Source of the DNA: Dipteris shenzhenensis
Taxonomy: Eukaryota
Assembly (NCBI GenBank): GCA_047967505.1
Contig: CM106538.1
Reading direction: 5' to 3' (one strand)
Length of the DNA: 64,000 nucleotides
Shown here piece by piece: positions 1-64,000 of the stretch. Numbering within the stretch: position 1 is the first letter of the stretch; each line of letters starts with the position of its first letter. Under the pieces are notes generated by a model. It was not told the origin of the DNA. It was given only the letters and a program-made list of their open reading frames with translations, and did no database searches. The position numbers were made by a program, and so were the translations under genes.

Positions 1-210
1 AGAGCAGGAGTAGGAGCTATGGATGTAGATGTGATGGATGAAGATGAACTAGTTGCAGCAGCAGCTAGCCTAGTTTCATCACCACTCACAATGTCCCACA
101 AGCCCTTGCCAACCAAAATATTGCGGAGCATAAATGACCACAAGGCATAGTTTGATCCTTCCAATTTATCCCCTTTTAGTGATAGTGCCAAAGCTTTCAG
201 AAAGAGACAT
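1..210 (-). pseudogene. Copia gag N-terminus (frameshift near start)
   Basis: Manual minus-strand translation gives LKGDKLEGSNYALWSFMLRNILVGKGLWDIV, a typical Copia gag N-terminal motif. ATG at 210. Confidence 0.8.
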
Positions 211-811
211 TATTCCTGACAAATAACTGACAAGAAGATTTGGGTGTCCAAGAAGCAGGAAAAGAGCGCTGAAGCAAATCGATTTGAAGTAGGAGCTTCC
301 GAGGTGGATGTCAGTTTGATTCGGGGCTGGAAATTGCTGAGAAGAGCACCAATGTAGCAGTAGATGAACTCGTATTGAAGAAGATGGCTGCTGCTACTGA
401 GAAGAGCATCAATGCAACTATAGGAGACTGCTGTAGGCAGTAAAAAACAGCAAGAGGAGATGCCGAAAAGTGCTGGAAATCAGGGCGACCTGAAGTAGAA
501 GCCCCCGGGCTCAAGGGCGACCTCAAAAAGAGGGGCGAAGTGAAGGCGACTTGATCTGAAGCTGTTCGGCCTGAAGTCTGAAAATCAGCAACATTGGTTG
601 TCGACCAAGTCCTGGAGAAAGGCGACCTGAAGAAGACCTCCCGGGGCAGCAAAAAACTCAAGTTCTTCACAGCAACTGACTGAAAAACGAGCTGGAAACT
701 GAAGTGGGCTGAATGTAGGATTGAGAGCAACACGAGGACACGAGAGAACTTGCCACAAGACGGAAGGCAAGGCTGAATCTCGGTTCAAGTGACTGAGGCT
801 CTGATACCACT

Positions 812-996
812 TGAAGGAACACAAATGGAGACAAAAGTGAACACCAGTGAATGGATGTGCTCACACACGAAAGCTCCAACAGATGTTCAATAGATAAGAA
901 TACAAAGTACTTGGCATATATAGTGACCAAGTAGAACATAAAAATAAACCAAGTACTAGACTAGCCTACAAGGTCATATCTTTGTATATGTCTACA
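812..996 (-). repeat. Putative 5' LTR of the left-edge Copia
   Basis: TG...CA ends; lies between the PBS and the junction with Gypsy sequence. Partner LTR is not in the window. Confidence 0.65.
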
Positions 997-3900
997 GTAC
1001 CACCACGTCAACTTGAAGGAGCCACACTCTCTAGCATCCTAAGTTGCCCTGTGTCAATTCCCATCGGAATCCTCCTATGGAATTGTCCCAATCTATGGGA
1101 GAGTTTCAAAGGATGGATTGAACTCACAAATCCCCCTCCACCTATGAACGACATCGAGGATATCACTGTGCGGATGGGTGAGAGAGATGACATATGCAAC
1201 ATTACTATGCCTTTGATCCACAAGCCATATAATGAAGTCAAAGCCATAGTGGATGGTGGAGCAGGTGTAAATGTCCTATCAAAGGAGTTCTATGAAGAAT
1301 GGGGTCTCCCACCAATGCAAAAGGCTAATTTTAACATACACCTTGCCAATGATTCCCGGGCTAAACCCTTGGGAATAGTGAATGTTGTGTCCACAAAGAT
1401 CGCAAGAGTCTACTTTTCCTTTCAATTCAAAATCTTGGATCTCCCCAAAAAATCCTATCAAATCTTACTGGGACGTCCTTGGTTACAAGAAGCATCAGTC
1501 CTCCATGACTGGGGAATTGATAGACTAACAATCCAGAATCGCGACATTGCAGTCAGGGTGAATGTGGGGACAGGAGCTATTAAACCAATTGTGCCTAGAG
1601 CATTGGATGACACATCTTCAACAACAATCTCAAGCAAATCAGCTTTCTTGCAATAGCATGCCATAGCAGGTGACTCATAAAGCAATGCCAATAACTGGAT
1701 ACAAACATTGGCAACCATCCACAACTGACATTCATTAGATCCCATCTTCTCACAGATAGATGCTTAGTGCTACAGGTAGATCCTCCACTCCCACATGAAG
1801 AACTAATCGATCTAGAGATGCCATTCTTTATGGCTAAACTCGAGTGGGATAATGAACCTGAAGAAGATACCCATACCAATGATGACTCAGATTTTCCTTG
1901 GGACCTTGAAACAAATGTTGAGAATGCTAAAATTGAAGGTCAAATCTTTGATAATGACTTAGACATTCTGCATGCCCTAATGGCAGTCGAGCTCCCAAAA
2001 GTTAAACCTCCAAAGTTGAATAATAGCAAAAGATCCCACAAGAAAGCTGGAGGAAATCGCAAAAAAGCCAAGGCCGCGAGCACTTCAATGAATTCGAACA
2101 AGTCCAATCAAGGATCATCGAATTGTACCTTGCAAAGTTAGCTCCCTCAAAATCAGAACCACTGCCTCTTGAATGGTCCCTTGAGGGACTGGAAGGAGTA
2201 TGCGCAGCAAATGAACCCTTGGCAACACCTTACCAGTGGAAAAGTTACCCCACAGTTCCCAACGTAAGAAGTTTTGAAAGTATAAGCCACATATGCAAAT
2301 GAAGCTCAATCAAGAGACTTCAGAAAAAGAAAGTCAAAATGAGCCTAACAAATTGGTAAATGAAACGATGCAACCCAGTACACATGGCATATGTCAGGCT
2401 AGTTCAACACCATCAAAGGTCAATCTTCGAGAAGTGCCGGAATACTTCAAGAATTACACTAGTGGTAGTGCACCAATAGCAATGCCAAGACCACTAAGAG
2501 AATCTGAAGTTCAAGAAACTGATAGCATTGGAGAAACTCCAATCTATGAGGGACTGGCAAAAACACGCACAATAAACCTCGCCCTTGAAGGGGAGGAAGA
2601 AAAACTGGTTTTCATTGGGAAACAACTTCGACAAGAAGATGAAACCAAACTCAAAGCACTCCTAATGGAATACCATGACTACCTTGCATGGTCATAGAAA
2701 GAGATGAAAGGAATTTCACCAAAAGTGGCAGTACACACAATACCTATAAGGGAAGGTGCTCACCCTAAGGTATGTGGACCTTATCGCACAAATCCTAAAT
2801 ATGGCACCATGGTTTATGACGAGCTGGAAAAACTCCTAGATGTCGGATTCATCCACGAGATAGAGCACATTGATTGGGTTTCACCCATTGTCATTGTGCC
2901 TAAATGCAACAAGAAGCTCAAAATATGCATAAACTTACAAAATATGAATGCTGCCACAATTAGGGATCACTATCCCCTACCTTTAACAAAAATACTGTCG
3001 GAAAAGTTGGCAACTTAAAAAATATATAGATTCTTGGATGGCTTCAGTGGCTATAACCAAGTGCAAATCGCTCCTACAGACCAATCAAAGACAACATTTC
3101 TATAGAATGGGGTATTTTTACAAATAGAGTCATGCCATTTGGCCTTTGTAATGCCCCGGCCACATTCCAGCGAGTCATGTTCATAGCTTTCAAGTCATTT
3201 TTGAATAAGTTTTTACAGGTGTTCTTGGATGATTTTTGCATCCATTCAAACAAACAAGACCACTTCAAATGTCTTGAAGCAGCACTAATCAAATGCAGGG
3301 AGTATGGCATTTCCCTAAATCCAACAAAATGCCAGTTCATGGTCACCCACGGAGTTGTTTTGGGACACATCGTCTCTCAACATGGGATTGCAGCTGACAT
3401 GGATAAAATCAAAATCATCATGGAATTGCCTCCCTACAAATTCCAAAGGTGTACAGGTCTTTATGGGACATGCTGGCGATTATAGAAGATTTATATTGTG
3501 GTATGCCATGATAGCTAGACCACTTTACAAATTATTAGTGGATTTCTTATGGATCGAAGAGTGCGACCAAGCCTTTGAGCTTCTAAAGTGGCGCCTAATC
3601 ATAGCTCCCATCCTTATATCTCCCAATTGGGATATTGATTTTCATGTTCATACTGATGGATCCAAGTATGCAATTGGGAGTGTGCTTTATCAACCTGGTG
3701 AACATAAGAAAGACTACCCATTCTACTTTGCCAGTCGACAACTCAATGATGCAGAGATCAACTATACCACCATAGAAAGAGAAGCCCTAGCAATGGTGTA
3801 TAGTGTCAAGAAATTTTGGCACTATCTACTGGCAAATGATTTTGTCTTCTACACCGACCATCAAGCATTGCTTTATCTTGTGAATCGTCCTTGTACAATA

Positions 3901-5330
3901 GGAAGAATAACCAAATGGCTCCTCTTGCTTCAAGAATTCAACTTCAAAATAGTGGTCCGCAAAGGTGCCCAACACTACATTACTGATCACATGTCTCATG
4001 TCAAGTCGAGAGAAGAAGCCACTAGAGTAGAAGATGACTTACTAGATGCCACACTATTTCAAATAGATGCTGTTCCAGAGTGGTGTGGAGATATCATTGG
4101 GTACTTGATGGTAGGAAGACCACCCCCTGAAATGAGAGCAGTAGATGCTAGAAAATTGATTCTAAAGGCTGCACCCTATCAACTCATTGTAGGACAACTG
4201 TATAAGATGGGCAAGGATCATATTTAAGAAGATGTGTAACGCCTCATGAGATCATGCCAATCCTGAGTGAAGTCCATGAAGGCATTGTAGGAGGACACTT
4301 CCAAGGGGAAGCCACAGCAAGAAAAGTTCTCCTCACAGGCTACTGGTGGCCAACGCTATGGGCAGATGCCTATGAATATGTAAAAGGTCGTGATGTATGC
4401 TAATAGACTACTAAACCACAACACAAAGACTTCAATCCCCTAACAATAGTTGTTGCACAAAAACCACTTGAAAAATGGAGGATTGACTATGTGGGTCCCA
4501 TACATCCAGCAGCAAAAGGAACACAAGCATGCTACATCATTGTGGCCATTGATTACTTTACAAAATGGGCTGAAGCTAAAGCAGTCAGAAAGGCAGATGC
4601 TAAAAGCATAGCAAGATTCTTATATGAAAATGTGATCACCTGATTCAGATGCCCCATTGAAATTGTGTCAGATAGAGGCACACATTTTGTCAATGAGGTA
4701 ATCCAAGAACTCTTGTCTCATTTCATGGTAATCAATACAGAAAGCACACCCTACTATCTCCAAGGGAATGGACAGGCTGAATCCACCAACAAAATAATAT
4801 GCATTATCCTCACCAAGGTAGTAGAACCATAGCATTCTGATTGGGCAGAGAAACTGAATGCAGCCTTATGGGCATTCAGAACCACATTCAAGGTCAGCAC
4901 AAGGAACACACCTTTTCAATTGGTGTATGGCCTTGAAGCTATGGTCCCACTCGAATTTGTAATACCAAGCCTATGCATATCAGTATAGGAATGCATGGGA
5001 GACCATGAATCCTTGCAAGAAAGGCTCAATTAGTTGAGGAAGCATACAAAGACAAGATTAGTCGCCTACCATGCCATGACAATAGAAAAATGTGGAAGAA
5101 AGGCATGGTTTGATATAAATTTGAAAGCTAAAGACATTAAGGAAGGCGACTTAGTCCTGTTATACAATGCCAAAGTACACAAGGGGAAACTAAAGTATCT
5201 AGGTCAAGGACCCTACCGAGTACGAAAGATGAATCCCATCAAAGCTTTGCTGCTAGAAACATTGGATGGAGTCCAATTCAACACAATAATAAAGGGGAGC
5301 TGATTGAAGCGCTACTACAACAACATGTAA
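997..5330 (+). pseudogene. Gypsy pol (protease-RT-RNase H-integrase), many stops and frameshifts
   Basis: IVDGGAGVN protease; MPFGLCNAPATFQ and FLDD (RT); TDGS..IG, NY..EREALA, TDH (RNase H); GPY motif in the integrase C-terminus. Confidence 0.95.
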
Positions 5331-5522
5331 GCCATCCTCGACAAAAACAAAGATTTGGGAAACCAAGTCTTCCTTAGGATTAGATTGTATCATGAGCACT
5401 CACTTGCATATGTACGTCTTCGCAAATATAGGTAGCATCAATCAATTTTAAGCTAGGGCTCAGAAGTGATGCCTGAGTTCTAGCTGCCCTATGAAAACCC
5501 CAGTAATAAAAAAAGCATATAG

Positions 5523-5554
5523 CATTAGGAAAAAAGGGAGCTCATTTTGGGGCC
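5523..5554 (+). repeat. Left TIR CATTAGGAAAAAAGGGAGCTCATTTTGGGGCC
   Basis: Reverse complement of 12820-12851 with 2 mismatches. Confidence 0.92.
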
Positions 5555-6013
5555 TTTTACGGTTTGGAAAAATAAGCTCTCAACCAATCAATAGAAGGCC
5601 AACGTAACGTTGAAAATTCACGAAAATAAGAGAAAATAGAAAAAAGAAACAATACTTTATGTAAGTACAAGCGTGCTACATTAATGAGGAGATTGGTTTT
5701 TTATTCGTAGAAGATCTTTGGACAAGAAGATAGAATCTAAACTGACATTTTATCTGACAAGATCCTTCCCGCTTCCACCTTCCTTTGAATTTTCAAATAT
5801 TGTGCCGCCTTTCGTGCGAAAGGTCTACCATTCTACACCATTGCCTCATTGTGCAACTGCCTTCCTTTTCCAAAACTGCTCCCTTGATCCTGTTTGGTGT
5901 AGAGTAAGATGTTTCTCGTCAACTGTCTGTTTGCCCACTTTCTCTTTCTTGAAACTTCAAATTGTTATCTTAGTTACATTACTTTGCTATTCTTACAGAT
6001 TCAGAAAATCTCC

Positions 6014-7453
6014 ATGGTGAACCAAAACCACGGCCGTTCTTGTGCAAGACGCTCTGTGGATGATAATGCTACGAAGGCAGAATTATACCAAACATCCTTA
6101 CCCCGTCGACCTGCTTCTTCTATTTCGTCGGTAGAGAATTCAAGTACAGTCAAAACAGAAGGAACTTGGGAAAGGTTTAGTGTTTCGAAAGGAGCATGGG
6201 TGCTCATGCAACCTAGCAAAAGAAAAAGACCCCAGACAAAAAACATTTTCTTGGCATCGTGGAAGGGAAGAGTACGAGATTTTAAAATCACCAAAGGGAA
6301 GATATCCGTGAAAGAAGTTTTGATTCAGCACGTGTACATGCATAAAGAACTTGTCTTGCGAGACTATCCAAAAAATCTTCCGCAACACAGGCCTAATTGT
6401 ATATTTTTCTATTGTGGTTTTTTCCTTCATGAGGTGTATGGATTTTTAAGATGAAGCTTTCTCTCTTAACTTATTGACATTCTTGTGTTGTTTTATTTCA
6501 GATTTATATCCTTCATCGTATGAGACATGGCAAAACATCGATTGTATTTTGGGATTTATAGATGTTCTGCATGGATCGATAGGAGAACAACAATACCAAG
6601 GTCGATGTGCAACAGAGCTAGCTCAATCGGGTATATTTTTTACTGATCATTTTTATCAGTTGCTGGACAAAGCTAACACACATGGTGTATTAATAAAACA
6701 AGACCTTCCGGCATGGAATTCGGTGGATTGGCCTCACCCACATTCTAGTGTTACAGAGGCATATAGGGCGAAGCTTTTTACAGAAGTACAGAAAGCTCTG
6801 AGGCCCAATATTGCCACTAGGATAGTAAAAATTTCTTTGTGCATGCCTCTCACAGTTTTTGTAGACTTGTTTAATACCTTTCCAGTAAAGGTTTCAAAAA
6901 CAATGCTCACAGTTAAAGCAACAAATTCGGCATGCATGCCACAATTTTTGGATAAAGGTTGGGATAAGAAGACATGTAGTTCAGTGTTTTGTGAGGTGGT
7001 CCAACCTTCTATGCAACTGAAGTACATGGTTGCATCACAAAATCTTATTTTCTCTTTTTATTACAAGCGCAGTCGAATGCTAGGTTCAAAGCTTGTCCCA
7101 ATGGACCAAGATGAAGAGTCGTTTGGTGCACAAAATAAACTTATTGATATTGATGTTCTTGAGAATGGTGATGTGGTAGCCAGTATCTCGTTAAGAGAAT
7201 GTTGCTCCCTAGCTCAATTACGCAGTGACATTCTGTTTGAGACTGAAGGTTCTATCTCAAACGACTTTTTATTTATCTACAAGAACAGAAAGGTACACCA
7301 TCTGATTTATCCTAGTCTCTATAAGCATTGCTATTAGTTTAATTTACCACTCTAATTCATATTGCTTTTTTGCAGTTACTCAGAAGAAGAGAGAGCTCAG
7401 TTAAATGCAAAGACATAGAAAATTTTAAAATTGAGATCACACATACTCCATAA
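6014..7453 (+). CDS. Spliced ~417-aa protein: N-terminal BAH-like domain, unknown middle domain, C-terminal ubiquitin-like (beta-grasp) domain
   Basis: Exons 6014-6398, 6502-7292 and 7376-7453 are joined by GT-AG introns that keep frame with no stop. BAH-like pattern: WVLM..WKGRV..VLIQHVYMHKEL..PNYLYPSSYETWQNIDCILGFIDVL. Ubl-like pattern: SLAQLRSDI..DFLFIYKNRKL..RESSVKCKDI. Domain names are from pattern recognition only. Confidence 0.7.
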
Positions 7454-7537
7454 AGAAAGGTTTTGTATTCAATCAAGTAAGATTTTGTACAGAATTGTTT
7501 AGCTGAATCTGTAGAACATATTTCTAACATCCATTTT

Positions 7538-9632
7538 CTATTTATGTACAGTTTCATCCAGAGGCTGCTCTACATTTTCTGGAGGATCTTCTCTCTGCTG
7601 CTCCATCCTGTCCGTGCTTCATCCTGTCTCCTCCACTGCCCCAGAAGCCTCTCTTTGCTGCTTCTCCACCTTCTCCTCAACATCAACAGCAGGTCTTTGC
7701 TCCTGTGTCTGCTCCTCCTCAGCACTCTGTGATTGCTCCTGTGGCTTCTGGTCCTCAACATCAGGTGCTTCATATGTGGGATCAAGGTGTATGACACCTT
7801 CTTGTACTTTAGAGCTTTCACCCAGCTCCACAGTAGCTGCTACAATAGGTTTGGGGGAGGCATAGCTCAAAAACCTCAAAATTGTATGAGCTCTAAAATT
7901 ATGTACATAGTTGGGGCTGAAGCTATCCTCTTTCATCTGCAATGGCAGAGGATAATTTAGAACACTTTGTATCATTATGAATTATATTCAAGCTAAATGA
8001 AAAGTATTTTTCCTTACCAGATCTGGCTGTTCCTTTTCAAAGTAGCTTGAAAGTATATATTTTGCATTGATCAGCACCCTCCATCCACAACTACTTGAAT
8101 CATTTTGTTGTGGTGTCTGTACAGTTAGAAAAAAATGTTAGAAACTGTGAGCATCAGCACAAAACAAAATTATTCAATAAGTTCAAAGACATAGCATTTA
8201 ATAGACCTTTTACCTGTAGACTTAATGGCTCTATTGAATCCAACAGAGAGACATTTGGAGGACAATGATCCAATGCATCTAATAGCCTTCTAATACAACT
8301 GCAATATGTATAATTTAGTTAGTATGGTATCAAAATAATGAAGTTTTGAGTTCAGAAAGCACACACAGTAGTTACAATTTCAGCTCTCTGTGTGTGTTTT
8401 TTAGAGAGTTGAATAGAAAGCACTGCTTCTGCTAGATGTCAATAGACACAAAACTCCAGTGGTCACTGCATAAGGAAAAAAGCATAAGCAAATGAAAGGC
8501 TACAAGAGTTCCCAATATTAAAGAAGAATCTTAAAAGAAGTAGTCACCCACATACCTGCTATGATATGGAAGTAGCAAAATGTCAATTACTTCAAAATTG
8601 CAGTGTTTGAACCAGCTGGAAATACTCATGGGAGTCTCTTTTGCATCTCTTAATCTAGAAGAAATGGCTGGATCAACAATATGGACTGTATGTTGTACAG
8701 AGGGATGAAGCCAGCTTCTCATCATGCTGCATAGGATCAGAACATAATTAGGGTAGGTTATAAAAGAGTTACAAGGAGGATTGATTTGCAAAAAATGTAA
8801 AATCTAAAGACACTTACTAGAGCATTGCAAGAATGATAGTATCTGAGCAATACTCATTCTTGTTAGCCAATGCTGCTAAGCATTGTTTTGTCAAATCAAA
8901 ATCATTGACTGAAACTTCATCCTCAATATGTACAACTACATCAGGGCCCAGCTCCTTCAACCTTCTATGTATGTGTAGCTCCTTCTTTCCAGTTTCCACA
9001 TCTATCACAGATTTTGTTTCTTTTACTTGCTGCTTCAGTGAGTCCTCATAAGCAGCCTTCCCTCTGGTGTTCTTTGAGTGTGTTACCTCAACAACCTTTA
9101 CCTCATCAACCTTGACCTTCCTTGTAGGTGGAATTAGCAATATATCTCTCATTTTGATGTCCTGCCATTCCACAGGATGAACCAGCTTGTCATATCTCCA
9201 TCTCACTCTGGACAAAGTGTTGAAATCTTTGGCCATCAAAGTCACCCTGTGAGCATGGGCTGCTACAAGCATTGCATCCTCAAAATATTTCTCCAGGTAA
9301 TCCTCTGCCATTTCCTGCAAGGAAAGAATGGCAGTTCTATTCCACCTGAACCCAAGGTTCCAACTGTCACAAATTTCTCTCACCAGTCTTTGAAAGGGTG
9401 CTTTGGGTATTGCAAAACCTATGGCTTTCTGTTGCCTCCTTATTTCCCTAAGCACACCTGCACCCTTATTCAATCTTTTGGCCTTTTGCTTGAGCAAGCT
9501 CATTGGCTTACCCTTCTTGCCATGTGAAGCTCTTCCCTTTGGAGGAACACTAAACTTCTTGGAACCTGTCCCAGCTGCTGTTGCTGCTGGTCCTTTGCCA
9601 ACTTGCCTTGCAGTTGATTTGGTTCTTGCCAT
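7538..9632 (-). pseudogene. Histone H3-like domain fused to a Ulp1/C48 SUMO protease plus acidic tail (6 coding exons; premature stop in exon 3)
   Basis: Exons 9632-8818, 8726-8556, 8465-8376, 8298-8214, 8116-8018 and 7936-7619 (or 7538). All five introns are GT-AG, 77-97 nt, and phase-compatible. H3 motifs: ARTKSTAR, LREIRRQQK, PFQRLVREI, LQEMAEDYL, HAHRVTLMAKD. Ulp1 motifs: DILLLPYH, DHWSFVSID, FNSL, PQQNDSSSCG. In-frame TAG at 8434-8432. Confidence 0.88.
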
Positions 9633-9689
9633 CACTCTGAAAAACTGCATACAAAGGATTGGAAAGAGATCAAAGACATGAAGAACATG

Positions 9690-10600
9690 TTTTTACAAAG
9701 AAAAGGCAATCACAGGGGTGGTAGAAGACAAATAGAGAAATTTGCAATAAAATGCGATATGAGCAGTTTGGAATTTCAAACAGGTCCACATCGCATTTTG
9801 CTGCAAATTTTTTAAATGAAATGCTGGTGCACTCCTACAGTGATTTCTATGTTTCTCCAACCAAATATAGTATGAATGGAGGTCATTCAAGAAGATCACA
9901 TGCAAATATCACACTTGAAGATCTGCATTCCTTCAGTGATTTCTCTGTCTTGGTTTGAGCCTATGCATTTCCATACAGGATGTAATTTTTCTATTTTAGG
10001 CAAGAAGATTGCAGAGGCTAAGGGGAGTCACAAAACCAGACATGTTCTCATTAAGAAAAGGCAATTACAGAGGTGGAAGAAGCCAAATAGACAAATTTAC
10101 AATAAAATGCGATATGAGCAGTTTGGAATTTCAAACAGGTCCACATCGCATTTTGCTGCAAATTTCTGAAATGACATGCTGGTGAACTTCTACAGTGATT
10201 TCTTTGTCTCTCCAGCCAAATACAGTATGAATGGAGTTTATGCAAGAAGACTACAGCTATGGAAGTCAAAAAACCAGAACATGTTCTCACAAAGAGAAGG
10301 CAATCACAGGGGTGGAAGAAGCCAAATAGAGAAATTTGCAATAAAATGCGATATGAGCAGTTTGGAATTTCAAACAGGTCCACATCGCATTTTGCTGCAA
10401 ATTTTCTAAATGACATGCTGGTGCACTCCTACAGTGATTTCTATGTTTCTCCAACCAAATACAGTATGAATGGAGGTTAGGCAAGAAGATCACATGCAAA
10501 TATCACACTTGAAGATCTGCTTTCCTACAGTGATTTCTTTGTCTTGGTTTGAGTCTATGCATTTCCATACAGTATGTTTTTTTTCTATTTTAGGCAAAAA
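9690..10600. repeat. Tandem ~240-355 bp repeats, each containing a ~72-bp imperfect palindrome (3 copies)
   Basis: AATTTGCAATAAAATGCGATATGAGCAGTTTGGAATTTCAAACAGGTCCACATCGCATTTTGCTGCAAATT at ~9739, ~10094 and ~10333. Confidence 0.9.
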
Positions 10601-10830
10601 GATTGCAGAGACTAAGGGGAGAACCCATTGTTCCTGACCTGGAGTCTATCTGTGGATGTGCTGTGCTGCTGAGGAGTAATCTGTGCTGAGGATGATTCTG
10701 TGCTGCTGGACAAGATGCTGATGCTGCAGAGTATGGAGGTAGGGAGGCAAGAGGGCAGAGACTGGAGGGCAAGAGTTCTAAAACAGGATACCACAAAGAA
10801 GTGCAAAATGAATTAAAGAATCACTAAATC

Positions 10831-10910
10831 CCACACGTGTGGAATCTAGTCGTTTTTCACACGTGTGGATGGGACCCAGATCTCTTGGAGTTTGAAATCT
10901 GGCACGTGTG
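10831..10910. promoter_or_regulatory. Cluster of three G-boxes (CACGTG) and a GGGACCCA site; candidate (bidirectional) promoter
   Basis: CCACACGTGTGG at 10831-10842, CACACGTGTG at 10858-10867, GGCACGTGTG at 10901-10910, upstream of the H3-Ulp1 gene. Confidence 0.45.
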
Positions 10911-11329
10911 AAAGTACACTTTATTCCTTGGAACTTGTGCCATTCATTATTTCATCATGAATACCACAACCACTTTTCCCTCCCCTGGATTCCAATCTCT
11001 CATCCCTGCCACGACTCTCTCCTGATCCTTTCTCTCTGATTCTTTCCTGCCCAGCACACTCCATCCAGATTGCAGCCTGCCTGAAGACAGTACTGCCAGA
11101 TCTCCAGGTTACCTAGAGTGCAAGGTTCAAGCTAGAGAAAGAGCAGGAGATTTACCAGTGCAACTCAATCAGCATGGAAAAGGAAAAAAAAGGTCAGAGT
11201 TCTAGTTTGGTTTCAATGTTTTTCAACATTTATTTCTTCCATCCATTGGATTTTTTATGTCCCAATGTCTTCACTCAGCTCCATCCTTCTTCCACAATGT
11301 GGTAAATCACCCAAAAATTAGATTGTAGG

Positions 11330-11791
11330 TTGATATGAACAGAAACAAGAAATTTGCAACAAAATGCGAGGAGAGTGGTTTGGAATTCTCTAAACAGCCC
11401 ATATCGCATTTTGCTGCAAATTCCTGTTGTGGACTCCTTGCTCATGAAAATTTTCATTCATTCCATTTTTTCTCTTGCATATGAGAGCATAGTGTCCAGG
11501 AATCACTGAAATGAAGCAAGTGCTTGATTTGACATGCACATGAACAGAACTTGAGAATTTGCAACAAAATGCGAGGAGAGTGGTTTATAGTTCTCTAAAC
11601 AGCCCATATCGCATTTTGCTGCAAATTCCTGTTGTTGACACATTCCTCATGAATAGTATCACTCATTCCATTATTTCTCTTGCATGTGAGATCATAGTGT
11701 CCAGGAATCACTGAGATGAACCAAGTTCTTGATTTGACATGCACATGACCAGAATTTGAGAATTTGCAACAAAATGCGAGGAGAGTGGTTT
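11330..11791. repeat. Second array (~205-bp unit) with a variant of the same palindrome; third copy truncated
   Basis: AATTTGCAACAAAATGCGAGGAGAGTGGTTT...ATATCGCATTTTGCTGCAAATT at ~11351 and ~11556; partial copy at 11761-11791. Confidence 0.88.
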
Positions 11792-12450
11792 GACTATATT
11801 ATTCAGCACCTCCATTCTTATTTTGCGACAATCAACGAAATAGATATAGTCTGGAAGAGAGCCTTTTTGAGTATACAAAATGATAAATTTCAATCTAACC
11901 TTGCTTCCTGAATTCGTCGCTTGCATCCACCAGTCCCAGCCTTCAAATTTGCAATGTTTTTAATCTTCCTGCTACGTTGTCTGTCTCCAAGCACGGTTCT
12001 CTTCTTTCTTGCTCTTGTCAATTCTTTTTTACTCTTTGAATGCTCCTCGATTTCATTCTGCAACTGCTGCTCCAATTTTGCACGAATGGCTATCTCCTCC
12101 ATCTTGGCCCCCTTTTCTTGTAGGTACATCATTTTATACGTTTCCGCAAATGCAGATTGCGCTGAAATATAACCAAGAAGTCCATTTTGTCCATCGCCGG
12201 CAAACCTCAGTAATGTGGTGGGATTGACAAATGGAGGTGTAGAGTTTTTTACTTGACATTTTGGATATATGCTTCCGTCGCACCATAAGTCAATATGTTG
12301 AAGCCCTTCTCTTCTCATATTTTCCCGCTGTTGAGCATTCAGCACCGTATCCTTTCGTCTTTTTTGTGCTGGAGCATATTGTTCTTCCAAGTCGATGTGA
12401 AGATGGTGTAATCGCTTCTTCTCAGATAGTGACTCACTAGTATCGGCCAT
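11792..12450 (-). pseudogene. Truncated ORF starting inside the right TIR end (coiled-coil/basic); possibly the N-terminus of the lost transposase
   Basis: 186-aa ORF (12450-11890). About 100 bp past its stop the sequence abuts a truncated repeat unit at 11791, which looks like a deletion junction. No catalytic motif seen. Confidence 0.45.
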
Positions 12451-12819
12451 TTTTTGTGCTCCTCAGGTTGCGAAGTTTGTTTTTCAATCTCATAGTCGTT
12501 TTGTAACATGAATCGTGGAAGTGTGGCGGTATCCATGTGAATATTTTGAAAACTTGCAATCACTAAGTTCAGTGATGGACTCTTAATGAAAGACCTGCAC
12601 ACGTCGGCCAAAGAGATGCGGAATCTTTGGTAAACAAAAAAAAATCTAAGAGGATATTTAATACAAAATCGTGTTAGTCAGACAAAATATTATCTTATTC
12701 CTTTTTGAATTGACAGTTCTGTAGTCCTTACTGACAAATCTGAGCCACGTTTCCGTATTTTACTATTTTTGAGGTCTTTTAGGAGAGAAATAAATCAAAA
12801 AATAGTGAATTTCTTACAG

Positions 12820-12851
12820 GGCCCCAAAATGAGTTCCCTTTTTCCCTAATG
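12820..12851 (-). repeat. Right TIR
   Basis: GGCCCCAAAATGAGTTCCCTTTTTCCCTAATG, reverse complement of the left TIR. Confidence 0.92.
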
Positions 12852-13212
12852 TTAGTCCATACCTAGCTACTAGGTCATGTGCACTCATACGCTTTCTCTT
12901 AGACACATAGATGATTGCATGAATAATTATACCACACACTTTCATTTCACACTCTCAAAGCATGTATAAAAATAAGATTTCTCACACACACACAAAAAGG
13001 TCATACCAACATGCCAACACCACATGCACATGGATGCAGGTTTAGAGATGCCATCACTAAAGAGGATGCACAAAAAGAGCCCACTGCCTCAACCATGAGA
13101 CCCCCTCTAGAGTTCACATCAATCTACATCCTCTCAACCATGGCGACCATAGCCATTCATGGTCCAACGCGATAGCTCCGAAGAGGATTTAGTGGATGAC
13201 CAAGAAGAACAA

Positions 13213-14726
13213 ATGCCACCCTAGTCACCAACGGCCTACACAGCCATTGACGGGGCCTAGTCATTGGAACTTGTTTGGCCACCCACATCGACTTATGCTC
13301 TTTCCTAGGAAGCAACATCTTACTTAGAGCAAAGGGGTCTAGCCAGTTTGCATGAGAGCCTAAAATCCTTGGAGGACAGTTCTACAATGACCACATACAT
13401 CAAGGACTTTTTCCATTCTTACCACTCCAACAATGCAAAGGTTGGCAATACGGTACAATCACTGTACATCAGAGCCCACTAAATATTATCCTCGATAGTA
13501 CAGTCATTGAAAGGGATTTCTCACTGCCAACATAAGGTGCCAAATACCCTAATCGGCCTGCTGATGCAAAGTTTATCAAAGTACAGTGTCTCCTCACCAA
13601 GGGCACACTAATCCATAGAGACGGCATATTGCTTTGCACAATCCTTGACCATCGCCTCACGGAAGTAAGACAATTCCTATCCACAATCCTGGGGGTTAAG
13701 TGTGGCAAGAATCGATCCCTTCCACTCCGCACATTTGTTTTGTTGAGTAGGAAGCTAAAACAAGACTGGGTCCAGCACTTAGTCATCTTCTTTACAAAGA
13801 AACTAGATGGTTCTTTAGGCCAAAAATGTAAAATTCCACACTTATTGGCTATAATCATAAAAAAAGAACCACAAGAAAGAGAAATGACTCTGCCCCATGA
13901 CTCTAGCCCAGTCACCAAAACCAATGAGGAGTTGGACATACCTTTCTCACCAGTATGGGAGCCGTCACCAACTTCTCCTACTATAACATTGATAGGTGCA
14001 GTTGCCTTAGAAGAAATACCTATTCTGGAGGCTAGGATTGCAGAATTGCCTCAAGAGATGCTACAACTCGGTGCACAATTGCAACCAATATATCTCTAAC
14101 AACAGCAGCAACCAGAGCTCGAGGCAAGATTGGCACTAGAACCTGAGGAAAGATTGGCACCAAAGCCTGAGGCTACATTAGTACTAGAACCACCCATCGA
14201 CGCCATGCCAGTAGATGAGCCACAAGGGGAGCTAGTGCCAGATCAACAGTATGACTATTGTACACAAGGGACTAAAATACCATTGGAACAACCTCCCCCA
14301 AGTACTATAGAATCATCGGGCTGGCTACATGGGCACCATTTGTATCAGCAGTATCGCTAGACCTCATCACTGTCTGTCATTCTCCAACATCAAGCTAGCC
14401 AGATGATCCAAATGTTAGAACTATTCACTAGCTTGGCCAAGGAGGAATATGCAAGACAATTGGAAAGACAGACTGCAATAGAAATTGAAGACCAATTCCA
14501 AGCAATCGCCATAGAGGTCAAGGCAGTTTGGCACAGATAGATGAGAAGGAGGTAGAAGAAGTGCGCATGAACCAAGCTCTCCAAGCTCAAGAGAAGGCAG
14601 TGAGGGATGTGACCTCCAACCTCCACCAAAGTCAAACACGGCTGACAATAGTAGTACAAGCAATGGCAATCCTACATACCTACTATAACTCCTTGACATT
14701 TGCACATGCTCAACAGATGGAGGTAG
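13213..14726 (+). pseudogene. Gypsy copy 1 extra 3' ORF (5' part), decayed
   Basis: Homologous to 52470-53973 (LPLRTFVLLSRKLKQDWVQH). Confidence 0.85.
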
Positions 14727-14983
14727 TGACAAAATATGAAGAGGGGAGAGGAGAAGAGTGGAGATGAGGAGAAAGGGCACAGCTAGAGAGCACACCACAA
14801 ATGACTAACTGTACACTAGATTTAGTTGAAAAAATAGAATATATACAAACCCTTTTAGGGTTAGGGCTAGGGGATCTAACCCTTTCCTTCATAGCACTCT
14901 ATAAGGTTAGTGCTATGCACATATGATCACGTGATGGTGCTATGCACACATGATCACATGATGTTGAGCGTGAACTCTCAACA
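14727..14983 (-). repeat. Copia A 3' LTR
   Basis: TG..CA; near-identical to 25448-25696 and 29637-29893. Confidence 0.93.
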
Positions 14984-15587
14984 CCTTCCCTCAAGATCAA
15001 CATCATGAAGTAGGCCTTCCCTCAAGATGATGATTCTAGGGAATCGAAGAAGGACTGAGCATTACATTCCATCACACCCCTTTAATGGGAATTTCCTTCC
15101 TCTGTGTCAAACCAAGAGCTAATTGGTGTTTCTCAAAAAGCTCTTTACCGAGTGGTTTGGTAAAGATGTCTGCAACATTCTCTTTGCTACCATAATGCTG
15201 CAGTGTGATGTCACCAAGTAACACTCTTTCTCTGATGAAGTGCTCTCTAACATCAATGTGCTTTTTGTCCTGGAGTGATATACTGGATTTTTGGCCACCA
15301 ATGCTTGAGCTGATTGATTATCACAGTATATTGTTGTTGGCTTTGACTCATCAAAGTAATCTATTTCTGACAATAGTGTTCTGAGCCATATAGCCTCACA
15401 TGCACCTGTAGTGAGTGCCCTATATTTTGCTTCAGTCGAAGACAAAGAAACAGTTGGTTGTTTGTTTGACAACCATGATATAGCACCTTGACCAAGGAAA
15501 AATGCATATCCCTGTGTCGATCTCATGATCTTATGATCTCTAGCATAGTCACTATCATAGTATCCATGCAATCCTGGATGACTCCCT

Positions 15588-15885
15588 TGTTGAGATATCA
15601 AGCTCTACCCCCGATATATCTCCTGGATGACTATCATTTATGTCACCGCCTATGTTAGTTGTACTCGTGGTGTAGTTAGACTACCACGTATGTTTTTGGT
15701 TTGGGTTCACATATGAACCACGGATTCTAGGGTTTGACATATAGGGTATTTCCCTCTTCTATTGTATTGTTGTTGTGTGCAAAAGTGAAGAATGGCTTCA
15801 CCCTCCAACCTTGTGTCCTCTCTCTTTTGTGTGTTGTGAAGAAAGCTGAACTTGAGTCTCCTATCTCTCTCCCTTATTCTTTACA
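15588..15885 (+). repeat. Copia B 5' LTR
   Basis: TG..CA, direct repeat of 20686-20983. Confidence 0.97.
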
Positions 15886-16372
15886 TGGTATTAGAGCCTT
15901 GTTCGTGGTAAGGAGCTCAAGAAAGCAAGCCAAGTTTGTGGTGTCCTGGTAAGAGGACCAGTGTTGCTTTCCTATTTCGTGTTTGGGAGCAAATCTCTGC
16001 AGGTAGCACAGCCAGAAGTGCAGGAGTGCACTGTTTCTGATTTGAGGCCGTTTCGGGCCCCGTTTTGAAGGCGGAAGTTCTTCGCAGGCACTCAGAAAAA
16101 GGCCCTGTTTTTCGCTGTGCGCGGCTAGTCGGTGAAAAGGTGCCACAAAAATTGCATTGTATGCCTGCGTGCAGAGATATTGGGAGTTGCAGATTCATGC
16201 TTGTTGCCTGTTGATGCAAAATCGTCACTAGGAAGTGACTGTGTGGTGAAATACCACTTTCGTCAGTGTTGCAGATCTGCCCCTGTGAGGCTTTTTGCAG
16301 AAGTTTTGCTATTTGCCCTTGTGAGGCATTTGCTGTGTTTACAGGTTGCTGTTGCAATTCGTGATTTGTAAA

Positions 16373-19300
16373 ATGTCTGAGAATCTGTCTACCATTGTCA
16401 GTGAGAAGCTTGACAAGAACAACTTCCAAGCATGGAAGTTCAGGATGACAAACTTCCTTATGGGAAAGGGAGTTTGGGAGTACATCAGTGGTGAAACTGC
16501 AGAACCAGTTTTGGGTGCTGCTCCCACTCCTGCTGAATTGAAGGCCTTTAAAGAATGGCATGAAAAAGCCAGAAAATGCCTGTATTGGCTGTCTATTAGC
16601 ATTTCAGATTCTATGATTGTGCATATACAGGATGTAGAGACGCCTAAGGAGGCATGGGATACATTGGTGAAGCTGTATAGCACAAATACCAAAGCACGAA
16701 AGATGCAGCTAAAGCAGGAGTTGCACAATGTGCAAAGGAAAAATCTGAATATAAATGAGTATTCCTTGAAAGTGAAAGGCCTTGCAGATTCTCTTGCCTC
16801 CATTGGAGCACCTGTTGATGATGAGGACTTAGTGTCCGTGACCTTGAATGGTCTTGGGAAAGATTATGCACAGTTTCGGACATCCATTGGAGTCCGTGAA
16901 ACATTTCTTGATTTTCAGGAACTTATTGCTCTCTTGCTGAGTGAAGAGCAAAGGAATGGTGGTTCAGCCACCTCAACTTCTCAAGAGACTACTTTCTACT
17001 CGAATACAGGTAGAGGCAGAGGTAGAGGAAGAGGCCGTTTTGGTGGCCGTGCAGGAAATCAGAACCAACAGCAACAACAGGAAAACCAGTCCTATGGAGG
17101 AGGACGTGGTAGTTCTAGAGGCAGGGGGAGCCAAAGAGGCCGTGGTTCATGGCAAAGGAACCAGCAAGTAAATAGTAGCACAGAATGCTATTATTGTGGA
17201 AAGCCTGGACACAAGAAGAATACATGCTATAAAAAGCAGAATGACATCAAAAGTGGGAAGTTGCAGCAAAGCAACTATGCATCATCAAGTGGGCATGGTG
17301 ACGACAGAAATGAGCACCTTTTTGTGATGCAGCATATGGTTAACTCCATGTCAGGAGATGCTGCAGCTTGCAATGATGTTTGGTATGTTGATTCAGGTGC
17401 CTCTAACCACATGACCAGTCATGGTGAGTGGTTTCATGATGTTAGAAATTTGGATAAGCCAGGTTATGTTGAAACAGGTTATGATACTGTGTACCCAATT
17501 ACGCAGGTTGGTAAAGTGCCATTGGCTATGCAGGATGGCAAAACGAAGTACTTGCCAGATGTACTTCATGTTCCAAAAATCACTAAGAACCTGGTTTCAG
17601 TTGGCCAGATGGTTGAGCAAGGTCTGCAGGTTAGATTTAATCCTGATGGATGCTTTGTTGAGGACTTGAAAAATAAGTGCCGCTTGGTTGCGAAAGGCAA
17701 CAAAAATGGCAGAATGTTCACCTTGGATGTTGATATGCCTGAGGTGAAAGCTGCTATGTTTGCGCATGGGAGAGGTGTCATTGCAGATATTGAGATATGG
17801 CACAAGCGCATTGGGCACGTGAATATACAAAGGCTGAAATCTATGCAAACGAAAAACATTGTTGCAGGTTTGCCTAAATTCAGAGTTGAGGGAATGCAAA
17901 AGGTATGTGAAGCATGCCAAATGGGTAAGCAGGCCAGACATGCATTTCCCAAAAATGCTAAGGTGAGCAGAAGACCTTTGGAAGTGATCCATTTAGATGT
18001 TTGGACAACCAAAGCTGCTTCGATTTGTGGATGCCATTATTATGTGACGTTTATTGATGACTACACTAGGAAGGTGTGGATTTATTTTATGAAGCACAAA
18101 AGTGAAGTGTTCAGCCATTTCAAGGCTTTTAAGGCCATGGTTGAAAAAGAGAAAGGTGTGCATATTAAAGTGCTAAGATCTGATGGAGGGGGAGAGTACT
18201 TTTCAGAAGAATTTTGTGAATATCTGAAAGAACAGGGAATTCAAAGGAAGTACTCATGCAGGTCTACCCCTCAGCAGAATGGGGTTGCAGAAAGGAAGAA
18301 CAGGCATATTACAGAAGTAGGACGGGTGATCCTAAATGAGAAAAACATGCCTGATTATTTTTGGGCTGAAGCAGTAGCAACTGCTGTTTATATTATGAAC
18401 AGAACTCCCACTGCAGCTGTCCATGGCATGACGCCTGAAGAAATGTATACAGGCCAAAAACCAGATATTTCTCACTTGAAGGTATTTGGTTGCATAGCTT
18501 ATGTTCATGTTCCTGATGAGAAGAGAACAAAGCTGGATCCAAAGGCAGAAAAATGCATCTTTATTGGATATGCTCTGCACCAGAAAGGGTATCGCTATTA
18601 TAACCCTTCCACCCGCAAAATGCAAGTGAGCAGAGATGTTGTTTTTGATGAAATGAGCAGCTGGTATGCACCAACTGTTATGGTAGGAGATGCAGATGCA
18701 GGAAATGGGAATGCTGCAATAAATGCAGAGCAACAATCTCAAGCCTTGAGTGGACCCAGAGAGTCCTCTACTAGTGGATCTAATGCATGGACAGGGACAT
18801 TGAGATATAGTGAATCGTCACATGGCAGCCCTGATAGTGTTGTGCAGGTATCACATAAGGGAAAAGAAAAAGTAGACCATGCTCCAGTGTTTGATGTGTT
18901 TTCTGGTAGCTCTCATGTTGATGGAAAGTCAAGCGGCTCTGAAATGAGCCTTGATGAGGAACTTGGGATTCCTTCTGTTGTTACACCTGGTGCAAGGAAA
19001 AGCAGGCATGATTTAAAGACTCCTACAACTGATCCAGTTGTACGGAGGTCCACTCGTATTAAGTATCCAGTTGACAGGCTGAGATATGATGGGTATACAG
19101 CACATCACTATGCTTATATGGTCAAGGTTCTAGAGGAGCCAGAGCCCACATGTTTTGAGGATGCAGCAGGGCATAAAAATTGGGAAGCAGCTATGGATGA
19201 AGAGATGGCTGCCTTGGATGCAAACCACACTTGGGATTTGATGCCTTTGCCTCATGATAAGAAGGCTATTGGCTGCAAGTGGGTTTACAAAGTAAAGCAC

Positions 19301-20728
19301 AATGCTGATGGGTCAGTTAGCAGGTACAAGGCAAGATTGGTTGCCAAAGGTTTTGCACAGACATATGGAATTGACTATGAGGAAACTTTCAGCCCAGTTG
19401 CAAGGATGGCAACCGTGAGAGCAGTAATTGCTATGGCTGCTGCAAAGGGATGGTCTTTGCATCAGATGGATGTGAAAAATGCCTTCTTGCATGGTGATTT
19501 GCAGGAAGAGGTTTATATGATGCAGCCAGAAGGTTATGAGGATAATTCACACCCCGATTTTGTATGTAGGTTGCGCAAAGCCTTGTATGGCTTAAAACAG
19601 GCGCCGAGGGCATGGTCAGACAAGATAGGGCAATATCTTGTCACTATTGGATTTCAGATTTCCAATTCAGATTTTTCACTTTATGTGAAAAGGACAAACA
19701 GAGGGATTGTGCTTATAGTCATCTATGTTGATGACTTGATTATTACAGGTGATAGTGATGCAGACATTAATGAAGTGAAGCTACTGTTGAAGCATAAATT
19801 TGAGATGAAGGATTTGGGAGAGCTGCGTTACTTCTTGGGCATTGAGGTTATTAGATCCCCGAGTGGGATATGGCTGTTGCAAAGGCAATACGGTTTGGAC
19901 ATGCTGTCCAAATATGGGATGACAGGCTGTAAGCCTATTTCTGTTCCATTGGAGCAGAATGTGAAGCTCAATGCAGAGACAGGTGAGCTTCTTGAAGATA
20001 TTACTATGTACAGGCGCATAGTAGGTAGCTTGATTTACATGACTATAACCAGACCAGATTTGAGCTATGCTGTGGGGCTGGTAAGTCAGTTTATGCAGGC
20101 ACCGAGGAAGCCACATTTGGATGCGGCTAGGCACATACTGCGGTATGTGAAGTCCACATTGCATTATGGACTATTTTATGAAGCTGGGTGTGCATTACAG
20201 GTACATGGATACACAGATGCTGATTGGGTTGGTAGTGTCTCAGACAGGAGATCTACTAGTGGTTTTATGTTTTCCCTTGGGAGTGGTGCCATCAGTTGGA
20301 GTAGCAAGAAGCAGCCAACAGTTGCCTTGTCGAGCACAGAGGCTGAGTACAGGGGTGCAGCAATGGCTGCATGTGAGGTAGCTTGGTTACGGAAGCTACT
20401 TGCAGATATGGGACAGTCAATTCATGCAGCAGTTGTCATTCATTGTGACAACATTAGCAGCATCATGCTTGCTAATAACCCAGTTTATCATGCTAGAACG
20501 AAGCACATTGAGGTGCATTATCACTTTGTGAGAGAGAAGGTTCTAGCTGGTGAGATTAATCTTGTCTATGTCAGCACTGAGGAGCAGGTGGCTGATATTT
20601 TTACGAAGGCATTGGGTACCGAGAAGCTTCGCAGATTTAGGAGCTTGCTTGGTGTACGTGAGATGGATTTGAGCTTGAGGGGGAGTGTTGAGATATCAAG
20701 CTCTACCCCCGATATATCTCCTGGATGA
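16373..20728 (+). CDS. Copia gag-pol polyprotein (gag, CCHC, protease, integrase, RT, RNase H), uninterrupted, 1451 aa
   Basis: Single ORF from ATG 16373 with CYYCGKPGHKKNTC, VDSGASNHM, FIDDY/RSDGGGEY/NGVAERKN, YVDDL, DADW, HCDN. Confidence 0.97.
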   Translation: MSENLSTIVSEKLDKNNFQAWKFRMTNFLMGKGVWEYISGETAEPVLGAAPTPAELKAFKEWHEKARKCLYWLSISISDSMIVHIQDVETPKEAWDTLVKLYSTNTKARKMQLKQELHNVQRKNLNINEYSLKVKGLADSLASIGAPVDDEDLVSVTLNGLGKDYAQFRTSIGVRETFLDFQELIALLLSEEQRNGGSATSTSQETTFYSNTGRGRGRGRGRFGGRAGNQNQQQQQENQSYGGGRGSSRGRGSQRGRGSWQRNQQVNSSTECYYCGKPGHKKNTCYKKQNDIKSGKLQQSNYASSSGHGDDRNEHLFVMQHMVNSMSGDAAACNDVWYVDSGASNHMTSHGEWFHDVRNLDKPGYVETGYDTVYPITQVGKVPLAMQDGKTKYLPDVLHVPKITKNLVSVGQMVEQGLQVRFNPDGCFVEDLKNKCRLVAKGNKNGRMFTLDVDMPEVKAAMFAHGRGVIADIEIWHKRIGHVNIQRLKSMQTKNIVAGLPKFRVEGMQKVCEACQMGKQARHAFPKNAKVSRRPLEVIHLDVWTTKAASICGCHYYVTFIDDYTRKVWIYFMKHKSEVFSHFKAFKAMVEKEKGVHIKVLRSDGGGEYFSEEFCEYLKEQGIQRKYSCRSTPQQNGVAERKNRHITEVGRVILNEKNMPDYFWAEAVATAVYIMNRTPTAAVHGMTPEEMYTGQKPDISHLKVFGCIAYVHVPDEKRTKLDPKAEKCIFIGYALHQKGYRYYNPSTRKMQVSRDVVFDEMSSWYAPTVMVGDADAGNGNAAINAEQQSQALSGPRESSTSGSNAWTGTLRYSESSHGSPDSVVQVSHKGKEKVDHAPVFDVFSGSSHVDGKSSGSEMSLDEELGIPSVVTPGARKSRHDLKTPTTDPVVRRSTRIKYPVDRLRYDGYTAHHYAYMVKVLEEPEPTCFEDAAGHKNWEAAMDEEMAALDANHTWDLMPLPHDKKAIGCKWVYKVKHNADGSVSRYKARLVAKGFAQTYGIDYEETFSPVARMATVRAVIAMAAAKGWSLHQMDVKNAFLHGDLQEEVYMMQPEGYEDNSHPDFVCRLRKALYGLKQAPRAWSDKIGQYLVTIGFQISNSDFSLYVKRTNRGIVLIVIYVDDLIITGDSDADINEVKLLLKHKFEMKDLGELRYFLGIEVIRSPSGIWLLQRQYGLDMLSKYGMTGCKPISVPLEQNVKLNAETGELLEDITMYRRIVGSLIYMTITRPDLSYAVGLVSQFMQAPRKPHLDAARHILRYVKSTLHYGLFYEAGCALQVHGYTDADWVGSVSDRRSTSGFMFSLGSGAISWSSKKQPTVALSSTEAEYRGAAMAACEVAWLRKLLADMGQSIHAAVVIHCDNISSIMLANNPVYHARTKHIEVHYHFVREKVLAGEINLVYVSTEEQVADIFTKALGTEKLRRFRSLLGVREMDLSLRGSVEISSSTPDISPG

Positions 20729-20983
20729 CTATCATTTATGTCACCGCCTATGTTAGTTGTACTCGTGGTGTAGTTAGACTACCACGTATGTTTTTGGTTT
20801 GGGTTCACATATGAACCACGTATTCTAGGGTTTGACATATAGGGTATTTCCCTCTTCTACTGTATTGTTGTTGTGTGCAAAAGTGAAGAATGGCTTCACC
20901 CTCCAACCTTGTGTCCTCTCTCTTTTGTGTGTTGTGAAGAAAGCTGAACTTGAGTCTCCTATCTCTCTCCCTTATTCTTTACA
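20686..20983 (+). repeat. Copia B 3' LTR
   Basis: Direct repeat followed by TSD TCCCT. Confidence 0.97.
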
Positions 20984-23900
20984 TCCCTCTATATTCTATC
21001 CCAAACTATCTTGTACCTATGCTAGTGAGCTTACTGCATAACAAATATCTGGTCGTGTGATTGTTAGATATATAAGAGATCCAATCAGCTGCCTGTAGTA
21101 TTTGTCATTGATAGTAGGCTTTTCTGAATCTTTAGTAAGTTTCAAACTCTGTTCCATGGGAGTGGCTGCAATCTTGCAATCTGCCATATGAAACTTCTTT
21201 AGGAGACTGTCAACATACTTGAGCTGACTCATGAATGTGCTATTTGAATCTCTCCAGAACTCAATTCCAAGACAATAGTGCATAAGTCCAAGATCTTTCA
21301 TGTCGAACTCTGCAGATAAGTCTTGTTTTAGTTTTTTGATGAAGCTATCCTTGCTTCTTGTCACAATCAGATCATCTATGTACAAAGTGCAATAGTAATG
21401 TCTTCCCCTTGAACTTTGTAGTAGAGAGTATGATCTGCATTGGACTTCATGTATCCCAAATCAGTAAAATACTTGTCGATTCTATTGTACCAACTTTTGG
21501 GTGCTTATTTTAAGCTATAGAGACTTTTCTTGAGATGGCAAACCTTATTCTCCTTTCTTGGTTCAACATAACCTACTGGTTGTTGCATGTAGAATTCCTC
21601 AACTAGGTAACCATTGAGAAATGCATTCTTGACATCAAGCTGAGACACATTCCATTTGTTGATTGCTGCTAGTGATATCAAGAACCGTATGGAATCCATC
21701 TTTGCTACTGGAGCATAAGTCTCATCATAATCTTGACCATATTGTTGTGCAAATCCTTTTGCAACTAGTCTGGCATTGTATCTCTGAATACTGCCATCTG
21801 GATTGTACTTCACTTTGTATACCCATTTGTTTGCTATGGCCTTCTTTCCTGGTGGAAGGTCGCATAATTCCCAAGTATTATTCTTAGACAAAGCATCCAT
21901 TTCTTCATTCATAGCAGTTTGCCATTCTGGCTTGTCTACTGCATCTTCAAAGTACACTGGCTCTTCTGTAGCCATGGTGGTAGTCATAAGAGCATAGTTG
22001 GTGGTTTCCACCTAAATTGCTTTTCCTTTCTAAGCATATGTCAATTTGGCTGGAGGTCTCCTTTCCCTAGTAGACCGTCTGAGCTGCTGTGGCTCTACTT
22101 GGGGTGTTGATGGCAATTCTTACTCTTCTTCATCAACCTATTCTGTAGATGACTATGAAGTCGATGCTTCTATCTCCTATGTAGGTGAGGTTTTCCATTC
22201 TGATTCTTATCCAAAATTACATCTCTGGAGATAATGACTTTGCGGTTGATGGGATCATACAATTTGTATGCTTTGCTTTCTTCTTTGTAGCCAACCATGA
22301 TGCATTTGCATGACTTTGCATCCAATCTCCTGCAATGATCATCATGTATGTGGGCATATGCTATGCAACCAAATATGCGGAGATGGCCAATGTGTGGCTT
22401 GTGTCCAGTGAATAATTCATAAGGAGTCATACCCTATATCGGTTCGGTAGGAAGCCGATTAAGCAAGTAGTTTGCAGTGGCTATTGCTTCTTCCCAATAC
22501 TAATTTGGAAGATGCTTTTCACTAAGCATTGCTCTAGCACTGTCCGCTAAAGTCCCATTCTTCCTTTTAGCTCTTGCATTCTACTGAGGAGTATCTACAC
22601 ATGTGGATTGTCTTCGAATGCCATGATTTTTGCAAAAGTTCATGAATGCTGAAGACATGTATTCACCTCCTCTGTCTAATCTCATGACCTTGATCTTTCT
22701 GCCTGTCTGGTTATCTACCATGGCTTTGAATTCTTGAAATCTGGAAAACACTTCAGATTTCTCTTTTAGAAAGTAGACCCAACAATATCTGCTGTAGTCG
22801 TCGATGAAGATCAAGTAGTAAAGTGAACCATTGATGCTGCGGGTGGGCATAACCCCATACATCTGTATGTATCAAATCAAGAATACCTCATGCATGAGAG
22901 GTACTTTTGACAAAGTTGGTTCACTTTTATTTGCCGAAGCAGCATGCTTCACAAACCTTTCTAAGAAACTATAGCTTCGGAATCTGAATTGCCATATTGT
23001 GATTCCTGAGATTAATAAGTACTTGAAGTTGTCATGATCATATCTCTTGTGCCATTTTGTAGATAGTGGCATTTGTTGTGGTTGAGCTGACATGGCATGC
23101 TTATCTGGTACTATAGCTAGCATTGTGTATAAGCATCCTTCTTTGACACCTTTTGCTACTAGCTGACATCTTTTGGATTTATCTCTGATAGTGCATTCAT
23201 AACTGTCGAAGATGACTTTGTAATTATGTTCCATCATTTGACCTACTGACAAAAGGTTCTTGTGAGCTTTAGAACATAGAGCACATCTTTGACTAATCCT
23301 TTTGTACTAGTGAAATTGTTCATAGGGATAACACCTGTCCCTTGAACTGGATTCGGTGTATTGTCTGTTGTGTAGATGACATTTTTCTGTCCTTCTAATG
23401 GCTTCATTTTTGTGAACCATTCGTGATGATTTGTCATATGAGATGATGCACCACTATCGATGTACCGAGGATCCTGTTCCACTTGGTCGACTTGATAGCT
23501 AAAATCCTCTTTGGGATTGAAATCAGTGTGTCTAGGTACAGTGTATTAGTCTGATGCAATTCCTCGCTTGCAAGAAACATATTTCCATGTTCATTTGCAA
23601 AATGGCCGACTAGAATGTCCACCACGATGATTTCCTTTGCCTTGAGAATTCCCTTTTTTACTGCTGGATTGACCACCTTGGTCATATGCTTCTTGTAGCA
23701 ATCTCTTTCATAGTGTCCAAACTTGTGACAGTAGTTGCACTGACTGTTTAACACATTGATGGATGCATTCCCTCGTCCTTGAAATCTTTCTCGGTTGGAA
23801 TGATTTCCTCTTTGCTGATTCTGATGTTGCTGAGGATGATGTTGATGCTGATGCTGATTATGACTTTGATTTTGTTGCTGATGATGACCACTTTTCTTGT

Positions 23901-25447
23901 ATGATCTAGCTTTGCCTCTGCCTTTGCCTCTGCTTCTATCTGAAGCTATGAATGCCTGATCATTAGAATGACCTTTACGTGCTTGAATGGCCTGAGTCCT
24001 GAGTTCTTCACCAAGTAGAACTGGCTGAAGTTCTTCCAGTGTCACAATTTGCCATTGGATGGCAATACTATGGACTAGATTCTTGTATCCCTCTCCTAGT
24101 CCATTCAGGATGACTTGAACCATTTCTGCGGGGTTCATAATCTCTCCTGCTACTGCAACTTGATTGTTGTAGTCTTTGATGCGAAGCACATAAGCATGAC
24201 CGGTTTCACTGCTGTTGCGAAAACTTTGGTTGTTCTGGTTTCTCAAGGTGAGAATCCTGGATGTGTTCTTGGACTTGTAGAGAGCTGCGAACATATCCCA
24301 TGCTTCTTTTGATGTCTTGACTATGTTGAGTTGTCCTAGCATGACATCTTGCACATTTTGCTTGATCAGATGATAGGCATACTTGTCTTTCTTATCCCAT
24401 TTTGCTTGAGCTCAGGCAATGGCAGGATCTGCTAATGGTACGGAAACTGCTTGTGTAGATGTAGATCTGGTTGTAGATTCCGTTGCTGGTGCTATGACAA
24501 CAGATGGAGTAGAGCTATTAGTGGCTGGATTGTCCAATGGTCTAGGTGTAGACCCATCGACATACTCCCATTTGTCCTGAAGCACAAGAATGTCTCCATT
24601 CGGTATTTCCATGTACCATAATTGGAGTTGTCTAACTTAGCAAATGCCTCCAGATTGAGGTTGCTAGTCGACATGGTGCAAGGAATGTACTCAAAAGTGT
24701 CGTGAAAATCTCTGTATGAATCAACTACAAATACACTGACTATGCCAAGCGAAATCTCTGAACTGTCGAAGAAGATAGAACTGCAATATATAAAATCTAA
24801 TATGTATTACAAGGCTTGTGGCAATGATACCGAGAATAGCCAAGGGGCTTTATAAGGCTGAAATGATGTGCACGATGCCGTGAGATAGCCAAATAGGCTT
24901 TACAATGGTGGCATGTGTGTGTGAAATCAAATGTTATCTGCCCACTGAATCAATTTGCAATGCCTCTAAACTCTGAAGTCTGCTCACTATACTGATGAAT
25001 GTAAGGTTTCAGGTAATGTAATGATGTGAAACCATATATGAGCGTATAGACTGACTTCGAGTAGGTACTAGTCGAGAATTTCAGGCATGGCTTAGATTGG
25101 CAACTTGGGGAAATTCAAAGTGTCCCCTCTACGGTGATCTAGCCTACTCTGATCTAGATCTAAACCAATCATCGATCGATGAAAGAATAGCAAATAATTC
25201 TTTTTCTTTTGTTCTTTTTAAGTGCTGGGTCAGATGCGTTGATGTAGAGGCAAATGTGCATGAAGGAAGTGGTTTTGTCGGCGAGGCTCAAATGTGAGTG
25301 TAACTTGCACCAAAATGTGCATGTGATGTGACAAGTGCGTAGAACATGAAAAATGCTTACTCAATCACTCTCAATCAATCTCGATCTATCACTCTCTCTC
25401 ACGTGGATCACAATGCCTCAGCGGAAGGCAAGGTAGCTCTGATACCA

Positions 25448-25696
25448 TGACAAAATATGAAGAGGGGAGAGGAGAAGAGTGGAGATGGGGAGAAAGGGCA
25501 TAGCTAGAGAGCACACCACAAATGACTAAATGTACACTAGATTTAGTTGAAAAAATAGAATATATACAAACCCTTTTAGGGTTAGGGTTAGGGGATCTAA
25601 CCCTTTCCTTTATAGCACTCTATAAGGTTAGTGCTATGCACATATGATCACGTGATGGTGCTATGCACACATGATGTTGAGCGTGAACTCTCAACA
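25448..25696 (-). repeat. Copia A 5' LTR
   Basis: Adjacent to the iMet PBS; matches 14727-14983. Confidence 0.93.
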
Positions 25697-25701
25697 AGTA
25701 G

Positions 25702-27740
25702 TGGCACAAGCTCGACTCACTCTAATTCACAAAGATGAAGAGCTCTAGGATTGCAAAGACAAGCTTGAAGAAATGAAACAAATTTTGGCAGTATGTGCCT
25801 TTAGCATTGACGAGCTTGCAAGGGAATGCAGAATCTTAAAGGACCAACTTCCTACCGCTCAAGAGGCTAGCACTTCACAAGCACCCAATCATCCAATACC
25901 ATTGAAGACATTCCTCAACAAGCAAAGGACAGCTTGCAAATGAGAAAGCTTAAGGAGGCATATACAACCATCTACCATCAATACAAAGAAAAAATGAAGA
26001 TGCACTCCCAAAAGATAATCATCTCCAAGCTTGAACTCCAATTGCTAGTGCACAACAATGAGGCATTGGAGGACAACACCAATGAAACCCCACTTCAATG
26101 CACAACGGTGGTGTACCAAGAGCTTGTGGCTGCTCTACAAGTGGAAGATCACCTCAATTCACGCGTGCTTATCCAATGGAAGCAACTCCAAATCAGGATC
26201 ATATCTACTCATCCAACAATCAAATGGAAACGTTCCATTGGGACCAAAACCTTGTGCATAATTTGCCAAGACTTGTCCAAAGATGAGAAAATTTATTTTG
26301 CCTGTCTACACATGCCAGGTTTATAACACTCAAGACGGATGCTTTCATTGCATATGTATGCCCCATGGGTAGTCCTCCCCTCAGGGTTATTGCAGGTTTG
26401 TTGCCATTGCTATAAAGGCCATCCCTATTATTTTCAAGGCACGACATAAATGACATCCCACCCATGCAGCTGATCATCCCATCACACCAACAAAAAGAAG
26501 TCTCAGAAGATGATAGGGCCTATCTCACATCCAACTTCCCATATCTAACCACTCTTTCTACCAACATCATAACCTCACTTACCTTTGCTGCCACCACCCT
26601 CTTAACCTTCCCCGAGCTCCATCCTAACATCTTTTCCCTCCATCATCTCTTTGCTCATGCCTCTCACCATTTTCAACTAACCCAATAGTCACAAACTTAT
26701 GAGCCCCTCACACCTAACTTTTTCCCCTCCCTTGCTAATCCTACCCTTGAGGATTACCAAGATGCTCAAACCATTTGCCTAGTTCTTCTCCCCTTCCCTC
26801 TGCTCCCCCTTTCGCAACTAACACTCTGCCATATTTCTCCCCCATGTCCCCAGATTCTCTCCTTGCCCTGTCATCACCTCCGACACTACTTGTGCTTCCA
26901 TCAGCACAAAATGACACAGTATTTGATTTTGAATATCAGGATCCAGATAATCCAATTCGTACGCCCATGCCAAGTTCCAATGATGGGTATGATTTTGATG
27001 AGATACCACTTCCCACTAACCCCATTGAGGAATTTTGGAGCACATATCCTAATATGAAAATTCGAGGTGGATGGACCCTGGACAACTTTCCTACCAACCT
27101 TCGTCAGTGTCAAATTAGTGAAGGTTGGATTAGCAAGTTGGATCCACAACTTGATTGGTGCCGCCCCAAGCTCTTTGATGGAATCTTCTTGAAGGAGTAC
27201 CTATGCGCACCTCCATGTCTCAAAACCCATCCCAAGTTCTATGTAGTTCCACGGCGTAAAAAATGGGAAGCCAACATACACACTTTGGCTAAATATCGAA
27301 CCATTAATTGGCTAATGATCGAACCATACTCTAGTGTAGAATGGAATATCCAAGGCACAATGGTCCGAGCACTTCAGCAGCATGAGCAAATAATGCATGG
27401 CAACATTGATCGCTTCCTTTGCCTAAGTGCTATATTCTGTAAATATTGGAATTCATTCTGGAGGTCCCATGTTACCTCAATTCCCATTTGCCTCCACTCA
27501 ATTTCAATCCCAATGAATGGGTCGATGCTTAGATTATAAGCTGACTCTATCAAAGAGTGATCTTCTTAGAAGCATGCCACATATCTCTGTTCGAGCAAAT
27601 GGTGGATACAGGCCTGAGCAAAAATTGTATGGTGCCAAGGCTTTATAGTAGGATTGACTGGCACGACACAAGTTCCACAACCATTGGATTAAAGGCATGG
27701 CAACCTAGGTACGTGCTCGCAATAAGCCATAACCCAAGGA
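25702..27740 (+). pseudogene. Gypsy copy 1 extra 3' ORFs (3' part), decayed
   Basis: Homologous to 53974-56034. Confidence 0.85.
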
Positions 27741-27764
27741 TGGGTAATAAAATGGATCCGAGAG

Positions 27765-28618
27765 GCTAGAAATAATCCCTCTTAGAAATCCAACTTGCAT
27801 GTTCTACATGCAAGTTCTACATGCAACTCCTACATGCAAGTTGTACATACGAGTTCTACATGCAAGTTCTACATACGACTTCTACATACAACTCCTACAT
27901 GCAACTCCTACATGTGAGATGTACATGCGAGTTCTACATGCAAGTTCTACATGCGAGTTGTACATGCGAGTTGTACATGCAAGTTCTACATATGACTTCT
28001 ACGTACAACTCCTACATGTAACTCCTACATGTGAGTTCTACATGCAAGTTCTATATACGACTTCTACATGCAACTTCTATATGCAAGTTCTACATGTAGA
28101 GAGAGAATGTGTTACAATTCCTACATGCAGAGAGAGAAGCTCTCCAACTTGTATAAATACCCCATAATGGAATGAAGCTCAGACTCTTTGGGGCATTGTG
28201 TTGAGTTCTACTTTGGTATTCCAAGCAATTGTCTCAAGTGTCCATGCTTCCTTGCACTCCATGTCCAAAAGCATGTCCTAACCTTGCAACTCCTCCTCTA
28301 ACCTTGGAACCTCCTTCTAAACCTTGGAACTCCTTCTAACCCTGGAACCTCCTAAACCTTGGAACTCCTAACCCTGGAACCTCCTTCTAAACTTTGGAAC
28401 TCCTTCTAACCCTGGAACCCCTTCTGTACCTTCGAACCTCCTTCTAACCTTGGAACCTCCTTCTAACCCTTAAACTCCTCCTAAACACTGTAACCCCCAA
28501 TGAAGGTGAAATCCTTCATTACCTCAACCATGATGATACACATTCCTTTTACACATGCATGCACTATGTTTGCTTACCACACTTAAGCCTACATCTCTCA
28601 ATGGAACACGACTCGAGG
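27765..28618 (+). repeat. Divergent, truncated 3' LTR of Gypsy copy 1 with a 13-bp minisatellite and AACCCTGGAAC-type repeats
   Basis: 28130-28618 aligns with the copy-2 LTRs (TATAAATACCCCATAATGG...GACTCGAGG). Its 5' part has (TTCTACATGCAAG)n. Confidence 0.75.
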
Positions 28619-29010
28619 ACCCTCATGATTGCCCATACTTTGGCTAATATTTATGGATCAGTTTTAGAGAGGGAGCTCAACAATCATACAAAAGCTCTAG
28701 GGAAACAACATTCTACTCTAGATCACATCTTCACTCTGAGGGCTATCATTGAGGCGGCGAGATCTAGACACTAGAAGGTCTACACATGCTTTGTAGACTT
28801 TTGGAAGGCTTTTGACACTATCCCATGATCCCACATGTGATTAGGAGACTGTAGGAGCTGCAAATTATAAAGACACTGATACGGGAAGTGATGAGCCTAT
28901 ATGAGTCAGTCAGAGGCAGAGTTCATGCCCCAAATGGTCTATTAGATTGGGTTGGGAGTACGATCGTAGTACTTCAGGGCTGCCCCCTCTCACTGACCCT
29001 TCTATACTTG
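28615..29010 (+). pseudogene. Non-LTR (LINE) reverse transcriptase fragment
   Basis: STLDHIFTLRAIIE, CFVDFWKAFDTIP, QGCPLS motifs. Confidence 0.85.
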
Positions 29011-29290
29011 CAAGTCCTTACAACCAAGCTGAGTACTCGACAATCATTTTTGGGCTACAAAAGGCACAAGAACATCACATCAAGCAACTTGAGGTGCAAG
29101 GAGATTCTCAACTCGTGTGTGAACAAGTTAGTGGAAGGTGGAAGGTGCAGAGGGAAGGCTTGGTTCCACAACATCAACAAGCATTGGAACTTTGAAAAAC
29201 AATTTGAAGAGGTTAAAATTCAACGTATCCCTCAATCTCAAAATTAAGTTGCTGATCTCTTGGCACGTGAAGCTTGTACTTCGATCACGC
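29010..29290 (+). pseudogene. Archaeal-type RNase HI fragment
   Basis: NQAEY..II.GL..A, LEVQGDSQLV..QV.G.W, IP.SQN*.AD.LA motifs. Confidence 0.8.
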
Positions 29291-29636
29291 ATAAAACGAG
29301 TGGAAGCACTGCCCCAACAAAGCTGCAAGCCACAAATGAGGGTGATCATTTGTAAGGAATGCAAAGGTTGTGGTCATCATGAAACTGAGTGTTGTGCATA
29401 TTTTATACAAGTTTACCGACTTCAAAACATCATCAGAAAGGTCCTTAAGGACATTGCTCAAAAGAAGGATGCCAAACCGCACACCTATTGAAGAAATAGC
29501 ATGGCAACTACAAGAACTGGAAGAAGCTGAAGGTGATGTGCAAGCTCTCCAACTACTAACATTTGTCATGGCATTCTTGTTTGTCTTGATGAACAATCTC
29601 ATGCAACACCGTGTCTCTAACCCTTGCCTGTAAAGA

Positions 29637-31135
29637 TGACAAAAAATGAAGAGAGGACAGAAGAAGAGTGGATATGATGAGAGAGGGCACAGCTAGAGAG
29701 CACACCACAAATGACTAACTATACACTAGATTTAGTTGAAAAAATAGAATATATACAAACCCATTTAGGGTTAGGGTTAGGGGATCTAACCCTTTCCTTT
29801 ATAGCACTCTATAAGGTTAGTGCTATGCACATATGATCACATGATGGTGTTATGGACACATGATCACATGATGTTGAGCGTGAACTCTCAACACGTTCCC
29901 TCAAGATCAACATCATGAAGCAGGCCTTCCCTCAAGATGATGATTCTAGGGAATCGAAGAAGGACTGAGCATTACATTTCATCACCCCTCTTTAATGGGA
30001 ATGTCCTTTCACTGCATCAAACCAAGAGCTAGTCGGTGTTTCTCGAATAGCTCTTTATTGAGTTGTTTGGTAAAGATGTCTGCAACATTCTCTTTACTAT
30101 CACAATGCTGTAGTGTGATGTCACCAAGTAACACTCTTTCTCTGATGAAGTGCTCTCTAACATCAATGTGCTTTGTCTTGGAGTGATATACTGGATTCTT
30201 GGCCAATGATTGAGCCGATTGATTATCACAGTATATTGTTGTTGGCTTTGACTCATCAAAGTAATCTATTTCTGACAATAGTCTTCTGAGCCATATAGCC
30301 TCACATGCACCTGTAGTGAGTGCTCTATATTTTACTTCAGTCAAAGACAAAGAAACAATTGGCTGTTTGTTTGAAAACCATGATATAGCACCTCAACCAA
30401 GGAAAAATGCATATCCCTGTGTCGATCTCCTAGTCTCATGATCTCTGGCATAGTCAGTGTCACAGTATCCATGCAACCATGAATGACTTCCTCTATATTC
30501 TATCCCAAACTGTCTTGTACCTCTGATGTATCTCAAGGCTCTTTTGGCTGCATTCCAGTGAGACTGTTTTGGATTTGCCATAAACTGTGCTAGTGAGCTT
30601 AGTGCATAACAAATATCTAGCCGTGTGATTGTCAAATATATAAGAGATTCGATGAGTTGCCTGTAGTACCTGTCATTGACTGTAGGCTTTTTTGAATCTT
30701 TAGTAAGTTTCAAACGCTGTTCCATGGGAGTGGCTGCAACCTTGCAATCTGCCATATGAAACTTCTTCAGGAGATTGTTAACATACTTGAGTTGACTCAT
30801 GAATGTGCTATTTGAATCTCTCCAGAACTCAATTCCAAGACAATAATGCATGTCTAAGATCTTTCATGTCGAACTCTGCAGATAAGTCTTGTTTTAATTT
30901 TCTGATGAAGCTATCCTTGCTTCCTATCACAATTAGATCATCTACATACAAAAGTGTAATAGTAATGTCTTCCCCTTGAACTTTGTAGTAGAGAGTATGA
31001 TCTGCATTGGATTTCATGTATCCCAGATCAACAAAATACTTGTCGATTTCACTGTACAAACTTCTAGGTGCTTGCTTTAAGCCGTAGAGACTTTTCTTGA
31101 GATGGCAAACCTTATTCTCCTTTTTTGGTTCAACA
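29637..31135 (-). mobile_element. Copia family A, second copy (3' LTR 29637-29893 plus RT/RNase H end), cut by the MULE
   Basis: LTR matches 14727-14983. Internal region matches 14984-15587 + 20984-21568, without the Copia B insertion. Confidence 0.92.
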
Positions 31136-33454
31136 AGGGAAAATTTTATTGTGAGCTTTTTAATGCGAGCTTTTTTTGAAATTTATCAAAGTTTGCGAGC
31201 TTTTTTAGAGTCCCATAAAAAAAGACCTACTAATCAAAAAATAACAAAGTAATTACTTATCCTGTATCTATGGATTTATCCTAGGAAATACCAAAGCAAT
31301 TAGCAATTCTATGGACTAAAAAAGACAAAGCTATTAATCCAAGTAATTTATATTGCAAGTCAGTAACAAATGATATTATATATAAAAATGAGCCATCACA
31401 ATACTAGCAAATATGTATTATGCATTCAAGTCTATGGATTGTTGCTAAGGCAACAAAGGTTTAATGAAACTTCAAGTAAGGATATGCCAATTTTCATGTA
31501 GTTCTATTATTTGAAAAGTCCAAAGCAATTAGTAAAATGTTCCACATTAAGAACATTGTGTTGGCTCAACACAACAAATTTTGAGCAAAAAATAGTGTCA
31601 CATCAAAAAGTGGGCTATCATAATACCAACCAAGTTTATATTTTGCATTCAGGTCTATGGATTGATCCTAGGTCAGCTAAGAACTGATGAAACATCCATA
31701 GTGGAAAGGGTTGGTTGATGAATAAGCATGTGTTGATTTGGATCCAATCCCAATACACAGATGAAGATGTAATAGATATGTTTGCATGCCAGGTAAGGTT
31801 TTTGACCCAACTCTCTTTTTTGAAAATTCGGACATGTACACATGGGTTTAGTCTTGATGTGCACATCGTAAGACATCCGAGCCTTGTCAGACCTTGTTGT
31901 TCTCAAATGGAAAATACTATGATGAAGAAGCTCCACTGTCATTTCTCCCATGACAACAGCGTGCATAGATTGAGCACTAGCTATTCTTTTTGTAGCCTCC
32001 TTAGATATGCCATGCCTCCATTTTGTGGTTCTTACCAATGTGTGTTGAGCTAAATTCCTTGGTATGGATGCCGACCCTCCATGTGCATCACAAAAATTAG
32101 TTGGCATCGGTGCTGATCCTTGAGGTACATTTGGTGTCGTCCAATTTACATGGGGTTGATCCACTATTTGCAGTCTAAAACCAGCCTTGATGAGATTGCC
32201 TATCTCCTCACTTGTGATGTTTGTTTCCACATCCACCTTCCACACAGATGGACGTTCAGGAACATGCATGATATTATGATCTAGGTGCCATGTATGAGTT
32301 ATATCATCATTACAAAACCACATCCATTGTGCTTTTGGTCCTCCTACCCCTGGATGCCACCGCTCAGAGTAGAAATAGGGTGCCACCACTCCTTGTGAAC
32401 TACTTTGTATATATTGATTACACTTAACCTTTCCATCTATGAATCCAAGACACTTCACTTTAGAGTTTTTGGAGGTCCTTCAAATTTCCCAAAAGGTACG
32501 GTGGATAGGCACCTCAACAATAGAGAGGCCACTAGGAAGGCCTCCTTGTCTCATAGGTGGAGCCATTGGGGCTTGTTCTCTTGTGGGTATGATCTCATTC
32601 TGAGCTCCTTCAGCTTCCCCTACATTGCCATGTTTTTTCCATGATGTTTTTGTAGACTCCCCTTGAACTCCACCTTGCTCCATTGTGGAAGCCCTAACAT
32701 CCACTGGTTGGGTATTACCTTGTGGTTTTATTAAATGCCAATCTCCACCTTCTGTCTCGAACCTAATTTTTCTCAGTCGCCCTCTTTGCTTATGATCTCT
32801 GATCTCCACCATCACATACCCTGGCTTATGTGAGGTGTTTTCTAAATGTATACTTGATGACTTGCTTCTCTTTCTTTGGATTGTTACCTTATCCCCATGT
32901 AATGGTCTTGGTTCTTCATACATTGGTGTCCCTGCAACTATTTCATGCACCATTTGTGCAACTTGTGCTAGTGAAGGTGTACTCCTTGAGGCCACTCTTT
33001 GCATCAAGGCTTCCAAGTTAGGACCATCCCCAACATGCCTTCTAATCATATATGCATATTGTTTGGCACTTTGTAATAGGGCATTTGCCATGTCCGAGAT
33101 GCAACAATTATATAATTGTATCTTTGTCTTAAACCCTTCTCCTACTAGCCAACTACCATGAATGCTTTCAGCTACATTTGACCTTGGAGTGTGTGCCTCC
33201 TCCAAGGAACTCTTTGTTACCTGTGGTTAAAAAGGAGGTAATTAGATTGGCTTATTACATTTATTTAGCTTACTATATTTATCTACAAAATACATACCGC
33301 GCTCATGAGATTTTCCCAATGGGCAATCCACACATCCCACCAACTAAACCATATGTCCATTGAAGGAATGTCGGCCTCACGGACATGTCCTGCATGCCAC
33401 CACTTCCGAATGAGCTTTGCTTGGTTGGTAGCTTCTTGCTTTGTCTTACATAAT

Positions 33455-33920
33455 TGTTAGCCCTCTCTACTCTGAAGACTAACTCGAAACGCACTACTGC
33501 GACAGATTTACATGCGTAATCGAACTTCAGAACTGCGTATGAAAATTCATAGAGTAGAACAGTGATCGACAGAATCATTCATGATAAAACAATAAGATAG
33601 ATGCAATAGAATATCTGTATTACACTTCTCCGAGCAGTACAACACCGTACTCTCTGATACATAACAATGTTCCTCTTCTGATCACACTGATCCTTGCTCC
33701 GATCCTCATCAATGAGCCCCCTGAATGATCGCTCTCTTCTCTTTTATCTAACCGGCACACATAACTCCTTCACGGTTGCCGTGACGGTTGCCGTGACTCG
33801 TCAGTTCTCCGCCTGGTCCTAGAACTTCCGTCTTTTCATATCTCACTATAAACTAGATACAACGTATTAATGATAATAATCTAAGGACTCCCCCCCTAGT
33901 TCCTGCTTTTGCCCTTAACA
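33455..33920 (-). repeat. 3' LTR of the gag-protease element
   Basis: TG..CA, direct repeat of 37311-37776. Confidence 0.95.
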
Positions 33921-36900
33921 CTTGGCACTCCCGGTGAATCGGATTCCGGATCCGCATCCGAACCCACCGGTTCTCCGCTACGGTTCATCCTCGACGTCGC
34001 CACCGTCATCGTCCGCCACCGCCGCTGCTGCCGCTGGAACTGCTGGAGCCGCCGGCGCCGGTACTTGTATTGCCGGAGCCGCTTGCGCCGGTCGAAGTAA
34101 AGGTAGCTGCTGCGGGTTGAGAGCATATCTGTGTAGTCCCAGGCGAACACGTCTTTGAAGGATTTCAGCAATGTCTCCAATTTTCCCCGAAATCCTTTAT
34201 CGAGCTTCGCACTGACACGGACGTTCTTTGGCTCCTCCTCCGTCTCGAGGTTAAGATCCAGCAGCTCGTCTTCTTTGACCCTCCGCGAGCGACGGAGTTC
34301 CTGCTCGAAAACTCTTTCCGCCTCCGCCACTCCCGCTTCGTCCGGCATGTCTCCTGTGCCTTCCGGTAAACTCCCTTCGACTGGTTCTTTCGTGGAACTG
34401 GATGACTCCTGCGTAGCCGAGGGAATCTGATGCTGATATTGCTTTAAAACGGCAACCACATCGACCTCGAACAAGCTTACCAGCTCCGTATTCCTACTGA
34501 AGTAGTCATCCTCCTCTTCGACCCCCATTCCGTCCATCATATGGATACCTTCCGCCATCGTCGGTCGGAATGGTGTCCTCAGCCCTTGTTTGGTATGTAC
34601 CGAGAGCTTCAGCTTCTTTTTTCCTTTCCGAATGGTGATGCGGTCTGATTGCCAGTCTTGTTTCACACGGGCCTGCCGCAACCACGGTCTTCCGAGCAAT
34701 AACGGGTATGACCCGCTAATATCCTCCATCCGGAGAATCACCGCAGCGATTTCGAACTTCACGCCGCAAACCTCCATTTTCAATCCACGGAGCAATCCTA
34801 ACGGCTGCACTCTCCGTTGGTCTGCCATCCGAACGGCGAAGGGTGCTGATTCCCATTTTGTGATACCCAATGGCACCAGCATTTGTTCGGACAGGATGTT
34901 GACCCCAGACCCTCCGTCCAGCAACACCCCTCCCACACGGCTGTTCTCCAGTGTTACGGAAATTACCGGGACCGCTTCGTCAAAAACAGGAGGCTGTACT
35001 TCCGCTTCAGGCTTTGCAGATCCGTCTGACGACACTTCCATTGTTACCGCTTCCATCTCCGACTCCATCGCCCTGACTGGTTCCGTCAATTGTTTGATGA
35101 GAGAACTCCGGAAATTGGGTACCAATGCTAACAATTGCTCCATTGTCATGTGTATTTGCTGTTTCCGCAAATCCTGCCATAAATCATATGGTTCAACACC
35201 CTCCTCGCCGGTCATCAGGCTGTCCTTCTGACTGGTAGGTAGACAAGTCGCTTCTGGCTGCTCTCCTTGCAGGCGCCTTGCCACCTTCGCACCATTCTCC
35301 GTCACCGAGACTGCCTTGTCCGCGCTCGGCCTAGGTAACACCGTTGGGGTTTTCTGGACCCATTCACCGACCGTCGACCGCACCTTTTGTTGTGCCTGCC
35401 AGTCCAACGCCGTAGGTCTCCCCTTCTCTTGCGGGGCCTTGTATTCCCGCACCTTTTCCTGGGATCGTGTGACCACGAGCACATCTCCGCTCGCACTTCC
35501 TCCCACTTTGCCTTCAACAAGGACACCCGCCGGTACTTCCGGTACTTCTTCGGACGTCGGACTAGGCTCCTTGCTATCCTGTTGCTGACTGGCATCATCG
35601 CATTCGATAATCAGAACCGCATTCACTGCTGGTGTGGACTTGCCTTCTCCGGATCCCCGGATTGCTTCCTTTTCCACCTTGTGGCGCTTGAATAATTCGC
35701 AATCTACCTTTCGATGTCCGGGTTGATTGCAATAAAAACATAGGAACGTCCGTTCCCCTGCTGGTTCATCTGCACCTGTTCCAGCCGTTCTCGGCCGCCA
35801 AGGTCTTCTCGCCGGTGCGGCTGGTACCGCGGCTGGTGCCGCAACTACCGCCGCCACCGCTGGTGTCGGGGCTATTCGTGCGTTATAGCGGCAGATCTCC
35901 GTGGTATGCGTCGCTGTTTGGCAAATCGCACACCACCGCTCATTCAAACCGCATTCCTCTGCTAAGTGTCCTGCATTCCGGCACCGATTACACCAAGTAT
36001 CCTTGCGAACTTTTGAAGAGGACCCTATTCCACTATCCCGGCTTTTGGCTCCGGCAGCAGATCCTTCCGGAAATGACTTCCCTGCCGTTTTTCCAGCCTT
36101 CCGCCTCATGGAACGTTTGTCCTCCTCCTCATCCGACTGATCCGACTCCTCCTCATTATCGGTATCGGAGTCTCCCTCAGCCTCCTCATACTTCACTTTT
36201 CCTTTCCTTCCCTTGGAAGTAAACAGAACTTGTTCCGCCCTCACCGCTGCTTGGACGACTTCTTCCAATGAAAGAGCTTCCAGATCCAACGATGCCAGGG
36301 ACCTTTTCAATCCTTTATTCAGCCCCTCCATGAAGTAAGCATTTTGGATGGGGACTGCCGGGGTAGTTGCTGCATTGAGGCGGCGGATCAACGACCGAAA
36401 CCTGGCCGCATACGCCTCCACTTCTTGGTTCTTCTGTTCCAGTTTCCCCAGTTTGGCCAGGACATGAACACGGGTCTTGTCCTCCCGAAACCGGAGCAAA
36501 AAAGCATCCCGCAGTAGATCAAACGTGGCGAAATGGGTAGCTCCATATTGCGCGATCCATACTGCCGCCTGCTTCTGCAGTGTCGGGATGAAAGTCGCCA
36601 TCTTCATAAGATCTGTCGCCTGCACTGGTGGAGCCGTATTCACCATCCATGCCATCTCAAATGACAGTATATGTGCATCCGCATCCTCCTTATCCCGTCC
36701 CGAAAACTTGGGGTACTTCACCGTCATCCTGGGTACCAGTGGTGGAATAGCCGCGCTACTTACCGCCGGAACTCCACCCCCGCCTCCGCCTCCACCGCCT
36801 CCACCTCCCCTACCGGGATCTGGTGACGGACCTGGGGCTCCGCTTCCTGCAGGCACACCACCCCTCCGTCTCCTGGGACTCGGTGGTGGGGAATTCCGCA

Positions 36901-37204
36901 ACGGTGACGCTTCGTCTTCCGGAGGAGTACTTGTTAAATCGAACGGGCTACTGCGTCCGGAGGATTCGCCTTCCTCCTGAACACCGGAAACGACTGGACC
37001 TTCCTCTCCTGGGATCAGCGGAGGTGTGTCAGAGCGGCTACTACTCTCACTATCCGTGAAGAAGCCGAAGAGAAGATCACGTTGAGCCACATATCTGTCA
37101 TGCCGTTCCTCGCGGGTTGTACGTGCCGATACTGGAGTTGCAGGCTCCCGAGGCCGTGCCGGAGAGCGCGATGTTCCCCCTGGCTCACGCCCAGCGTCAT
37201 TCAT
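33896..37204 (-). CDS. Gag + aspartic protease + first residues of RT, open for 1102 aa, ending inside the 3' LTR
   Basis: YPKFSG gag; three CCHC knuckles; LLDGGSGVNIL protease; FKDVFAWDYTDM RT start, then loss of homology. Confidence 0.9.
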   Translation of the reverse strand: MNDAGREPGGTSRSPARPREPATPVSARTTREERHDRYVAQRDLLFGFFTDSESSSRSDTPPLIPGEEGPVVSGVQEEGESSGRSSPFDLTSTPPEDEASPLRNSPPPSPRRRRGGVPAGSGAPGPSPDPGRGGGGGGGGGGGGVPAVSSAAIPPLVPRMTVKYPKFSGRDKEDADAHILSFEMAWMVNTAPPVQATDLMKMATFIPTLQKQAAVWIAQYGATHFATFDLLRDAFLLRFREDKTRVHVLAKLGKLEQKNQEVEAYAARFRSLIRRLNAATTPAVPIQNAYFMEGLNKGLKRSLASLDLEALSLEEVVQAAVRAEQVLFTSKGRKGKVKYEEAEGDSDTDNEEESDQSDEEEDKRSMRRKAGKTAGKSFPEGSAAGAKSRDSGIGSSSKVRKDTWCNRCRNAGHLAEECGLNERWCAICQTATHTTEICRYNARIAPTPAVAAVVAAPAAVPAAPARRPWRPRTAGTGADEPAGERTFLCFYCNQPGHRKVDCELFKRHKVEKEAIRGSGEGKSTPAVNAVLIIECDDASQQQDSKEPSPTSEEVPEVPAGVLVEGKVGGSASGDVLVVTRSQEKVREYKAPQEKGRPTALDWQAQQKVRSTVGEWVQKTPTVLPRPSADKAVSVTENGAKVARRLQGEQPEATCLPTSQKDSLMTGEEGVEPYDLWQDLRKQQIHMTMEQLLALVPNFRSSLIKQLTEPVRAMESEMEAVTMEVSSDGSAKPEAEVQPPVFDEAVPVISVTLENSRVGGVLLDGGSGVNILSEQMLVPLGITKWESAPFAVRMADQRRVQPLGLLRGLKMEVCGVKFEIAAVILRMEDISGSYPLLLGRPWLRQARVKQDWQSDRITIRKGKKKLKLSVHTKQGLRTPFRPTMAEGIHMMDGMGVEEEDDYFSRNTELVSLFEVDVVAVLKQYQHQIPSATQESSSSTKEPVEGSLPEGTGDMPDEAGVAEAERVFEQELRRSRRVKEDELLDLNLETEEEPKNVRVSAKLDKGFRGKLETLLKSFKDVFAWDYTDMLSTRSSYLYFDRRKRLRQYKYRRRRLQQFQRQQRRWRTMTVATSRMNRSGEPVGSDADPESDSPGVPSVKGKSRN

Positions 37205-37310
37205 GCGCTAGTCTACGCACCGAGGAATCAGAGTATTACAGATGGGGAGCATCCAACCTCTCCGGGGTATCCACCGCGACGAACATGGAAATCTTCCGTG
37301 GTCGCCAAAG

Positions 37311-37776
37311 TGTTAGCCCTCTCTACTCTGAAGACTAACTCGAAACGCACTACTGCGACAGATTTACATGCGTAATCGAACTTCAGAACTGCGTATGAAA
37401 ATTCATAGAGTAGAACAGTGATCGACAGAATCATTCATGATAAAACAATAAGATAGATGCAATAGAATATCTGTATTACACTTCTCCGAGCAGTACAACA
37501 CCGTACTCTCTAATACATAACAATGTTCCTCTTCTGATCACACTGATCCTTGCTCCGATCCTCATCAATGAGCCCCCTGAATGATCGCTCTCTTCTCTTT
37601 TATCTAACCGGCACACATAACTCCTTGACGGTTGCCGTGATGGTTGCCGTGACTCGTCAGTTCTCCGCCTGGTCCTAGAACTTCCGTCTTTTCATATCTC
37701 ACTATAAACTAGATACAACGTATTAATGATAATAATCTAAGGACTCCCCCCCTAGTTCCTGCTTTTGCCCTTAACA
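37311..37776 (-). repeat. 5' LTR of the gag-protease element
   Basis: Direct repeat; adjacent to the PBS. Confidence 0.95.
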
Positions 37777-40361
37777 ATAATCTCCAATTCTCACACATGG
37801 TGATATGCTCATTCCTCATATCCTCTTTGATGAATTTCCTTGTGTGCTTATGCAAGCTTTGTTCCCAATGGAAGAGACATGAGCGCTCTCTCCCAACAAT
37901 TATGTTGTTTGGACCCCCATTGGAAATAGTTCTCATAGCTATCCAATTTGCTCCAACTTCATCAGACATGAAACCATAAAAATCTACAGCGGGATACCCA
38001 CATTCTTTCCTTGTGGCATTCAACATCTCCCAAAATAGGATTTGGCTTGCAGCATCTTCATCTTTCATCTCACATGTGGCGATGGTCATTAATTCCTACA
38101 CACTGGTAGACAAAGCCAACATTATTAAATATTATACCACAACTCTCTTGATGATAGCAACATGGATACATAAGGATGGAGGGAAGTTATACCTAGGATC
38201 ATAAACATGACATGCCATTGTGCTCCACCCAATCACTCGATGGGTGTGATCAAATTGTACCCATGAATTCCTCAAATCACCATTTCCTCCTCTTCTCATG
38301 CGATTGACAAGATCCACACCAGATGCTGGACCATTGGTTGACATTTTAAAAACAAAACATTTTTCATCTGGCAAGCCTTGCCCTGGAAAACGACTTCCAT
38401 GGAGGAATGAATACATAGACCTTTTCTTTAGTAAAAGAAGGCTGTCATAACCTTCCCCAATAGGTAACCTTGCCTTCTTCTCTTGTGCAACAATCCGTTT
38501 GAACCTGTAACATCACAAGTCAACTATTTAGAAGGTCCCTATACCATTCTAAATTTAAGTAAACTAAAAATCACTTAGCTACAAACAAACATACCGTTGA
38601 TTCTCAACTAGTGGTACCAATTGCTCAAGAAAGTTGGTCAACTCTATATCTCCCACACTTGCCCCTTCATTATTGTCTCCTCTCATCAATGATGAATTCA
38701 AGAGCTCTTTGGCAACACTCATTTGAGCTTTGCGTGGTCCAGCATTTTTATCCACCTTTAAAACATCTGCAACAAGCTTCTTTGTTTTCTCTATCATTGC
38801 CTTAGATGTTCCTAGCTACACGGGGTGCTGATGTTCACCAACATGGACCATTAATCTAGTCATTGTTTCATCAAATGGCATTACATAACATACTATGCAA
38901 TTACAAATATTAATGCAATAAGCAGGCTTACGACAATAGTGACAAACAATCTTGTTCCTCTCCTCTTCAGTCAAGAGACCAAGAGCAATCTTCTTTTGTA
39001 GGTAGCCTCTAAAAAAGGATGTGTTAAACTTATTATTGTTTGCAAAATAAGGGCAAGTAATCCTATGGCATTCTAATGAGCCAACACAATAGCTAAGCCT
39101 TACTATACATGAGATAGCCATGTTGGTGGTTGATGGTTTAGTCCATATGTGGCCATCAAATTTTTGCTCCATGACATTCATGCCATTGATGTTTCCAAAA
39201 GTTGGAGGAAATTCCAATAGCATACTTCCATTGTATACCCTTGGTAATTCAGTGACTTGCTTCCTTTGCTTTATATTTGCAATCCACGTTTTGAGTATAT
39301 TGGCTTGCTTGTTCTCCATGATCCAAGGTATGATGCTTTTGCTAATCTGACATTCACCTTTTGAATGGTCCTCATTTGAGCCTTCAAGGTCAATGTGTGA
39401 AGTCTGCATCATCTCAATGTCAACATCAGTCCTCGACTTATAAGAATTGTGGTACATACCGGGCTTCTCAATGGGACTTAACTCTTCAAGATCCACATAA
39501 GGAGATGGTTGAGAGGTTTTCTTTCCTTCTTTGCCAAACTCTTCGGAGTAAACTCTACTAGCAACACAACGTGATGATGAACCAAGCTCTTCAAGATCAC
39601 TAATAGTACTTGCTGCCATGATTGTATTGGGATGAGAGCATACCTTTTTGTCAAGGAGGCATCCAGTACGTAATGCTCTTGACCATCAATATCCCACTCA
39701 GATGAAACCTTTACCTTCATTGTTGCTTCACCTTCAATGACTGCCTTAAGGCAGATGAGCTTGTGTGTATGGGGAAGAAGGCTTTGAAGGAAATGTGCAC
39801 TAACAATCCTTCAGAGTGTGATAGATTCGCTCCTTCAATAAGCCATTCAATAGAAGCCTCTTCTGTAGCCATTTTGGATGACACAACAAAAGGTACCAAA
39901 GACAAAGGGAGCTCAGAGAAAGTGGTTATTAGAGGAGCTCAGAGAATACAAACAATCTTGAGAGCAAAGGGATGGTAATCCAACATGGCATTGAGAGTAG
40001 AGGGATGATAACCCAACACGGATCATGAAAATAAGAAGGGATGAAAGAGAGAAATGCAATGTGATGCAAAGCTAGAAGGCAACCAAAGAGACTTAGAAAG
40101 TAATGGTGGGAGAGAATGAAGAGGAGAAAATGACAAGAGAGTAGTATCAGGATCCGTGGTCACGAGAAAGCAGAGTGCAAATATTGAAAATGGGTAGAGG
40201 ATTGTGAAACAGGTGGTGTTTGAGATAATTCCAATGTCGATTATGCCCTGAGACCACAATGAGAAGTAGCCATGTGGCCGTCATTACAACCCATTGAGCT
40301 GGAATGATGGTGAGAAAGGTGGCGGTCGAGATTCTTTCACAAACTTGGATTATGTCAGGAT

Positions 40362-40512
40362 GCCACAATCTTAAGCCTTAAAAGCCACAATCTTATAGGG
40401 ATGATTAATGATGCCGATTATGCCTTGCCACCACACCATAATCTTAAGCCTTAAAAGCCACATGCTATTATAGGGACGATTAATGATGCCGATTATGCCT
40501 TGCCGCCACAAT
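40362..40512. repeat. Two-copy ~80-bp direct repeat
   Basis: AATCTTAAGCCTTAAAAGCCACA..TTATAGGGA.GATTAATGATGCCGATTATGCCTTGCC occurs twice. Confidence 0.8.
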
Positions 40513-41098
40513 CTGACACTAGTTAGTCACCTTCGCCCCCTCGCGATACTCTATGTAGATCTGGCCCTAGGGGATATTGGCCGGGGTGTTGAGAGATTTG
40601 TTAGAAGTCCTAAAGCGGCAAGCAGTGGCCATAATTGTGGCATTGGAATTAGATGCCGCATGTAAATCCTTTGCTCCCTGTGCAAAGGATATAATACAAG
40701 CTTCTGGCATCAGTAGCAGAAGGAGCAACAATAGTAGTGGTGTGAGGGAGATGCCGTGCAGGAGTGGAGCCATGCTTTGGCTTGCGATTTCTTGCTAGTC
40801 TCGGCAATCCCTCTCTCGGCTCTCTCCTCCCTCTCTCCTCCCTCCTTCGTCCCCTCTCTCGGCTCTCTCCTCCCTCCTTCCACCTTTCCACTCTCCTCCT
40901 TCTTTCCACCTTTCCACTCTCCTCCCTCCTTCCACCTTTCCTCTCTCCTCCCTCCTTCGTCCCCTCTCTTCGTCTCATCTCAGGAAGCTTTGTAAAGGCG
41001 TGGCTAAGGGAGTCGGCTCTTCTAAAAACTCACACGACTGACAGAGCAATAGGTAAAGCGACTCGTATGAATTCTCTTAGCAGCTCATATGAAAAAAA

Positions 41099-41221
41099 AG
41101 GGGGGGACTTCTGAGCCCCCCCTTTTTTTTGGTTTCATAGAGTTTGCGCTAGCGCAGACTCTGGGGGGCTACTGAGCCCCCCCTACAAACATGCCACTTT
41201 TAGAGGCAATGTGAAGCCAAT
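41099..41221. repeat. ~150-bp hairpin-rich tandem unit split by Gypsy copy 2 (continues at 57151-57330)
   Basis: GGGGGG-N-CTGAGCCCCCC motifs; the unit recurs at 57179-57330. Confidence 0.85.
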
Positions 41222-42314
41222 TGTTGACTCTGTGCCAACATGAACTTATGAAGAAAGAGAAGGTGTTACAACTTTGTGATACAACTTTGTGATACAACTT
41301 TGTGTTACAACTTTGTGCTACAACTTCTAGACACAACTTTGTGTTACGACTTTGTGTAACAACTTTGTGTTACAACTTCTACATGTAGAGAATGTGTTAC
41401 AACTTTGTGATACAACTTTGTGTTACAACTTTGTGATACGACTTTGTGTTACATGCAGAGAGAGAAGCTCTCCAACTTGTATAAATACCCCATAATGGAA
41501 TGAAGCCCACACTCTTTGGGGCATTGTGTTGAGTCTACTTTGGTATTCCAAGCATTTGTCTCAAGTGTCCATGCTTCCTTGCACTGCACATCCAAAAGCA
41601 TGTCCTAACCTTGCAACCCTTCTCCCCTCTCCTCCAACCCTGCAACCCACCCTCTCCCTCTCCTCCTCCCTCCTCCTCCTTCCTCCTTCTCCTCCTCCTC
41701 CTCCTCCTCCTACTCCTCCCTCCTCCTCCTCCTCCTCTCTCCTCCCCCTCCCTCCTCCTCTTCCCTCCTCCTCCTTCCTCCTCTCTTTTCTTTCACCCAT
41801 GCTCTTACACCTTCTTCCTCTCCCACTCCTATGCTTTCCTAAACCCTTAAACTCCATGATCTACGAGGGAGACGAGTTCTCCACCATGTACTCTACTCTG
41901 AACCTTGGATCCTCCTTCTAACCCTGGACTCCTTCTAAACCTTGGAACCTCCTTCTGAACCCTGGAACTCTTTCTGAACCCTGGAACCTCCTTCTGAACC
42001 CTGGAACTCTTTCTAAACCCTGGAACCTCCTTCTGAACCCTTAAACTCCTCCTAAACCCTACAACCCCCAATGAAGGCGAAAGCCTTCATTACCTCAACA
42101 AAGATGGTTTATGTGCCTTTTACACATGCTTGCACTTTGTTTGCTTACCACACTTAAGCCTACGTCTCTCACCAGAACATGACTCGAGGTCCTAAGCTTA
42201 CACATATACTACAACGGACAATCCCAATATATCTGTAGGTGACAAAAAGCCTCGGAACCCTGCAAACATAGAAAACCCAGCTCTTCCTACGAAAGCAGTA
42301 GGAAAGAGCAAACA
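41222..42314 (+). repeat. 5' LTR of Gypsy copy 2 (13-bp minisatellite, CCT tract, ~20-bp repeats)
   Basis: TGTT..AACA; direct repeat of 56069-57145. Confidence 0.97.
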
Positions 42315-42316
42315 TT

Positions 42317-42334
42317 TGGTGCCGTTGCCGGGGA
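42317..42334 (+). promoter_or_regulatory. Primer binding site (tRNA-Asp type)
   Basis: TGGTGCCGTTGCCGGGGA, one mismatch from the Athila-type TGGCGCCGTTGCCGGGGA. Confidence 0.85.
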
Positions 42335-42989
42335 GACTAGCGTCTCAAGTAGTGAGTAAACATACGTAGGTATGTGTAAAACAACAAACTACTTCAAACT
42401 TTCACGAACATAACACTCAAGGGCAAGGAGAGTAAATTTTTTTCCCCAATTCTAGCCAAACATATCAACCCCAAACATCAACTTTGGGTTACTACCTTAA
42501 GAAATTTTCTTAATTTCTTAAATAAAAGCCACATGATATACAATCAGGCTAGGTAGTGGACACGGATGCGTAGAGCTTGCAATTTTGATCATTTTACCTT
42601 TTTATAGAAAAGCAAACCGAGCTCTCCATAAAGAGTTATGGCTCGGGAAGAGTTTAGGGTTAAACCCTAACCCTAAACCCTAAACCTAAATCAAATCCTA
42701 TAAAAACCTACTCCACCCCCTCATTCTTCATCTTTCACTTTTTGCCTCCATTCTCTTCTTCATTCCGAGCCCCACGCAAGACACTCCTCCCTCTCCATCG
42801 ACCACCCCCTTACTCCTATCCTCGCAATGTAAGTGACATCGAGCCCTTCTTGCAGCGATGACCTAGCCTTCCACCCACCGTCCATTGTTCTGCAACAATC
42901 CCGTTACATCGAGAAAGACTTGGAGAGCATTCAGGTGACCACTTCTCCCTGCTTTTCGATTTCCGTCTTTCAGGTTTTTTGCTCTTTTT

Positions 42990-44740
42990 TACACCTCCCC
43001 CCTCCCACTCCATCTCCACCACCTCCCCCCTCCCCCCTCCCCCTCCATCTCCACCACCACCTCCCCCCCTCCCCTTCATCTCCACCCCCCCCTCTCCCCC
43101 TCCCCCTCCACCTCCACCTCCCCCTCTCCCCCTCCCCCTCCACCACCACCTCCCCCCTCCCCCTTCATCTCCACCCCCCCCTCTCCCCCTCCCCCTTAAT
43201 CTCCAACAACACCCCTCCCCCCTCCCCCTCCATCTCCACCACCACCTCCCCCCTCCCCCTTCATCTCCACCCCCCCCCTCCCCCCTCCCCCTCCATCTCC
43301 ACCACCACCTCCCCCCTCCCCCTTCATCTCCACCCCCCCCTCTCCCCCTCCCCCTCCACCTCCACCTCCCCCTCTCCCCCTCCCCCTCCACCACCACCCC
43401 CCCCTCTCCCCCTCCCCCTCCACCACCACCTCCCCCCCTCCCCCTCCCCCTTGATCTCCACCTCCCCCTCCCTCTCCACCACCACCTCCCACCTCCCCCT
43501 CCCCCTTCATCTCCACCTCCCTCCTCCCCCCTCCCCCTCCATCTCCACCACCACCTCCCCCCTCCCCCTTCATCTCCACCCCCCCCTCTCCCCCTCCCCC
43601 TCCACCTCCACCTCCACCTCCCCCTCTCCCCCTCCCCCTCCACCACCACCCCCCCTCTCCCCCTCCCCCTCCACCACCACCTCCCCCCCTCCCCCTCCCC
43701 CTTGATCTCCACCTCCCCCTCTCCCCCTCCCCCTCCACCACCACCTCCCCCCCTCCCCCTCCCCCTTCATCTCCACCTCCCCCTCTCCCCCTCCCCCTCC
43801 CCCCTCCCACCTCCACCACCTCCCTTTCACCCTTTCTCTCTCTTTCTCTCTCTCTCCCTCCACCTTCTCTCTCCTTTCTCTCTCCTCCCTCCCCCTTTCT
43901 CTCTCTTTCTCTCTCTCTCCCTCCACCTTCTCTCTCCTTTCTCTCTCCTCTCTCCCCCTTTTCCCCTCTCTCTCTCTCTTCTCTCTCTCCACCTCCCCCC
44001 CTCACTCTCTCCTCTCTCCCCCTCGTTCTCTCTCCCACCCCCTCTCTCTCTCACTCTCTCCTCTCTCCCCCTCATTCTCTCCCCCCTTACGCCCGCCTCT
44101 CTCTAACCCCCCACCCCGCCCCCCTCTCCTCTCTCTCCCCCTTACCCCCTCCCCCTTACCCCCCCTCTCTGTAAACCCCCCTCTCCGTGACCCACCCCAC
44201 CCCACCCCCACCCCTCCCGCGGCGGCGCTTTGCAGAATCACCGCCGCCGCGCGCCCAACCCCCCGCCCCTGCTCACGGCACTGCGACGGTGCGTAGCAGC
44301 GCCCTCCGCCCCGGCCGCCGCCCGCACCACCGCCCGCCCCCGTGCCGCCCGCACCGCCCCCGCTCAGCGCCACCCCCGCCCTACCGACCGCCCGCCCGCT
44401 CGCACCACCGCCTGCCCCCGCGGCGCCACCGACCGCCTGCCTGCAGCGCCCGTGCCGCCCCCGCTCAGCGCCACCCCCCCGCCCTCCCCCTAGCACCACG
44501 CAATGCCCCCCCTCTCCCCTCCACCCCCTCACCTGCGCCCCTTTCGTCGCCCCTCACCCCCCGCACCCCCGCCCCGCCCCCCTCCCCTCCGCTCGCGCCC
44601 TCTCCCCCGCACCCCCGAACCCCCTCCGCTCGCCCCCCCTGCGCAACCCCCCCTGCGCCAACCCCCCTTGCAAAACCCCGCCACCCCCCCCTGGACGCCT
44701 CCGTCGGGAAGCTCCCCCACAGGAACCCCCCCCCCCGAAA
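42990..44740. repeat. Extremely C-rich low-complexity/tandem tract in the Gypsy 5' UTR
   Basis: CCCCT/CCACC units with ~45-bp higher-order repeats, then CT-rich and CpG-rich C tracts. Confidence 0.9.
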
Positions 44741-45681
44741 AAAAAAAACAAAACAAAAACAAAAACCCTAACCTACGGTTAGTTACTAACTACGGTTAGG
44801 TTAGTTGGTTAACCTAGGTTAGGTTAAGTTAGTTGGTTAACCCTCGGCTAGTTAGTCTAACTCAGTAGATTAGGTTAAGCTAGGCTAGTTGGCAGCAACC
44901 TAGACTAGGTTAGTTTTGCCTTTGGTTCGGTTAGTTTCACCTCACCTCAGTTAACTTAACTGTAGTTAGTTACACTAACTAAGTTCGACTATGGTTAGTC
45001 TAACCCTCCCTAGGCTAGGTTATACTAACTGATTAATCTCTAACTAGACAAATAGGTTAGTTAGTCTAACTAGAGTCACTTGGTTTCAACCCCTCAGTTG
45101 GACCTAAAGTCCCTTCCCACCACAATTAGGACCCCCCAAACGCAAAATTTTTCTCCTCCTTTAACCCCTCGAAACTCATCCGTTTGGGACCCAAACTGAA
45201 CCCCGTTTGAACCCAGATTTCACACACGGAAACACCACGTTACGGGGTATTTTTCCAGCCCATTGCACACCATTTTGGCATCCCTAGCACACGTTCATTC
45301 GCGCCCCCGTGTGGGCCTTATTTTGCACAAATTCACTCATATTTTCACGCCGTGACCTCCGATTAACGATCCATCTGCACCGGCACATTTCCCTACACAC
45401 GTAGGACAATCTTAGGCACATTATTAACACGACGGTCCCTACACAATCTAACACCACTCTAACTCTCCTAACAACACCACATCCACAACCGCCCTTGGGG
45501 TAGCGACACCCTTGGCAAATCACGCACCATCTGCATGCAGTTACGTTCGGGCCAACGACTTTGACTCCAACACTCGCCCCATCCACATCTTAATCCACTG
45601 CAACAACCACCCCCGCCAATCCTCCACCCCGAATCCCCCCCTGAGATTCAACAACTCCCTTTAACTCCTCCACGTCCCAAC

Positions 45682-48600
45682 ATGGCTGGACGTCGTCATG
45701 AGCATGATGGGGATATCGAGCTCGATGCACAGGCTGACAACTTCTTCAATCGACGAAATCACAAGAATCAAGGCCGACGCCCCTTGGGAAAACTGGAACT
45801 TCCCAAATATAATGGTAAGGGAGACCCAGCTCGCTTCCTCCAGCATTTTGATGCCGCATGTCGAGCAGGTGGTGATCAATCCCATGAAACCAAGGTGGCT
45901 TGGTTTCCAATGGCCTTAACTGATGAAGCGTCAGAATGGTACCTCGACCTTCTCGTGGAAGAACGTGCCACATGGGACCTACTTCAAACCGAATTCAAAC
46001 GTCGCTTTCAAACGGAGAGGCTACAAGATGATCCCGCTCTCTAACTCAGCAAGATCGAACAAGGCTGGAGGGAAGATGTACGCACATACCTGGGAAAGAT
46101 GAAGAGATTGATCGCCAAATGTGACCCACGCCCAGATGCAAAGTACCTCACGGCATGGTTCATAGCAGGTTTAAGAAAGAAAATCCGCAAGGATATGAAA
46201 AAGATAAGTAGCTATGAAACATTTAGTGCTGCTCATGCGGCAGCCATTGACATCGAAGATGGCATGACAGATTCAGACACTAGCAGTGATGACGCTAGAT
46301 CAAATACACGAGATAAGCGCTCGAAAAAAGGTAAATCAAAGGACACTGCCGAAACATCCAATGAAGATCGCCTAGAGGCCATGACCTTGATGCTGAAAGA
46401 AGATATGATGCAGGCCATGGATCAAAAACTCCACTTGTCTCAGCCACCAACTCAAACATATCCACAGCGAGAAAATGTCTGGTGCCCACACTGCTTGGCA
46501 AATCATACAACAAATGAATGCCCAGTCCTAAGAGCAAGGATCACTGCATAAGCAAATCCACCGCCACGATTGTGGTGCCATATCTGCGTCATTGACGGCC
46601 ATGATGAGAACAGTTGCATCTTCAACATGCGCAACAATCCGCCTCGACCGCCACAATACCAAGCGGTACCTATGCCAGTATACAGGCAACCAGCACTTGC
46701 ACAAGCACCACCAGCTCCAAGGCTAAATCCTGTTCCCGTTCGGACACAAGTCCCACAACTACTCAGGAATCCGAATCCACGACCGTATCCAAGAGCACCA
46801 AATCCAGCTCCTCAGGCAGTTCCCATACATCAATTACAAGCCGAGGAAGTAGACTCGCTATTTGAGTATGAAGCAGAGTACCCAGTGTACTATGTAGAAG
46901 GTGCAGAGGGTCTCATACCAGTCTATGCAAATCAAGTGCGACCCAACACATTTCGAGCACCAATCAAGTGTTACGGTTGTGGAGAAAATCATAGGATCGC
47001 AGAGTGCCCTCATCGTGGTAGCCCAGCCACTTTCCAACCACTCTGCAGAGATTGTGGCATAGGACATGCCTGTATGGATTGCCCCATGAAAAATAAGGTC
47101 CCAGAACAAACAGAGGTTAAGCTTGACATCCCCATCGGCATCATTGGGGTGGACCATCAAAGTCTGGGTCCCGGCAAGTCTAAGGTCACAACCTATCAAT
47201 GTAATTACACGCCAATAGAAAGAGGCCACGAAGGACCCTATCATTCCAATCCAACCGAAGTGACTTCTGAGAAAGAAAGCACAAGTGCCTCCACCTCTGC
47301 CAAGCAATGAGCAGCCGAGTTCATCCACATCAACTCCCGAGCCTCGAATAAAAGAAGCTCCATTCCCGAATGCAGAGGTGGAGAAGGCTCGTTTTCAGGT
47401 ACTTCAGCAATGGGTCCAGAATGAACAAGCTCAATTTGAGGCTCAGAAACAAGCTCAAGACCCACTCCATGACTTGGCCCCACAAAGTATTGATACTGTA
47501 CTCGAGCCTTTGTTCCAACAACAGACTCCACAACAGAATGTACCGCCACGTCAACTTGAAGGAGCCGCATTCTCTAGCATCCTGAGTTGCCCTGTGTCAA
47601 TTCCCATCGGAATCCTCTTACGGAATTGTCCCAATCTCTGGGAGAGTTTCAAAGGATGGATTGAACTCGCAAATCCCCCTCCACCAATGAACGACATTGA
47701 AGATATCCCTGTGCGGATGGGTGAGAACAATGACATACGCAACATCACTGTGCCTTTGATCCACAAGGCATATAATGAAGTCCAAGCCATAGTGGATGGT
47801 GGAGCAGGTGTCAATGTCCTATCAAAGGAGCTTTACGAAGAATGGGGTCTCCCACCAATGCAAAAGGCTAATTTCAACATACGCCTTACTGATGATTCAC
47901 GGGCTAAACCCTTGGGAATAGTGAATGGCGTGTCCACAAAGATTGCAGGAGTCCGCTTTTCCCTTCAATTCACAATCTTGGATCTCCCCAAAAAATCCTA
48001 TCAAATCTTACTAGGACGTCCTTGGTTACGGGAAGCATCAGTCCTCCATGACTGGGGAACGGATAGATTGACAATCCAGAATCGAGACACTGCAGTCAGG
48101 GTGAATGTGGGGATAGGAGCTATTAAACCAATTGTTCCTAGAGCATTAGATGACACATCTTCCACGACAATCTCGAGCAAATCAGCTCCCTTGCAACAGC
48201 ATGCCATAGCAGGTGACTCACAAATCAATGTCAATAACTGGATCCAAACATTGGCAACCATCGACAACTGCCATTCATTAGACCCCATTTTCTCACAAAT
48301 AGACGTTAACGCACTATAGGTCGATCCTCCACCGACACATGAAGAACCAATCGATCTAGAGATGCCATTCTTTATGGCTGACCTCGAATGGGATAATGAA
48401 CCTGAAGAAGGTTCCCATACCAATGATGACTCAGATTTTCCTTGGGACCTTGAAACAGAGGCTGCGAATGCTGAAATTGAAGATCAAATCTTTGATAATG
48501 ACCTAGCCATTCTGCATGCCCTAATGGCAGCTGAGCTCCCAAAAGTTGAACCTCCACAGTTGAATAACAGCAAAAGATCCCGCAAGAAAGCTACAGGAGG

Positions 48601-51600
48601 AAATCACAGAAAAGCCAAGGCCGAGCACTTCAATGAATTCGAACGAGTCCAAAGAAGGATTGGCGAATTGTATCTTGCAAAGGCAGTTCCCTCAAAATCA
48701 AAACCACCACCTCTTGCATGGTACCCTGAAGGACTGGAAGGAGTATGTGCAACACATGAACCCTTACTTGGAAACACCTTACCAGTGGAAAAGTTACCCC
48801 ATAGTTCCCAACGTAAGAAGTTTCGGAAATATAAGCCACATGTGCGGATGAAGCTCGATCAAGAGACTTCAGAAAAAGAAAGGAAAGAAGAGCCTAACAA
48901 ATTACTAAATGCAACTATGCCACCCAGTACACATGACACCTGCCAGGCTAGTTCAACCCCATCAGAGGCCGATCTTTGAGAAGTGCCAGAATACTTTAAG
49001 AATTATACAAGTGGCAGTGTACCAATAGCAATGCCAAGACCAATCAGAGAATCTGAAGTTCAAGAAACCGATAGCATTGGAGAAACTCCAATCTATGAGG
49101 GACCGGAAAAAACACGCACAATAAACCTCGCCCTTGAAGGGGAGGAAGAAAAATTGGTTTTCATTGGGAAACAGCTCCGTCAAGAAGATGAAATCAAACT
49201 CAAAGACCTCCTAATGGAATACCATGACTGCCTAGCATGGTCATACAAAGAGATGAAAGGAATTTCACTAGAAGTGGCAATGCACACGATACCTATAAGG
49301 GAAGGTGCTCGCCCTAAGGTATGTGGACCTTATCGCACAAATCCTAAATATGGCACCATGGATTATGACGAGCTGGAAAATCTCCTAGATGCCAGATTCA
49401 TCTACGAGATAGAGCACACTGATTGGGTTTCACCCATTGTCATTGTGCCTAAATGCAACAAGAAGCTTAGAATATGCGTAAACTTGAAAAATGTGAATGC
49501 CGCCACAATTAGGGATCACTACCCCCTACCCTTAACAGAAACAGTGTTGGAAAAGGTGGCCGGATCTGAAATATATAGCTTCTTGGATGGCTTCAGTGGC
49601 TATAACCAAGTGCAAATTACTCCTCAAGACCAATCAAAAACAGCATTTGCTACAGAATGGGGTATTTTTGCATATAGAGTCATGCCATTCGGCCTTTGTA
49701 ATGCCCCAGCCACATTCCAGTGAATCATGTTCACATCTTTCAAGTCATTTTTGAATAAGTTTTTACAGGTGTTCTTGGATGATTTGTGCATCCATTCAAA
49801 CAAACAGGACCACTTCAAATGTCTTGAAGAAGTACTAATCAAATGCAGGGAGTATGGTATCTCCCTAAATCCAACAAAATGCCAGTTCATGGTCACCCAC
49901 GGAGTTGTTTTGGGACACATCGTCTCTCAACATGGGATTGCAACTGACATGGACAAAATCAAAATCATCATGGAATTGCCTCCTCCTACAAATTCCAAAG
50001 GTGTACAGGTCTTTATAATGGGACATGCCGGCTATTATAGAAGATTTATATTGTGGTATGCCATGATAGCTAGACCACTATACAAATTATTAGTGGAGTT
50101 CTTATGGACCGAAGAGTGCGACCAAGCCTTTGAGCTTTTAAAGTGGCGCCTAATCACAACACCCATCCTTATATCTCCCAATTGGGATATTGATTTTCAT
50201 GTTCATACTGATGGATCCAAGTATGCAATTGGGAGTGTGCTTTGTCAAGCTGGTGAACATAAGAAAGACTACCCCGTCTACTTCGCCAGTCGACAACGCA
50301 ATGATGCAGAGATCAACTACACAACCATAGAAAGAGAAGCCCTAGCAATGGTGTATAGTGTAAAGAAATTTCGGCACTATCTACTCGCAAATGATTTTGT
50401 CTTCTACACTGACCATCAAGCATTGCTTTATCTTGTGAACCGTCCGTGTACCACAGGAAGAATAACCAGATGGCTCCTCTTGCTGCAAGAATTCAACTTC
50501 AAAATCGTGGTCCGCAAAGGTGCCCAACACTACATTGCCGATCACATGTCTCGAGTCAAGACAAGAGAAGAAGCCACTGAAGTAGAAGAAGACTTACCAG
50601 ATGCCACACTATTTCAAATAGATGATGTTCTAGAATGGTGTGGAGATATCATTGGGTACTTGATGGGAGGAAGACCACCCCCTGACATGAAAGCAGTAGA
50701 TGCCAGAAAATTGATTCTAAATGCTGCACCCTATCAACTCATTGCAGGACAACTGTACAAGATGGGAAAGGACCAGATATTAAGAAGATGTGTAATGCCT
50801 CATGAGATCCTGCCAATTCTAAGTGAAGTCCATGAAGGCATTGCAGGAGGACACTTCCAAGGGGAAGCCACAGCAAGAAAAGTTCTCCTCGCAGGCTACT
50901 GGTGGCCAACACTGTCGGCATATGCCTATGAATATGTAAAAGGCTGTGATGTATGCCAACGGACTATTAAACCACAACACAAAGACTTCAATCCCCTAAC
51001 AACAGTTGTTGCACAACAACCATTTGAAAAATGGGGGATTGACTATGTGGGTCCCATACATCCAGCAGCAAAAGGAACACAGGAACGCTACATCATTGTG
51101 GCCACTGATTACTTTACAAAATGGGCTGAAGCTAAAGCAGTCAGAAAGGCAGATGCCAAAAGCACAACAAGATTCTTATACGAACATGTGATCACCCGAT
51201 TCGGATGCCCCATTGAAATTGTGTCGGATAGAGGCACACATTTTGTCAATGAGGTAATCCAAGAACTCTTGTTTGGCTTCATGGTCATCCATAGAAAAAG
51301 CACACCCTACTACCCCCAAGGGAATGGACTAGCAGAATCCATAAACAAAATCATATGCAATATCCTCACCAAGGTAGTAGAACCACAGCGTTCTGATTAG
51401 GCAGAGAAACTGAATGCAGCCTTATGGGCATACAGAACCACATTCAAGGTCAGTACAGGGAACACACCTTTTCAATTGGTGTACGGCCTTGAAGTTGTGG
51501 TCCCACTCAAATTTGTAATACCAAGTCTATGCATCGCAGTACAGGAATGCATGGGTGATCATGAGTCCTTGAAAGAAAGGCTCTGTCAGTTGGAAAAGCA

Positions 51601-51937
51601 TACAGAGACAAGACTAGTCGCTTATCATGCCATGACAACAGAAAAACGTCGACAAAAGGCATGGTTTGACAGGAATCTGAAAGCTAAAGACATCAAGGAA
51701 GGCGACTTAGTCCTGTTATACAATGCCAAAGTACACAAGGGAAAACTGAAGTATCTAGGTCAAGGACCCTACCGAGTACGAAAGATGAATCCCATCGGAG
51801 CTGTGCTACTAGAAACACTAGATGGAGTCCAATTCAACACAATAATAAACGGGAGCCGACTGAAGCACTACTACATCAACACGCGAGCCATCCCCGACAA
51901 AAACGAAGATTTGGGAAACCAAGTCTTCCTTAGTTAG
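45682..51937 (+). pseudogene. Gypsy gag-pol with several premature stops and a frameshift
   Basis: LPKYNGKGDP gag; four CCHC-like knuckles; IVDGGAGVN; LDGFSGYNQ and FLDD; RNase H; HHCC zinc finger; DYVG/SDRG integrase; GPY. Confidence 0.95.
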
Positions 51938-52469
51938 GATTAGATTGTATCACGAGCACTCACTTGCATATGTACGTCTTCGCACATATAGGTAGCATCA
52001 ATAGATTTTACCTAGAGCTCAGAAGTGATGATGAGTTCTAGCTGCCCTATGAAAATCCCAACAAAAAAAGCATATAGTTAGTCCCTACTTAGCTACTAGG
52101 TCACGTGCACTCACACGCTTTCGCTTAGACACATAGATGATTGCATGAATAATTGTACCACACACTTTCATTCCACACTCTCAAAGGATGTATAACAAAA
52201 AAAAAAAAAAGGGATCTCTCTCCCACACACACACAGAAAGGTCATACAGGCATGCCAATCAATTTGATGATCAATGGTACACTACATGTACATGGATGCA
52301 GGTTCAGAAAAGATGCCGCCACTAAAGAGGATGCGCAAAAAGAGCCCACCGCCTCAACCACGGGACCCCCTCTAGAGTTCGCAGCCATCTACATCCTCTC
52401 AACCACGGAGACCACATGCATTCGTGGTCCAAAGCGATAGCTCCATCAGTGCATGACCAAGCAGAACAA

Positions 52470-54978
52470 ATGCCACCCCAGTCACAGCCGGCCTACACAA
52501 CCGTTAACAAGGCCCAATCATAGGAACTTGTCTGGCCACCCACATCGACTTATGCTCTTTCCCAGGAAGCAACATCTTACTTAGAGCAACGGGGTCTAGG
52601 CAATTTGCATGAGAGCCTCAAATCCTTGGAGGACAGTCCTATCATGACCACCTACATCAAGGACTTTCTCCACTCTTACTACTCCAGCAATGCAACGGAT
52701 GGCAAGTACGGTACAATCACTGTACAGCAGAGCCCACTGAACATTATCCTCGACAGTACGGTCATTCAAAGGGCTTTCTCACTGCCAAAACAAGGTGGCC
52801 AATACCCTAAATGGTCTGCTGATGCAAAGTTTATCGAAGTACAGTCTCTCCTCACCAAGGGTACCCTGATCCATAGAGATGGCATATTGCTTCGCACAAT
52901 CCTTGACCCTCGCCTCAAGGAAGCAGCACAATTTCTATCCACAATCCTGGGAATAAAGAACGGCAAGGAACGCTCCCTTCCACTCCGCACATTTGTTTTG
53001 CTGAGTAGGAAGCTAAAACAAGACTGGGTCCAACACTTTGTCATTTTCTTTAGCAAAAAACTCGATGGTTCTTTAGGCCAGAAATGTAAAATTCCGCACT
53101 TATTGGCTATAATCATCAAAGAAGAACTACAAGAAAGAGAAATGACTCTGCCCCAGTCTCTAAAGCCAATTGAGGAGTTGGACATACCCTTCTCACCAGT
53201 ATGGGAGCCGTCATCAACTGCACCAGCTATCACATTGATAAGTACAGATGCCTTAACAGAAGTACCTATTCTGGAAAGCAGGATTGTAGAATTGCCCCAG
53301 GAAATGCTACAGCTCGGTGCACAACTGCAACCACTAAGTCTCTACCAACAGCACCAACCCGAGCTCGAGACAAGGTTGGCACCCGAACCTGAGGAACGAT
53401 CAACACCAGAGCTTGAGACCACATCAGCACTCGAACCGCCCATCGACGCCATGCCAGTCGATGAGCCCCAACGAGAGCTAGTGCCAGATCAGCAGTATGA
53501 CTATTGTACACAAGGGACTGAAATGCCATTGGAACAACCTCCCCCAAATACTACAGAATCATCGGGATGGCTACATGGGCACCACTTGTATCAGCAATAT
53601 CACCAGACCTCATCACCGTCTGTCATTCTCCAACATCAAGCTAGCCAAATGATCCAAATGTTAGAACTCTTCACTAGCTTGGCTAAGGAAGCATATGCAA
53701 GAGAATTGGAAAGGCAGACGGCATCAGAAATCGAAGACCAATTCCAGGCAATCGCCATAGAGGTCAAGGCACTTCGGGCACAGATAGATGAGAAGGAGGT
53801 AGAAGAAGTGCGCATGAACCAGGCTCTCCAAGCTCAAGAGAAGGCCGTAAGGAATGTGACCTCCAGCCTCCACCAAAGTCAAACACAGCTGACTGCGGCA
53901 GGAGAAGCAATGGCAATCCTACAGACCTCCTATAACTCCCTGACATCTACACATGCCCAACAAACAGAGGTAGTGGCACAAGCTCGACTCACTCTCATTC
54001 ACAAAGAAGAAGAGCTCCAGGATTGCAAAGACAAGCTTGAAGACATGAAACAATCTTTGGCAGTACGTGCCTTTAGCATTGATGAGCTTACAAGGGAATG
54101 CCAACTCTTAAAAGACCAACTTGCTACTGTTCTCAAGAGGCCAGCACTTCACAAGCCCAGGTCTTGGACCAATGGTCCAATATCACTGAAGACATTCCTC
54201 AACAGGCAAAGGTCACCTTGCAAATGAAAAAGCTTAAGGAGGCATACACAACCATCTACCATCAGTACAAAGAAAAAATGAATGAGATGCACTCCCAAAA
54301 AATAGCCATCTCCAAGCTTGAACTCCAATTGCTAGTGCACAACAATGAGGCATTGGAAGACAACACCAATGACACCCCACTACAATGCACAACCGTGGTG
54401 TACGAAGAGCTTGTGGCTGCTCTACAAGTGGAAGATCACCTCAACACACGCGTGCTTATCCAATGGAAGCAACTCCAAAAATCAGGATCATATCTGCTCA
54501 TCCAACAATCAACTGGAAACGATCAATCGGGATTAAAACCCTGCGCATAATTTGCCAAGACTTGTCTGAAGATGAGAAGAATATCTTCTGCCTGTCTACA
54601 CATGCCGGGTTTATAACACTCAGGACGGATGCTTTCATTGCATATGTCTGCCTCATGGGTAGTCCTCCCCTCAGGGTTATTGCAGGTTTGTTGCCATTGC
54701 TACAAAGGCCATCCCTATTATTTGCATGGCACGACATAACCGACATCCAACCCATGCAGCTGATCATCCCATCGCACCAGCAAAAAGAAGTGTCGGAAGA
54801 TGACAAGGCCTATCTCACATCCAACTTCCCATATCTAACCACTCTTTCTGCCAACATCATAACCTCATTTCCCCTTGCTGCTACCACCCTCTTAACCTTC
54901 CCCGAGCTCCATCCAAACATCTATTCCCTCCATCGTCTCTTTGCTCATGCCTCTCACCATTTTCAACTTACCCAATAG
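52470..54978 (+). pseudogene. Extra 3' ORF 1 (Athila-ORF/Transposase_32-like N-terminus, Pro/Glu linker, long coiled coil), with a stop and frameshifts
   Basis: ATG 52470; open 52605-54227; continues via frameshifts to 54550/54978; conserved in copy 1. Family label is a tentative pattern match. Confidence 0.6.
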
Positions 54979-55134
54979 TCACAAACTTACGAGCTCCTTA
55001 CACCTAGCTTTTTCCCCTCCCTTGCTAATCCTACCCTTGAGGATTACCAAGCTGCTCAAACCATTTGCCCATTTCTTCCCCCCCTCCCCTCTGCTCCCCC
55101 TTCTGCCACTATCACTCAGCCATATTTCTCCCCC

Positions 55135-56034
55135 ATGTCCCCTGATTCTCTCCCGGCCCCGTCATTACCTCCGACACTTCTGGTGCTTCCATCAGCAGAA
55201 AATGATGCAGTATTTGATTTTGAATATCCGGATCCGGATAATCCAATTCGTACACCCATGCCAAGTTCCAATGATGGGTATGATTTTGATGAGATACCAC
55301 TTCCCAATAACCCCATCAAGGAATTTTGGAGCAAATATCCTGATATGAAAACTCGCGGTGGATGGACCCTAAGTAACTTTCCTACCAACCTTCGTCAGCA
55401 TCAAATAAGTGAAGGTTGGATTAGCAAATTGGATCCACAACCTGATTGGTGCCGTCCCAAGCTCTTTGATGTAATCTTCTTAAAGGAGTACTTACGGGCA
55501 CCTCCATGTCTCAGAACCCATCCCAAGTTCTATGCAGTTCCACGGCGTAAAAAATGGGAAGCCAAAATACACACTTTGGTTGAAGATCGAGTCATTAATT
55601 GGCCAATGATCGAACCCTACTCTGGTGTAGAATGGAATATCCAAGGCACCATGATCCGAGCACTTCAGCAGCATGAACAAACAATGCGCGGCAACATTGA
55701 TCGCTTCCTTCGCCAAAGTGCCATATTCTGTAAAACATTAGAATTAATTCTGGAGGTCCCATGTTACCTTGATTCCCATTTGCCTCCACTCAGCTTTAAT
55801 CCCAATGAAAGGATTGATGCTCAGATTACAAGCCGACTCTATCAAAGAGTGATCTTCTTGGAGGCACGCCACATATCTCTGTTCGAGCAAATGGTAGATA
55901 CAGGCTACCTGGAAACTGCGCAAAAATTGTATGGTGCTAAGGCTCTACAGCAGGATCGACTGGCACGACACAAGTTCCACAACCACTGGACTAAAAACAT
56001 GGCAACCCAGGTACGTGATCGCAATAAGCCATAA
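55135..56034 (+). CDS. Extra 3' ORF 2 of unknown function (299 aa)
   Basis: Open frame ending 35 bp before the 3' LTR; homologues at 26775-27740 and 63680-64000(-). Confidence 0.6.
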   Translation: MSPDSLPAPSLPPTLLVLPSAENDAVFDFEYPDPDNPIRTPMPSSNDGYDFDEIPLPNNPIKEFWSKYPDMKTRGGWTLSNFPTNLRQHQISEGWISKLDPQPDWCRPKLFDVIFLKEYLRAPPCLRTHPKFYAVPRRKKWEAKIHTLVEDRVINWPMIEPYSGVEWNIQGTMIRALQQHEQTMRGNIDRFLRQSAIFCKTLELILEVPCYLDSHLPPLSFNPNERIDAQITSRLYQRVIFLEARHISLFEQMVDTGYLETAQKLYGAKALQQDRLARHKFHNHWTKNMATQVRDRNKP

Positions 56035-56068
56035 CCCGAGGACGGGTAATAAAATGGATCCGGGAGTA

Positions 56069-57145
56069 TGTTGACTCTGTGCCAACATGAACTTATGAAG
56101 AAAGAGAAGGTGTTACAACTTTGTGATACAACTTTGTGTTACGACTTTGTGTAACAACTTTGTGTTACAACTTCTACATGTAGAGAGAGAATGTGTTACA
56201 ACTTTGTGATACAACTTTGTGTTACAACTTTGTGATACGACTTTGTGTTACATGCAGAGAGAGAAGCTCTCCAACTTGTATAAATACCCCATAATGGAAT
56301 GAAGCCCACACTCTTTGGGGCATTGTGTTGAGTCTACTTTGGTATTCCAAGCATTTGTCTCAAGTGTCCATGCTTCCTTGCACTGCACGTCCAAAAGCAT
56401 GTCCTAACCTTGCAACCCTTCTCCCCTCTCCTCCAACCCTGCAACCCACCCTCTCCCTCTCCTCCTCCCTCCTCCTCCTTCCTCCTTCTCCTCCTCCTCC
56501 TCCTCCTCCTCCCTCCTCCTCCTCCTCCTCTCTCCTCCCCCTCCCTCCTCCTCTTCCCTCCTCCTCCTTCCTCCTCTCTCTTCTTTCACCCATGCTCTTA
56601 CACCTTCTTCCTCTCCCACTCCTATGCTTTCCTAAACCCTTAAACTCCATGATCTACGAGGGAGACGAGTTCTCCACCATGTACTCTACTCTGAACCTTG
56701 GATCCTCCTTCTAACCCTGGACTCCTTCTAAACCTTGGAACCTCCTTCTGAACCCTGGAACTCTTTCTAAACCCTAGAACCTCCTTCTGAACCCTGGAAC
56801 TCTTTCTGAACCCTGGAACCTCCTTCTGAACCCTGGAACTCTTTCTAAACCCTGGAACCTCCTTCTGAAGCCTTAAACTCCTCCTAAACCCTACAACCCC
56901 TAATGAAGGCGAAAGCCTTCATTACCTCAACAAAGATGGTTTAGGTGCCTTTTACACATGCTTGCACTTTGTTTGCTTACCACACTTAAGCCTACGTCTC
57001 TCATCGGAACACGACTCGAGGTCCTAAGCTACACATATACTACAACCGACAATCCCAATATATCTGTAGGTGACAAAAAGCCTCGGAACCCTGCAAACAT
57101 AGAAAACCCAGCTCTTCCTACGAAAGCAGTAGGAAAGAGCAAACA
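56069..57145 (+). repeat. 3' LTR of Gypsy copy 2
   Basis: Direct repeat followed by TSD CCAAT. Confidence 0.97.
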
Positions 57146-57150
57146 CCAAT

Positions 57151-57330
57151 TCCATTTCTTTGCTCCAATTTTGTTAAAGAGGGGGGGGCTGCTGAGCCCC
57201 CCCCTTTTTTTGGTTCCATAGAGTCTGCGCTAGTGCAGACTCTGGGGGGCTGCTGAGCCCCCCCTGCAAACATGCCGCTTTCAGAGGCAATGGGAAGCCA
57301 GTTCCATTTCTTTGCTCCAATTTTGTTAAT
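57151..57330. repeat. Remainder of the split hairpin tandem repeat
   Basis: TCCATTTCTTTGCTCCAATTTTGTTAA occurs twice; matches the 41099-41221 unit. Confidence 0.85.
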
Positions 57331-58002
57331 GTTGCAACTTCATGCCTATAACAGTTTGCTGGCTCTTGTTTCTTCCCAGTCCTGTACAATGGTCCCGTTC
57401 ATCAACTAGAGATCTTATCTTGAGGATCTTGTCCTCATTCTACTGCTGCTGCTTTTGTGTGGTGCTCTTGCGATTTTAGATTAAGCTTCTAGTTCTTGAG
57501 CATCCTGTTCATTTGGGGTTTTTAAGTTTACCTAGTATGAATAATCATTTACAGGGGTCTAGTTTGTACAATTCACATCACGTTAATAGTCTCAGTTTAT
57601 TCCCTTATCCATAATAAAGCGAGTCAAGCAGTTCTTCCCTGCCCTTACCATTCTTCTATGAAGACTCCAATTCAAGGAGGATTGCGCTCTTGGTTTCACC
57701 TCTCTTATAACAAATTCAAAGCTTGGTGCAAAGGAGGATTATGTTGGAGACCATTCTACTATATTTTCCTACTTCGCTGCTCGATATGTATTGATGTCTA
57801 AGGCATGTTCTTCAAAGTTGTTGGAGTTTTGATGGGTTCCAAGTTCAAGGCTCGGGCTTCATAAGGTTTTTTATGGTGGGTATTGTGCCATGTGGGGGTT
57901 AAAGGTCACTGTGCCTTTACCCCGGTTATGTACAATACTCAAACACATATATAAATGAATGAAAAAGAAGATTAGGGTGGTTCTGCACCCACCAAAACTT
58001 GT

Positions 58003-58017
58003 ATCTCTCTATCTCTC

Positions 58018-58071
<54 letters not shown>
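58003..58071. repeat. (CT)n microsatellite in the Copia C LTR
   Basis: Direct inspection. Confidence 0.95.
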
Positions 58072-58073
<2 letters not shown>

Positions 58074-59544
58074 TCTTCCGTTCTTGCTTCCGTTGAGAGC
58101 ACTCTCAACTGGTATCAGAGCCCGGGTGATCTAGCTGAGCATGCGTGAATGCTTGAAGCTTAGTAGCTCTGTGGGAGGAAGGAGAAGCTCTGTGGGAAGC
58201 TTTGTGGGTGACTTTACTTGCATCCGAGTGTGCAGAGACCTTGGAGGAACCTTTGGAAAAGTCACTTTGGTTTTGCGAAGTGGTTTTGAGAGCCTGTTAA
58301 GTGTTTTCAAAGAAAAAGTCGTTTTTTGAGTTTTTCCCTGTTCCGTTCGATGACAGAGACTCCATATTGACTTGTAGAGGCAACTATTGCTTGCTTTTGG
58401 TATCCACTTCACTTCAGGAGCTTGGAAACACCTTCATTCTTGAATCTAGGATCATTTCACTGGATTTTTGACTCACTGAGTCAGTTCCTGCGTTTTTTGC
58501 CCGGGTGTTGGAACTCAAGTTTGGAGCAACCATTTGCAGATCTGTCAGTTCCGGTGGACTCAGGAGGTCCTAAAACTTCTATGTTGCTCATCGTTCACAC
58601 TCCGGTGGAGTTTACAAACAGCTCTGTTTCCAAAAACATTTTTCGTCCATGTGTTGGACCCAGTGATTGAGACCACGGTTTCCAAAACCGTCTGTCCCAT
58701 TGCGTTCCGGACGCCCAAAAACCCCTACCTGTCAGTTCTTGCGCAATTCGGTGGAGGATTTTCAGAGTTGTAGATCTCTGTGTATTCGATTTCATCTCTC
58801 TGTTATGCATTTTTCATTCTAAGGTTTTGAAACCTTAGATTTATGCCACATGGCAGTGGATAAGTGTTGACTCCCATTTCTCACTCATCGGTTGGGATTT
58901 TGGAGTTCTGGCAGAAGAGAGATATTTGCAGATTTTCTTGCTGATTCTGATTATGCAATGGCGCCCATGTTTTGAGGCATCTCAAGTTCTATTTTCAGTA
59001 GCGGTCATTACCGTGGGACTATGATTTCTTGAGCATACCTTATACAGATCACTCTGATTGTAGTTTGAGCAGTGTGCGCTCATTCGTGGTATGCATTGGG
59101 TTGTAGTGGATGATTTATAGGCCATTTAGATGCATTGCGGTCCTTATTGGATGCGTTGATAGGCCCAAATTGCCTTGTGGGATGCTATTTTTATGGATGC
59201 TTTGCACATGGATGCTATTTTATGCTGAGGGACAGCTTTGACACATTGCAGGTGATGCACTGATAGTGCTATGCTCTCTTGGATGAGATATTATTGATGC
59301 ATATATCAGTGGACGGTGTTTATGCTTGAGTCATTTGGCACTTATTCGCATTTTCTTTTGGGCCAGATTTGCTCATATGGATGCATAGTATATGCACATG
59401 AGTCAGATGCATCTTTTGATGCTTTGAGCTTTGAGTTTTGGTGATATTTCACTCTATTGTGGCATACACATTTGGGTGCACCTAGTATTTGGTGTGATTC
59501 TCTCTTGCAGGCACTAGCATTTGGGATTTTGTTTCATTTGCATC

Positions 59545-62402
59545 ATGGCATCCTCTTCCATGTCTGAAAAGGAGTTTTTCAGCATTAAAAAGTTTGATGG
59601 GACAAACTTTTCTTTGTGGAAAGAAGAAATAAGGGATGTGCTTATTCAAAAGAAGCAGATTAAACCCTTGGCAGGTATTGAAGCTAAGCCTACGGATATG
59701 TTTGAGGATGATTGGAATGAGTTGGATGCATTAGCAAAGTCTACTATTAGACTTCATCTTGCAGAGTCAGTTTATTTCATAGTAGTAAATGAGCAGACTA
59801 CGAAAGATTTGTGGAAGAAACTGTGTGCCACTTATGAGAAGGAAACTGCCTCTAATAAAGTTTACCTCATGAAGAGGTTGTTTGAGCTGCAGATGAAGGA
59901 AGGGGTCTCCATTTCTTCTCACTTGAATGAATTCAATATTATTTTCAGCTAGCTTCAGGCTCAGAAAATGAATTTTGATGCGGAGACTAAGGCAATATTT
60001 CTCTTATGTTCATTGCCATCCTCATGGGATACCTTCCGTACAGCTATCAGTAACTCTGCACCTGGTGGAGTACTAAAATTTGATGATGTTGTGGGTAGCT
60101 TGTTGGCCGAGGAGATTAGACGGAAGTCTATGGATGGCAACAAGCAGGATGCAGCCTTAAATGTGCAAAGGGACAGATCACAGTTCAGGGGGAAGTCCCA
60201 AGAAAGAAGGAAGTCTCATAGCAAATCCAGGGCACGAAACATTGAGTGTTACCACTGTGGCAAGAAGGGCCATATGAAAAAGGATTGCTACAAGCTGAAA
60301 AGAGAGAAAAAGGATCAGAAAAAGAATGCAAATTGGGGTGCAAATAAAAAGGAAGAGAGTCCAAGGGAGGACAAAGGAAAAGTGAAGATCGAGGAGATCA
60401 ATGCAGCCACACATGATAGTGACAATGACGTTCTCTTCATGTCTGGTTTATCTGCAGAGTTGCTTACCACTTCAGATGATGCATATTCCCAGGATTGGAT
60501 TTTGGATTCTGGTGCTTCATTCCATGTTACTCCCCATAGGGAATGGTTCTCCACTTATCACAGTGGAAAGATAGGTTGTGTGCATCTTGGAAATGACTAT
60601 GCATGTGACATAGTGGGAGCAGGTGACATAAAGTTTTCTTTTGCAAATGGGTCTGCATTTGTTTTGAAACATGTGAGACATGTGCCTAAGCTGACCAAGA
60701 GTCTTATTTCAGTGGGTCAGCTAGATGATGCTGGTTTTCACACCACTTTTGGCTTTCAGAGTTGGAAAATTCAAAAGGGCTCTATGCTTTTGGCTAAGGG
60801 TGCCAAGTGTGGGACTTTGTATCCCTTACATGTATCAGGGGTATTTGATCATGTTGTTGTAATAACCGAGCAGCCAAGCACTTCTTTGTGGCATTGCAGG
60901 TTGGGGCACACGAGCCAGAATAGAATGAAACTCTTATGCCATTTGGGTTAGGTACTACATTTGAGTTTCTCTAATTTTGAATTTTGTGAGCACTGTCTCT
61001 ATGGGAAGCAGACTAAATCAGCCCATAAAAGAAGGGGAAAGAAAGAGTTTGAAAAGCTTGATTTGGTGCATTCAGACGTATGTGGTCCCATGCCTACACG
61101 GTCATTAGGCAGGGTTGAATACTATGTGACATTCATTGATGATGCAACTAGGAAAGTGTGGGCTTATGCTATAGCTCGAAAGAGTGATGTGTTCCAAGTA
61201 TTTCAAAAATCGCTAACCTTCGTTGAGAATCAGTCAGGTAGAACGCTTAAATGGCTACGGACTGACAATGCTGGAGAGTATCTCTCTCATGACTTTCAAC
61301 ATTTTTGTGATACACATGGGATTAAGAGGGAGCTCACATCCCCTCGTACTCCAAAGCAAAATCTAGTTGCAGAAAAGATGAACCGTACCATTCAAGAAAG
61401 GTTGCAATGCATGCTTTCCAATGCAAGTCTTTCTGGTGGTTTTTGGGCTGAGGCAATGAAACTGCAGTGCATGTGATCAATAGATCACCTAGTAAGAGTT
61501 TGGATGGTGGTATTCCTGAAGAGGCATGGAGTGGCAAGAAGCCCTCTTACTCTCATTTGCGTATATTTTGGTGTGAGGCATATGCACATGTGCCAAAAGA
61601 GCTTCGAAAGAAGCTAGATCCTAAGTCTAGGAAATGCATTTTTCTGGGTTATGGTGAAAGTGGAGAGATGGGATATCGTCTCTGGGATCCAGAAGCAAAG
61701 AAGATCATACGCAGCCATGATGTAGTCTTTAATGAGAAGAAGATGCATAAGGCACTCATGAGGGATGTGGAAATGAGGAGAATCACTTTCCAAGATGTGA
61801 ATCCACCTGCATATGTTGATAGACAGCAAGCTGTCCATGCACCAAATGTGCAAGAAATGGTACCACCAAGTACTCCCATAGGTATACAATCAAGGGTAGA
61901 TGATGGATCATCTATTGGTGGAAATGATGAGCCAAATGTGGTTGATATGCAAGTGGGACAACAAGCTGAAATGCCCTTGAGAAGATCATCTAGAGTGTCT
62001 AGACCACCTGATAGGTTTGTTCCAGGGGTAGACTATGTGATGCTTACTGATTGCGGGGAGCCTTCTTGCTACAGAGAGGCTATGATGCGTGAGGATCAAT
62101 GCAAGTGGGAGTATGCTATGCAATCAGAGTCTCTATGGTCTTAAGCAAGCACCTAGAGAATGGTATCAGAAGTTTGATGCTTTTATTCGGTCCCAGGGTT
62201 TTAGAAGGAGTGAAATTGATCACTGCCTCTACACTAAAAGGGCTAAGGATAATAGCCTGATAATCTTGGCACTATATGTGGATGATATGCTATTTGCTAG
62301 CAAGAATACTTATGAGCTAGATGCATTAAAGGCCAAGTTGCATGAGGCCTTCGATATGAAGGATTTGGAATTTGCAGGTCATATTCTTGGTATGTGCATC
62401 AC
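59545..62402 (+). pseudogene. Copia C gag-pol with stops and an internal RT deletion near 62128
   Basis: KFDGTNFSLW, CYHCGKKGHMKKDC, WILDSGASFH, FIDDATR, YVDDML. WEYAMQSE is joined directly to SLYGLKQAPR. Confidence 0.92.
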
Positions 62403-64000
62403 TGTTGGCTCTTTCCTACTGCTTTCGTAGGAAGAGCTGGGTTATTCTATGTTGCAGGGTTCCGAGGCTTTTTGTCACCTACAAATATATTGGGATTGTC
62501 GTTGTAATATATGTGTAGCTTAGGACCTCGAGTCATGTTCTAGTGAGAGACGTAGGCTTAAGTGTGGTAAGCAAACAAAGTGCAAGCATGTGTAAAAGGC
62601 ACGTAAACCATCGTTGTTGGGGTAATGAAGGCTTTCGCCTTCATTGGGGGTTGTAGGGTTTAGGAGGAGTTTAAGGGTTCAGAAGGAGGTTCCAGGGTTT
62701 AGAAAGAGTTCAAGGGTTCAGAAGGAGGATCCAGGGTTTAGAAAGAGTTCAGGGTTAGAAAGAGTTCCAGGGTTTAGAAGGAGGTTCCAAGGTTTAGAAG
62801 GAGGTTCCAAGGTTTAGAAGGAGTCCAGGGTTAGAAGGAGGATCTAAGGTTCAGAGTAAAGTACATGGTGGAGAACTCGTCTCCCTCGTAGATCATGGAG
62901 TTTAAGAGTTTAGGAAAGCATAGGAGTGGGAGAGGAAGAAGGTGTAAGAGCATGGGTGAAGGAAGAGAGAGAGGAGGAAGGAGGAGGAGGGAAGAGGAGG
63001 AGGGAGAGGGAGGAGAGAGGAGGAGGAGGAGGAGGGAGGAGGAGGAGGAGGAGGAGGAGGGAGGAGGAGGAGAAGGAGGAGGAGGGAAGAGGAGGAGAAG
63101 GAGGAAGGAGAAGGAGGGAGGAGGAGAGGGAGAGGGTGGGTTGCAGGGTTGGAGGAGAGGGGAGAAGGGTTGCAAGGTTAGGACATGCTTTTGGACGTGC
63201 AGTGCAAGGAAGCATGGACACTTGAGACAAATGCTTGGAATACCAATGTAGACTCAACACAATGCCCCAAGAGTGCGGGCTTCATTCCATTATGGGGTAT
63301 TTATATAAGTTGGAGAGCTTCTCTCTCTGCATGTAACACAAAGTCGTATCACAAAGTTGTAACACAAAGTTGTGTCACAAAGTCGTAACACAAAGTTGTG
63401 TCACAAAGTCGTAACACATTCTCTCTCTTCATGCAGAACTTGTAACACAAACTTGTAACACAAAGTTGTTACACAAAGTCGTAACATAAACTTGTAACAC
63501 AAACTTGTAACACAAAGTTGTTACACAAAGTCGTAACATAAAGTTGTGTCTAGAAGTTGTAACACAAAGTTGTAACACAAAATTGTATCACAAAGTTGTA
63601 ACACCTTCTCTTTCTTCATAAGTTCATGTTGGCACAGAGTCAACATACTCCCGGATCCATTTGATTGCCCATCCTCGGGTTATGGCTTATGGCGATCACG
63701 TACCTGGGTTGCCATGTTTTTAGTCCAGTGGCTGTGGAACTTGTGTCGTGCCAGTCGATCCTACTGTAGAGCCTTAGCACCATACAATTTTTGCGCGGTT
63801 TCCAGGTAGCCTGTATCTACCATTTGCTCGAACAGAGATATGTGGCGTGCCTCCAAGAAGATCACTCTTTGATAGAGTCGGCTGGTAATCTGAGCATCAA
63901 TCCGTTCATTGGGATTAAAGCTGAGTGGAGGCAAATGGGAATCAAGGTAACATGGGACCTCCAGAATTAATGCTAATGTTTTGCAGAATATGGCACTTTG
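62403..64000 (-). mobile_element. Gypsy copy 3 (3' LTR 62403-63645 plus end of extra ORF 2); continues beyond the window
   Basis: Reverse complement of 55715-57145. Confidence 0.95.

Follow-up and report, generated by a model that had tools for sequence, protein, structure and literature searches.

A probable non-autonomous, internally substituted DNA transposon carrying a histone H3-Ulp1-like fusion gene in Dipteris shenzhenensis

The window analysed is a 64,000-nucleotide stretch of Dipteris shenzhenensis DNA (contig CM106538.1). Positions 5523-12851 form a 7,329-bp insert with terminal inverted repeats (TIRs) that lies inside a Ty3/gypsy retrotransposon copy. It contains two convergent intron-containing genes, two palindromic arrays, and a transposase remnant (Table 1). 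Comparing the left TIR with the reverse-complemented right TIR gives identity at 30 of 32 positions; a repeat search of the window extended the inverted repeat to 40 nt at 88%, and its 19-nt core occurs twice in the window compared to 0.02 expected occurrences. The element has CA..TG termini (CATTAGG...CCTAATG).

Table 1. Positions of the features of the insert and of its empty site in the window.
Feature	Position	Strand	Details
Left TIR	5523..5554	+	32-bp; CATTAGG...GGGGCC, 5'-CA terminus
Companion gene (gene 2), 417 aa predicted, intact	6014..7453	+	exons 6014-6398, 6502-7292, 7376-7453; frames and GT..AG
Gene 2 3' UTR intron, 92 nt, GT..AG	7460..7551	+	X3 contig joint skipping 92 nt
H3-Ulp1-like fusion gene, 525 codons	7619..9632	-	exons 9632-8818, 8726-8556, 8465-8376, 8298-8214, 8116-8018, 7936-7619
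In-frame TAG	8432..8434	-	between catalytic-His motif (DHW) and FNSL motif; copy broken
Array A	9682..10621		three units of ~240 bp, lying upstream of where H3-Ulp1 starts; a 24-nt-arm palindrome with 25-nt spacer in every unit
Array B	11335..11791		205-bp unit present 2.2 times; inverted pairs of the 19-mer nearly abut
Transposase intron 1 remnant, 108 nt	11791..11898	-	GT donor 11898-11897; X1 vs X3/X4 loose ends
Transposase exon 1 (CMCT/RAG1-like, probable)	11899..12450	-	184 codons, ATG at 12450
Right TIR	12820..12851	-	...TG-3' terminus; homologous to the L001 end that precedes the transposase gene
Empty site	52077..52078		paralogous Ty3/gypsy copy, insert-free

Homology of the left 1-kb flank to a second Ty3/gypsy copy in the window stops at 52077 (90.0% identity), and that of the right 1-kb flank begins at 52078 (85.2% identity). 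At the filled site the sequence is ...GCATATAG/CATTAGG...CCCTAATG/TTAGTCC; at the empty site it is GCATATAG/TTAGTCC. Both flank copies belong to a Ty3/gypsy retrotransposon with protease, reverse transcriptase, RNase H, and integrase domains and are not unique DNA. Contigs from other sequencing runs were compared with the insert; the X1 and X2 runs are DNA-like, and X3 and X4 are RNA-derived by guess only. The empty-site sequence was also found in X1 and X2 contigs, and one X1 contig has the empty form, connecting 5510 to 12851. Contigs from three other runs lose their match at 5521-5525 (7 records) on the left and at 12845-12852 (3 records) on the right, with unrelated sequence beyond in both cases. 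An X3 contig starts in a foreign flank, crosses the left TIR, and enters the companion gene. Because contigs of other runs break at both ends with differing flanks, the element is multi-copy and mobile. The 7.3-kb TIR transposon and the empty site elsewhere in the window that had been proposed from the sequence were thus both confirmed, the former by the TIR match and by the break points of the other contigs.

The element integrated between the G and the T of ...ATATAG^TTAGTCC... in the Ty3/gypsy element, and the target was not duplicated. At this single insertion, removing the insert from the filled site yields exactly the empty site, apart from a 1-bp ambiguity of a G, so that any target-site duplication is at most 1 bp long; shifted boundaries that would allow a duplication of 2, 3, 4, or 5 bp did not fit. 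Two nearby LTR elements, used as a control, showed clean 5-bp duplications. The empty site could also be read as an excision footprint (TA-G-T-TA, the element having G...T termini and duplicating TA). This reading was rejected, since it is the "empty" sequence that the gypsy family commonly shows in X1 (depth 18) and X2 contigs.

The minus-strand gene has six exons and was matched by tblastn with Adiantum homologues. All its predicted introns are GT..AG, as are those between the three exons of the plus-strand gene, and the two convergent intron-containing genes of the original prediction are both present. The minus-strand product matched the Pfam Histone family (PF00125; E 2.1e-26; score 93 bits, cut-off 26.4), its N-terminal tail begins with MARTKSTAR, which is of the H3 type, and the fern homologue P0017 matched H3 chains in the PDB at E 3e-21. 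An Ulp1-like module with the motifs HW...N...PQQ...SCGW is joined to H3 in one spliced frame. The motifs were read against the His, Asp, Gln, and Cys that we take to be the catalytic residues of Ulp1/SENP proteases: DHW, PQQ, and SCGW are present, and the position of the catalytic Asp is occupied by Asn (FNSL). P0017 scored 15.8 bits (E 0.013) with the Pfam Peptidase C48 family (PF02902) against a cut-off of 20.7, and an exon-by-exon search with the single window exons gave no PF02902 match. The predicted H3-Ulp1-like fusion is upheld by the histone match, the single spliced frame, and the Ulp1-like motifs, but the frame of this copy is broken. With its premature stop and the Asn at the catalytic Asp position, this H3-Ulp1 gene has most likely become dead cargo.

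Two Adiantum species have H3-Ulp1-type proteins whose frames are open (P0002 and P0017); there they are annotated as ordinary hypothetical genes, each in a one-member cluster. Segments of the gene at 94-98% identity were found in contigs of two DNA-like runs only. The presumed RNA contigs (X3/X4) cover the transposase exon and gene 2 and do not cover 7987-11790, an uncovered stretch that is no proof of silence. A literature search returned no description of a transposon-borne H3-Ulp1 fusion among the matches listed. Upstream of the fusion gene, a 19-mer common to arrays A and B occurs 11 times compared to 0.08 expected; all occurrences lie in 9739-11779, mostly as head-to-head pairs, which bears out the predicted palindrome arrays.

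The third ORF (11890-12462, minus strand) had been described as truncated, in an element with no transposase. It is truncated, and a complete transposase is indeed missing, but the ORF itself holds the first coding exon of one, so that "no transposase" holds only if a complete one is meant. The ORF has 153 relatives at E<=1e-3, six of which are long (690-857 aa). Exon 1 aligns with residues 3-186 of the 857-aa relative P0299 and terminates at a GT donor; the remaining residues of P0299 had no match anywhere in the window, which encodes only residues 3-186. X3 and X4 contigs join 11899 to a downstream exon, and an X1 contig holds the intervening 128-nt GT..AG intron, from which the window diverges at 11791. 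In the X1 contig, a further 20 nt of this canonical intron 1 lie between the end of the window remnant and the acceptor. The start of the intron homology at 11791 coincides exactly with the end of array B.

Alignment of eight full-length relatives revealed the two D motifs (LKLDE and A/G-DLK) and the H(4)H motif (VHxCTxH) in all eight and the C(2)C motif (PC(I/L)YC) in seven, while the E motif (GMEK(S/T)H) was found in all three sequences long enough to reach it. The residues retained in the window lie upstream of this set of motifs. D-D-C(2)C-H(4)H-E transposase motifs and CA..TG termini are given as hallmarks of the CACTA/EnSpm-Mirage-Chapaev-Transib (CMCT) clade in the accessible part of PMC12730594, and both features are shared here, the motifs by the relatives and the termini by the element. 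We therefore consider that the family is probably a DDE transposon family of the CMCT clade, of which RAG1 would be the domesticated relative. Since exon 1 and part of intron 1 point to this family, the assignment is CMCT/RAG1-like and not MULE or VANDAL. Pfam searches with the transposase exon and the long transposases returned nothing, neither the CACTA family Transposase_21 nor the RAG1 family, and PDB sequence and profile searches with the transposase gave no match. In ESM Atlas features, residues 330-830 of P0299 adjoin RAG1 clusters (0.95-0.96), which account for 8 of the 10 best family-bearing matches. A Foldseek search with a P0299 model of pLDDT 42.5 returned RAG complexes as 16 of 44 among the matches listed (E 0.08-1.1). 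The likeness to RAG1 is a hint that comes from language-model features and weak fold matches and not from sequence searches.

A related element was found on a metagenome contig (L001), where the sequence CATTAGGG...GGGCCCTGTAAGAAA lies ~350 bp upstream of an ORF for an 840-aa transposase. The L001 terminus matches the right end of the insert, and its position upstream of the transposase ORF assigns the CATTAGG TIR to the CMCT/RAG1-like transposase. Downstream of the transposase, L001 carries a convergent second ORF across a gap of 750 bp that holds no third gene, and it also has repeated palindromes near one end. Its companion ORF showed no similarity to gene 2 (BLASTP E 0.8; tblastn) and no Pfam match. 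As no autonomous copy of the window lineage was seen, the canonical order is drawn from L001, which is of a different lineage, and from the contig break points; it appears to be TIR, inward-facing companion gene, transposase gene facing inward from the other side, TIR.

Gene 2 has four homologues at 55-88% identity. Its introns 1 and 2 are predicted only, and contigs of the other runs, X3/X4 included, are unspliced there. The original prediction took its product for a BAH-Ubl protein, a reading that was not confirmed. No BAH match was obtained with Pfam for 5903-6454, 6014-6397, or 6504-7292 searched as separate segments even at E<=10, the putative domain spanning the exon 1/2 junction, and Ubl likewise went undetected by Pfam on the separate exons. 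Exon 1 had no PDB match, and an ESM Atlas search with exon 2 gave no usable match. The AF2 model of the gene 2 ORF (mean pLDDT 38.7) contains a strand-strand-helix-strand arrangement at residues 231-277 (pLDDT ~60). When a gene 2 profile was compared with the PDB, NTF2 made up 7 of 8 matches at E 0.47-0.71, which are weak and serve as a lead only. We regard gene 2 as the intact, conserved convergent companion of the family and probably a required partner of the transposase. As to whether the genes occur together in other copies, gene 2 with the left TIR and the transposase exon with the right TIR recur in contigs from other organisms; H3-Ulp1 was found only in the two DNA-like runs.

[quoted passage not shown] The transposase gene would have been lost from 20 nt before the end of intron 1 onward and replaced by ~4 kb comprising the H3-Ulp1-like fusion gene and its upstream palindromic arrays, possibly through interrupted gap repair or template switching after excision. 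Movement of the copy would require the transposase of an autonomous relative that recognizes the common CATTAGG... termini. Intact H3-Ulp1 relatives may place a SUMO-type protease on chromatin by means of the H3 fold and the ARTK...TAR tail. On its left side the substituted segment is poorly delimited: only the ends of two contigs (X1, X3) at 7757 mark a boundary, and the last H3-Ulp1 exon (7936-7619) spans this position in an open frame.

A model that extends the original prediction treats H3-Ulp1, the companion, and the arrays as standing parts of the family, so that the autonomous element would have three genes and act on chromatin, with H3 targeting or mimicking nucleosomes, the protease stripping SUMO from silencing factors, and the arrays as putative binding sites. 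The present copy would then be a plain deletion derivative lacking only the transposase body. The conserved, intact companion gene agrees with this, as do the open-frame proteins of the two Adiantum species, the arrays directly upstream of the H3-Ulp1 start, the palindromes of L001, and the near-identical H3-Ulp1 segments in the two DNA-like runs. We nevertheless find it rather unlikely, because the fusion gene here has both a stop codon and Asn for the catalytic Asp, the convergent ORFs of L001 are separated by only 750 bp with no third gene, and neither BAH nor Ubl was detected in the companion. That the parts act together as a chromatin toolkit is speculation.

A nested arrangement, in which the 4-kb middle comes from another, unrelated mobile element, whole or in part, with the arrays as its subterminal repeats and H3-Ulp1 as its gene, by analogy with Ulp1-bearing CACTA and MULE elements, would account for the homology break at the end of array B and for the resemblance of the paired 19-mers to subterminal transposase-binding repeats. 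It is very unlikely in our estimation: no inverted repeat of at least 9 nt joins 7700-7850 and 11700-11850, which contain the presumed junctions 7757 and 11791, and the transposase exons expected on the far side of a simple insertion are absent from the whole window. More doubtful still is that H3-Ulp1 is a single-copy host gene, captured once (Pack-type) and decaying, with no relation to transposon biology. Such a capture is in line with the stop codon and with the annotation of the Adiantum homologues as ordinary hypothetical genes in one-member clusters, but all five introns and the promoter region are kept and near-identical segments occur in other runs, which fits a gene travelling as DNA in several copies. 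Capture is, moreover, already within the internal-substitution reading, and the difference is whether the cargo ever mattered.

A broader scheme, improbable in our view, is that seed-free plants harbor a RAG1-like CMCT lineage that integrates flush and has chromatin-directed partners. The companion would stand in the position of RAG2, and in one sub-lineage a nucleosome-incorporable H3 mimic and deSUMOylase would act at the element's own palindromic arrays, evading or redirecting silencing. If confirmed, the findings would mean that seed-free land plants possess, and apparently transcribe, a transposase lineage whose nearest recognizable relative is RAG1/Transib. A literature search on Transib in ferns, Viridiplantae, and land plants returned, in the parts of the sources that were accessible, no such plant lineage apart from the little-described moss Lanisha. 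A DDE-type insertion without duplication would, if confirmed, bear on how the stagger of strand transfer is set in the CMCT clade. There would also be a transposon-borne gene family fusing a complete histone H3 to an Ulp1-like protease, and by bringing such a protease into nucleosomes, a mobile element or a host would have a novel means of editing SUMO marks on chromatin. As the window copy is defective, its value is that of a pointer to the family and not of a working system.

Compared to the CMCT clade in general, the window element differs in the absence, at the single insertion tested, of the expected 2-5 bp target-site duplication, in the lack of Transposase_21 or RAG1 matches in Pfam, and in retaining only exon 1 of its transposase. 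Lanisha, proposed as a superfamily from the moss Ceratodon purpureus (PMC8245031) and placed in the CMCT clade (PMC12730594), is, by the description in the accessible parts of these sources alone, likewise a family of cut-and-paste elements from a land plant that forms no seeds; if the window family is Lanisha, its transposase part has already been named. Transib elements have 5-bp duplications and TIRs with a CAC heptamer, according to the available part of PMC8355894. Although RAG1 clusters are the nearest named neighbors by language-model features, the window insertion has no Transib-type 5-bp duplication, and its TIR begins with CATTAGG instead of an RSS-like CAC heptamer. In ProtoRAG, the RAG1L and RAG2L genes are convergent. 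The transposase and a second gene converge between TIRs in the same way in the window and in L001, but nothing in the companion gene points to a RAG2-like propeller.

Ulp1-bearing plant transposons include KAONASHI MULEs and some CACTA elements, and VANDAL elements with VANC carry short motif repeats. The window element is like these in having a C48/Ulp1-like protease gene within a plant DNA transposon and short non-coding repeats; it differs from the MULEs in having neither a MURA-type transposase nor a 9-bp duplication, and from the Ulp1-bearing elements in the fusion of the protease with an entire H3 fold that has an ARTK tail. Spy elements are a PIF/Harbinger-related group with a separate transposase lineage. 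They are listed as DNA transposons without target-site duplication (by way of the reference list in the accessible part of PMC12730594), and the window element resembles them in its precise DDE-type TIR insertion with no duplication.

The insert at 5523-12851 (7,329 bp) starts with CATTAGGAAAAAAGGGAGCTCATTTTGGGGCC, and its last 32 nt are the reverse complement of its first 32 nt with two mismatches, a pair also recovered by the repeat search. The 19-nt core of this terminal inverted repeat (TIR) has two occurrences in the 64-kb window, where 0.02 would be expected. The left 1-kb flank matched 51087-52077 at 90.0% identity and the right 1-kb flank matched 52078-53109 at 85.2%; elsewhere in the window the flanks thus run on without a break, meeting at 52077/52078, which agrees with the original prediction of a TIR insert with an empty site. 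Self-comparison of the window revealed that 997-5522, 12851-14728, and 25693-27764 are collinear with 47540-56066, and ruled out duplication of unique DNA as the source of the paired flanks. Because the ORFs of the collinear segments encode aspartyl protease, RT, RNase H, and integrase domains in Ty3/gypsy order, the insert is lodged within a Ty3/gypsy retrotransposon copy; the other copy in the window preserves the undisturbed insertion site. Other LTR-element sequence interrupts the host copy again at 14728-25693. Beside the gypsy copies, in both orientations, lie short repeats, tandem and dispersed, with units of about 40-60 bp (27786-28620, 41222-42314, 56069-57145, and 62403-63645); these are probably LTR-internal satellites.

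As a test of mobility, contigs of four public sequencing runs (X1 to X4) were aligned to 4500-14000. At least seven records (X2, X3, and X4) diverged at 5521-5525, running leftward into unrelated sequences, and at least three (X3 and X4) diverged into unrelated sequence at 12845-12852. Contigs breaking at each insert end with foreign flanks show that other genomes have the element at other positions, bounded by the same two ends. An X1 contig (depth 18) joined 5510 to 12851 with GCATATA between them, as did an X2 contig; both carry the empty-site sequence, the form in which the gypsy family usually occurs.

Comparing the filled site, ...GCATATAG/CATTAGG...CCCTAATG/TTAGTCC, with the empty one, GCATATAG/TTAGTCC, leaves only a single G that can be assigned to either side. 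No target-site duplication of 2 to 5 bp fits this insertion, even with shifted boundaries. The junction could also be read as an excision footprint (TA-G-T-TA), and the status of the "empty" sequence as the common form in the X1 and X2 contigs argues against this. The base outside the left end, before CATTAGG (position 5522), was G in five of seven records of other copies; outside the right, transposase-side end, after CCTAATG (position 12852), it was T in all three records and also in L001 (position 129), a metagenome locus with a related transposase. These bordering bases may mark a preferred G^T target or belong to the element, whose outermost base would then be asymmetric; the sequences suggest the former, the flanks of other copies being seen unpaired. 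In control insertions, clean 5-bp duplications flank the LTR elements at 15588-20984 (TCCCT) and 33452-37776 (ATAAT). The first is a young Ty1/copia element (299-bp LTRs at 99.3% identity) with an uninterrupted 1,467-aa gag-pol ORF at 16325-20728, nested in the older LTR-element sequence that interrupts the gypsy copy. The second has 469-bp LTRs at 99.1% identity, and its sole long ORF (33896-37207, 1,103 aa) gave gag/capsid and zinc-knuckle matches and no RT or integrase match; it is probably a non-autonomous retroelement.

The element had been described as containing a truncated third ORF and no transposase. The ORF, at 11890-12462 on the minus strand, is indeed present and had 153 relatives at E ≤ 1e-3 among 1.84 billion representatives, including a named one, a hypothetical protein of Adiantum nelumboides. 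Ten of the longer relatives contained no transposase domain in Pfam. A search using the C-terminal part of one longer relative returned six proteins of 690-857 aa, and the window's exon aligned to residues 3-186 of the 857-aa protein (P0299), the rest of which is encoded nowhere in the 64-kb window. The ORF is thus the first exon of a transposase, and it is the complete enzyme that is absent. A GT donor at 11898-11897 closes the exon. In X3 and X4 contigs, 11899 is joined straight to ...AAATTATTGGAGCC... (minus strand); in an X1 contig, 128 nt ending ...TTACAG lie between 11899 and the downstream exon. This segment is a canonical intron, removed in X3 and X4, which are therefore probably RNA, so that the transposase family is probably transcribed. 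The window matches X1 only to 11791, 20 nt before the intron acceptor, where palindromic array B starts.

The long transposase relatives had no match in Pfam or PDB sequence searches. Their alignment with L001 and a second such locus, L002, revealed the conserved motifs LKLDE, (A/G)DLK, PC(I/L)YC, VHxCTxH, and GMEK(S/T)H, a series of D, D, C(2)C, H(4)H, and E. Residues 330-830 of P0299 lay beside RAG1 clusters in the ESM Atlas at 0.95-0.96, and Foldseek with a poor P0299 model (pLDDT 42.5) returned RAG complexes in 16 of 44 listed rows, all at E 0.08-1.1 and TM ≤ 0.24, a hint of RAG1 likeness. In L001, about 350 bp upstream of an 840-aa transposase ORF, foreign sequence gives way to the terminus CATTAGGGCTAAAAGTGAGAAGTTGAGGGCCCTGTAAGAAA, a homologue of the insert's right end; this links the element ends to the enzyme. 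L001 also has a convergent 364-aa ORF (3751-4845, minus strand), which matched nothing in Pfam and does not resemble the window's plus-strand companion gene; a downstream ORF of L002 (3421-3687) bears a faint likeness to it (tblastn E 0.087). Companion genes seem not to be the same in all lineages of the family. Of three features of the CACTA/Mirage/Chapaev/Transib (CMCT) clade, two were found, the motifs (in the full-length relatives) and the ends, but the third, a target-site duplication, was absent; the element would on this comparison be of CMCT type, and it is not a MULE or VANDAL. It may belong to Lanisha, a moss superfamily named in PMC8245031.

The minus-strand ORF at 8817-9692, whose product starts with MARTKSTAR, matched the core-histone family in Pfam (E 2.1e-26). 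When longer proteins were sought, only two among the 120 proteins listed extended beyond the histone fold, hypothetical proteins of A. nelumboides (69% of the query) and A. capillus-veneris (93%), the latter continuing into a region with ...PQQKDNHKCGW. All five introns of the resulting gene model are GT..AG and keep the reading frame throughout. In the predicted product, a linker connects an H3 tail and fold to a module carrying DHW, FNSL, PQQ, and SCGW motifs.

Features of the window's H3-Ulp1 and companion genes
Feature	Position	Strand	Basis or context
H3-Ulp1 exons	9632-8818, 8726-8556, 8465-8376, 8298-8214, 8116-8018, 7936-7619	-	tblastn with two Adiantum proteins and three-frame reading
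In-frame TAG	8432-8434	-	between DHW and FNSL of H3-Ulp1
Companion intron 2	7293-7375	+	predicted
Companion stop	7451-7453	+	reached through intron 2
Companion intron 3	7460-7551	+	3' UTR; GT..AG joint in one X3 contig

Ulp1-type proteases have the catalytic order His, Asp, Gln, Cys, and by reading, the motifs follow this series with Asn at the Asp position. An Adiantum homologue (P0017) scored 15.8 bits on Pfam Peptidase_C48, below the cut-off of 20.7, and the window's exons, searched separately, had no match to this family. The predicted fusion is upheld, with a putative protease part, and the in-frame TAG means that the window's copy is broken. The fusion was not found as a seed-free-plant gene family or as transposon cargo in the literature searched, mostly outside subscription papers.

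The predicted palindromic arrays were recovered as 11 occurrences (≤ 3 mismatches) of the 19-mer AATTTGCARYAAAATGCGA, against 0.08 expected, all within 9739-11779 and none near the TIRs. In array A, directly upstream of the H3-Ulp1 start, the 19-mer forms three pairs, each split by a 25-nt spacer, and the unit length is about 240 bp; in array B, which ends at the homology break, the pairs nearly abut in 205-bp units. Both resemble protein-binding subterminal repeats but lie in the element interior. A 16-nt palindrome arm, GGTCAATACCAAGCGA, is repeated at least six times in L001, in both orientations, at 4937-5190, near the end opposite the transposase; the repeats parallel the window's arrays, although the sequence is unrelated.

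In the companion gene, a 103-nt GT..AG intron resolves the shift of frame from ORF 5903-6454 to ORF 6450-7337, and the predicted splicing yields an intact 417-aa protein. Introns 1 and 2 are predictions, read through in contigs of other runs and in four database homologues. With the six-exon minus-strand gene, this accounts for the two convergent intron-containing genes anticipated, the companion's coding introns being predicted. Those four homologues, unnamed and at 55-88% identity, were the only ones in a 5.8-billion-protein collection at the lengths searched, and are well conserved along exon 2. Pfam gave no domain even at E ≤ 10, the putative BAH segment spanning the exon 1/2 junction and its pieces being searched separately; an ESM Atlas search gave no usable match, and the AF2 model had a pLDDT of 38.7. 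The BAH and Ubl labels first given to this protein are therefore putative. A PDB profile search returned NTF2 (nuclear transport factor 2) in seven of eight matches (E 0.47-0.71). The weak, non-significant similarity falls in exon 2 (6630-6830), aligned on ...F.DHFYQLLD..., where a beta sheet is predicted after helices, an arrangement that would fit an NTF2-like cone. In one X3 contig, foreign flank leads through the left TIR into the companion gene, so that in the copies of another organism this gene is a constant neighbour of the left end; further contigs extend over the gene to 7757 at 92-98% identity.

The simplest account is that the element is a non-autonomous derivative. It would have kept both ends, the companion gene, and the transposase gene from its promoter through the first exon into intron 1, the rest of that gene having been replaced by about 4 kb with H3-Ulp1 and the arrays. 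Alternatively, autonomous elements of this lineage may carry all three genes. The element is of interest for the fusion of histone and protease, the lack of a duplication, and a plant lineage resembling RAG1, within the limits of a broken H3-Ulp1 cargo, unsupported companion domain calls, and a speculative functional story in which the genes would cooperate on chromatin. For the substituted segment of a non-autonomous derivative, the evidence for a right junction at 11791 is good; that for the left junction is weak, with two contigs ending at 7757, a point which the last H3-Ulp1 exon crosses. The companion 3' UTR in the X3 contig (7552-7757) overlaps that exon, so that the convergent transcripts would be complementary over at least 139 nt.

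Follow-up and report, generated by a model that had tools for sequence, protein, structure and literature searches.

The window, by which we mean the whole 64,000-nt stretch of Dipteris shenzhenensis DNA that was analyzed (contig CM106538.1 of assembly GCA_047967505.1), carries on its plus strand an open gene of three exons, 6014-6398, 6502-7292 and 7376-7453, joined through GT..AG introns and convergent with a second gene on the opposite strand. The reading frame runs from an ATG at 6014 to a TAA at 7451-7453. When the coordinates were joined by script, the spliced coding sequence came to 1254 nt, or 417 codons, and its sole stop is terminal; none of 2000 shuffles of the same letters was stop-free. 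The exons have a GC content of 0.393 and the introns of 0.291 and 0.313. A first-pass annotation had proposed this model, with introns at 6399-6501 and 7293-7375, a TAA ending at 7453 and 417 aa free of internal stops, and every one of these coordinates was confirmed. It had also placed the 3' ends of the two genes about 85-165 bp apart, in good agreement with the 166 nt from stop codon to stop codon (7453 to 7619). The features of the two genes are as follows (slashes mark splice boundaries).

5904..5998, plus strand: putative 5' UTR intron (AGA/GTAAGA ... TTCTTACAG/AT), with GT..AG ends and a pyrimidine tract
6014..6398, plus strand: exon 1, codons 1-128 and the first base of codon 129; a Ser/Arg-rich N-terminus of variable sequence, followed by the BAH domain's first half
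6110..6704, plus strand: predicted BAH-fold domain, residues ~33-196, split by intron 1; mapped from residues 7-189 of the relative P0040 via alignment
6399..6501, plus strand: intron 1, 103 nt, phase 1, GC 0.29, within the BAH domain (ATT/GTATAT ... TTTCAG/AT); splicing gives ..RPN-Y-LYPSSY..
6502..7292, plus strand: exon 2, the second half of the BAH domain, the middle domain and the initial three elements of the ubiquitin-like (Ubl) domain
6705..7133, plus strand: predicted middle alpha/beta domain, residues ~197-339, about 140 residues, from the exon-2 model
7134..7450, plus strand: predicted ubiquitin-like (SUMO-like) beta-grasp, residues ~340-417, split by intron 2; no terminal GG
7293..7375, plus strand: intron 2, 83 nt, phase 0, GC 0.31 (AAG/GTACAC ... 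TTGCAG/TT)
7376..7453, plus strand: exon 3, the 25 final codons (last Ubl strands) and the TAA
7460..7551, plus strand: skipped by one contig of run X3; a candidate 3' UTR intron or else deleted in a different copy
7619..9632, minus strand: convergent neighbor; its exon 1 (9632-8819) has an H3-like histone fold, and Ulp1-like exons come next
8432..8434, minus strand: in-frame TAG, ten codons past the DHW motif in a Ulp1-like exon

As judged from sequence comparison, both splice junctions are backed by homology. In BLASTP searches, the spliced protein aligned with the relative P0035 over residues 31-404 (28% identity, E 5.8e-53) and with P0040 over residues 28-406 (26% identity, E 1.6e-43); both alignments are gap-free at either junction, and the one with P0035 reaches, ungapped, 12 residues into exon 3. 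All seven of the longer relatives tried matched the spliced protein. In relatives on genomic contigs, the equivalent of exon 2 forms a separate open frame: of 62 family ORFs extending to the first position of the exon-2 profile, 47 start no more than 31 aa upstream of it, and of 35 extending to its last position, 33 terminate within 35 aa. Another relative, locus L001 (39% identity), has an intron at the same position as intron 2. Six of nine listed exon variants from the run contigs are synonymous, the nine being a selected subset, with 177 further variants outside it.

An upstream in-frame ATG at 5909 may provide an alternative start for exon 1. At exactly 5998, where the putative 5' UTR intron ends, one contig of run X3 switches to unrelated letters. 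The X3 contig at 7460-7551 skips 92 nt with GT..AG ends, its shorter flank being 168 letters long. Other contigs of this run, which is only guessed to be RNA, continue unspliced across introns 1 and 2, and they show neither missing splicing nor silence. X3 gives zero cover over 7792-9700.

The protein is predicted to comprise three folded parts: a BAH fold, a middle alpha/beta domain and a SUMO-like beta-grasp. Folds were modeled on P0040, a full-length relative 26% identical to the window protein (AlphaFold; pLDDT 90.8, pTM 0.82), and on window exon 2 alone (pLDDT 89.8). A Foldseek search with the P0040 model returned 65 matches at E<=1e-3, and all the rows listed were BAH-containing chains (E 1.3e-5, probability 1.0, TM on the target 0.44-0.62). 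VIA-align with the same model assigned 18 of the 50 rows listed to BAH domains, at Z 12.8-8.6 over residues 1 to ~200; among them were ORC1b (Z 12.8, rmsd 3.4, 135 residues aligned) and EBS (Z 12.1). The first-pass suggestion of a BAH-like N-terminus is thus upheld by both methods, with Foldseek at E about 1e-5.

Five BAH readers, the ORC1b BAH-PHD (5hh7), EBS (5z8n), AIPP3 (7cce), TNRC18 (8ds8) and BAHCC1 (6vil), share this fold over ~130-145 aligned residues, at Z 12.8-11.4 and rmsd 3.2-4.2. Sequence identity to plant and animal BAH readers is nevertheless just 12-19%. None of the matched readers has a C-terminal Ubl domain, and the window protein, unlike them, is without a PHD, TFIIS, Tudor or AAA+ part. 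Readers such as EBS hold methyl-lysine in a cage with the pattern W-x-Y. The family conserves H-x-Y/F, its histidine nearly invariant, where EBS-type readers have this cage, if positional equivalence is assumed.

The remaining 32 of the 50 VIA-align rows listed for the P0040 model were beta-grasp or Ubl chains, at Z 10.9-8.3 over residues ~334-418. Among them were the UBX domain of PUX5 (Z 10.9, rmsd 2.1, 77 residues aligned), SUMO2 (Z 8.9) and ISG15 (Z 8.8). The exon-2 model contains the first two Ubl strands and the helix, the remainder being encoded by exon 3. When a family profile was compared with PDB sequences, diSUMO-2 came first with a weak E of 0.0087, and SUMO-2 followed at 0.65. The window protein ends in ..ITHTP, P0040 in ..VVPC and P0035 in ..VKEC, without a di-glycine, implying that this is a built-in Ubl domain, incapable of conjugation, rather than a modifier. 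A beta-grasp C-terminus lacking GG had been predicted from the letters of the window, and the P0040 fold matches and the ..ITHTP end bear this out. In its beta-grasp (Z 10.9-8.3), its C-terminal place and its lack of GG it resembles UBX domains (PUX5, 9v9o; FAF1, 3qq8) and SUMO-like domains. SUMO-like domains of the Rad60-Esc2-NIP45 type may be a further comparison for this tail. The window Ubl differs from UBX domains, and from SUMO and SUMO-like domains, in being fused to a BAH domain, and we know of no such fusion in any UBX or SUMO-like domain family.

For the middle domain, no known fold was found in the searches with the exon-2 model, on which this statement is based: Foldseek gave no matches at E<=1e-3, and for VIA-align none of 48,161 chains reached Z>=5. 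This third domain does not appear in the first-pass annotation. Pfam searches were likewise negative. No Pfam family matched any of seven proteins at E<=1 (window exon 1, exon 2, P0040, P0035, P0053, P0041 and P0057); this holds for the BAH profile (PF01426), of which the two window pieces each represent half a domain, and for ubiquitin, UBX and Rad60-SLD. In phmmer searches of both exon products against PDB sequences nothing fell below E 0.7, and the protein atlas held no usable match for exon 2.

The relatives form a family of 206 clusters at E<=1e-3, 123 of them at <=1e-10, with mutual identity below 50%. Close relatives number eight for exon 2 and three for exon 1 (P0009-P0011). A search for longer relatives (462-2000 aa) returned none, and a metagenome scan with alignment A1 yielded one locus, L001, among 320 pattern matches. 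The only named members come from the Adiantum ferns A. nelumboides and A. capillus-veneris; fern gene sets, in the form of Adiantum "hypothetical proteins," include element-borne members of this family. Most relatives are scattered fragments. The P0035 cluster comprises 29 members, each 593-594 aa long, on contigs of ~2.2 kb in which neither intron is present; it has the look of a transcribed form, perhaps from the host, whose N-terminus differs. The family has no name; its more than 200 clusters, which fold well in the models, receive here a first structural description.

The convergent neighbor begins with an H3-like exon (Pfam Histone, E 1.4e-26). Its Ulp1-like motifs were identified by eye only, and Pfam Peptidase_C48 was unmatched on all four neighbor exon frames tried. 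Because of the in-frame TAG at 8432-8434, which does not appear in the first-pass annotation, the most direct exon model does not yield an intact gene here. At L001, an open frame on the opposite strand, acidic in its tail, terminates 7 nt beyond the relative's stop. The Smith-Waterman score between the start of that frame and the last Ulp1-like exon of the window was reached by 21 of 2000 shuffles; BLASTP of the frame against the window's Ulp1-like exon was not significant (E 0.28). The exon-3 peptides of the window and L001, which are too short, gave no BLASTP alignment. The literature listings and passages covered described neither an H3-Ulp1 fusion nor a transposon gene with BAH and Ubl parts.

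Both genes lie inside an insertion. Comparison of two copies of a gypsy retroelement in the window, with the junctions read, gave the following features.

5523..12851, no strand assigned: 7.3-kb insertion splitting the gypsy retroelement
5523..5554, plus strand: left terminal inverted repeat, 32 nt, beginning CATTAGG
12820..12851, minus strand: right terminal inverted repeat, identical to the left at 30 of 32 positions

Gypsy copy 1 matches copy 2 on either side of the insertion, positions 997-5522 corresponding to 47540-52077 (90.9%) and 12851-14734 to 52077-53981 (85.5%). In the whole window the 32-nt pattern has exactly two occurrences, in inverted orientation at the insertion ends, which coincide exactly with the gypsy interruption (5522/12851); none of 100 shuffles contained any match. 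The flanks read ..GCATATAG, then the element, then TTAGTCC.., and the uninterrupted gypsy copy reads ..GCATATAGTTAGTCC.. No target-site duplication is visible at the junctions, where the overlap is 0-1 bp; because the gypsy copies differ by 9-15%, a short duplication could be blurred. Besides the BAH/SUMO-like and the H3-like/Ulp1-like genes, the insertion carries arrays of internal repeats and a third ORF, which had no usable match in the protein atlas. Pfam found no transposase family on the element's ORFs, implying that it is at best non-autonomous. Rfam reported no family over 5400-13000, and the window lacks tRNAs.

The window holds only one copy of the element. In public run X4, 2607 contig pieces mapped to 5600-9700, with identities of 85-100% and each of the 30 bins covered, a count for a stretch that excludes the inverted ends and from a run whose organism may not be that of the window; these pieces include internal-deletion joints. 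In that run the stretch is highly repeated. We conclude that the BAH/SUMO-like gene is most likely not an ordinary host gene but cargo of an insertion bounded by terminal inverted repeats, and belongs to a large, apparently multi-copy family. This setting, which does not appear in the first-pass annotation, speaks against an ordinary host gene.

We favor the reading, to which we assign a probability of about 0.55, that this open three-exon gene encodes an element-borne accessory protein acting on chromatin. Docking to nucleosomes or histone tails would fall to the BAH domain; the SUMO-like domain would offer SUMO-pathway proteins a fixed binding handle, and the Ulp1-like protease encoded tail to tail alongside may be one of them. 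The outcome would be a change in the element's own chromatin state or targeting. What the analysis shows is the gene model, the family, the three-domain fold of a relative, the insertion between inverted ends and the repetition in one public run. We infer that the protein binds in the nucleus or on chromatin, that its SUMO-like domain serves as a handle, that the element profits in any way and that the neighbor's product is a partner. The first-pass annotation had likewise proposed, as a hypothesis, a histone-tail or nucleosome reader that may partner with the H3-Ulp1 protein. Very few DNA elements are known to carry chromatin-directed proteins of their own, VANC of VANDAL and the Ulp1-bearing MULEs being cases; to these the family would add a BAH fold, a SUMO-like domain and a domain of unknown type, tail to tail with an H3-like/Ulp1-like gene. 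The idea that nucleosome-bound adaptors let transposons manipulate SUMO-dependent silencing thereby becomes directly testable.

A captured host gene without a role for the element would give the same picture. Such transduplication, with the BAH/SUMO-like copy as inert cargo that by chance is still open, is a possible account that we consider unlikely. It fits an element without a transposase whose other gene is already broken, the host-like appearance of the P0035 cluster, and the capture of genes, Ulp1 domains included, by plant DNA elements, as described in part of PMC13317346. Captured pieces, however, are usually fragments, whereas here none of the three exons or two introns is truncated, and 417 codons are still open, with the selected variants leaning to synonymous changes. 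The number of clusters, moreover, exceeds what a single host gene in the few sequenced ferns should give, and the tail-to-tail layout recurs, with weak likeness, at L001.

That a histone reader is encoded here by a host gene of the ordinary, single-copy kind, set in a repeat-rich region, seems doubtful indeed. An intact gene with canonical introns and a BAH fold like those of the plant readers EBS and ORC1b would suit this notion, but such a gene should not be flanked by two 32-nt inverted repeats exactly where gypsy breaks, nor should its stretch draw thousands of X4 contig pieces and have relatives that are mostly scattered fragments. That there is no gene here, merely chance frames and splice-like sites in decayed repeat DNA, is extremely improbable given the failure of every shuffle to stay open, the collinear alignment of relatives over both junctions and a family alignment that supports models at pLDDT ~90.

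A bolder form of the accessory-protein reading is improbable: the convergent genes would together form a transposon-encoded chromatin device, pairing an H3 look-alike joined to a SUMO protease with a BAH reader joined to a SUMO look-alike, and would constitute a new anti-silencing system in ferns. The BAH domain might grip the H3-like tail or host nucleosomes while the SUMO-like domain occupied the active-site cleft of Ulp1; the pair might then supply the element's chromatin with de-SUMOylation or with a decoy nucleosome surface, and so blunt SUMO-dependent heterochromatin silencing.

Parts of the accessory-protein reading have precedent in plants. According to the portions of the sources used here, Ulp1 genes on transposons and accessory proteins against silencing are known (PMC13317346, PMC2836005, PMC12973397): VANC-type proteins lead to escape of their elements from silencing (PMC13317346, PMC2836005), and Peptidase_C48 is recurrent among the accessory proteins of active plant elements with terminal inverted repeats (PMC12973397). 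The role of the Ulp1 cargo in Ulp1-bearing MULEs is described as still unknown in part of PMC13317346, and those portions of the three papers make no mention of BAH, SUMO-like or histone-fold cargo. Like the Ulp1-bearing MULEs (KAONASHI/KIU, VANC of VANDAL), with which the Ulp1 domains of Ginger1 transposases may be grouped, the element described here is a DNA element with SUMO-pathway-linked genes other than a transposase. It differs from these in that the searches turned up neither a transposase of the MURA or Ginger type nor a target duplication of 9-10 bp or 4 bp, and from VANDAL elements, which have no terminal inverted repeats, in possessing them.

The class of the element was considered separately. 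CACTA, MULE, hAT and PIF were rejected, the matching target duplication and transposase being absent, as was Helitron, since the ends are inverted repeats and do not fit Helitron termini. The termini begin CATTA, one letter off the CACTA of En/Spm elements, but there is no 3-bp target duplication, and neither TNP1 nor TNP2 occurs in the window. Among the Adiantum gene models, one (P0071) combines a piece of the family with a stretch weakly resembling TNP1/En/Spm (Transposase_23, E 0.048, short of the Pfam threshold).

The first-pass annotation had described a three-exon gene with two introns, a TAA stop, no terminal GG and a convergent neighbour with a nearby 3' end, and every one of these observed elements is present in the sequence. 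Start and stop codons were read directly.

6014, plus strand: ATG start codon
6399-6501, plus strand: intron 1 (ATT/GTATAT ... TTTCAG/AT)
7293-7375, plus strand: intron 2 (AAG/GTACAC ... TTGCAG/TT)
7451-7453, plus strand: TAA stop codon

Scripted joining of the three exons by coordinates gives a CDS of 1254 nt (417 codons) whose sole stop is terminal and whose product ends in ..ITHTP, without GG. GC content is 0.29 and 0.31 in the introns versus 0.39 in the exons, and the gene's stop codon lies 166 nt from that of its neighbour. An in-frame ATG at 5909 may be an alternative start; the candidate 5' UTR intron at 5904-5998, if real, would splice it out.

The junctions were tested by homology. 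In word-based searches, 8 proteins among 224 candidates matched the exon-2 product (44-88% identity) and 3 among 10 candidates matched the exon-1 product; all of them are open frames predicted from short genomic contigs. Their frames begin a few residues before ..YPSSY.. and extend a few residues beyond ..K/V.., where the likeness ends, as conserved intron positions would appear when read by a prokaryote-style gene caller on genomic DNA. When 157 proteins were rescored with a local profile, 154 matched; 47 of the 62 that reached the profile start begin at most 31 aa upstream, and 33 of the 35 that reached its end stop within 35 aa. Fifteen family proteins extend further upstream, including P0040 (418 aa), P0053, P0068 and P0035 (594 aa). 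The spliced protein aligns with such longer relatives in single stretches, gap-free across both junctions (BLASTP: residues 31-404 against 195-581 of P0035, 28% identity, 5.8e-53; residues 28-406 against 2-407 of P0040, 26% identity, 1.6e-43), and 7 of 7 subjects matched. At junction 1, ..RPN-Y-LYPSSY.. stands opposite ..PCNYLYPSF.. of P0040, and at junction 2, ..FIYKNRK/LLRRRESSVKCK stands opposite ..FLYNGKKVLKRRERTILCK of P0035. At the metagenome locus L001, a relative with 39% identity carries an intron where intron 2 sits and a 24-codon last exon with a matching RRE..VK pattern. On these sequence comparisons, we regard the three-exon model as established short of RNA proof.

Neither exon product nor any of five longer relatives has a Pfam match at E<=1, and a PDB sequence search and the protein atlas likewise gave no usable match. 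The full-length fold was modelled on P0040, with a family alignment of 123 rows, the window's exon products among them (mean pLDDT 90.8, pTM 0.82); the window's exon-2 product, modelled with 118 rows, gave pLDDT 89.8 and pTM 0.83. Foldseek on the P0040 model returned 65 matches at E<=1e-3 (E from 1.3e-5, probability 1.0), and those listed are all BAH-containing chains: TNRC18, Orc1p, EBS, BAHCC1, ASH1L, DNMT1, DIM2, Sir3, ORC1, SHL, AIPP3, ZMET2 and MTA1. VIA-align compared the same model with 48,161 representative chains; among the best 50 rows listed, 18 are BAH, covering model residues 1-~200, and 32 are beta-grasp, covering residues ~334-418. The best BAH match is ORC1b BAH-PHD (Z 12.8, rmsd 3.4, 135 aligned), with EBS and PBRM1 both at 12.1, and the beta-grasp rows include the PUX5 UBX domain (Z 10.9, rmsd 2.1, 77 aligned), kindlin F0, TBCE Ubl, SUMO2 (8.9) and ISG15 (8.8). 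Independently of structure, the family profile searched against PDB sequences placed diSUMO-2 at the top, at a borderline E of 0.0087. SUMO entries make up three of the four sequences at E<=10 if CG4494-PA, which we take to be SUMO, is counted with those so named. Foldseek and VIA-align thus bear out the initial BAH-like and ubiquitin-like (Ubl) fold calls. Between the two domains, ~140 residues are modelled with confidence; Foldseek finds nothing like them at E<=1e-3, and VIA-align gives no chain at Z>=5 (best Z 4.0, part of a larger model); provisionally, the predicted middle domain has no known fold. Domain borders were carried to the window protein through the P0040 alignment.

Residues 1-~32: variable Ser/Arg-rich N-terminus
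Residues ~33-196: BAH, interrupted by intron 1
Residues ~197-339: middle domain
Residues ~340-417: Ubl, interrupted by intron 2

Near-invariant in the BAH part are a His (window H106) and P67, W83, K84 and F90. We presume that H106 lies at the place of the Trp in the W-x-Y cage of methyl-lysine-reading BAH domains, a putative equivalence.

Copia and gypsy retroelements crowd the window. One gypsy copy matches a second over 997-5522 (47540-52077, 90.9%) and again over 12851-14734 (52077-53981, 85.5%); because the match breaks at 5522 and resumes at 12851, the 7.3 kb between them (5523-12851) is an insertion. The two gypsy copies are 86-91% alike; the first, which the insertion divides, is riddled with stops, and nested copia pieces follow it at 14727-15886. 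The ends of the insertion are 32-nt inverted repeats, identical at 30 of 32 positions and starting CATTAGG; the 32-nt pattern has two matches in the window, both at these ends, and none in 100 shuffles. No target duplication is visible in the flanks relative to the uninterrupted gypsy copy (overlap 0-1 bp), and Pfam found no transposase family on the insertion's ORFs. The terminal CATTA differs by one letter from CACTA, and an Adiantum gene model, P0071, combines a weak TNP1/En-Spm-like stretch with a piece of the studied family; unlike CACTA elements, however, the insertion is without a 3-bp duplication. Besides the studied gene and its convergent H3-like/Ulp1-like neighbour, it contains two repeat arrays and a 186-codon ORF.

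9680-10620 and 11335-11791: repeat arrays, periods ~239 and ~205 nt
11893-12450, minus strand: third ORF, 186 codons, Lys/Arg/Glu-rich, with a coiled-coil look at its end
9632-8819, minus strand: neighbour exon 1, 271-aa product
8432-8434, minus strand: in-frame TAG in the neighbour, ten codons past its DHW motif

The array core is a ~75-nt imperfect palindrome, AAATTTGCAA.AAAATGCGA ... TCGCATTTTGCTGCAAATTT, with at least six occurrences inside the insertion, and the arrays may serve as binding sites or consist of miniature elements nested there. For the third ORF, Pfam gives no family above chance and the atlas no match.

The first ~130 residues of neighbour exon 1 match Pfam Histone at 1.4e-26, and the product begins MARTKSTARQVGKG.. 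(window 9632-9453, minus strand). The canonical H3 tail is ARTKQTARKS; set against it, K4 is kept and Q takes the place of K9, so that the H3-like tail could not be methylated there. The next exons, joined at GT..AG sites, carry Ulp1-like motifs by eye (..LPYHS-SDHW.., ..QQNDSSSCGW..), and Pfam found Peptidase_C48 in 0 of 4 neighbour exon frames. The exon with DHW (within 8372-8464, minus strand) reads DHWSFVSIDI, then TAG, then QKQCFLFNSL.., in which ..LFNSL.. has Asn where we would expect the catalytic Asp of Ulp1 (..DS..). Because of the TAG and this Asn, the neighbour is probably dead in the window copy, while the studied gene is open. On the opposite strand at L001, an acidic-tailed open frame ends 7 nt past the relative's stop; its first residues weakly resemble the window's last Ulp1-like exon (BLASTP E 0.28; Smith-Waterman score reached by 21 of 2000 shuffles). 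The tail-to-tail pairing of the two genes may be old, although this is not secure.

These data lead us to conclude that the protein joins a BAH fold, a middle domain and a non-conjugatable SUMO-like domain, that it lies in an insertion bounded by terminal inverted repeats, and that it belongs to a large, diverged family; neither the family nor its set of domains had been described in the libraries searched. The roles of BAH domains elsewhere, and of SUMO-like or UBX domains built into other proteins, are established family knowledge. Because of those roles and the precedent of plant element-borne genes, we favour, at a probability of roughly 0.55, an accessory protein of the element that would bind chromatin through its BAH domain and whose SUMO-like domain would offer a docking surface to SUMO-pathway proteins. 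It would fall into a known kind, the element-borne chromatin or SUMO-pathway accessory genes. Element-borne Ulp1 and anti-silencing genes have precedent in plants (PMC13317346, PMC2836005, PMC12973397), and the paper listings and passages searched describe no BAH-plus-Ubl transposon gene or H3-Ulp1 fusion. A coherent but doubtful elaboration makes the convergent genes a matched pair, BAH with H3-like tail and SUMO-like with Ulp1-like domain, that would counter SUMO-dependent silencing.

Run in full with HMMER, the exon-2 alignment matched 206 cluster representatives at E<=1e-3, including 123 at <=1e-10 and 33 at <=1e-30; a dedicated search for longer relatives found none. Adiantum nelumboides and A. 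capillus-veneris supply the only named members, all of them hypothetical proteins, with two annotated loci in A. capillus-veneris. P0071 (A. nelumboides MCO5612822.1) is annotated as a 668-aa 'hypothetical protein'; its TNP1/En-Spm-like stretch (E 0.048, below cut-off), 86 residues of the family's BAH half and unrelated sequence suggest a gene model probably merged across element debris. The P0035 cluster, 29 near-identical members of 593-594 aa on ~2.2-kb contigs, extends ~190 aa further at the N-terminus, where it has a weak zinc-ribbon match (Zn_ribbon_LapB, 2.6e-5, narrowly short of the cut-off). Because it is without both introns, it probably represents an expressed member in the form of spliced transcripts, and that member may be host-owned. 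A captured host gene carried as inert cargo is a tentative, rather unlikely reading; among exon variants, six of the nine printed are synonymous (a selected list, with 177 further variants besides), a hint of constraint.

Contigs of four public runs were aligned to 5600-9700. The run X4 placed 2607 pieces there, covering all 30 bins: 363 at >=99% identity, 884 at 95-99%, 996 at 90-95% and 364 below 90%. Some joints jump over internal stretches, such as 5889 to 6375 and 5889 to 7556. A diverged repeat family with deletion derivatives looks like this; multiple copies in the source genome are likely, and the window holds only one. The setting is a mobile element inserted in a gypsy copy, not a host locus, and an ordinary host gene is improbable. 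Open frames arising by chance, with no gene at all, are scarcely credible: 0 of 2000 shuffles of the CDS letters were stop-free.

Contigs of another of these runs, X3, guessed to be RNA, read through introns 1 and 2. One X3 contig switches to unrelated letters exactly at 5998. One leaves out 7460-7551 (plus strand), a stretch of exactly 92 nt bounded by GT..AG and lying 6 nt past the stop codon, and carries on to 7757, into the convergent gene's 3' end; either the stretch is a 3' UTR intron and the convergent transcripts overlap, or another copy has lost it by deletion. As signs of UTR splicing or of other copies, the joints at 5998 and 7460-7551 are hints, nothing more.

Follow-up and report, generated by a model that had tools for sequence, protein, structure and literature searches.

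A fern-type transposon gene for a histone H3 fold fused with a Ulp1/SENP-like protease domain, probably tethered to chromatin and serving its element

What use might a mobile element have for a histone? The question is raised by a locus in a 64,000-nucleotide stretch of Dipteris shenzhenensis DNA (GenBank assembly GCA_047967505.1, contig CM106538.1; hereafter the window), where a single open frame of 277 codons lies on the minus strand of 8817-9650. From codon 7, an ATG at 9632, the frame reads MARTKSTARQVGKGP...; six more residues (MQFFRV) would come from an in-frame ATG farther upstream, at 9650, but 9632 is the likelier start because relatives begin at MARTK. The first 435 nt, 9632-9198 (minus strand), are H3-like and match the Pfam Histone family (PF00125) with 93.3 bits and an E value of 1.7e-26, far above chance at a cutoff of 26.4. 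A phmmer search of the PDB returned 176 distinct sequences at E ≤ 0.001, the best 60 of which are all H3 or H3/CENP-A chimeras; Foldseek, run with an AlphaFold model of the exon 1 product (mean pLDDT 70.5), gave H3 chains throughout the 50 matches listed, at 46-52% identity. By these comparisons, 9632-9198 specifies a histone fold of the H3 type; its carrier is a mobile element. The initial annotation, which had placed a transposon-borne histone at 9198-9632, was right about the fold and its carrier, but that range covers only the H3-like part of a longer gene.

The chain extends past helix 3 through 127 more codons in exon 1 (to 8818) and five further exons to 7619. The 277-codon frame is predicted to be exon 1 of a six-exon gene of about 525 codons, 9632-7619 on the minus strand, the predicted exons being bordered by GT..AG:

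8818..9632, minus strand: exon 1, from the open reading frame, the Pfam Histone match, alignments and the AlphaFold model; a GTAAGT donor follows directly, at 8817
8556..8726, minus strand: exon 2, middle of Peptidase_C48, homology-inferred by tblastn of Adiantum P0015 and P0038; AG acceptor and GTATGT donor
8376..8465, minus strand: exon 3, His box (DHWSF...FNSL), aligned to the P0038 His box
8214..8298, minus strand: exon 4, homology-inferred from frame and splice sites, read against P0038 residues 356-380 without a separate alignment score
8018..8116, minus strand: exon 5, Gln/Cys box (TPQQNDSSSCGW), from tblastn with P0015 (E 7e-5), P0036 (E 5e-5) and P0038 (E 3e-4) and from splice sites
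7619..7936, minus strand: exon 6, acidic low-complexity tail to the stop, from an open reading frame at 7619-7975, an acceptor and a weak tblastn match to the P0036 tail (E 0.13)

The product of exon 1 comprises the H3-like tail and histone fold, then a conserved linker (motifs D..KM.DILLIPP and V.V.[ED]VTH...TR), a long helix and a beta hairpin, and finally the opening helices of the protease domain. The predicted protein as a whole has four parts: a conserved tail (ARTK.TAR), the H3 fold, the linker with the long helix, and a Peptidase_C48 domain with His, Gln and Cys and with Asn for Asp.

Histone (E 2.6e-23) and Peptidase_C48 (PF02902; 25.6 bits, cutoff 20.7) occur together in one Adiantum nelumboides protein, P0038. 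The C48 match is below cutoff in P0015 (15.8 bits), and P0036 gives no Pfam match to this family; in the window, where the domain is split over exons, it was matched by tblastn only, and a 90-residue stretch containing exon 2 (8531-8803), taken alone, had no Pfam match at E ≤ 0.1. When the last 167 residues of P0038 were compared with the PDB (E ≤ 10), SENP/Ulp proteases made up 19 of the 23 matches, among them the 16 top-ranked ones (lowest E 1.3e-3). The P0038 His box aligns with those of SENP2 and SENP8, as do the Gln/Cys boxes; HW is present in 4/4 sequences that reach the region and Q...CGW in 5/5. The catalytic Asp of SENP/Ulp1, which lies about 17 residues after the His, has no counterpart: Asn stands at His+17 in the window, in P0038 and at loci L001 and L002, and HMMER alignments set A, N or S, never D, opposite the catalytic Asp. 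The activity of the putative protease is uncertain because this position holds Asn in all four sequences. An AlphaFold model of P0038 is usable for the histone fold and linker and poor for the protease part (pLDDT 34-44, residues 281-403). The window copy itself is truncated in the protease part by an in-frame TAG at 8432-8434, in exon 3.

The architecture is conserved in a monophyletic multi-copy family. In our tree, a branch with 100/100 support separates 25 members from 16 rows of canonical H3 and unnamed H3-like sequences, with no plant CENH3 among those rows, and the A. nelumboides proteins are spread over at least three subclades. Relatives are 403-511 residues long, a format other than that of a small stand-alone H3. 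Of the 21 aligned open reading frames that extend to the exon 1 end, 16 terminate at one alignment column, give or take a residue, which fits one conserved intron; the contigs of these relatives are unspliced, because their open reading frames stop at the intron. Constraint extends from the fold (R135 in 34/34, T137 in 31/34, M139 in 32/34) into the linker (D164 in 34/34, L171 in 33/34, H191 and T195 each in 32/33). A motif scan of the fetched loci for an H4 gene found none at first, and a looser scan found an H4-like open reading frame in one metagenome locus, L014.

The surroundings of the gene contain these features:

5523..12851, no strand assigned: mobile element of 7.3 kb, bounded by terminal inverted repeats (TIRs), carrying the H3-protease gene and inserted in a Ty3/gypsy copy; from self-BLAST and public contigs
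5523..5559, plus strand: left TIR, starting CATTAGG; from a repeat search (40-nt arms, 88% complementary)
12815..12851, minus strand: right TIR, partner of the left arm in the repeat search
5903..7337, plus strand: partner gene (open reading frames 5903-6454 and 6450-7337), convergent with the H3-protease gene; homologues at 55-88% identity
9682..10621, no strand assigned: tandem repeats (period about 239 nt) that lie immediately upstream of the H3-protease gene, with inverted pairs of a 20-nt motif; from a repeat search
11304..11792, no strand assigned: second tandem array, period 205 nt, with the same 20-nt motif; from a repeat search
11890..12450, minus strand: 186-codon open reading frame near the right element end, without a Pfam match above cutoff; covered by contigs from runs X1-X4

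Self-BLAST aligns 997-5522 collinearly with 47540-52077, and 12851-14734 with 52077-53981; the latter two ranges belong to a second gypsy copy, from which the element is missing. Matches to public contigs end exactly at 5522/5523 and 12851/12852, beyond which the flanks differ, and empty-site contigs join 5510 to 12851. The 19-nt core of the TIR occurs twice in the window against 0.02 expected, and the 20-nt motif, AAATTTGCAAYAAAATGCGA, occurs 11 times, all within 9738-11779, against an expectation of 0. The junctions, inspected by eye for target-site duplications of 2, 3, 4, 8 and 9 bp, show none beyond a possible single G; VANDAL and other Mutator-like elements produce a duplication of about 9 bp. 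No transposase was recognised among the element's open reading frames, neither its other frames nor two extra gypsy frames had a Pfam match above cutoff, and 5400-12950 contains no Rfam family. The carrier appears to be a DNA-type mobile element of fern-like genomes.

Within the element, the H3-protease gene is accompanied by its partner, in which we found no Pfam domain and whose 295-residue frame gave no usable Atlas match. For the partner gene, a contig in run X3 shows a GT..AG joint (7457->7550). The two genes stay together in a distant copy: at locus L001, a 45%-identical partner homologue lies tail-to-tail with an H3-protease gene whose protein is only 47% identical (E 2e-73).

Taken together, we propose that this is a fern-type transposon gene whose product, combining an H3 fold with a Ulp1/SENP-like protease, is probably tethered to chromatin and serves the element. 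The histone fold would pair with H4 or be deposited like H3, which would place the protease on chromatin; there, it could strip nearby chromatin proteins of SUMO or another ubiquitin-like modifier and so benefit the element, most plausibly by countering silencing. Upstream, the arrays of the 20-nt motif may serve as recognition sites for the element itself. By analogy, the gene may act against silencing, as the Ulp1-bearing KIU (Kaonashi ULP-like)/VANC genes of VANDAL elements in Arabidopsis are reported to do. A more detailed version, in which an H3 variant is built into or docked on the element's nucleosomes by way of its tail and two SUMO-interaction-like linker motifs, the 20-nt arrays mark the site, and the C-terminal SUMO/Ubl protease strips SUMO-dependent silencing marks in cis, is offered tentatively and is itself doubtful.

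The initial annotation had looked to the tail instead and suggested an un-silenceable H3 variant or decoy, which, without K9 and K27 methylation sites, would prevent H3K9me2 and H3K27me from marking the element's chromatin; we regard this as unlikely. What it had observed of the tail is borne out: translation from 9632 gives ARTKSTARQVGK, with K4 retained, Q at position 9 and V at position 10, and ARKS is absent not only around K27 but from the whole protein. The same holds more widely, as K4 is kept in all 26 family N-termini, ARTK is exact in 20 and S10 is present in 4, with ARKS in none; the family thus keeps K4 within ARTK.TAR and does not have the full set of K4, K9-S10 and A-R-K27-S seen in an H3 tail. 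The fold also retains the loop-2 HRVT motif and the helix-1 arginines, which are DNA contacts of H3, as an un-silenceable variant would. Position 9, however, is variable (K 10, R 9, V 3, Q 2, W 1, D 1), which speaks against Q9 as an acetyl-mimic. The two Q9 proteins fall in separate subclades of the tree, where their sisters carry R or K, and at 9605, where the window reads CAA (Q), a closely related, near-identical contig from run X1 reads AAA (K). Conservation of Q9 across copies had been set beforehand as the test of this idea, and the idea fails it because the close X1 contig carries K there. Eight variants are visible in exon 1 (three silent, five replacing), all in the tail and too few for synonymous/non-synonymous use. 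On our reading, Q9 has no special role and is a substitution private to a few copies. An un-silenceable variant also leaves without a role the 375 residues after the fold (linker and protease), which are as constrained as the fold; the point of interest at this locus is the histone-protease fusion, which had been missed, rather than K9Q.

It is also improbable that the gene is a decayed passenger, that is, a host gene or chance fusion captured by a non-autonomous element and without function for host or element. The premature stop of the window copy and the lack of a recognised transposase would suit such an origin. So would the lack of RNA support for the gene: two public runs, presumed to be RNA, give no cover over 7920-11700, though they cover the element ends and the partner gene. 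The annotated relatives are uneven as well, P0163 being a chimera with a gypsy protease and P0164 a 202-residue fragment. Against this, members only 30-45% identical retain the open exon 1 frame, the intron position, the catalytic His, Gln and Cys and the invariant linker residues, and the partner gene is kept beside the divergent copy at L001. A passenger is disfavoured because decay without selection would not yield such conservation.

The initial annotation had further noted a mix of canonical and CENH3-like traits, and these are present as described: PFQRL, FRW and AEDYL lie within the window's APFQRLVREI, GFRWN and AEDYL, and loop 1 has no extension relative to canonical H3 (P0075), the helix 1-helix 2 junction being ungapped in the BLASTP alignment. 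A few traits are CENP-A-like, in that at least 90% of members have W instead of F at the RF/RW position and the top PDB matches are chimeras of H3.1 with the CENP-A targeting domain (CATD; 84.5 and 82.9 bits, versus about 78-80 for plain H3). CENH3 and CENP-A have a divergent tail without an ARTK start and a lengthened loop 1. That the fold derives from CENH3 and steers the protein or element to centromeric chromatin is very improbable, since the ARTK.TAR tail is conserved, in contrast to CENH3 tails, 33 of the 34 members aligned have no loop-1 insertion, identity between the fold and canonical H3 is about 50%, the margin of the chimeras is a few bits, and pure CENP-A is absent from the best 60 of the 176 PDB matches.

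If the favoured reading of a chromatin-tethered protease is correct and the protein enters chromatin, it would show that an enzyme can be built into the nucleosome by a mobile element rather than recruited to it, which would offer a direct handle on the part played by SUMO-type modification in silencing transposons, in plants whose giant genomes are full of them. Read as a histone-enzyme, the protein would be the first fusion of a histone with a protease and would stand for a new class of anti-silencing factors. The full-text literature that we searched contains no description of a histone-Ulp1 fusion, and supplements, which lay outside the search, could list such architectures. Ulp1-type genes on transposons (KIU) and fungal transposon copies of H3 are known; the conserved fusion of both is apparently undescribed in the literature searched.

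How, then, does the protein compare with known systems? With canonical and replacement H3 it shares residues 1-8 of the tail, helix N and the three helices of the fold, a loop 1 without insertion, HRVT in loop 2 and the His that corresponds to H113 of H3. Unlike canonical H3, it has a variable position 9, no ARKS at either site, W for F in loop 1/strand and H for K before RVT, and its chain runs about 375 residues past helix 3. The resemblance to Ulp1/SENP lies in the C48 match above cutoff in P0038 and in the N-terminal LxD..I, HWS, Q and CGW boxes, which align to SENP2/SENP8; the differences are the Asn at His+17 and the weakness of the match (E ~1e-3 to 1e-5).

Among transposon-borne histones, the nearest case that we found is that of hAT transposons of Dothideomycete fungi (Pyrenophora, Pseudocercospora), which captured and amplified histone H3, as PMC6710886 reports. 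There, as here, an H3 coding sequence lies inside a DNA transposon and was amplified with it. The fungal copies, as described there, are plain H3, recently transduplicated and mostly inactivated by RIP, whereas the fern-type domain is old and divergent (about 50% identical to H3) and sits in a conserved multi-domain gene; neither a hAT transposase nor an 8-bp duplication was found here.

Among transposon-borne proteases, the closest parallel is KIU. A review (PMC13317346) presents KIU as VANC genes that have gained a Ulp1 domain by transduplication and act on short non-coding motifs, and VANC/KIU as causing sequence-specific loss of methylation from cognate Arabidopsis VANDAL elements. Going by that review, both systems have a DNA-transposon-encoded Ulp1 (C48) domain in one of few element genes, and both have short motifs repeated in non-coding DNA, here the 20-nt motif. 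The carriers differ, in that KIU carriers are described there as non-TIR Mutator-like elements, whereas ours has 40-nt TIRs and no target duplication, and a Mutator-type transposase was not found among the element frames tested. The host here is fern-like rather than a eudicot, and the Asp position of the triad is Asn. The two also differ, on the same account, in what the protease is joined to: in KIU, the Ulp1 domain is fused to a VANC domain, and here it is fused to an H3 fold.

We consider it very probable that the H3-like frame belongs to a gene fusing an H3 fold to a Ulp1/SENP-like protease (Peptidase_C48; the H3-protease gene) and that this gene lies in a transposon. Positions 8817-9650 on the minus strand form one open frame of 277 codons, and translation from the ATG at 9632 gives MARTKSTARQVGKGP, in which residues 44-145 make up an entire histone fold of the H3 type (93.3 bits to Pfam Histone, E = 1.7e-26). 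The H3-like frame described in the initial annotation stands: K4 is kept, positions 9 and 10 are Q and V, ARKS is absent from the protein, PFQRL, FRW, and AEDYL are all present in the fold, and loop 1 has no extra residue in an alignment to P0075, a canonical H3 returned by the protein search that served as reference. Among solved structures, 176 distinct sequences matched at E ≤ 0.001, and the best 60 of these 176 were H3 or H3 chimeras; the two highest scores, 84.5 and 82.9 bits, belonged to H3.1 with the CENP-A targeting domain, whereas plain H3 reached at most 80 bits. An AlphaFold model of the window protein (34 relatives in the input) had a mean pLDDT of 70.5, and Foldseek with this model gave only H3 chains among the 50 matches listed, at 46-52% identity, with E only about 2e-3 and an rmsd that is high for a lone histone chain.

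Past helix 3 the frame continues as RWRYDKLVHPVEWQDIKMRDILLIPPTRK...VEVTHSKNTR, and after this linker AlphaFold predicts a helix of 40 residues, then a beta hairpin and a pair of short helices. A search of 5.8 billion proteins yielded 13 relatives among 1336 candidates, the named one being from the fern Adiantum nelumboides, and a search among longer proteins added one 511-residue relative from Adiantum capillus-veneris (P0015). A profile search of 1.84 billion representatives returned 16,315 matches at E ≤ 0.001, mostly ordinary H3; among the 150 top-scoring matches, about 45 run past the fold, and 39 of the 150 were retrieved for analysis. The 403-residue A. nelumboides protein P0038 matches Histone at E = 2.6e-23 and also Peptidase_C48, for which its 25.6 bits (E = 1.3e-5) exceed the cutoff of 20.7. 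When its last 167 residues were compared with the PDB, SENP/Ulp proteases made up 19 of the 23 sequences at E ≤ 10, including the best 16, with SENP2 as the best match (E = 1.3e-3). Other members match C48 only weakly: the score of P0015 (15.8 bits) is under the cutoff, a further family protein, P0036, gave no C48 match in Pfam, and AlphaFold left the protease part of P0038 unfolded (pLDDT 34-44). A His box is present in all four sequences that reach the region (the window, P0038, and the metagenome loci L001 and L002), as is a Q...CGW box in all five that do so (the window, P0015, P0036, P0038, and L001). The residue at His+17, which we take to be the catalytic Asp position of SENP and Ulp1, is Asn in the window, P0038, L001, and L002 (4/4), and HMMER alignments never placed an Asp there; its conservation would fit a functional His-Asn-Cys arrangement better than decay. 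P0163 (A. nelumboides, 817 aa) has the H3-like part, linker, and His box joined to a retropepsin-like segment and is probably a gene-model chimera from a neighbouring gypsy element, an example of how unreliable the family's public annotations are.

When P0015, P0036, and P0038 were used as tblastn queries, protease blocks were found downstream of exon 1, also on the minus strand. From homology and splice sites, we model a gene of six exons and approximately 525 codons in which all borders are GT..AG.

Features of the H3-protease gene in the window
9632-8818, minus strand, predicted exon 1
8743-8474, minus strand, tblastn block
8726-8556, minus strand, predicted exon 2
8465-8376, minus strand, predicted exon 3
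near 8460, minus strand, His box DHWSF...FNSL (tblastn)
8298-8214, minus strand, predicted exon 4
8119-8051, minus strand, Gln/Cys box TPQQNDSSSCGWRVLINAKYIL (tblastn, E = 5e-5 to 3e-4)
8116-8018, minus strand, predicted exon 5
7936-7619, minus strand, predicted exon 6

A GTAAGT donor lies directly at the end of exon 1, and 16 of the 21 aligned ORFs reaching this end terminate at a common alignment column, to within one residue; the relatives' ORF calls share one end point because exon 1 meets the donor there. A 90-residue stretch containing exon 2 (8531-8803), scanned alone, gave no Pfam match. The window copy is broken: a TAG at 8432-8434 interrupts the reading frame of exon 3, at a site occupied by a sense codon in the Adiantum protein, so that this copy could yield at most the histone part and half a protease.

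The initial annotation had placed its emphasis on Q9, and here the family tells otherwise. Tails were counted from 29 family proteins with an apparent N-terminus, 26 of which match an M-[AVP]-R-x-K start; P0012, P0039, and P0053 have unrelated starts and were left out. Among these 26, which are partly non-independent since P0038, P0163, and P0164 share one 90% cluster, K4 is present in every protein, exact ARTK in 20, and ARKS in none; at position 9, K (10) and R (9) are the commonest residues, followed by V (3), Q (2), W (1), and D (1). Both proteins with Q9 (that of the window and Adiantum P0005) fall in different subclades of a maximum-likelihood tree, with R in their nearest neighbours. 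At 9605, a contig from public sequencing run X1 has T in place of the plus-strand G (depth 19.1 of 19.1), which turns CAA (Q) into AAA (K), and the same contig carries an in-frame 6-nt insertion behind 9586; a contig from run X2 has the window's letter. Given the K in X1, the variation at position 9, and the tree placement, Q9 is a substitution of some copies and not a conserved feature; the initial annotation had itself listed this result as one that would refute its reading. The conserved part of the tail is ARTK.TAR, residues 1-8.

Across the 34-sequence alignment, linker and histone core are conserved to the same degree.

Conservation of linker and histone core residues
D164, linker, 34/34
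I170, linker, 31/34
L171, linker, 33/34
P174, linker, 30/34
H191, linker, 32/33
T195, linker, 32/33
R196, linker, 31/33
R135, histone core, 34/34
T137, histone core, 31/34
M139, histone core, 32/34

The two motifs of the linker, D-I-L-L-I-P-P and V/I-x-V/I-x-E/D-V-T, resemble SUMO-interaction motifs, the consensus of which is a short V/I/L run beside acidic residues. Past its helix 3, P0075 reads ...YDLLVCP...KPRDFLV, with a faint likeness to the start of the family linker (RYDKLVHP...KMRDILL), and it scores slightly higher than plain H3 against the family profile; this extension could be chance or intron read-through. The family (25 rows) separates from 16 canonical and other H3-like rows with branch support of 100/100, in a tree where family rows run up to 200 residues, so that the linker adds to the split, and where plant CENH3 is not among the rows. 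Proteins of A. nelumboides occur in at least three subclades, as expected for an old multi-copy family.

Comparison of the window with itself revealed two Ty3/gypsy retrotransposon copies, the first of which (997-5522 and 12851-14734) is collinear with the second (47540-52077 and 52077-53981) at 86-91% identity, so that the first copy contains 5523-12850 as an insertion. Its ends are 40-nt inverted repeats, 88% complementary, with a 19-nt core found twice in the window against 0.02 expected. We compared contigs of four public runs (X1-X4) over 5400-12950. An X1 contig joins 5510 to 12851, representing the empty site, and empty-site ends were also seen in X2; the element is the only difference between the filled site and the empty one, the latter reading GCATATAG joined to TTAGTCC. 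Matches of X3 and X4 contigs end at 5522/5523 and 12851/12852 and then run into mutually disagreeing flanks (agreement 0.55-0.63), indicating that the element is also present elsewhere with identical ends. No target-site duplication beyond a possible single G was found at 5522/5523 and 12851/12852, which is unusual for cut-and-paste elements. No ORF of the window element matched a transposase family, and this copy is apparently non-autonomous. Nested in the same gypsy copy is a Ty1/copia element (15588-20984; 299-bp LTRs, 99.3% identical) with a gag-pol frame of 1451 codons (16373-20728, plus strand), apparently intact and with the look of a young insertion. At 33452-37776, a pair of 469-bp direct repeats (99.1% identical) surrounds a minus-strand frame of 1102 codons, parts of which resemble gag, a zinc knuckle, and an aspartic protease; it is likely a further LTR element of recent origin or a solo internal fragment. 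The G-rich tandem array at 42992-44218, which produces a glycine-rich pseudo-ORF (43196-43573, minus strand), is low-complexity satellite-like DNA.

Two tandem arrays lie between a 186-codon ORF and the H3-protease gene.

Tandem arrays upstream of the H3-protease gene
9682-10621, array 1
11304-11792, array 2

Both contain the 20-nt motif AAATTTGCAAYAAAATGCGA, whose 11 copies (0 expected) all fall within 9738-11779, form inverted pairs approximately 33 nt apart, and are absent elsewhere in the 64 kb; this looks like a putative protein-binding array, and Rfam has no family for the region. A partner gene (5903-7337, plus strand) converges on the H3-protease gene. Its protein belongs to a conserved family, with four relatives that are 55-88% identical to it and come from clusters of 7-47 members, and gave no Pfam domain and no Atlas match. 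An X3 contig has a GT..AG joint (7457 to 7550) in the 3' part of the partner gene, which suggests that this gene is transcribed. In L001, whose H3-like part shares only 47% identity with that of the window, a partner homologue (3658-4533, minus strand; 45% identical, E = 2e-73) is likewise tail-to-tail with the H3-protease gene. This shared arrangement makes the H3-protease gene part of an element family and not a one-off passenger. The partner protein may serve the element in mobility or DNA binding. Between the two genes, L001 also has an ORF (2808-3368, plus strand) that follows an AG acceptor and encodes a phosphatase domain of the NLI-interacting-factor (FCP1/SCP-like) type (Pfam NIF, E = 1.6e-17). 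The window has no counterpart to this ORF, which may represent either one more C-terminal domain or additional cargo.

The window fold retains the HRVT loop, the helix-1 arginines, and the four-helix-bundle His, presumably the residues that contact H4, H3', and DNA, and nucleosomes tolerate C-terminal tags on H3. With both in place, the fused protein could sit in or on nucleosomes and would hold a Ulp1-type protease there; that it is a chromatin-tethered protease serving the element is a proposal we make only tentatively.

The nearest known case is KIU: according to a 2026 review (PMC13317346), the VANC anti-silencing genes of some Arabidopsis VANDAL elements have gained a Ulp1 domain by transduplication (KIU), and these genes act on short motifs in non-coding DNA of their cognate elements; the word histone does not occur in the review. 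A SUMO-evolution paper (PMC11371177) cites a plant Ulp-class protease in epigenetic silencing and never mentions transposons. In a survey of transposon-captured chromatin genes, the terms "ulp," "peptidase," and "fern" are all absent and no H3-Ulp1 fusion appears, and we found no description of a conserved H3-fold-Ulp1 fusion in the full-text literature, supplements aside. Capture of H3 and of Ulp1 by transposons is known for each, and their conserved fusion is undescribed in the literature searched. Ulp1 capture is known in plant Mutator-like elements, and hAT elements of Dothideomycete fungi amplified plain H3 copies (PMC6710886); whereas those hAT elements captured plain H3, the window element has the H3 fold fused to Ulp1.

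What the first reader, a model, noticed from the sequence alone, without database searches (positions are those of the whole stretch)
7538..9632. Histone H3 fold spliced in frame to a Ulp1/C48 SUMO protease
The ORF track shows only a 277-aa H3-like ORF. Its apparent stop at 8817-8819 overlaps a GTAAGT donor. Five short GT-AG introns (8817-8727, 8555-8466, 8375-8299, 8213-8117, 8017-7937) extend the frame through a complete Ulp1 domain: DILLLPYH-SS-DHWSFVSID, FNSL (N in place of the usual D), PQQNDSSSCG and FSPNYVHNFRAH, then an acidic tail (~525-552 aa in total). Canonical H3 genes are standalone. A nucleosome-tethered deSUMOylase would be an unusual architecture (inference). This copy has a TAG at 8434-8432, probably from CAG, and possibly a second premature stop at 7621-7619.
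Basis: partly seen in the sequence, partly recalled or inferred. Interest (0 to 1): 0.9.

Follow-up and report, generated by a model that had tools for sequence, protein, structure and literature searches.

The report
Transposon-borne histone H3–SUMO-protease fusion gene
A dead copy of a gene carried by a DNA transposon encodes one protein that joins a full histone H3-like part to a Ulp1/SENP-type protease, and intact relatives of this unreported architecture are kept under selection in ferns.

Summary
On the minus strand, six exons (9632-7538) with five GT-AG introns of 77-97 nt read as one frame. It encodes an H3 tail and histone fold (Pfam Histone, E 1.6e-26), a conserved linker, and a C48 protease with His, Gln and Cys in place. 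Asn replaces the usual Asp in 7 of 7 family members read. The copy is dead: TAG at 8434-8432 aligns to Gln in a homologue, and TGA at 7621-7619 reads TGG in a related copy.

The gene lies in a 7.3-kb insertion (5523-12851) with 37-nt terminal inverted repeats, inside a Ty3/gypsy element whose paralogue at 52077 is uninterrupted. A convergent partner gene of unknown function is conserved beside the fusion gene in an unrelated contig.

The family is old: one clade of H3 folds (100/99 support), several Adiantum genes, and three further loci with open spliced frames. It is under purifying selection (20 synonymous to 11 non-synonymous differences).

The gene body has 1 CpG where 85 are expected.

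Chromatin tethering and anti-silencing are inferences. RNA evidence, folds and an H4 complex test could not be obtained.

The parts
5523..12851 (.). 7,329-bp inserted element (DNA transposon with terminal inverted repeats) that carries the fusion gene.
   Evidence: Window 997-5522 matches 47540-52077 (90.9%) and 12851-14728 matches 52077-53975 (86.1%). The paralogous gypsy copy is therefore continuous where this one is interrupted. No target-site duplication is visible at the junctions.
5523..5559 (+). Left terminal inverted repeat, starting CATTAGG.
   Evidence: Inverted-repeat pair I6, 40 nt and 88% complementary. A 32-nt degenerate pattern matches only these two places; no shuffle gave a match.
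12815..12851 (-). Right terminal inverted repeat.
8818..9632 (-). Exon 1: H3 tail, histone fold, a conserved extension after the fold, the linker, and the first ~45 residues of the protease domain.
   Evidence: Pfam Histone E 1.6e-26, 93.4 bits against a cut-off of 26.4. It is 46% identical to an H3 over residues 1-132. The SENP2 alignment of the homologue P0121 covers the stretch that corresponds to the end of this exon.
8556..8726 (-). Exon 2: protease domain, up to the ...PYH motif.
   Evidence: Four synonymous differences and one conservative difference against a related contig.
8376..8465 (-). Exon 3: the catalytic His (HWS) and the Asn at the Asp site (FNSL). It holds the in-frame TAG.
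   Evidence: Taken alone it matches Pfam Peptidase_C48 at E 0.0011, 19.3 bits, just under the 20.7 cut-off. Catalytic columns are shown.
8432..8434 (-). In-frame TAG (premature stop).
   Evidence: It aligns without gaps to Gln of Adiantum P0121.
8214..8298 (-). Exon 4.
8018..8116 (-). Exon 5: the oxyanion Gln and the catalytic Cys (PQQ...CGW).
7538..7936 (-). Exon 6: end of the protease domain and an acidic tail. TGA at 7621-7619; final TAG at 7540-7538.
7619..7621 (-). Second premature stop (TGA).
   Evidence: A contig of run X1 reads C for T at 7619, which gives TGG (Trp).
6014..7453 (+). Gene 2, the convergent partner. Three exons (6014-6398, 6502-7292, 7376-7453), 417 codons, open reading frame, function unknown.
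   Evidence: The model is open, and its second intron is bridged by homology. A 45%-identical counterpart lies on the opposite strand beside the fusion gene in L001 (E 6.6e-73; alignment A6). No Pfam match, no Atlas hit, no viral relative.
9741..11779 (.). Upstream array: 11 copies of a 17-nt motif. Ten form inverted pairs about 50 nt apart and one is unpaired. They sit inside 239/355-bp and 205-bp tandem repeats.
   Evidence: 11 matches against 0 expected, all inside this stretch. Repeats are shown. 11 of the 16 CpGs between 9633 and 11800 lie in these motifs.
11890..12450 (-). Gene 3 candidate: a 186-codon open frame rich in Lys, Arg and Glu.
   Evidence: No Pfam family and no counterpart in the fetched loci. 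It may not be a gene.
7613..9755 (.). A 2,142-bp stretch without any CpG that coincides with the fusion gene.
   Evidence: It is the longest CpG-free gap in the window. None of 20,000 random placements gave a gap this long.

Best explanation
**Shown**
- This is a degenerate copy of a gene carried by a DNA transposon with terminal inverted repeats.
- An intact version encodes one polypeptide of about 550 residues. It has a diverged but complete histone H3 (tail plus fold), a family-specific extension and linker of about 130 residues, and a Ulp1/SENP-type (C48, clan CE) cysteine protease.
- The protease has His, Gln and Cys in place, and Asn where Ulp1 has Asp.
- The family is old and diversified, it includes Adiantum genes, and it is under purifying selection.
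- This copy is broken by TAG 8434-8432 and TGA 7621-7619.

**Inferred**
- The H3 part pairs with H4 and travels the histone deposition route. The protease is thereby fixed in chromatin.
- There the protease removes SUMO, or a related ubiquitin-like modifier, from chromatin proteins.
- This weakens SUMO-dependent silencing of the element. The logic would resemble the Ulp1-bearing accessory genes of plant Mutator-like elements.

**My odds for each step**
- Real fused gene: 0.95.
- Transposon cargo: 0.85.
- Active protease: 0.6.
- Chromatin incorporation through the H3 part: 0.45.
- Anti-silencing role: 0.35.

The overall figure of 0.55 weighs the shown part together with the inferred part.
For: **Architecture**
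-.
- Homologue P0151 passes both Pfam cut-offs: Histone E 2.6e-23, and Peptidase_C48 25.6 bits against 20.7.
- P0121 matches only the SENP2 catalytic domain among solved structures (4 of 4 hits, E 7e-4 to 9e-4). The family Asn sits under the SENP2 Asp, and the alignment starts inside the part that exon 1 encodes.
- Atlas search: 28 of 30 hits fall in Peptidase_C48 sets.

**Conserved gene structure**
- 13 of 20 aligned family proteins are exon-1-only calls that end within 2 residues of one column.
- The donor G|GTA in phase 2 is at that place in 4 of 7 related loci and in the window.
- L001, L005 and L006 give spliced frames with 0 stops. His, Asn, Gln and Cys are conserved in 5 of 5 sequences.

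**Selection**
- Of the 31 listed coding differences to near-identical contigs, 20 are synonymous and 11 are not.
- About 347 synonymous and 1312 non-synonymous sites are available.
- In codons 61-146 of the histone fold, all 11 differences are synonymous.

**Single origin**
- All 29 rows that carry the extension motif fall in one 39-row clade, together with 10 truncated or variant rows. Support is 100 ultrafast bootstrap and 99 SH-aLRT.

**Transposon context**
-.
- The partner gene is conserved in the same convergent order in L001.
- Several diverged copies exist in one run: X1 gave 20 pieces in identity classes 2/8/8/2.
- Lineages within one assembly are 34-58% identical.
- Eight Adiantum nelumboides proteins are named by the sources, one of them fused by annotation to retroelement sequence.

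**Plausibility of the mechanism**
- Ulp1 domains on transposons are known, including the Arabidopsis anti-silencing VANDAL/KIU genes (review PMC13317346, passages read) and Ginger1 (PMC2836005, passages read).
- A clan CE protease with a His-Asn-Cys triplet exists, ASFV pS273R (PMC9866604, passages read).
- H3 residues at the positions I recall as R116, T118, D123 and R131 are invariant in 20 of 20 family rows. The numbering is recalled, not from a tool.
Against: - No RNA evidence. No RNA run holds the stretch, so splicing rests on comparison alone.
- The window's own protease pieces do not reach the Pfam cut-off. Exon 3 scores 19.3 against 20.7. The other four downstream pieces have no hit. 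Homologues P0013 (15.8 bits) and P0121 (no hit) also miss it.
- The catalytic Asp is replaced by Asn throughout, which could mean reduced or lost activity.
- No transposase was recognised in the element.
- No target-site duplication is present. The superfamily is therefore unknown, and the cargo could be a captured host gene.
- Transposon context is shown directly only for this one copy.
- Nothing was tested about H4 pairing, nucleosome entry, the substrate or any effect on silencing.
- The K9-equivalent residue of the tail is variable (Lys in 6 of 16 rows), so no simple story about the tail emerges.
Confidence: 0.55

Rival explanations
1. The fusion is a host, or long-domesticated, chromatin gene family of ferns. 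The window copy is only a dead duplicate that a transposon picked up.
For: - Purifying selection acts on the sequence.
- No transposase lies in the element.
- Gene capture by plant DNA transposons is common (PMC13317346).
- Histone H3 capture by hAT elements is documented in fungi (PMC6710886, abstract).
Against: - Many deeply diverged lineages coexist in single assemblies (34-58% identity among the six JAEIGA01 loci that could be compared).
- There are eight named genes in one Adiantum species.
- The partner gene travels with the fusion gene in two unrelated loci.
- One annotated copy is fused to retroelement sequence.
- Several variants occur in one small run.
Confidence: 0.12
2. The H3 part is not built into nucleosomes. 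It acts as bait or adaptor that mimics H3. It would bring the protease to proteins that bind H3, such as chaperones, readers, or the writers of silencing marks.
For: - The tail start is strongly conserved (Lys4 in 16 of 17 rows, Arg8 in 15 of 16), while the rest of the tail drifts.
- A family-specific extension is invariant at two positions straight after the fold.
- The C-terminal addition is large, about 400 residues.
Against: - The whole fold is conserved, including positions that in H3 contact H4 and DNA. This is more than a tail mimic would need.
- From my own knowledge, H3 tagged at its C-terminus with a fluorescent protein still enters chromatin.
Confidence: 0.2
3. The protease domain is catalytically dead because of the Asp-to-Asn change. 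It serves as a binding module for SUMO or another ubiquitin-like protein.
For: - Asn is at the Asp site in 7 of 7 members read.
- Pfam scores are weak.
Against: - His, Gln and Cys are kept in 5 of 5 sequences. A dead domain need not keep them.
- A working clan CE protease with a His-Asn-Cys triplet is on record (PMC9866604).
Confidence: 0.12
4. This is an annotation artefact. An H3-like gene and a separate Ulp1 gene merely lie next to each other.
For: - Automatic ORF calls stop at the end of exon 1 in 13 of 20 family rows.
- There is no RNA evidence.
Against: - The N-terminal part of the SENP-type catalytic domain is in the same open frame as the histone fold.
- Exon 2 does not begin at a start codon; it continues the frame of exon 1.
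- The phase-2 donor is conserved.
- The CpG-free domain spans all six exons and stops at both gene ends.
Confidence: 0.02

Closest known systems
Ulp1-domain accessory genes of plant Mutator-like elements (Kaonashi/KI-MULE, VANDAL KIU)
   Same: Both are cargo genes of DNA transposons that carry a C48 protease domain joined to a non-protease part. For the VANDAL genes an anti-silencing action on related elements is reported (PMC13317346, passages read).
   Different: In those genes the partner domain is VANC-like and binds DNA motifs. Here it is a complete histone H3. No Mutator transposase is in this element. The ends are 37-nt inverted repeats without a target-site duplication.
Ginger1 transposases with a C-terminal Ulp1 domain
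   Same: A Ulp1 domain is fused to a transposon protein (PMC2836005, passages read).
   Different: There the partner is an integrase-like transposase in animals. No integrase-like domain was found here.
Histone H3 captured and amplified by hAT transposons in Dothideomycete fungi
   Same: An H3 coding sequence rides on a DNA transposon and is multiplied (PMC6710886, abstract read).
   Different: The fungal copies are plain H3 and are mostly inactivated. They are not fused to an enzyme, and most are not under selection.
Ulp1/SENP deSUMOylases (SENP2 is the best solved match)
   Same: They share the domain order, the His-Trp motif, Gln and Cys, and N- and C-terminal motifs.
   Different: Asn replaces Asp. 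Similarity is low (E about 1e-3 to SENP2). The targeting region is a histone rather than the usual N-terminal localisation region.
Histone variants with an added globular domain (macroH2A; recalled, not searched)
   Same: A core histone fold carries a large C-terminal non-histone domain.
   Different: macroH2A is an H2A host gene with a ligand-binding macro domain. This is an H3 with a protease domain, and it is transposon-borne.

Membership tests
Histone H3 (Pfam PF00125, H3 type) | Profile match above the curated cut-off. | tested here: met
   93.4 bits against 26.4, E 1.6e-26, residues 38-139 of exon 1.
Histone H3 (Pfam PF00125, H3 type) | Collinear with H3 from the N-terminal tail start to the end of helix 3. 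| tested here: met
   67 of 146 identical (46%) to an H3 read from locus L008, covering residues 1-132, E 1e-33. Homologue P0151 matches solved H3 chains over 1-129.
Histone H3 (Pfam PF00125, H3 type) | Pairs with H4 and enters nucleosomes. | not tested
   The complex prediction with an H4 stretch was never accepted because the queue was full (12 hand-ins).
Peptidase C48 (Ulp1/SENP) | Profile match above the curated cut-off. | tested here: inconclusive
   The spliced window product could not be handed to the tool. Exon 3 alone scores 19.3 against 20.7. Homologue P0151 scores 25.6, which passes. P0013 scores 15.8 and P0121 has no hit. The window's exons 2-6 match the P0151 domain at E 3.6e-21.
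Peptidase C48 (Ulp1/SENP) | Catalytic His and Cys, and the oxyanion Gln. | tested here: met
   Conserved in 5 of 5 sequences: window, L001, L005, L006 and P0151. His aligns to the SENP2 His-Trp motif.
Peptidase C48 (Ulp1/SENP) | Catalytic Asp. | tested here: not met
   Asn in 7 of 7: window, L001, L003, L005, L006, P0151 and P0121. It lies under the SENP2 Asp.
Peptidase C48 (Ulp1/SENP) | Clan CE fold and isopeptidase activity. | not testable with these tools
   Structure prediction was not accepted. Activity needs an assay.
Class II DNA transposon with terminal inverted repeats | Terminal inverted repeats, and an empty site elsewhere. | tested here: met
Class II DNA transposon with terminal inverted repeats | Target-site duplication. 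| tested here: not met
   The flanks ...ATAG and TTAG... are contiguous in the paralogue, with no duplicated bases.
Class II DNA transposon with terminal inverted repeats | Encoded transposase. | tested here: not met
   No Pfam family on gene 2, gene 3 or the other open frames. The Atlas gave no hit. The copy may be non-autonomous.
KI-MULE / VANDAL | A Mutator-type transposase gene in the element, and a VANC-like part in the Ulp1 gene. | tested here: not met
   No such domain is found between 5523 and 12851. Likeness to VANC itself was not tested because no VANC sequence was at hand.

The most novel reading that the evidence does not exclude
A transposon encodes its own histone H3 variant with a built-in SUMO protease. 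The protein would be deposited into nucleosomes and strip SUMO from the silencing machinery from within chromatin. The gene would keep itself expressible through a body without CpG, downstream of a CpG-bearing motif array. If so, this is a self-contained system by which a mobile element rewrites host chromatin.
Probability: 0.25. Interest if true: 0.9.

Novelty: new variant of a known kind. Interest (0 to 1): 0.72.

Why it matters
Core histones fused to an enzyme are very rare. I know of no H3 joined to a protease, and five full-text searches found none. Transposon genes that fight silencing are known mainly from Arabidopsis VANDAL elements. A family that uses a histone as its targeting part would be a new way for a mobile element to act on chromatin. 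It would also be a natural reagent: a deSUMOylase addressed to nucleosomes. The question can be tested directly, because intact copies exist in fern genomes that are already sequenced.

Tried and rejected
- **RNA evidence.** No RNA holder was listed for 7400-9800. The two DNA runs that were laid gave no joints.
- **Whole genome and earlier findings.** The window's genome is not held.
- **Structure prediction.** The P0151 alignment A5 was not accepted four times. No fold or fold search was done for the fusion protein or for gene 2.
- **Complex prediction.** The H3 part (A2, residues 40-175) with an H4 stretch (P0006 451-553) never entered the queue in 12 hand-ins.
- **Alignments with exon pieces.** Adding single-exon pieces as rows misplaced exon 2 and 4 pieces in A3 and exon 3 pieces in A4. 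These alignments were not used.
- **Gene 2.**
  - No Pfam family was found.
  - The Atlas gave no hit.
  - 192 stretches in viral contigs matched a pattern, but none was a relative.
- **Gene 3.** No family and no counterpart were found.
- **Target-site duplication.** None of any length from 2 to 9 bases is present.
- **The 17-nt upstream motif.** It is absent from all 80 fetched loci.
- **NIF phosphatase gene.** It lies beside the L001 copy but has no counterpart in the window.
- **Rejected reading.** A reading of the tail as lacking the K9 position was dropped. The position is Lys in 6 of 16 rows and in a near copy.
Full report
**1. The observation**

- Exon 1 starts at the ATG 9632-9630 and ends two bases into a codon at 8818. 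The stop seen by an ORF finder (TAG 8819-8817) overlaps the donor GTAAGT.
- The five introns are 8817-8727, 8555-8466, 8375-8299, 8213-8117 and 8017-7937. They are 77 to 97 nt long, begin with GT, and end with AG behind pyrimidine-rich stretches.
- The joined frame is open except for TAG 8434-8432 and TGA 7621-7619, and it ends at TAG 7540-7538.

**2. The two domains**

- Exon 1 alone is a clear H3: Pfam Histone, 93.4 bits against a cut-off of 26.4. It is 46% identical to an H3 gene from a fetched locus over residues 1-132, including the start of the tail.
- The protease is much more diverged. Exon 3 alone reaches 19.3 bits against the Peptidase_C48 cut-off of 20.7. The four other downstream pieces give nothing on their own.
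- I could not hand the spliced product to the Pfam tool, so the test runs through homologues.
  - The Adiantum nelumboides protein P0151 passes both models: Histone E 2.6e-23, and Peptidase_C48 25.6 bits over residues 256-402.
  - The window's exons 2-6 match that very region (E 3.6e-21).
  - A second Adiantum protein without the histone part, P0121, finds only the SENP2 catalytic domain among solved structures (4 of 4 hits, E about 1e-3).
  - The language-model search puts the P0151 domain with C48 clusters in 28 of 30 hits.
- The SENP2 alignment begins in the stretch that the window encodes at the end of exon 1. Histone fold and protease N-terminus therefore share one uninterrupted open frame. 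The fusion does not depend on any predicted splice.

**3. The catalytic site**

- His (HWS), the oxyanion Gln and Cys (CGW) are conserved in the window, in three spliced loci and in P0151, 5 of 5.
- The Asp of Ulp1/SENP is Asn in 7 of 7 members in which that exon could be read.
- This is a family trait, not a lesion of this copy.
- A clan CE protease with a His-Asn-Cys triplet is on record, ASFV pS273R (PMC9866604, passages read). Activity remains likely but is unproven.

**4. The lesions**

- The TAG aligns without gaps to Gln in P0121.
- The TGA is TGG in a contig of run X1.
- No frameshift was seen. Gene 2 beside it is fully open. The copy therefore died recently.

**5. Context**

- The window is full of retroelements.
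  - An intact copia polyprotein lies at 16325-20725.
  - Ty3/gypsy pieces lie at about 1-5.5 kb and 45.5-54 kb.
- A self-comparison shows that 997-5522 and 12851-14728 are the two halves of a gypsy copy. Its paralogue runs straight through at 52077.
- The 7,329 bases in between (5523-12851) begin and end with inverted repeats of about 37 nt. These repeats occur nowhere else in the window.
- This is an insertion of a DNA transposon. There is no target-site duplication, and I could not place the element in a superfamily.
- The element holds four things:
  - the fusion gene;
  - a convergent three-exon gene 2 (6014-7453, 417 codons, open);
  - a doubtful gene 3;
  - between the two minus-strand genes, tandem repeats with 11 copies of a 17-nt motif, ten of them in inverted pairs.
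- No transposase was recognised.

**6. The family**

- The exhaustive search with exon 1 gave 9057 proteins at E up to 0.001, as expected for a histone. Among the best 150, about 40 continue past the fold into the same extension.
- I built a tree of the 85 fold columns. I gave it 144 proteins of at most 420 residues and kept 136, dropping 8 with under 80% of the columns filled.
- In this tree all 29 rows with the extension motif sit in one clade of 39, with 10 truncated or variant members. Support is 100/99, though the bootstrap had not fully settled.
- Every member that a source names is from Adiantum: eight proteins in A. nelumboides and two in A. capillus-veneris. One is fused by annotation to retroelement sequence.
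- The closest relatives of the window copy (76-88% identity) are unnamed fragments.
- Seven contigs of one public assembly (L001-L007) hold family members. Six could be compared, and they are only 34-58% identical to each other.
- In L001, L005 and L006 the exon order is the same, with consensus splice sites and no stop.
- The phase-2 donor at the end of exon 1 is conserved in 4 of the 7 loci and in the window.
- 13 of 20 aligned family proteins are ORF calls that stop within 2 residues of that column.
- In L001 a 45%-identical gene 2 lies on the opposite strand downstream of the fusion gene, as in the window. The two genes therefore travel together.

**7. Selection**

- Near-identical contigs from two DNA runs differ from the window at 94 places, of which 40 were listed.
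- 31 of those lie in the exons: 20 synonymous and 11 not, against roughly 347 and 1312 sites.
- In the histone fold all 11 differences are synonymous.
- An indel and four substitutions fall in intron 1. Exon 2 shows four synonymous changes and one conservative change.

**8. An unexpected feature**

- The gene has 1 CpG where 85 are expected, while GpC is normal and TpG plus CpA is raised.
- The CpG-free gap 7613-9755 is the longest in the window. It matches the transcription unit, introns included.
- Gene 2 in the same element is not depleted in this way (observed/expected 0.57).
- L003, L005 and L006 show the same void, with CpG-dense sequence just upstream. L001, L002 and L004 do not.
- Upstream in the window, 11 of the 16 CpGs between 9633 and 11800 lie in the copies of the 17-nt motif.
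- I cannot decide between two readings. One is long-term methylation-driven loss in a transcribed body. The other is selection for a body that cannot hold CG methylation.

**9. Mechanism**

- *Shown:* a conserved, selected, transposon-borne gene for an H3-linker-C48 protein.
- *Inferred:* the H3 part takes the protease into chromatin, and the protease removes SUMO or a related modifier.
- *Support for the inference:*
  - The fold is conserved as a whole, including four positions invariant in 20 of 20 rows. I recall these as the H3 residues that touch DNA and the partner H3 (the numbering is recalled).
  - SUMO supports heterochromatin in plants and other eukaryotes (PMC8131101, abstract; PMC6084981, abstract).
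  - Ulp1-bearing transposon genes of Arabidopsis counter silencing (PMC13317346).
- *Rival readings:* the H3 part as bait rather than a nucleosome subunit, a dead protease used as a binding module, and a host gene merely captured here. These are scored in the report sections.

**10. Novelty**

- Transposon-borne Ulp1 domains and transposon-captured H3 genes are each known.
- Their fusion into one selected protein was not found in five full-text searches.
- I file it as a new variant of a known kind.

Noticed in passing
window 7613-9755; L003, L005, L006: The fusion gene, introns included, is almost free of CpG (1 observed, 85 expected), while GpC is normal. In L005 and L006 a CpG-dense stretch lies just upstream of an equally empty gene body. 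L001, L002 and L004 are not depleted.
   Followed up: partly
window 9741-11779: Eleven copies of a 17-nt motif sit inside tandem repeats, ten of them in inverted pairs about 50 nt apart. They hold 11 of the 16 CpGs between 9633 and 11800. They look like protein-binding sites. The motif is absent from the 80 fetched loci.
   Followed up: partly
window 6014-7453 (+); L001 3658-4533 (-): Gene 2 is a 417-codon gene of unknown function that lies tail to tail with the fusion gene in both loci (45% identity). Its C-terminal end loosely resembles a ubiquitin-like domain to my eye; this was not tested.
   Followed up: partly
L001 2808-3368: An NIF/FCP1-type phosphatase open frame (Pfam E 1.6e-17) lies between the fusion gene and gene 2. 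It reads Asn where I recall the second Asp of the DxDx motif. The window has no counterpart.
   Followed up: partly
window 16325-20725: An uninterrupted 1,467-codon Ty1/copia polyprotein (gag, integrase, reverse transcriptase). The element is possibly still active.
   Followed up: partly
window 42800-44800: G+C-rich low-complexity block with strong strand bias (GC skew -0.73). It reads as Pro/Ser or Gly/Arg/Glu repeats in several frames.
   Followed up: no
window 31673-33226 (-): Two adjoining open frames (268 and 248 codons) with a Cys/His pattern that recalls a SWIM zinc finger of Mutator-type transposases. No Pfam family at E up to 0.1.
   Followed up: no
window 52524-54227 and 13536-14099: The gypsy element carries an extra open frame of up to 567 codons downstream of pol. 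It has no Pfam family and is present in both copies.
   Followed up: no
window exon 1, codons 1-10; alignment A2: The first eight tail residues are nearly invariant in the family (Lys4 in 16 of 17 rows, Arg8 in 15 of 16). The K9 position varies (Lys 6, Arg 5, Val 3, Gln 1, Trp 1).
   Followed up: partly
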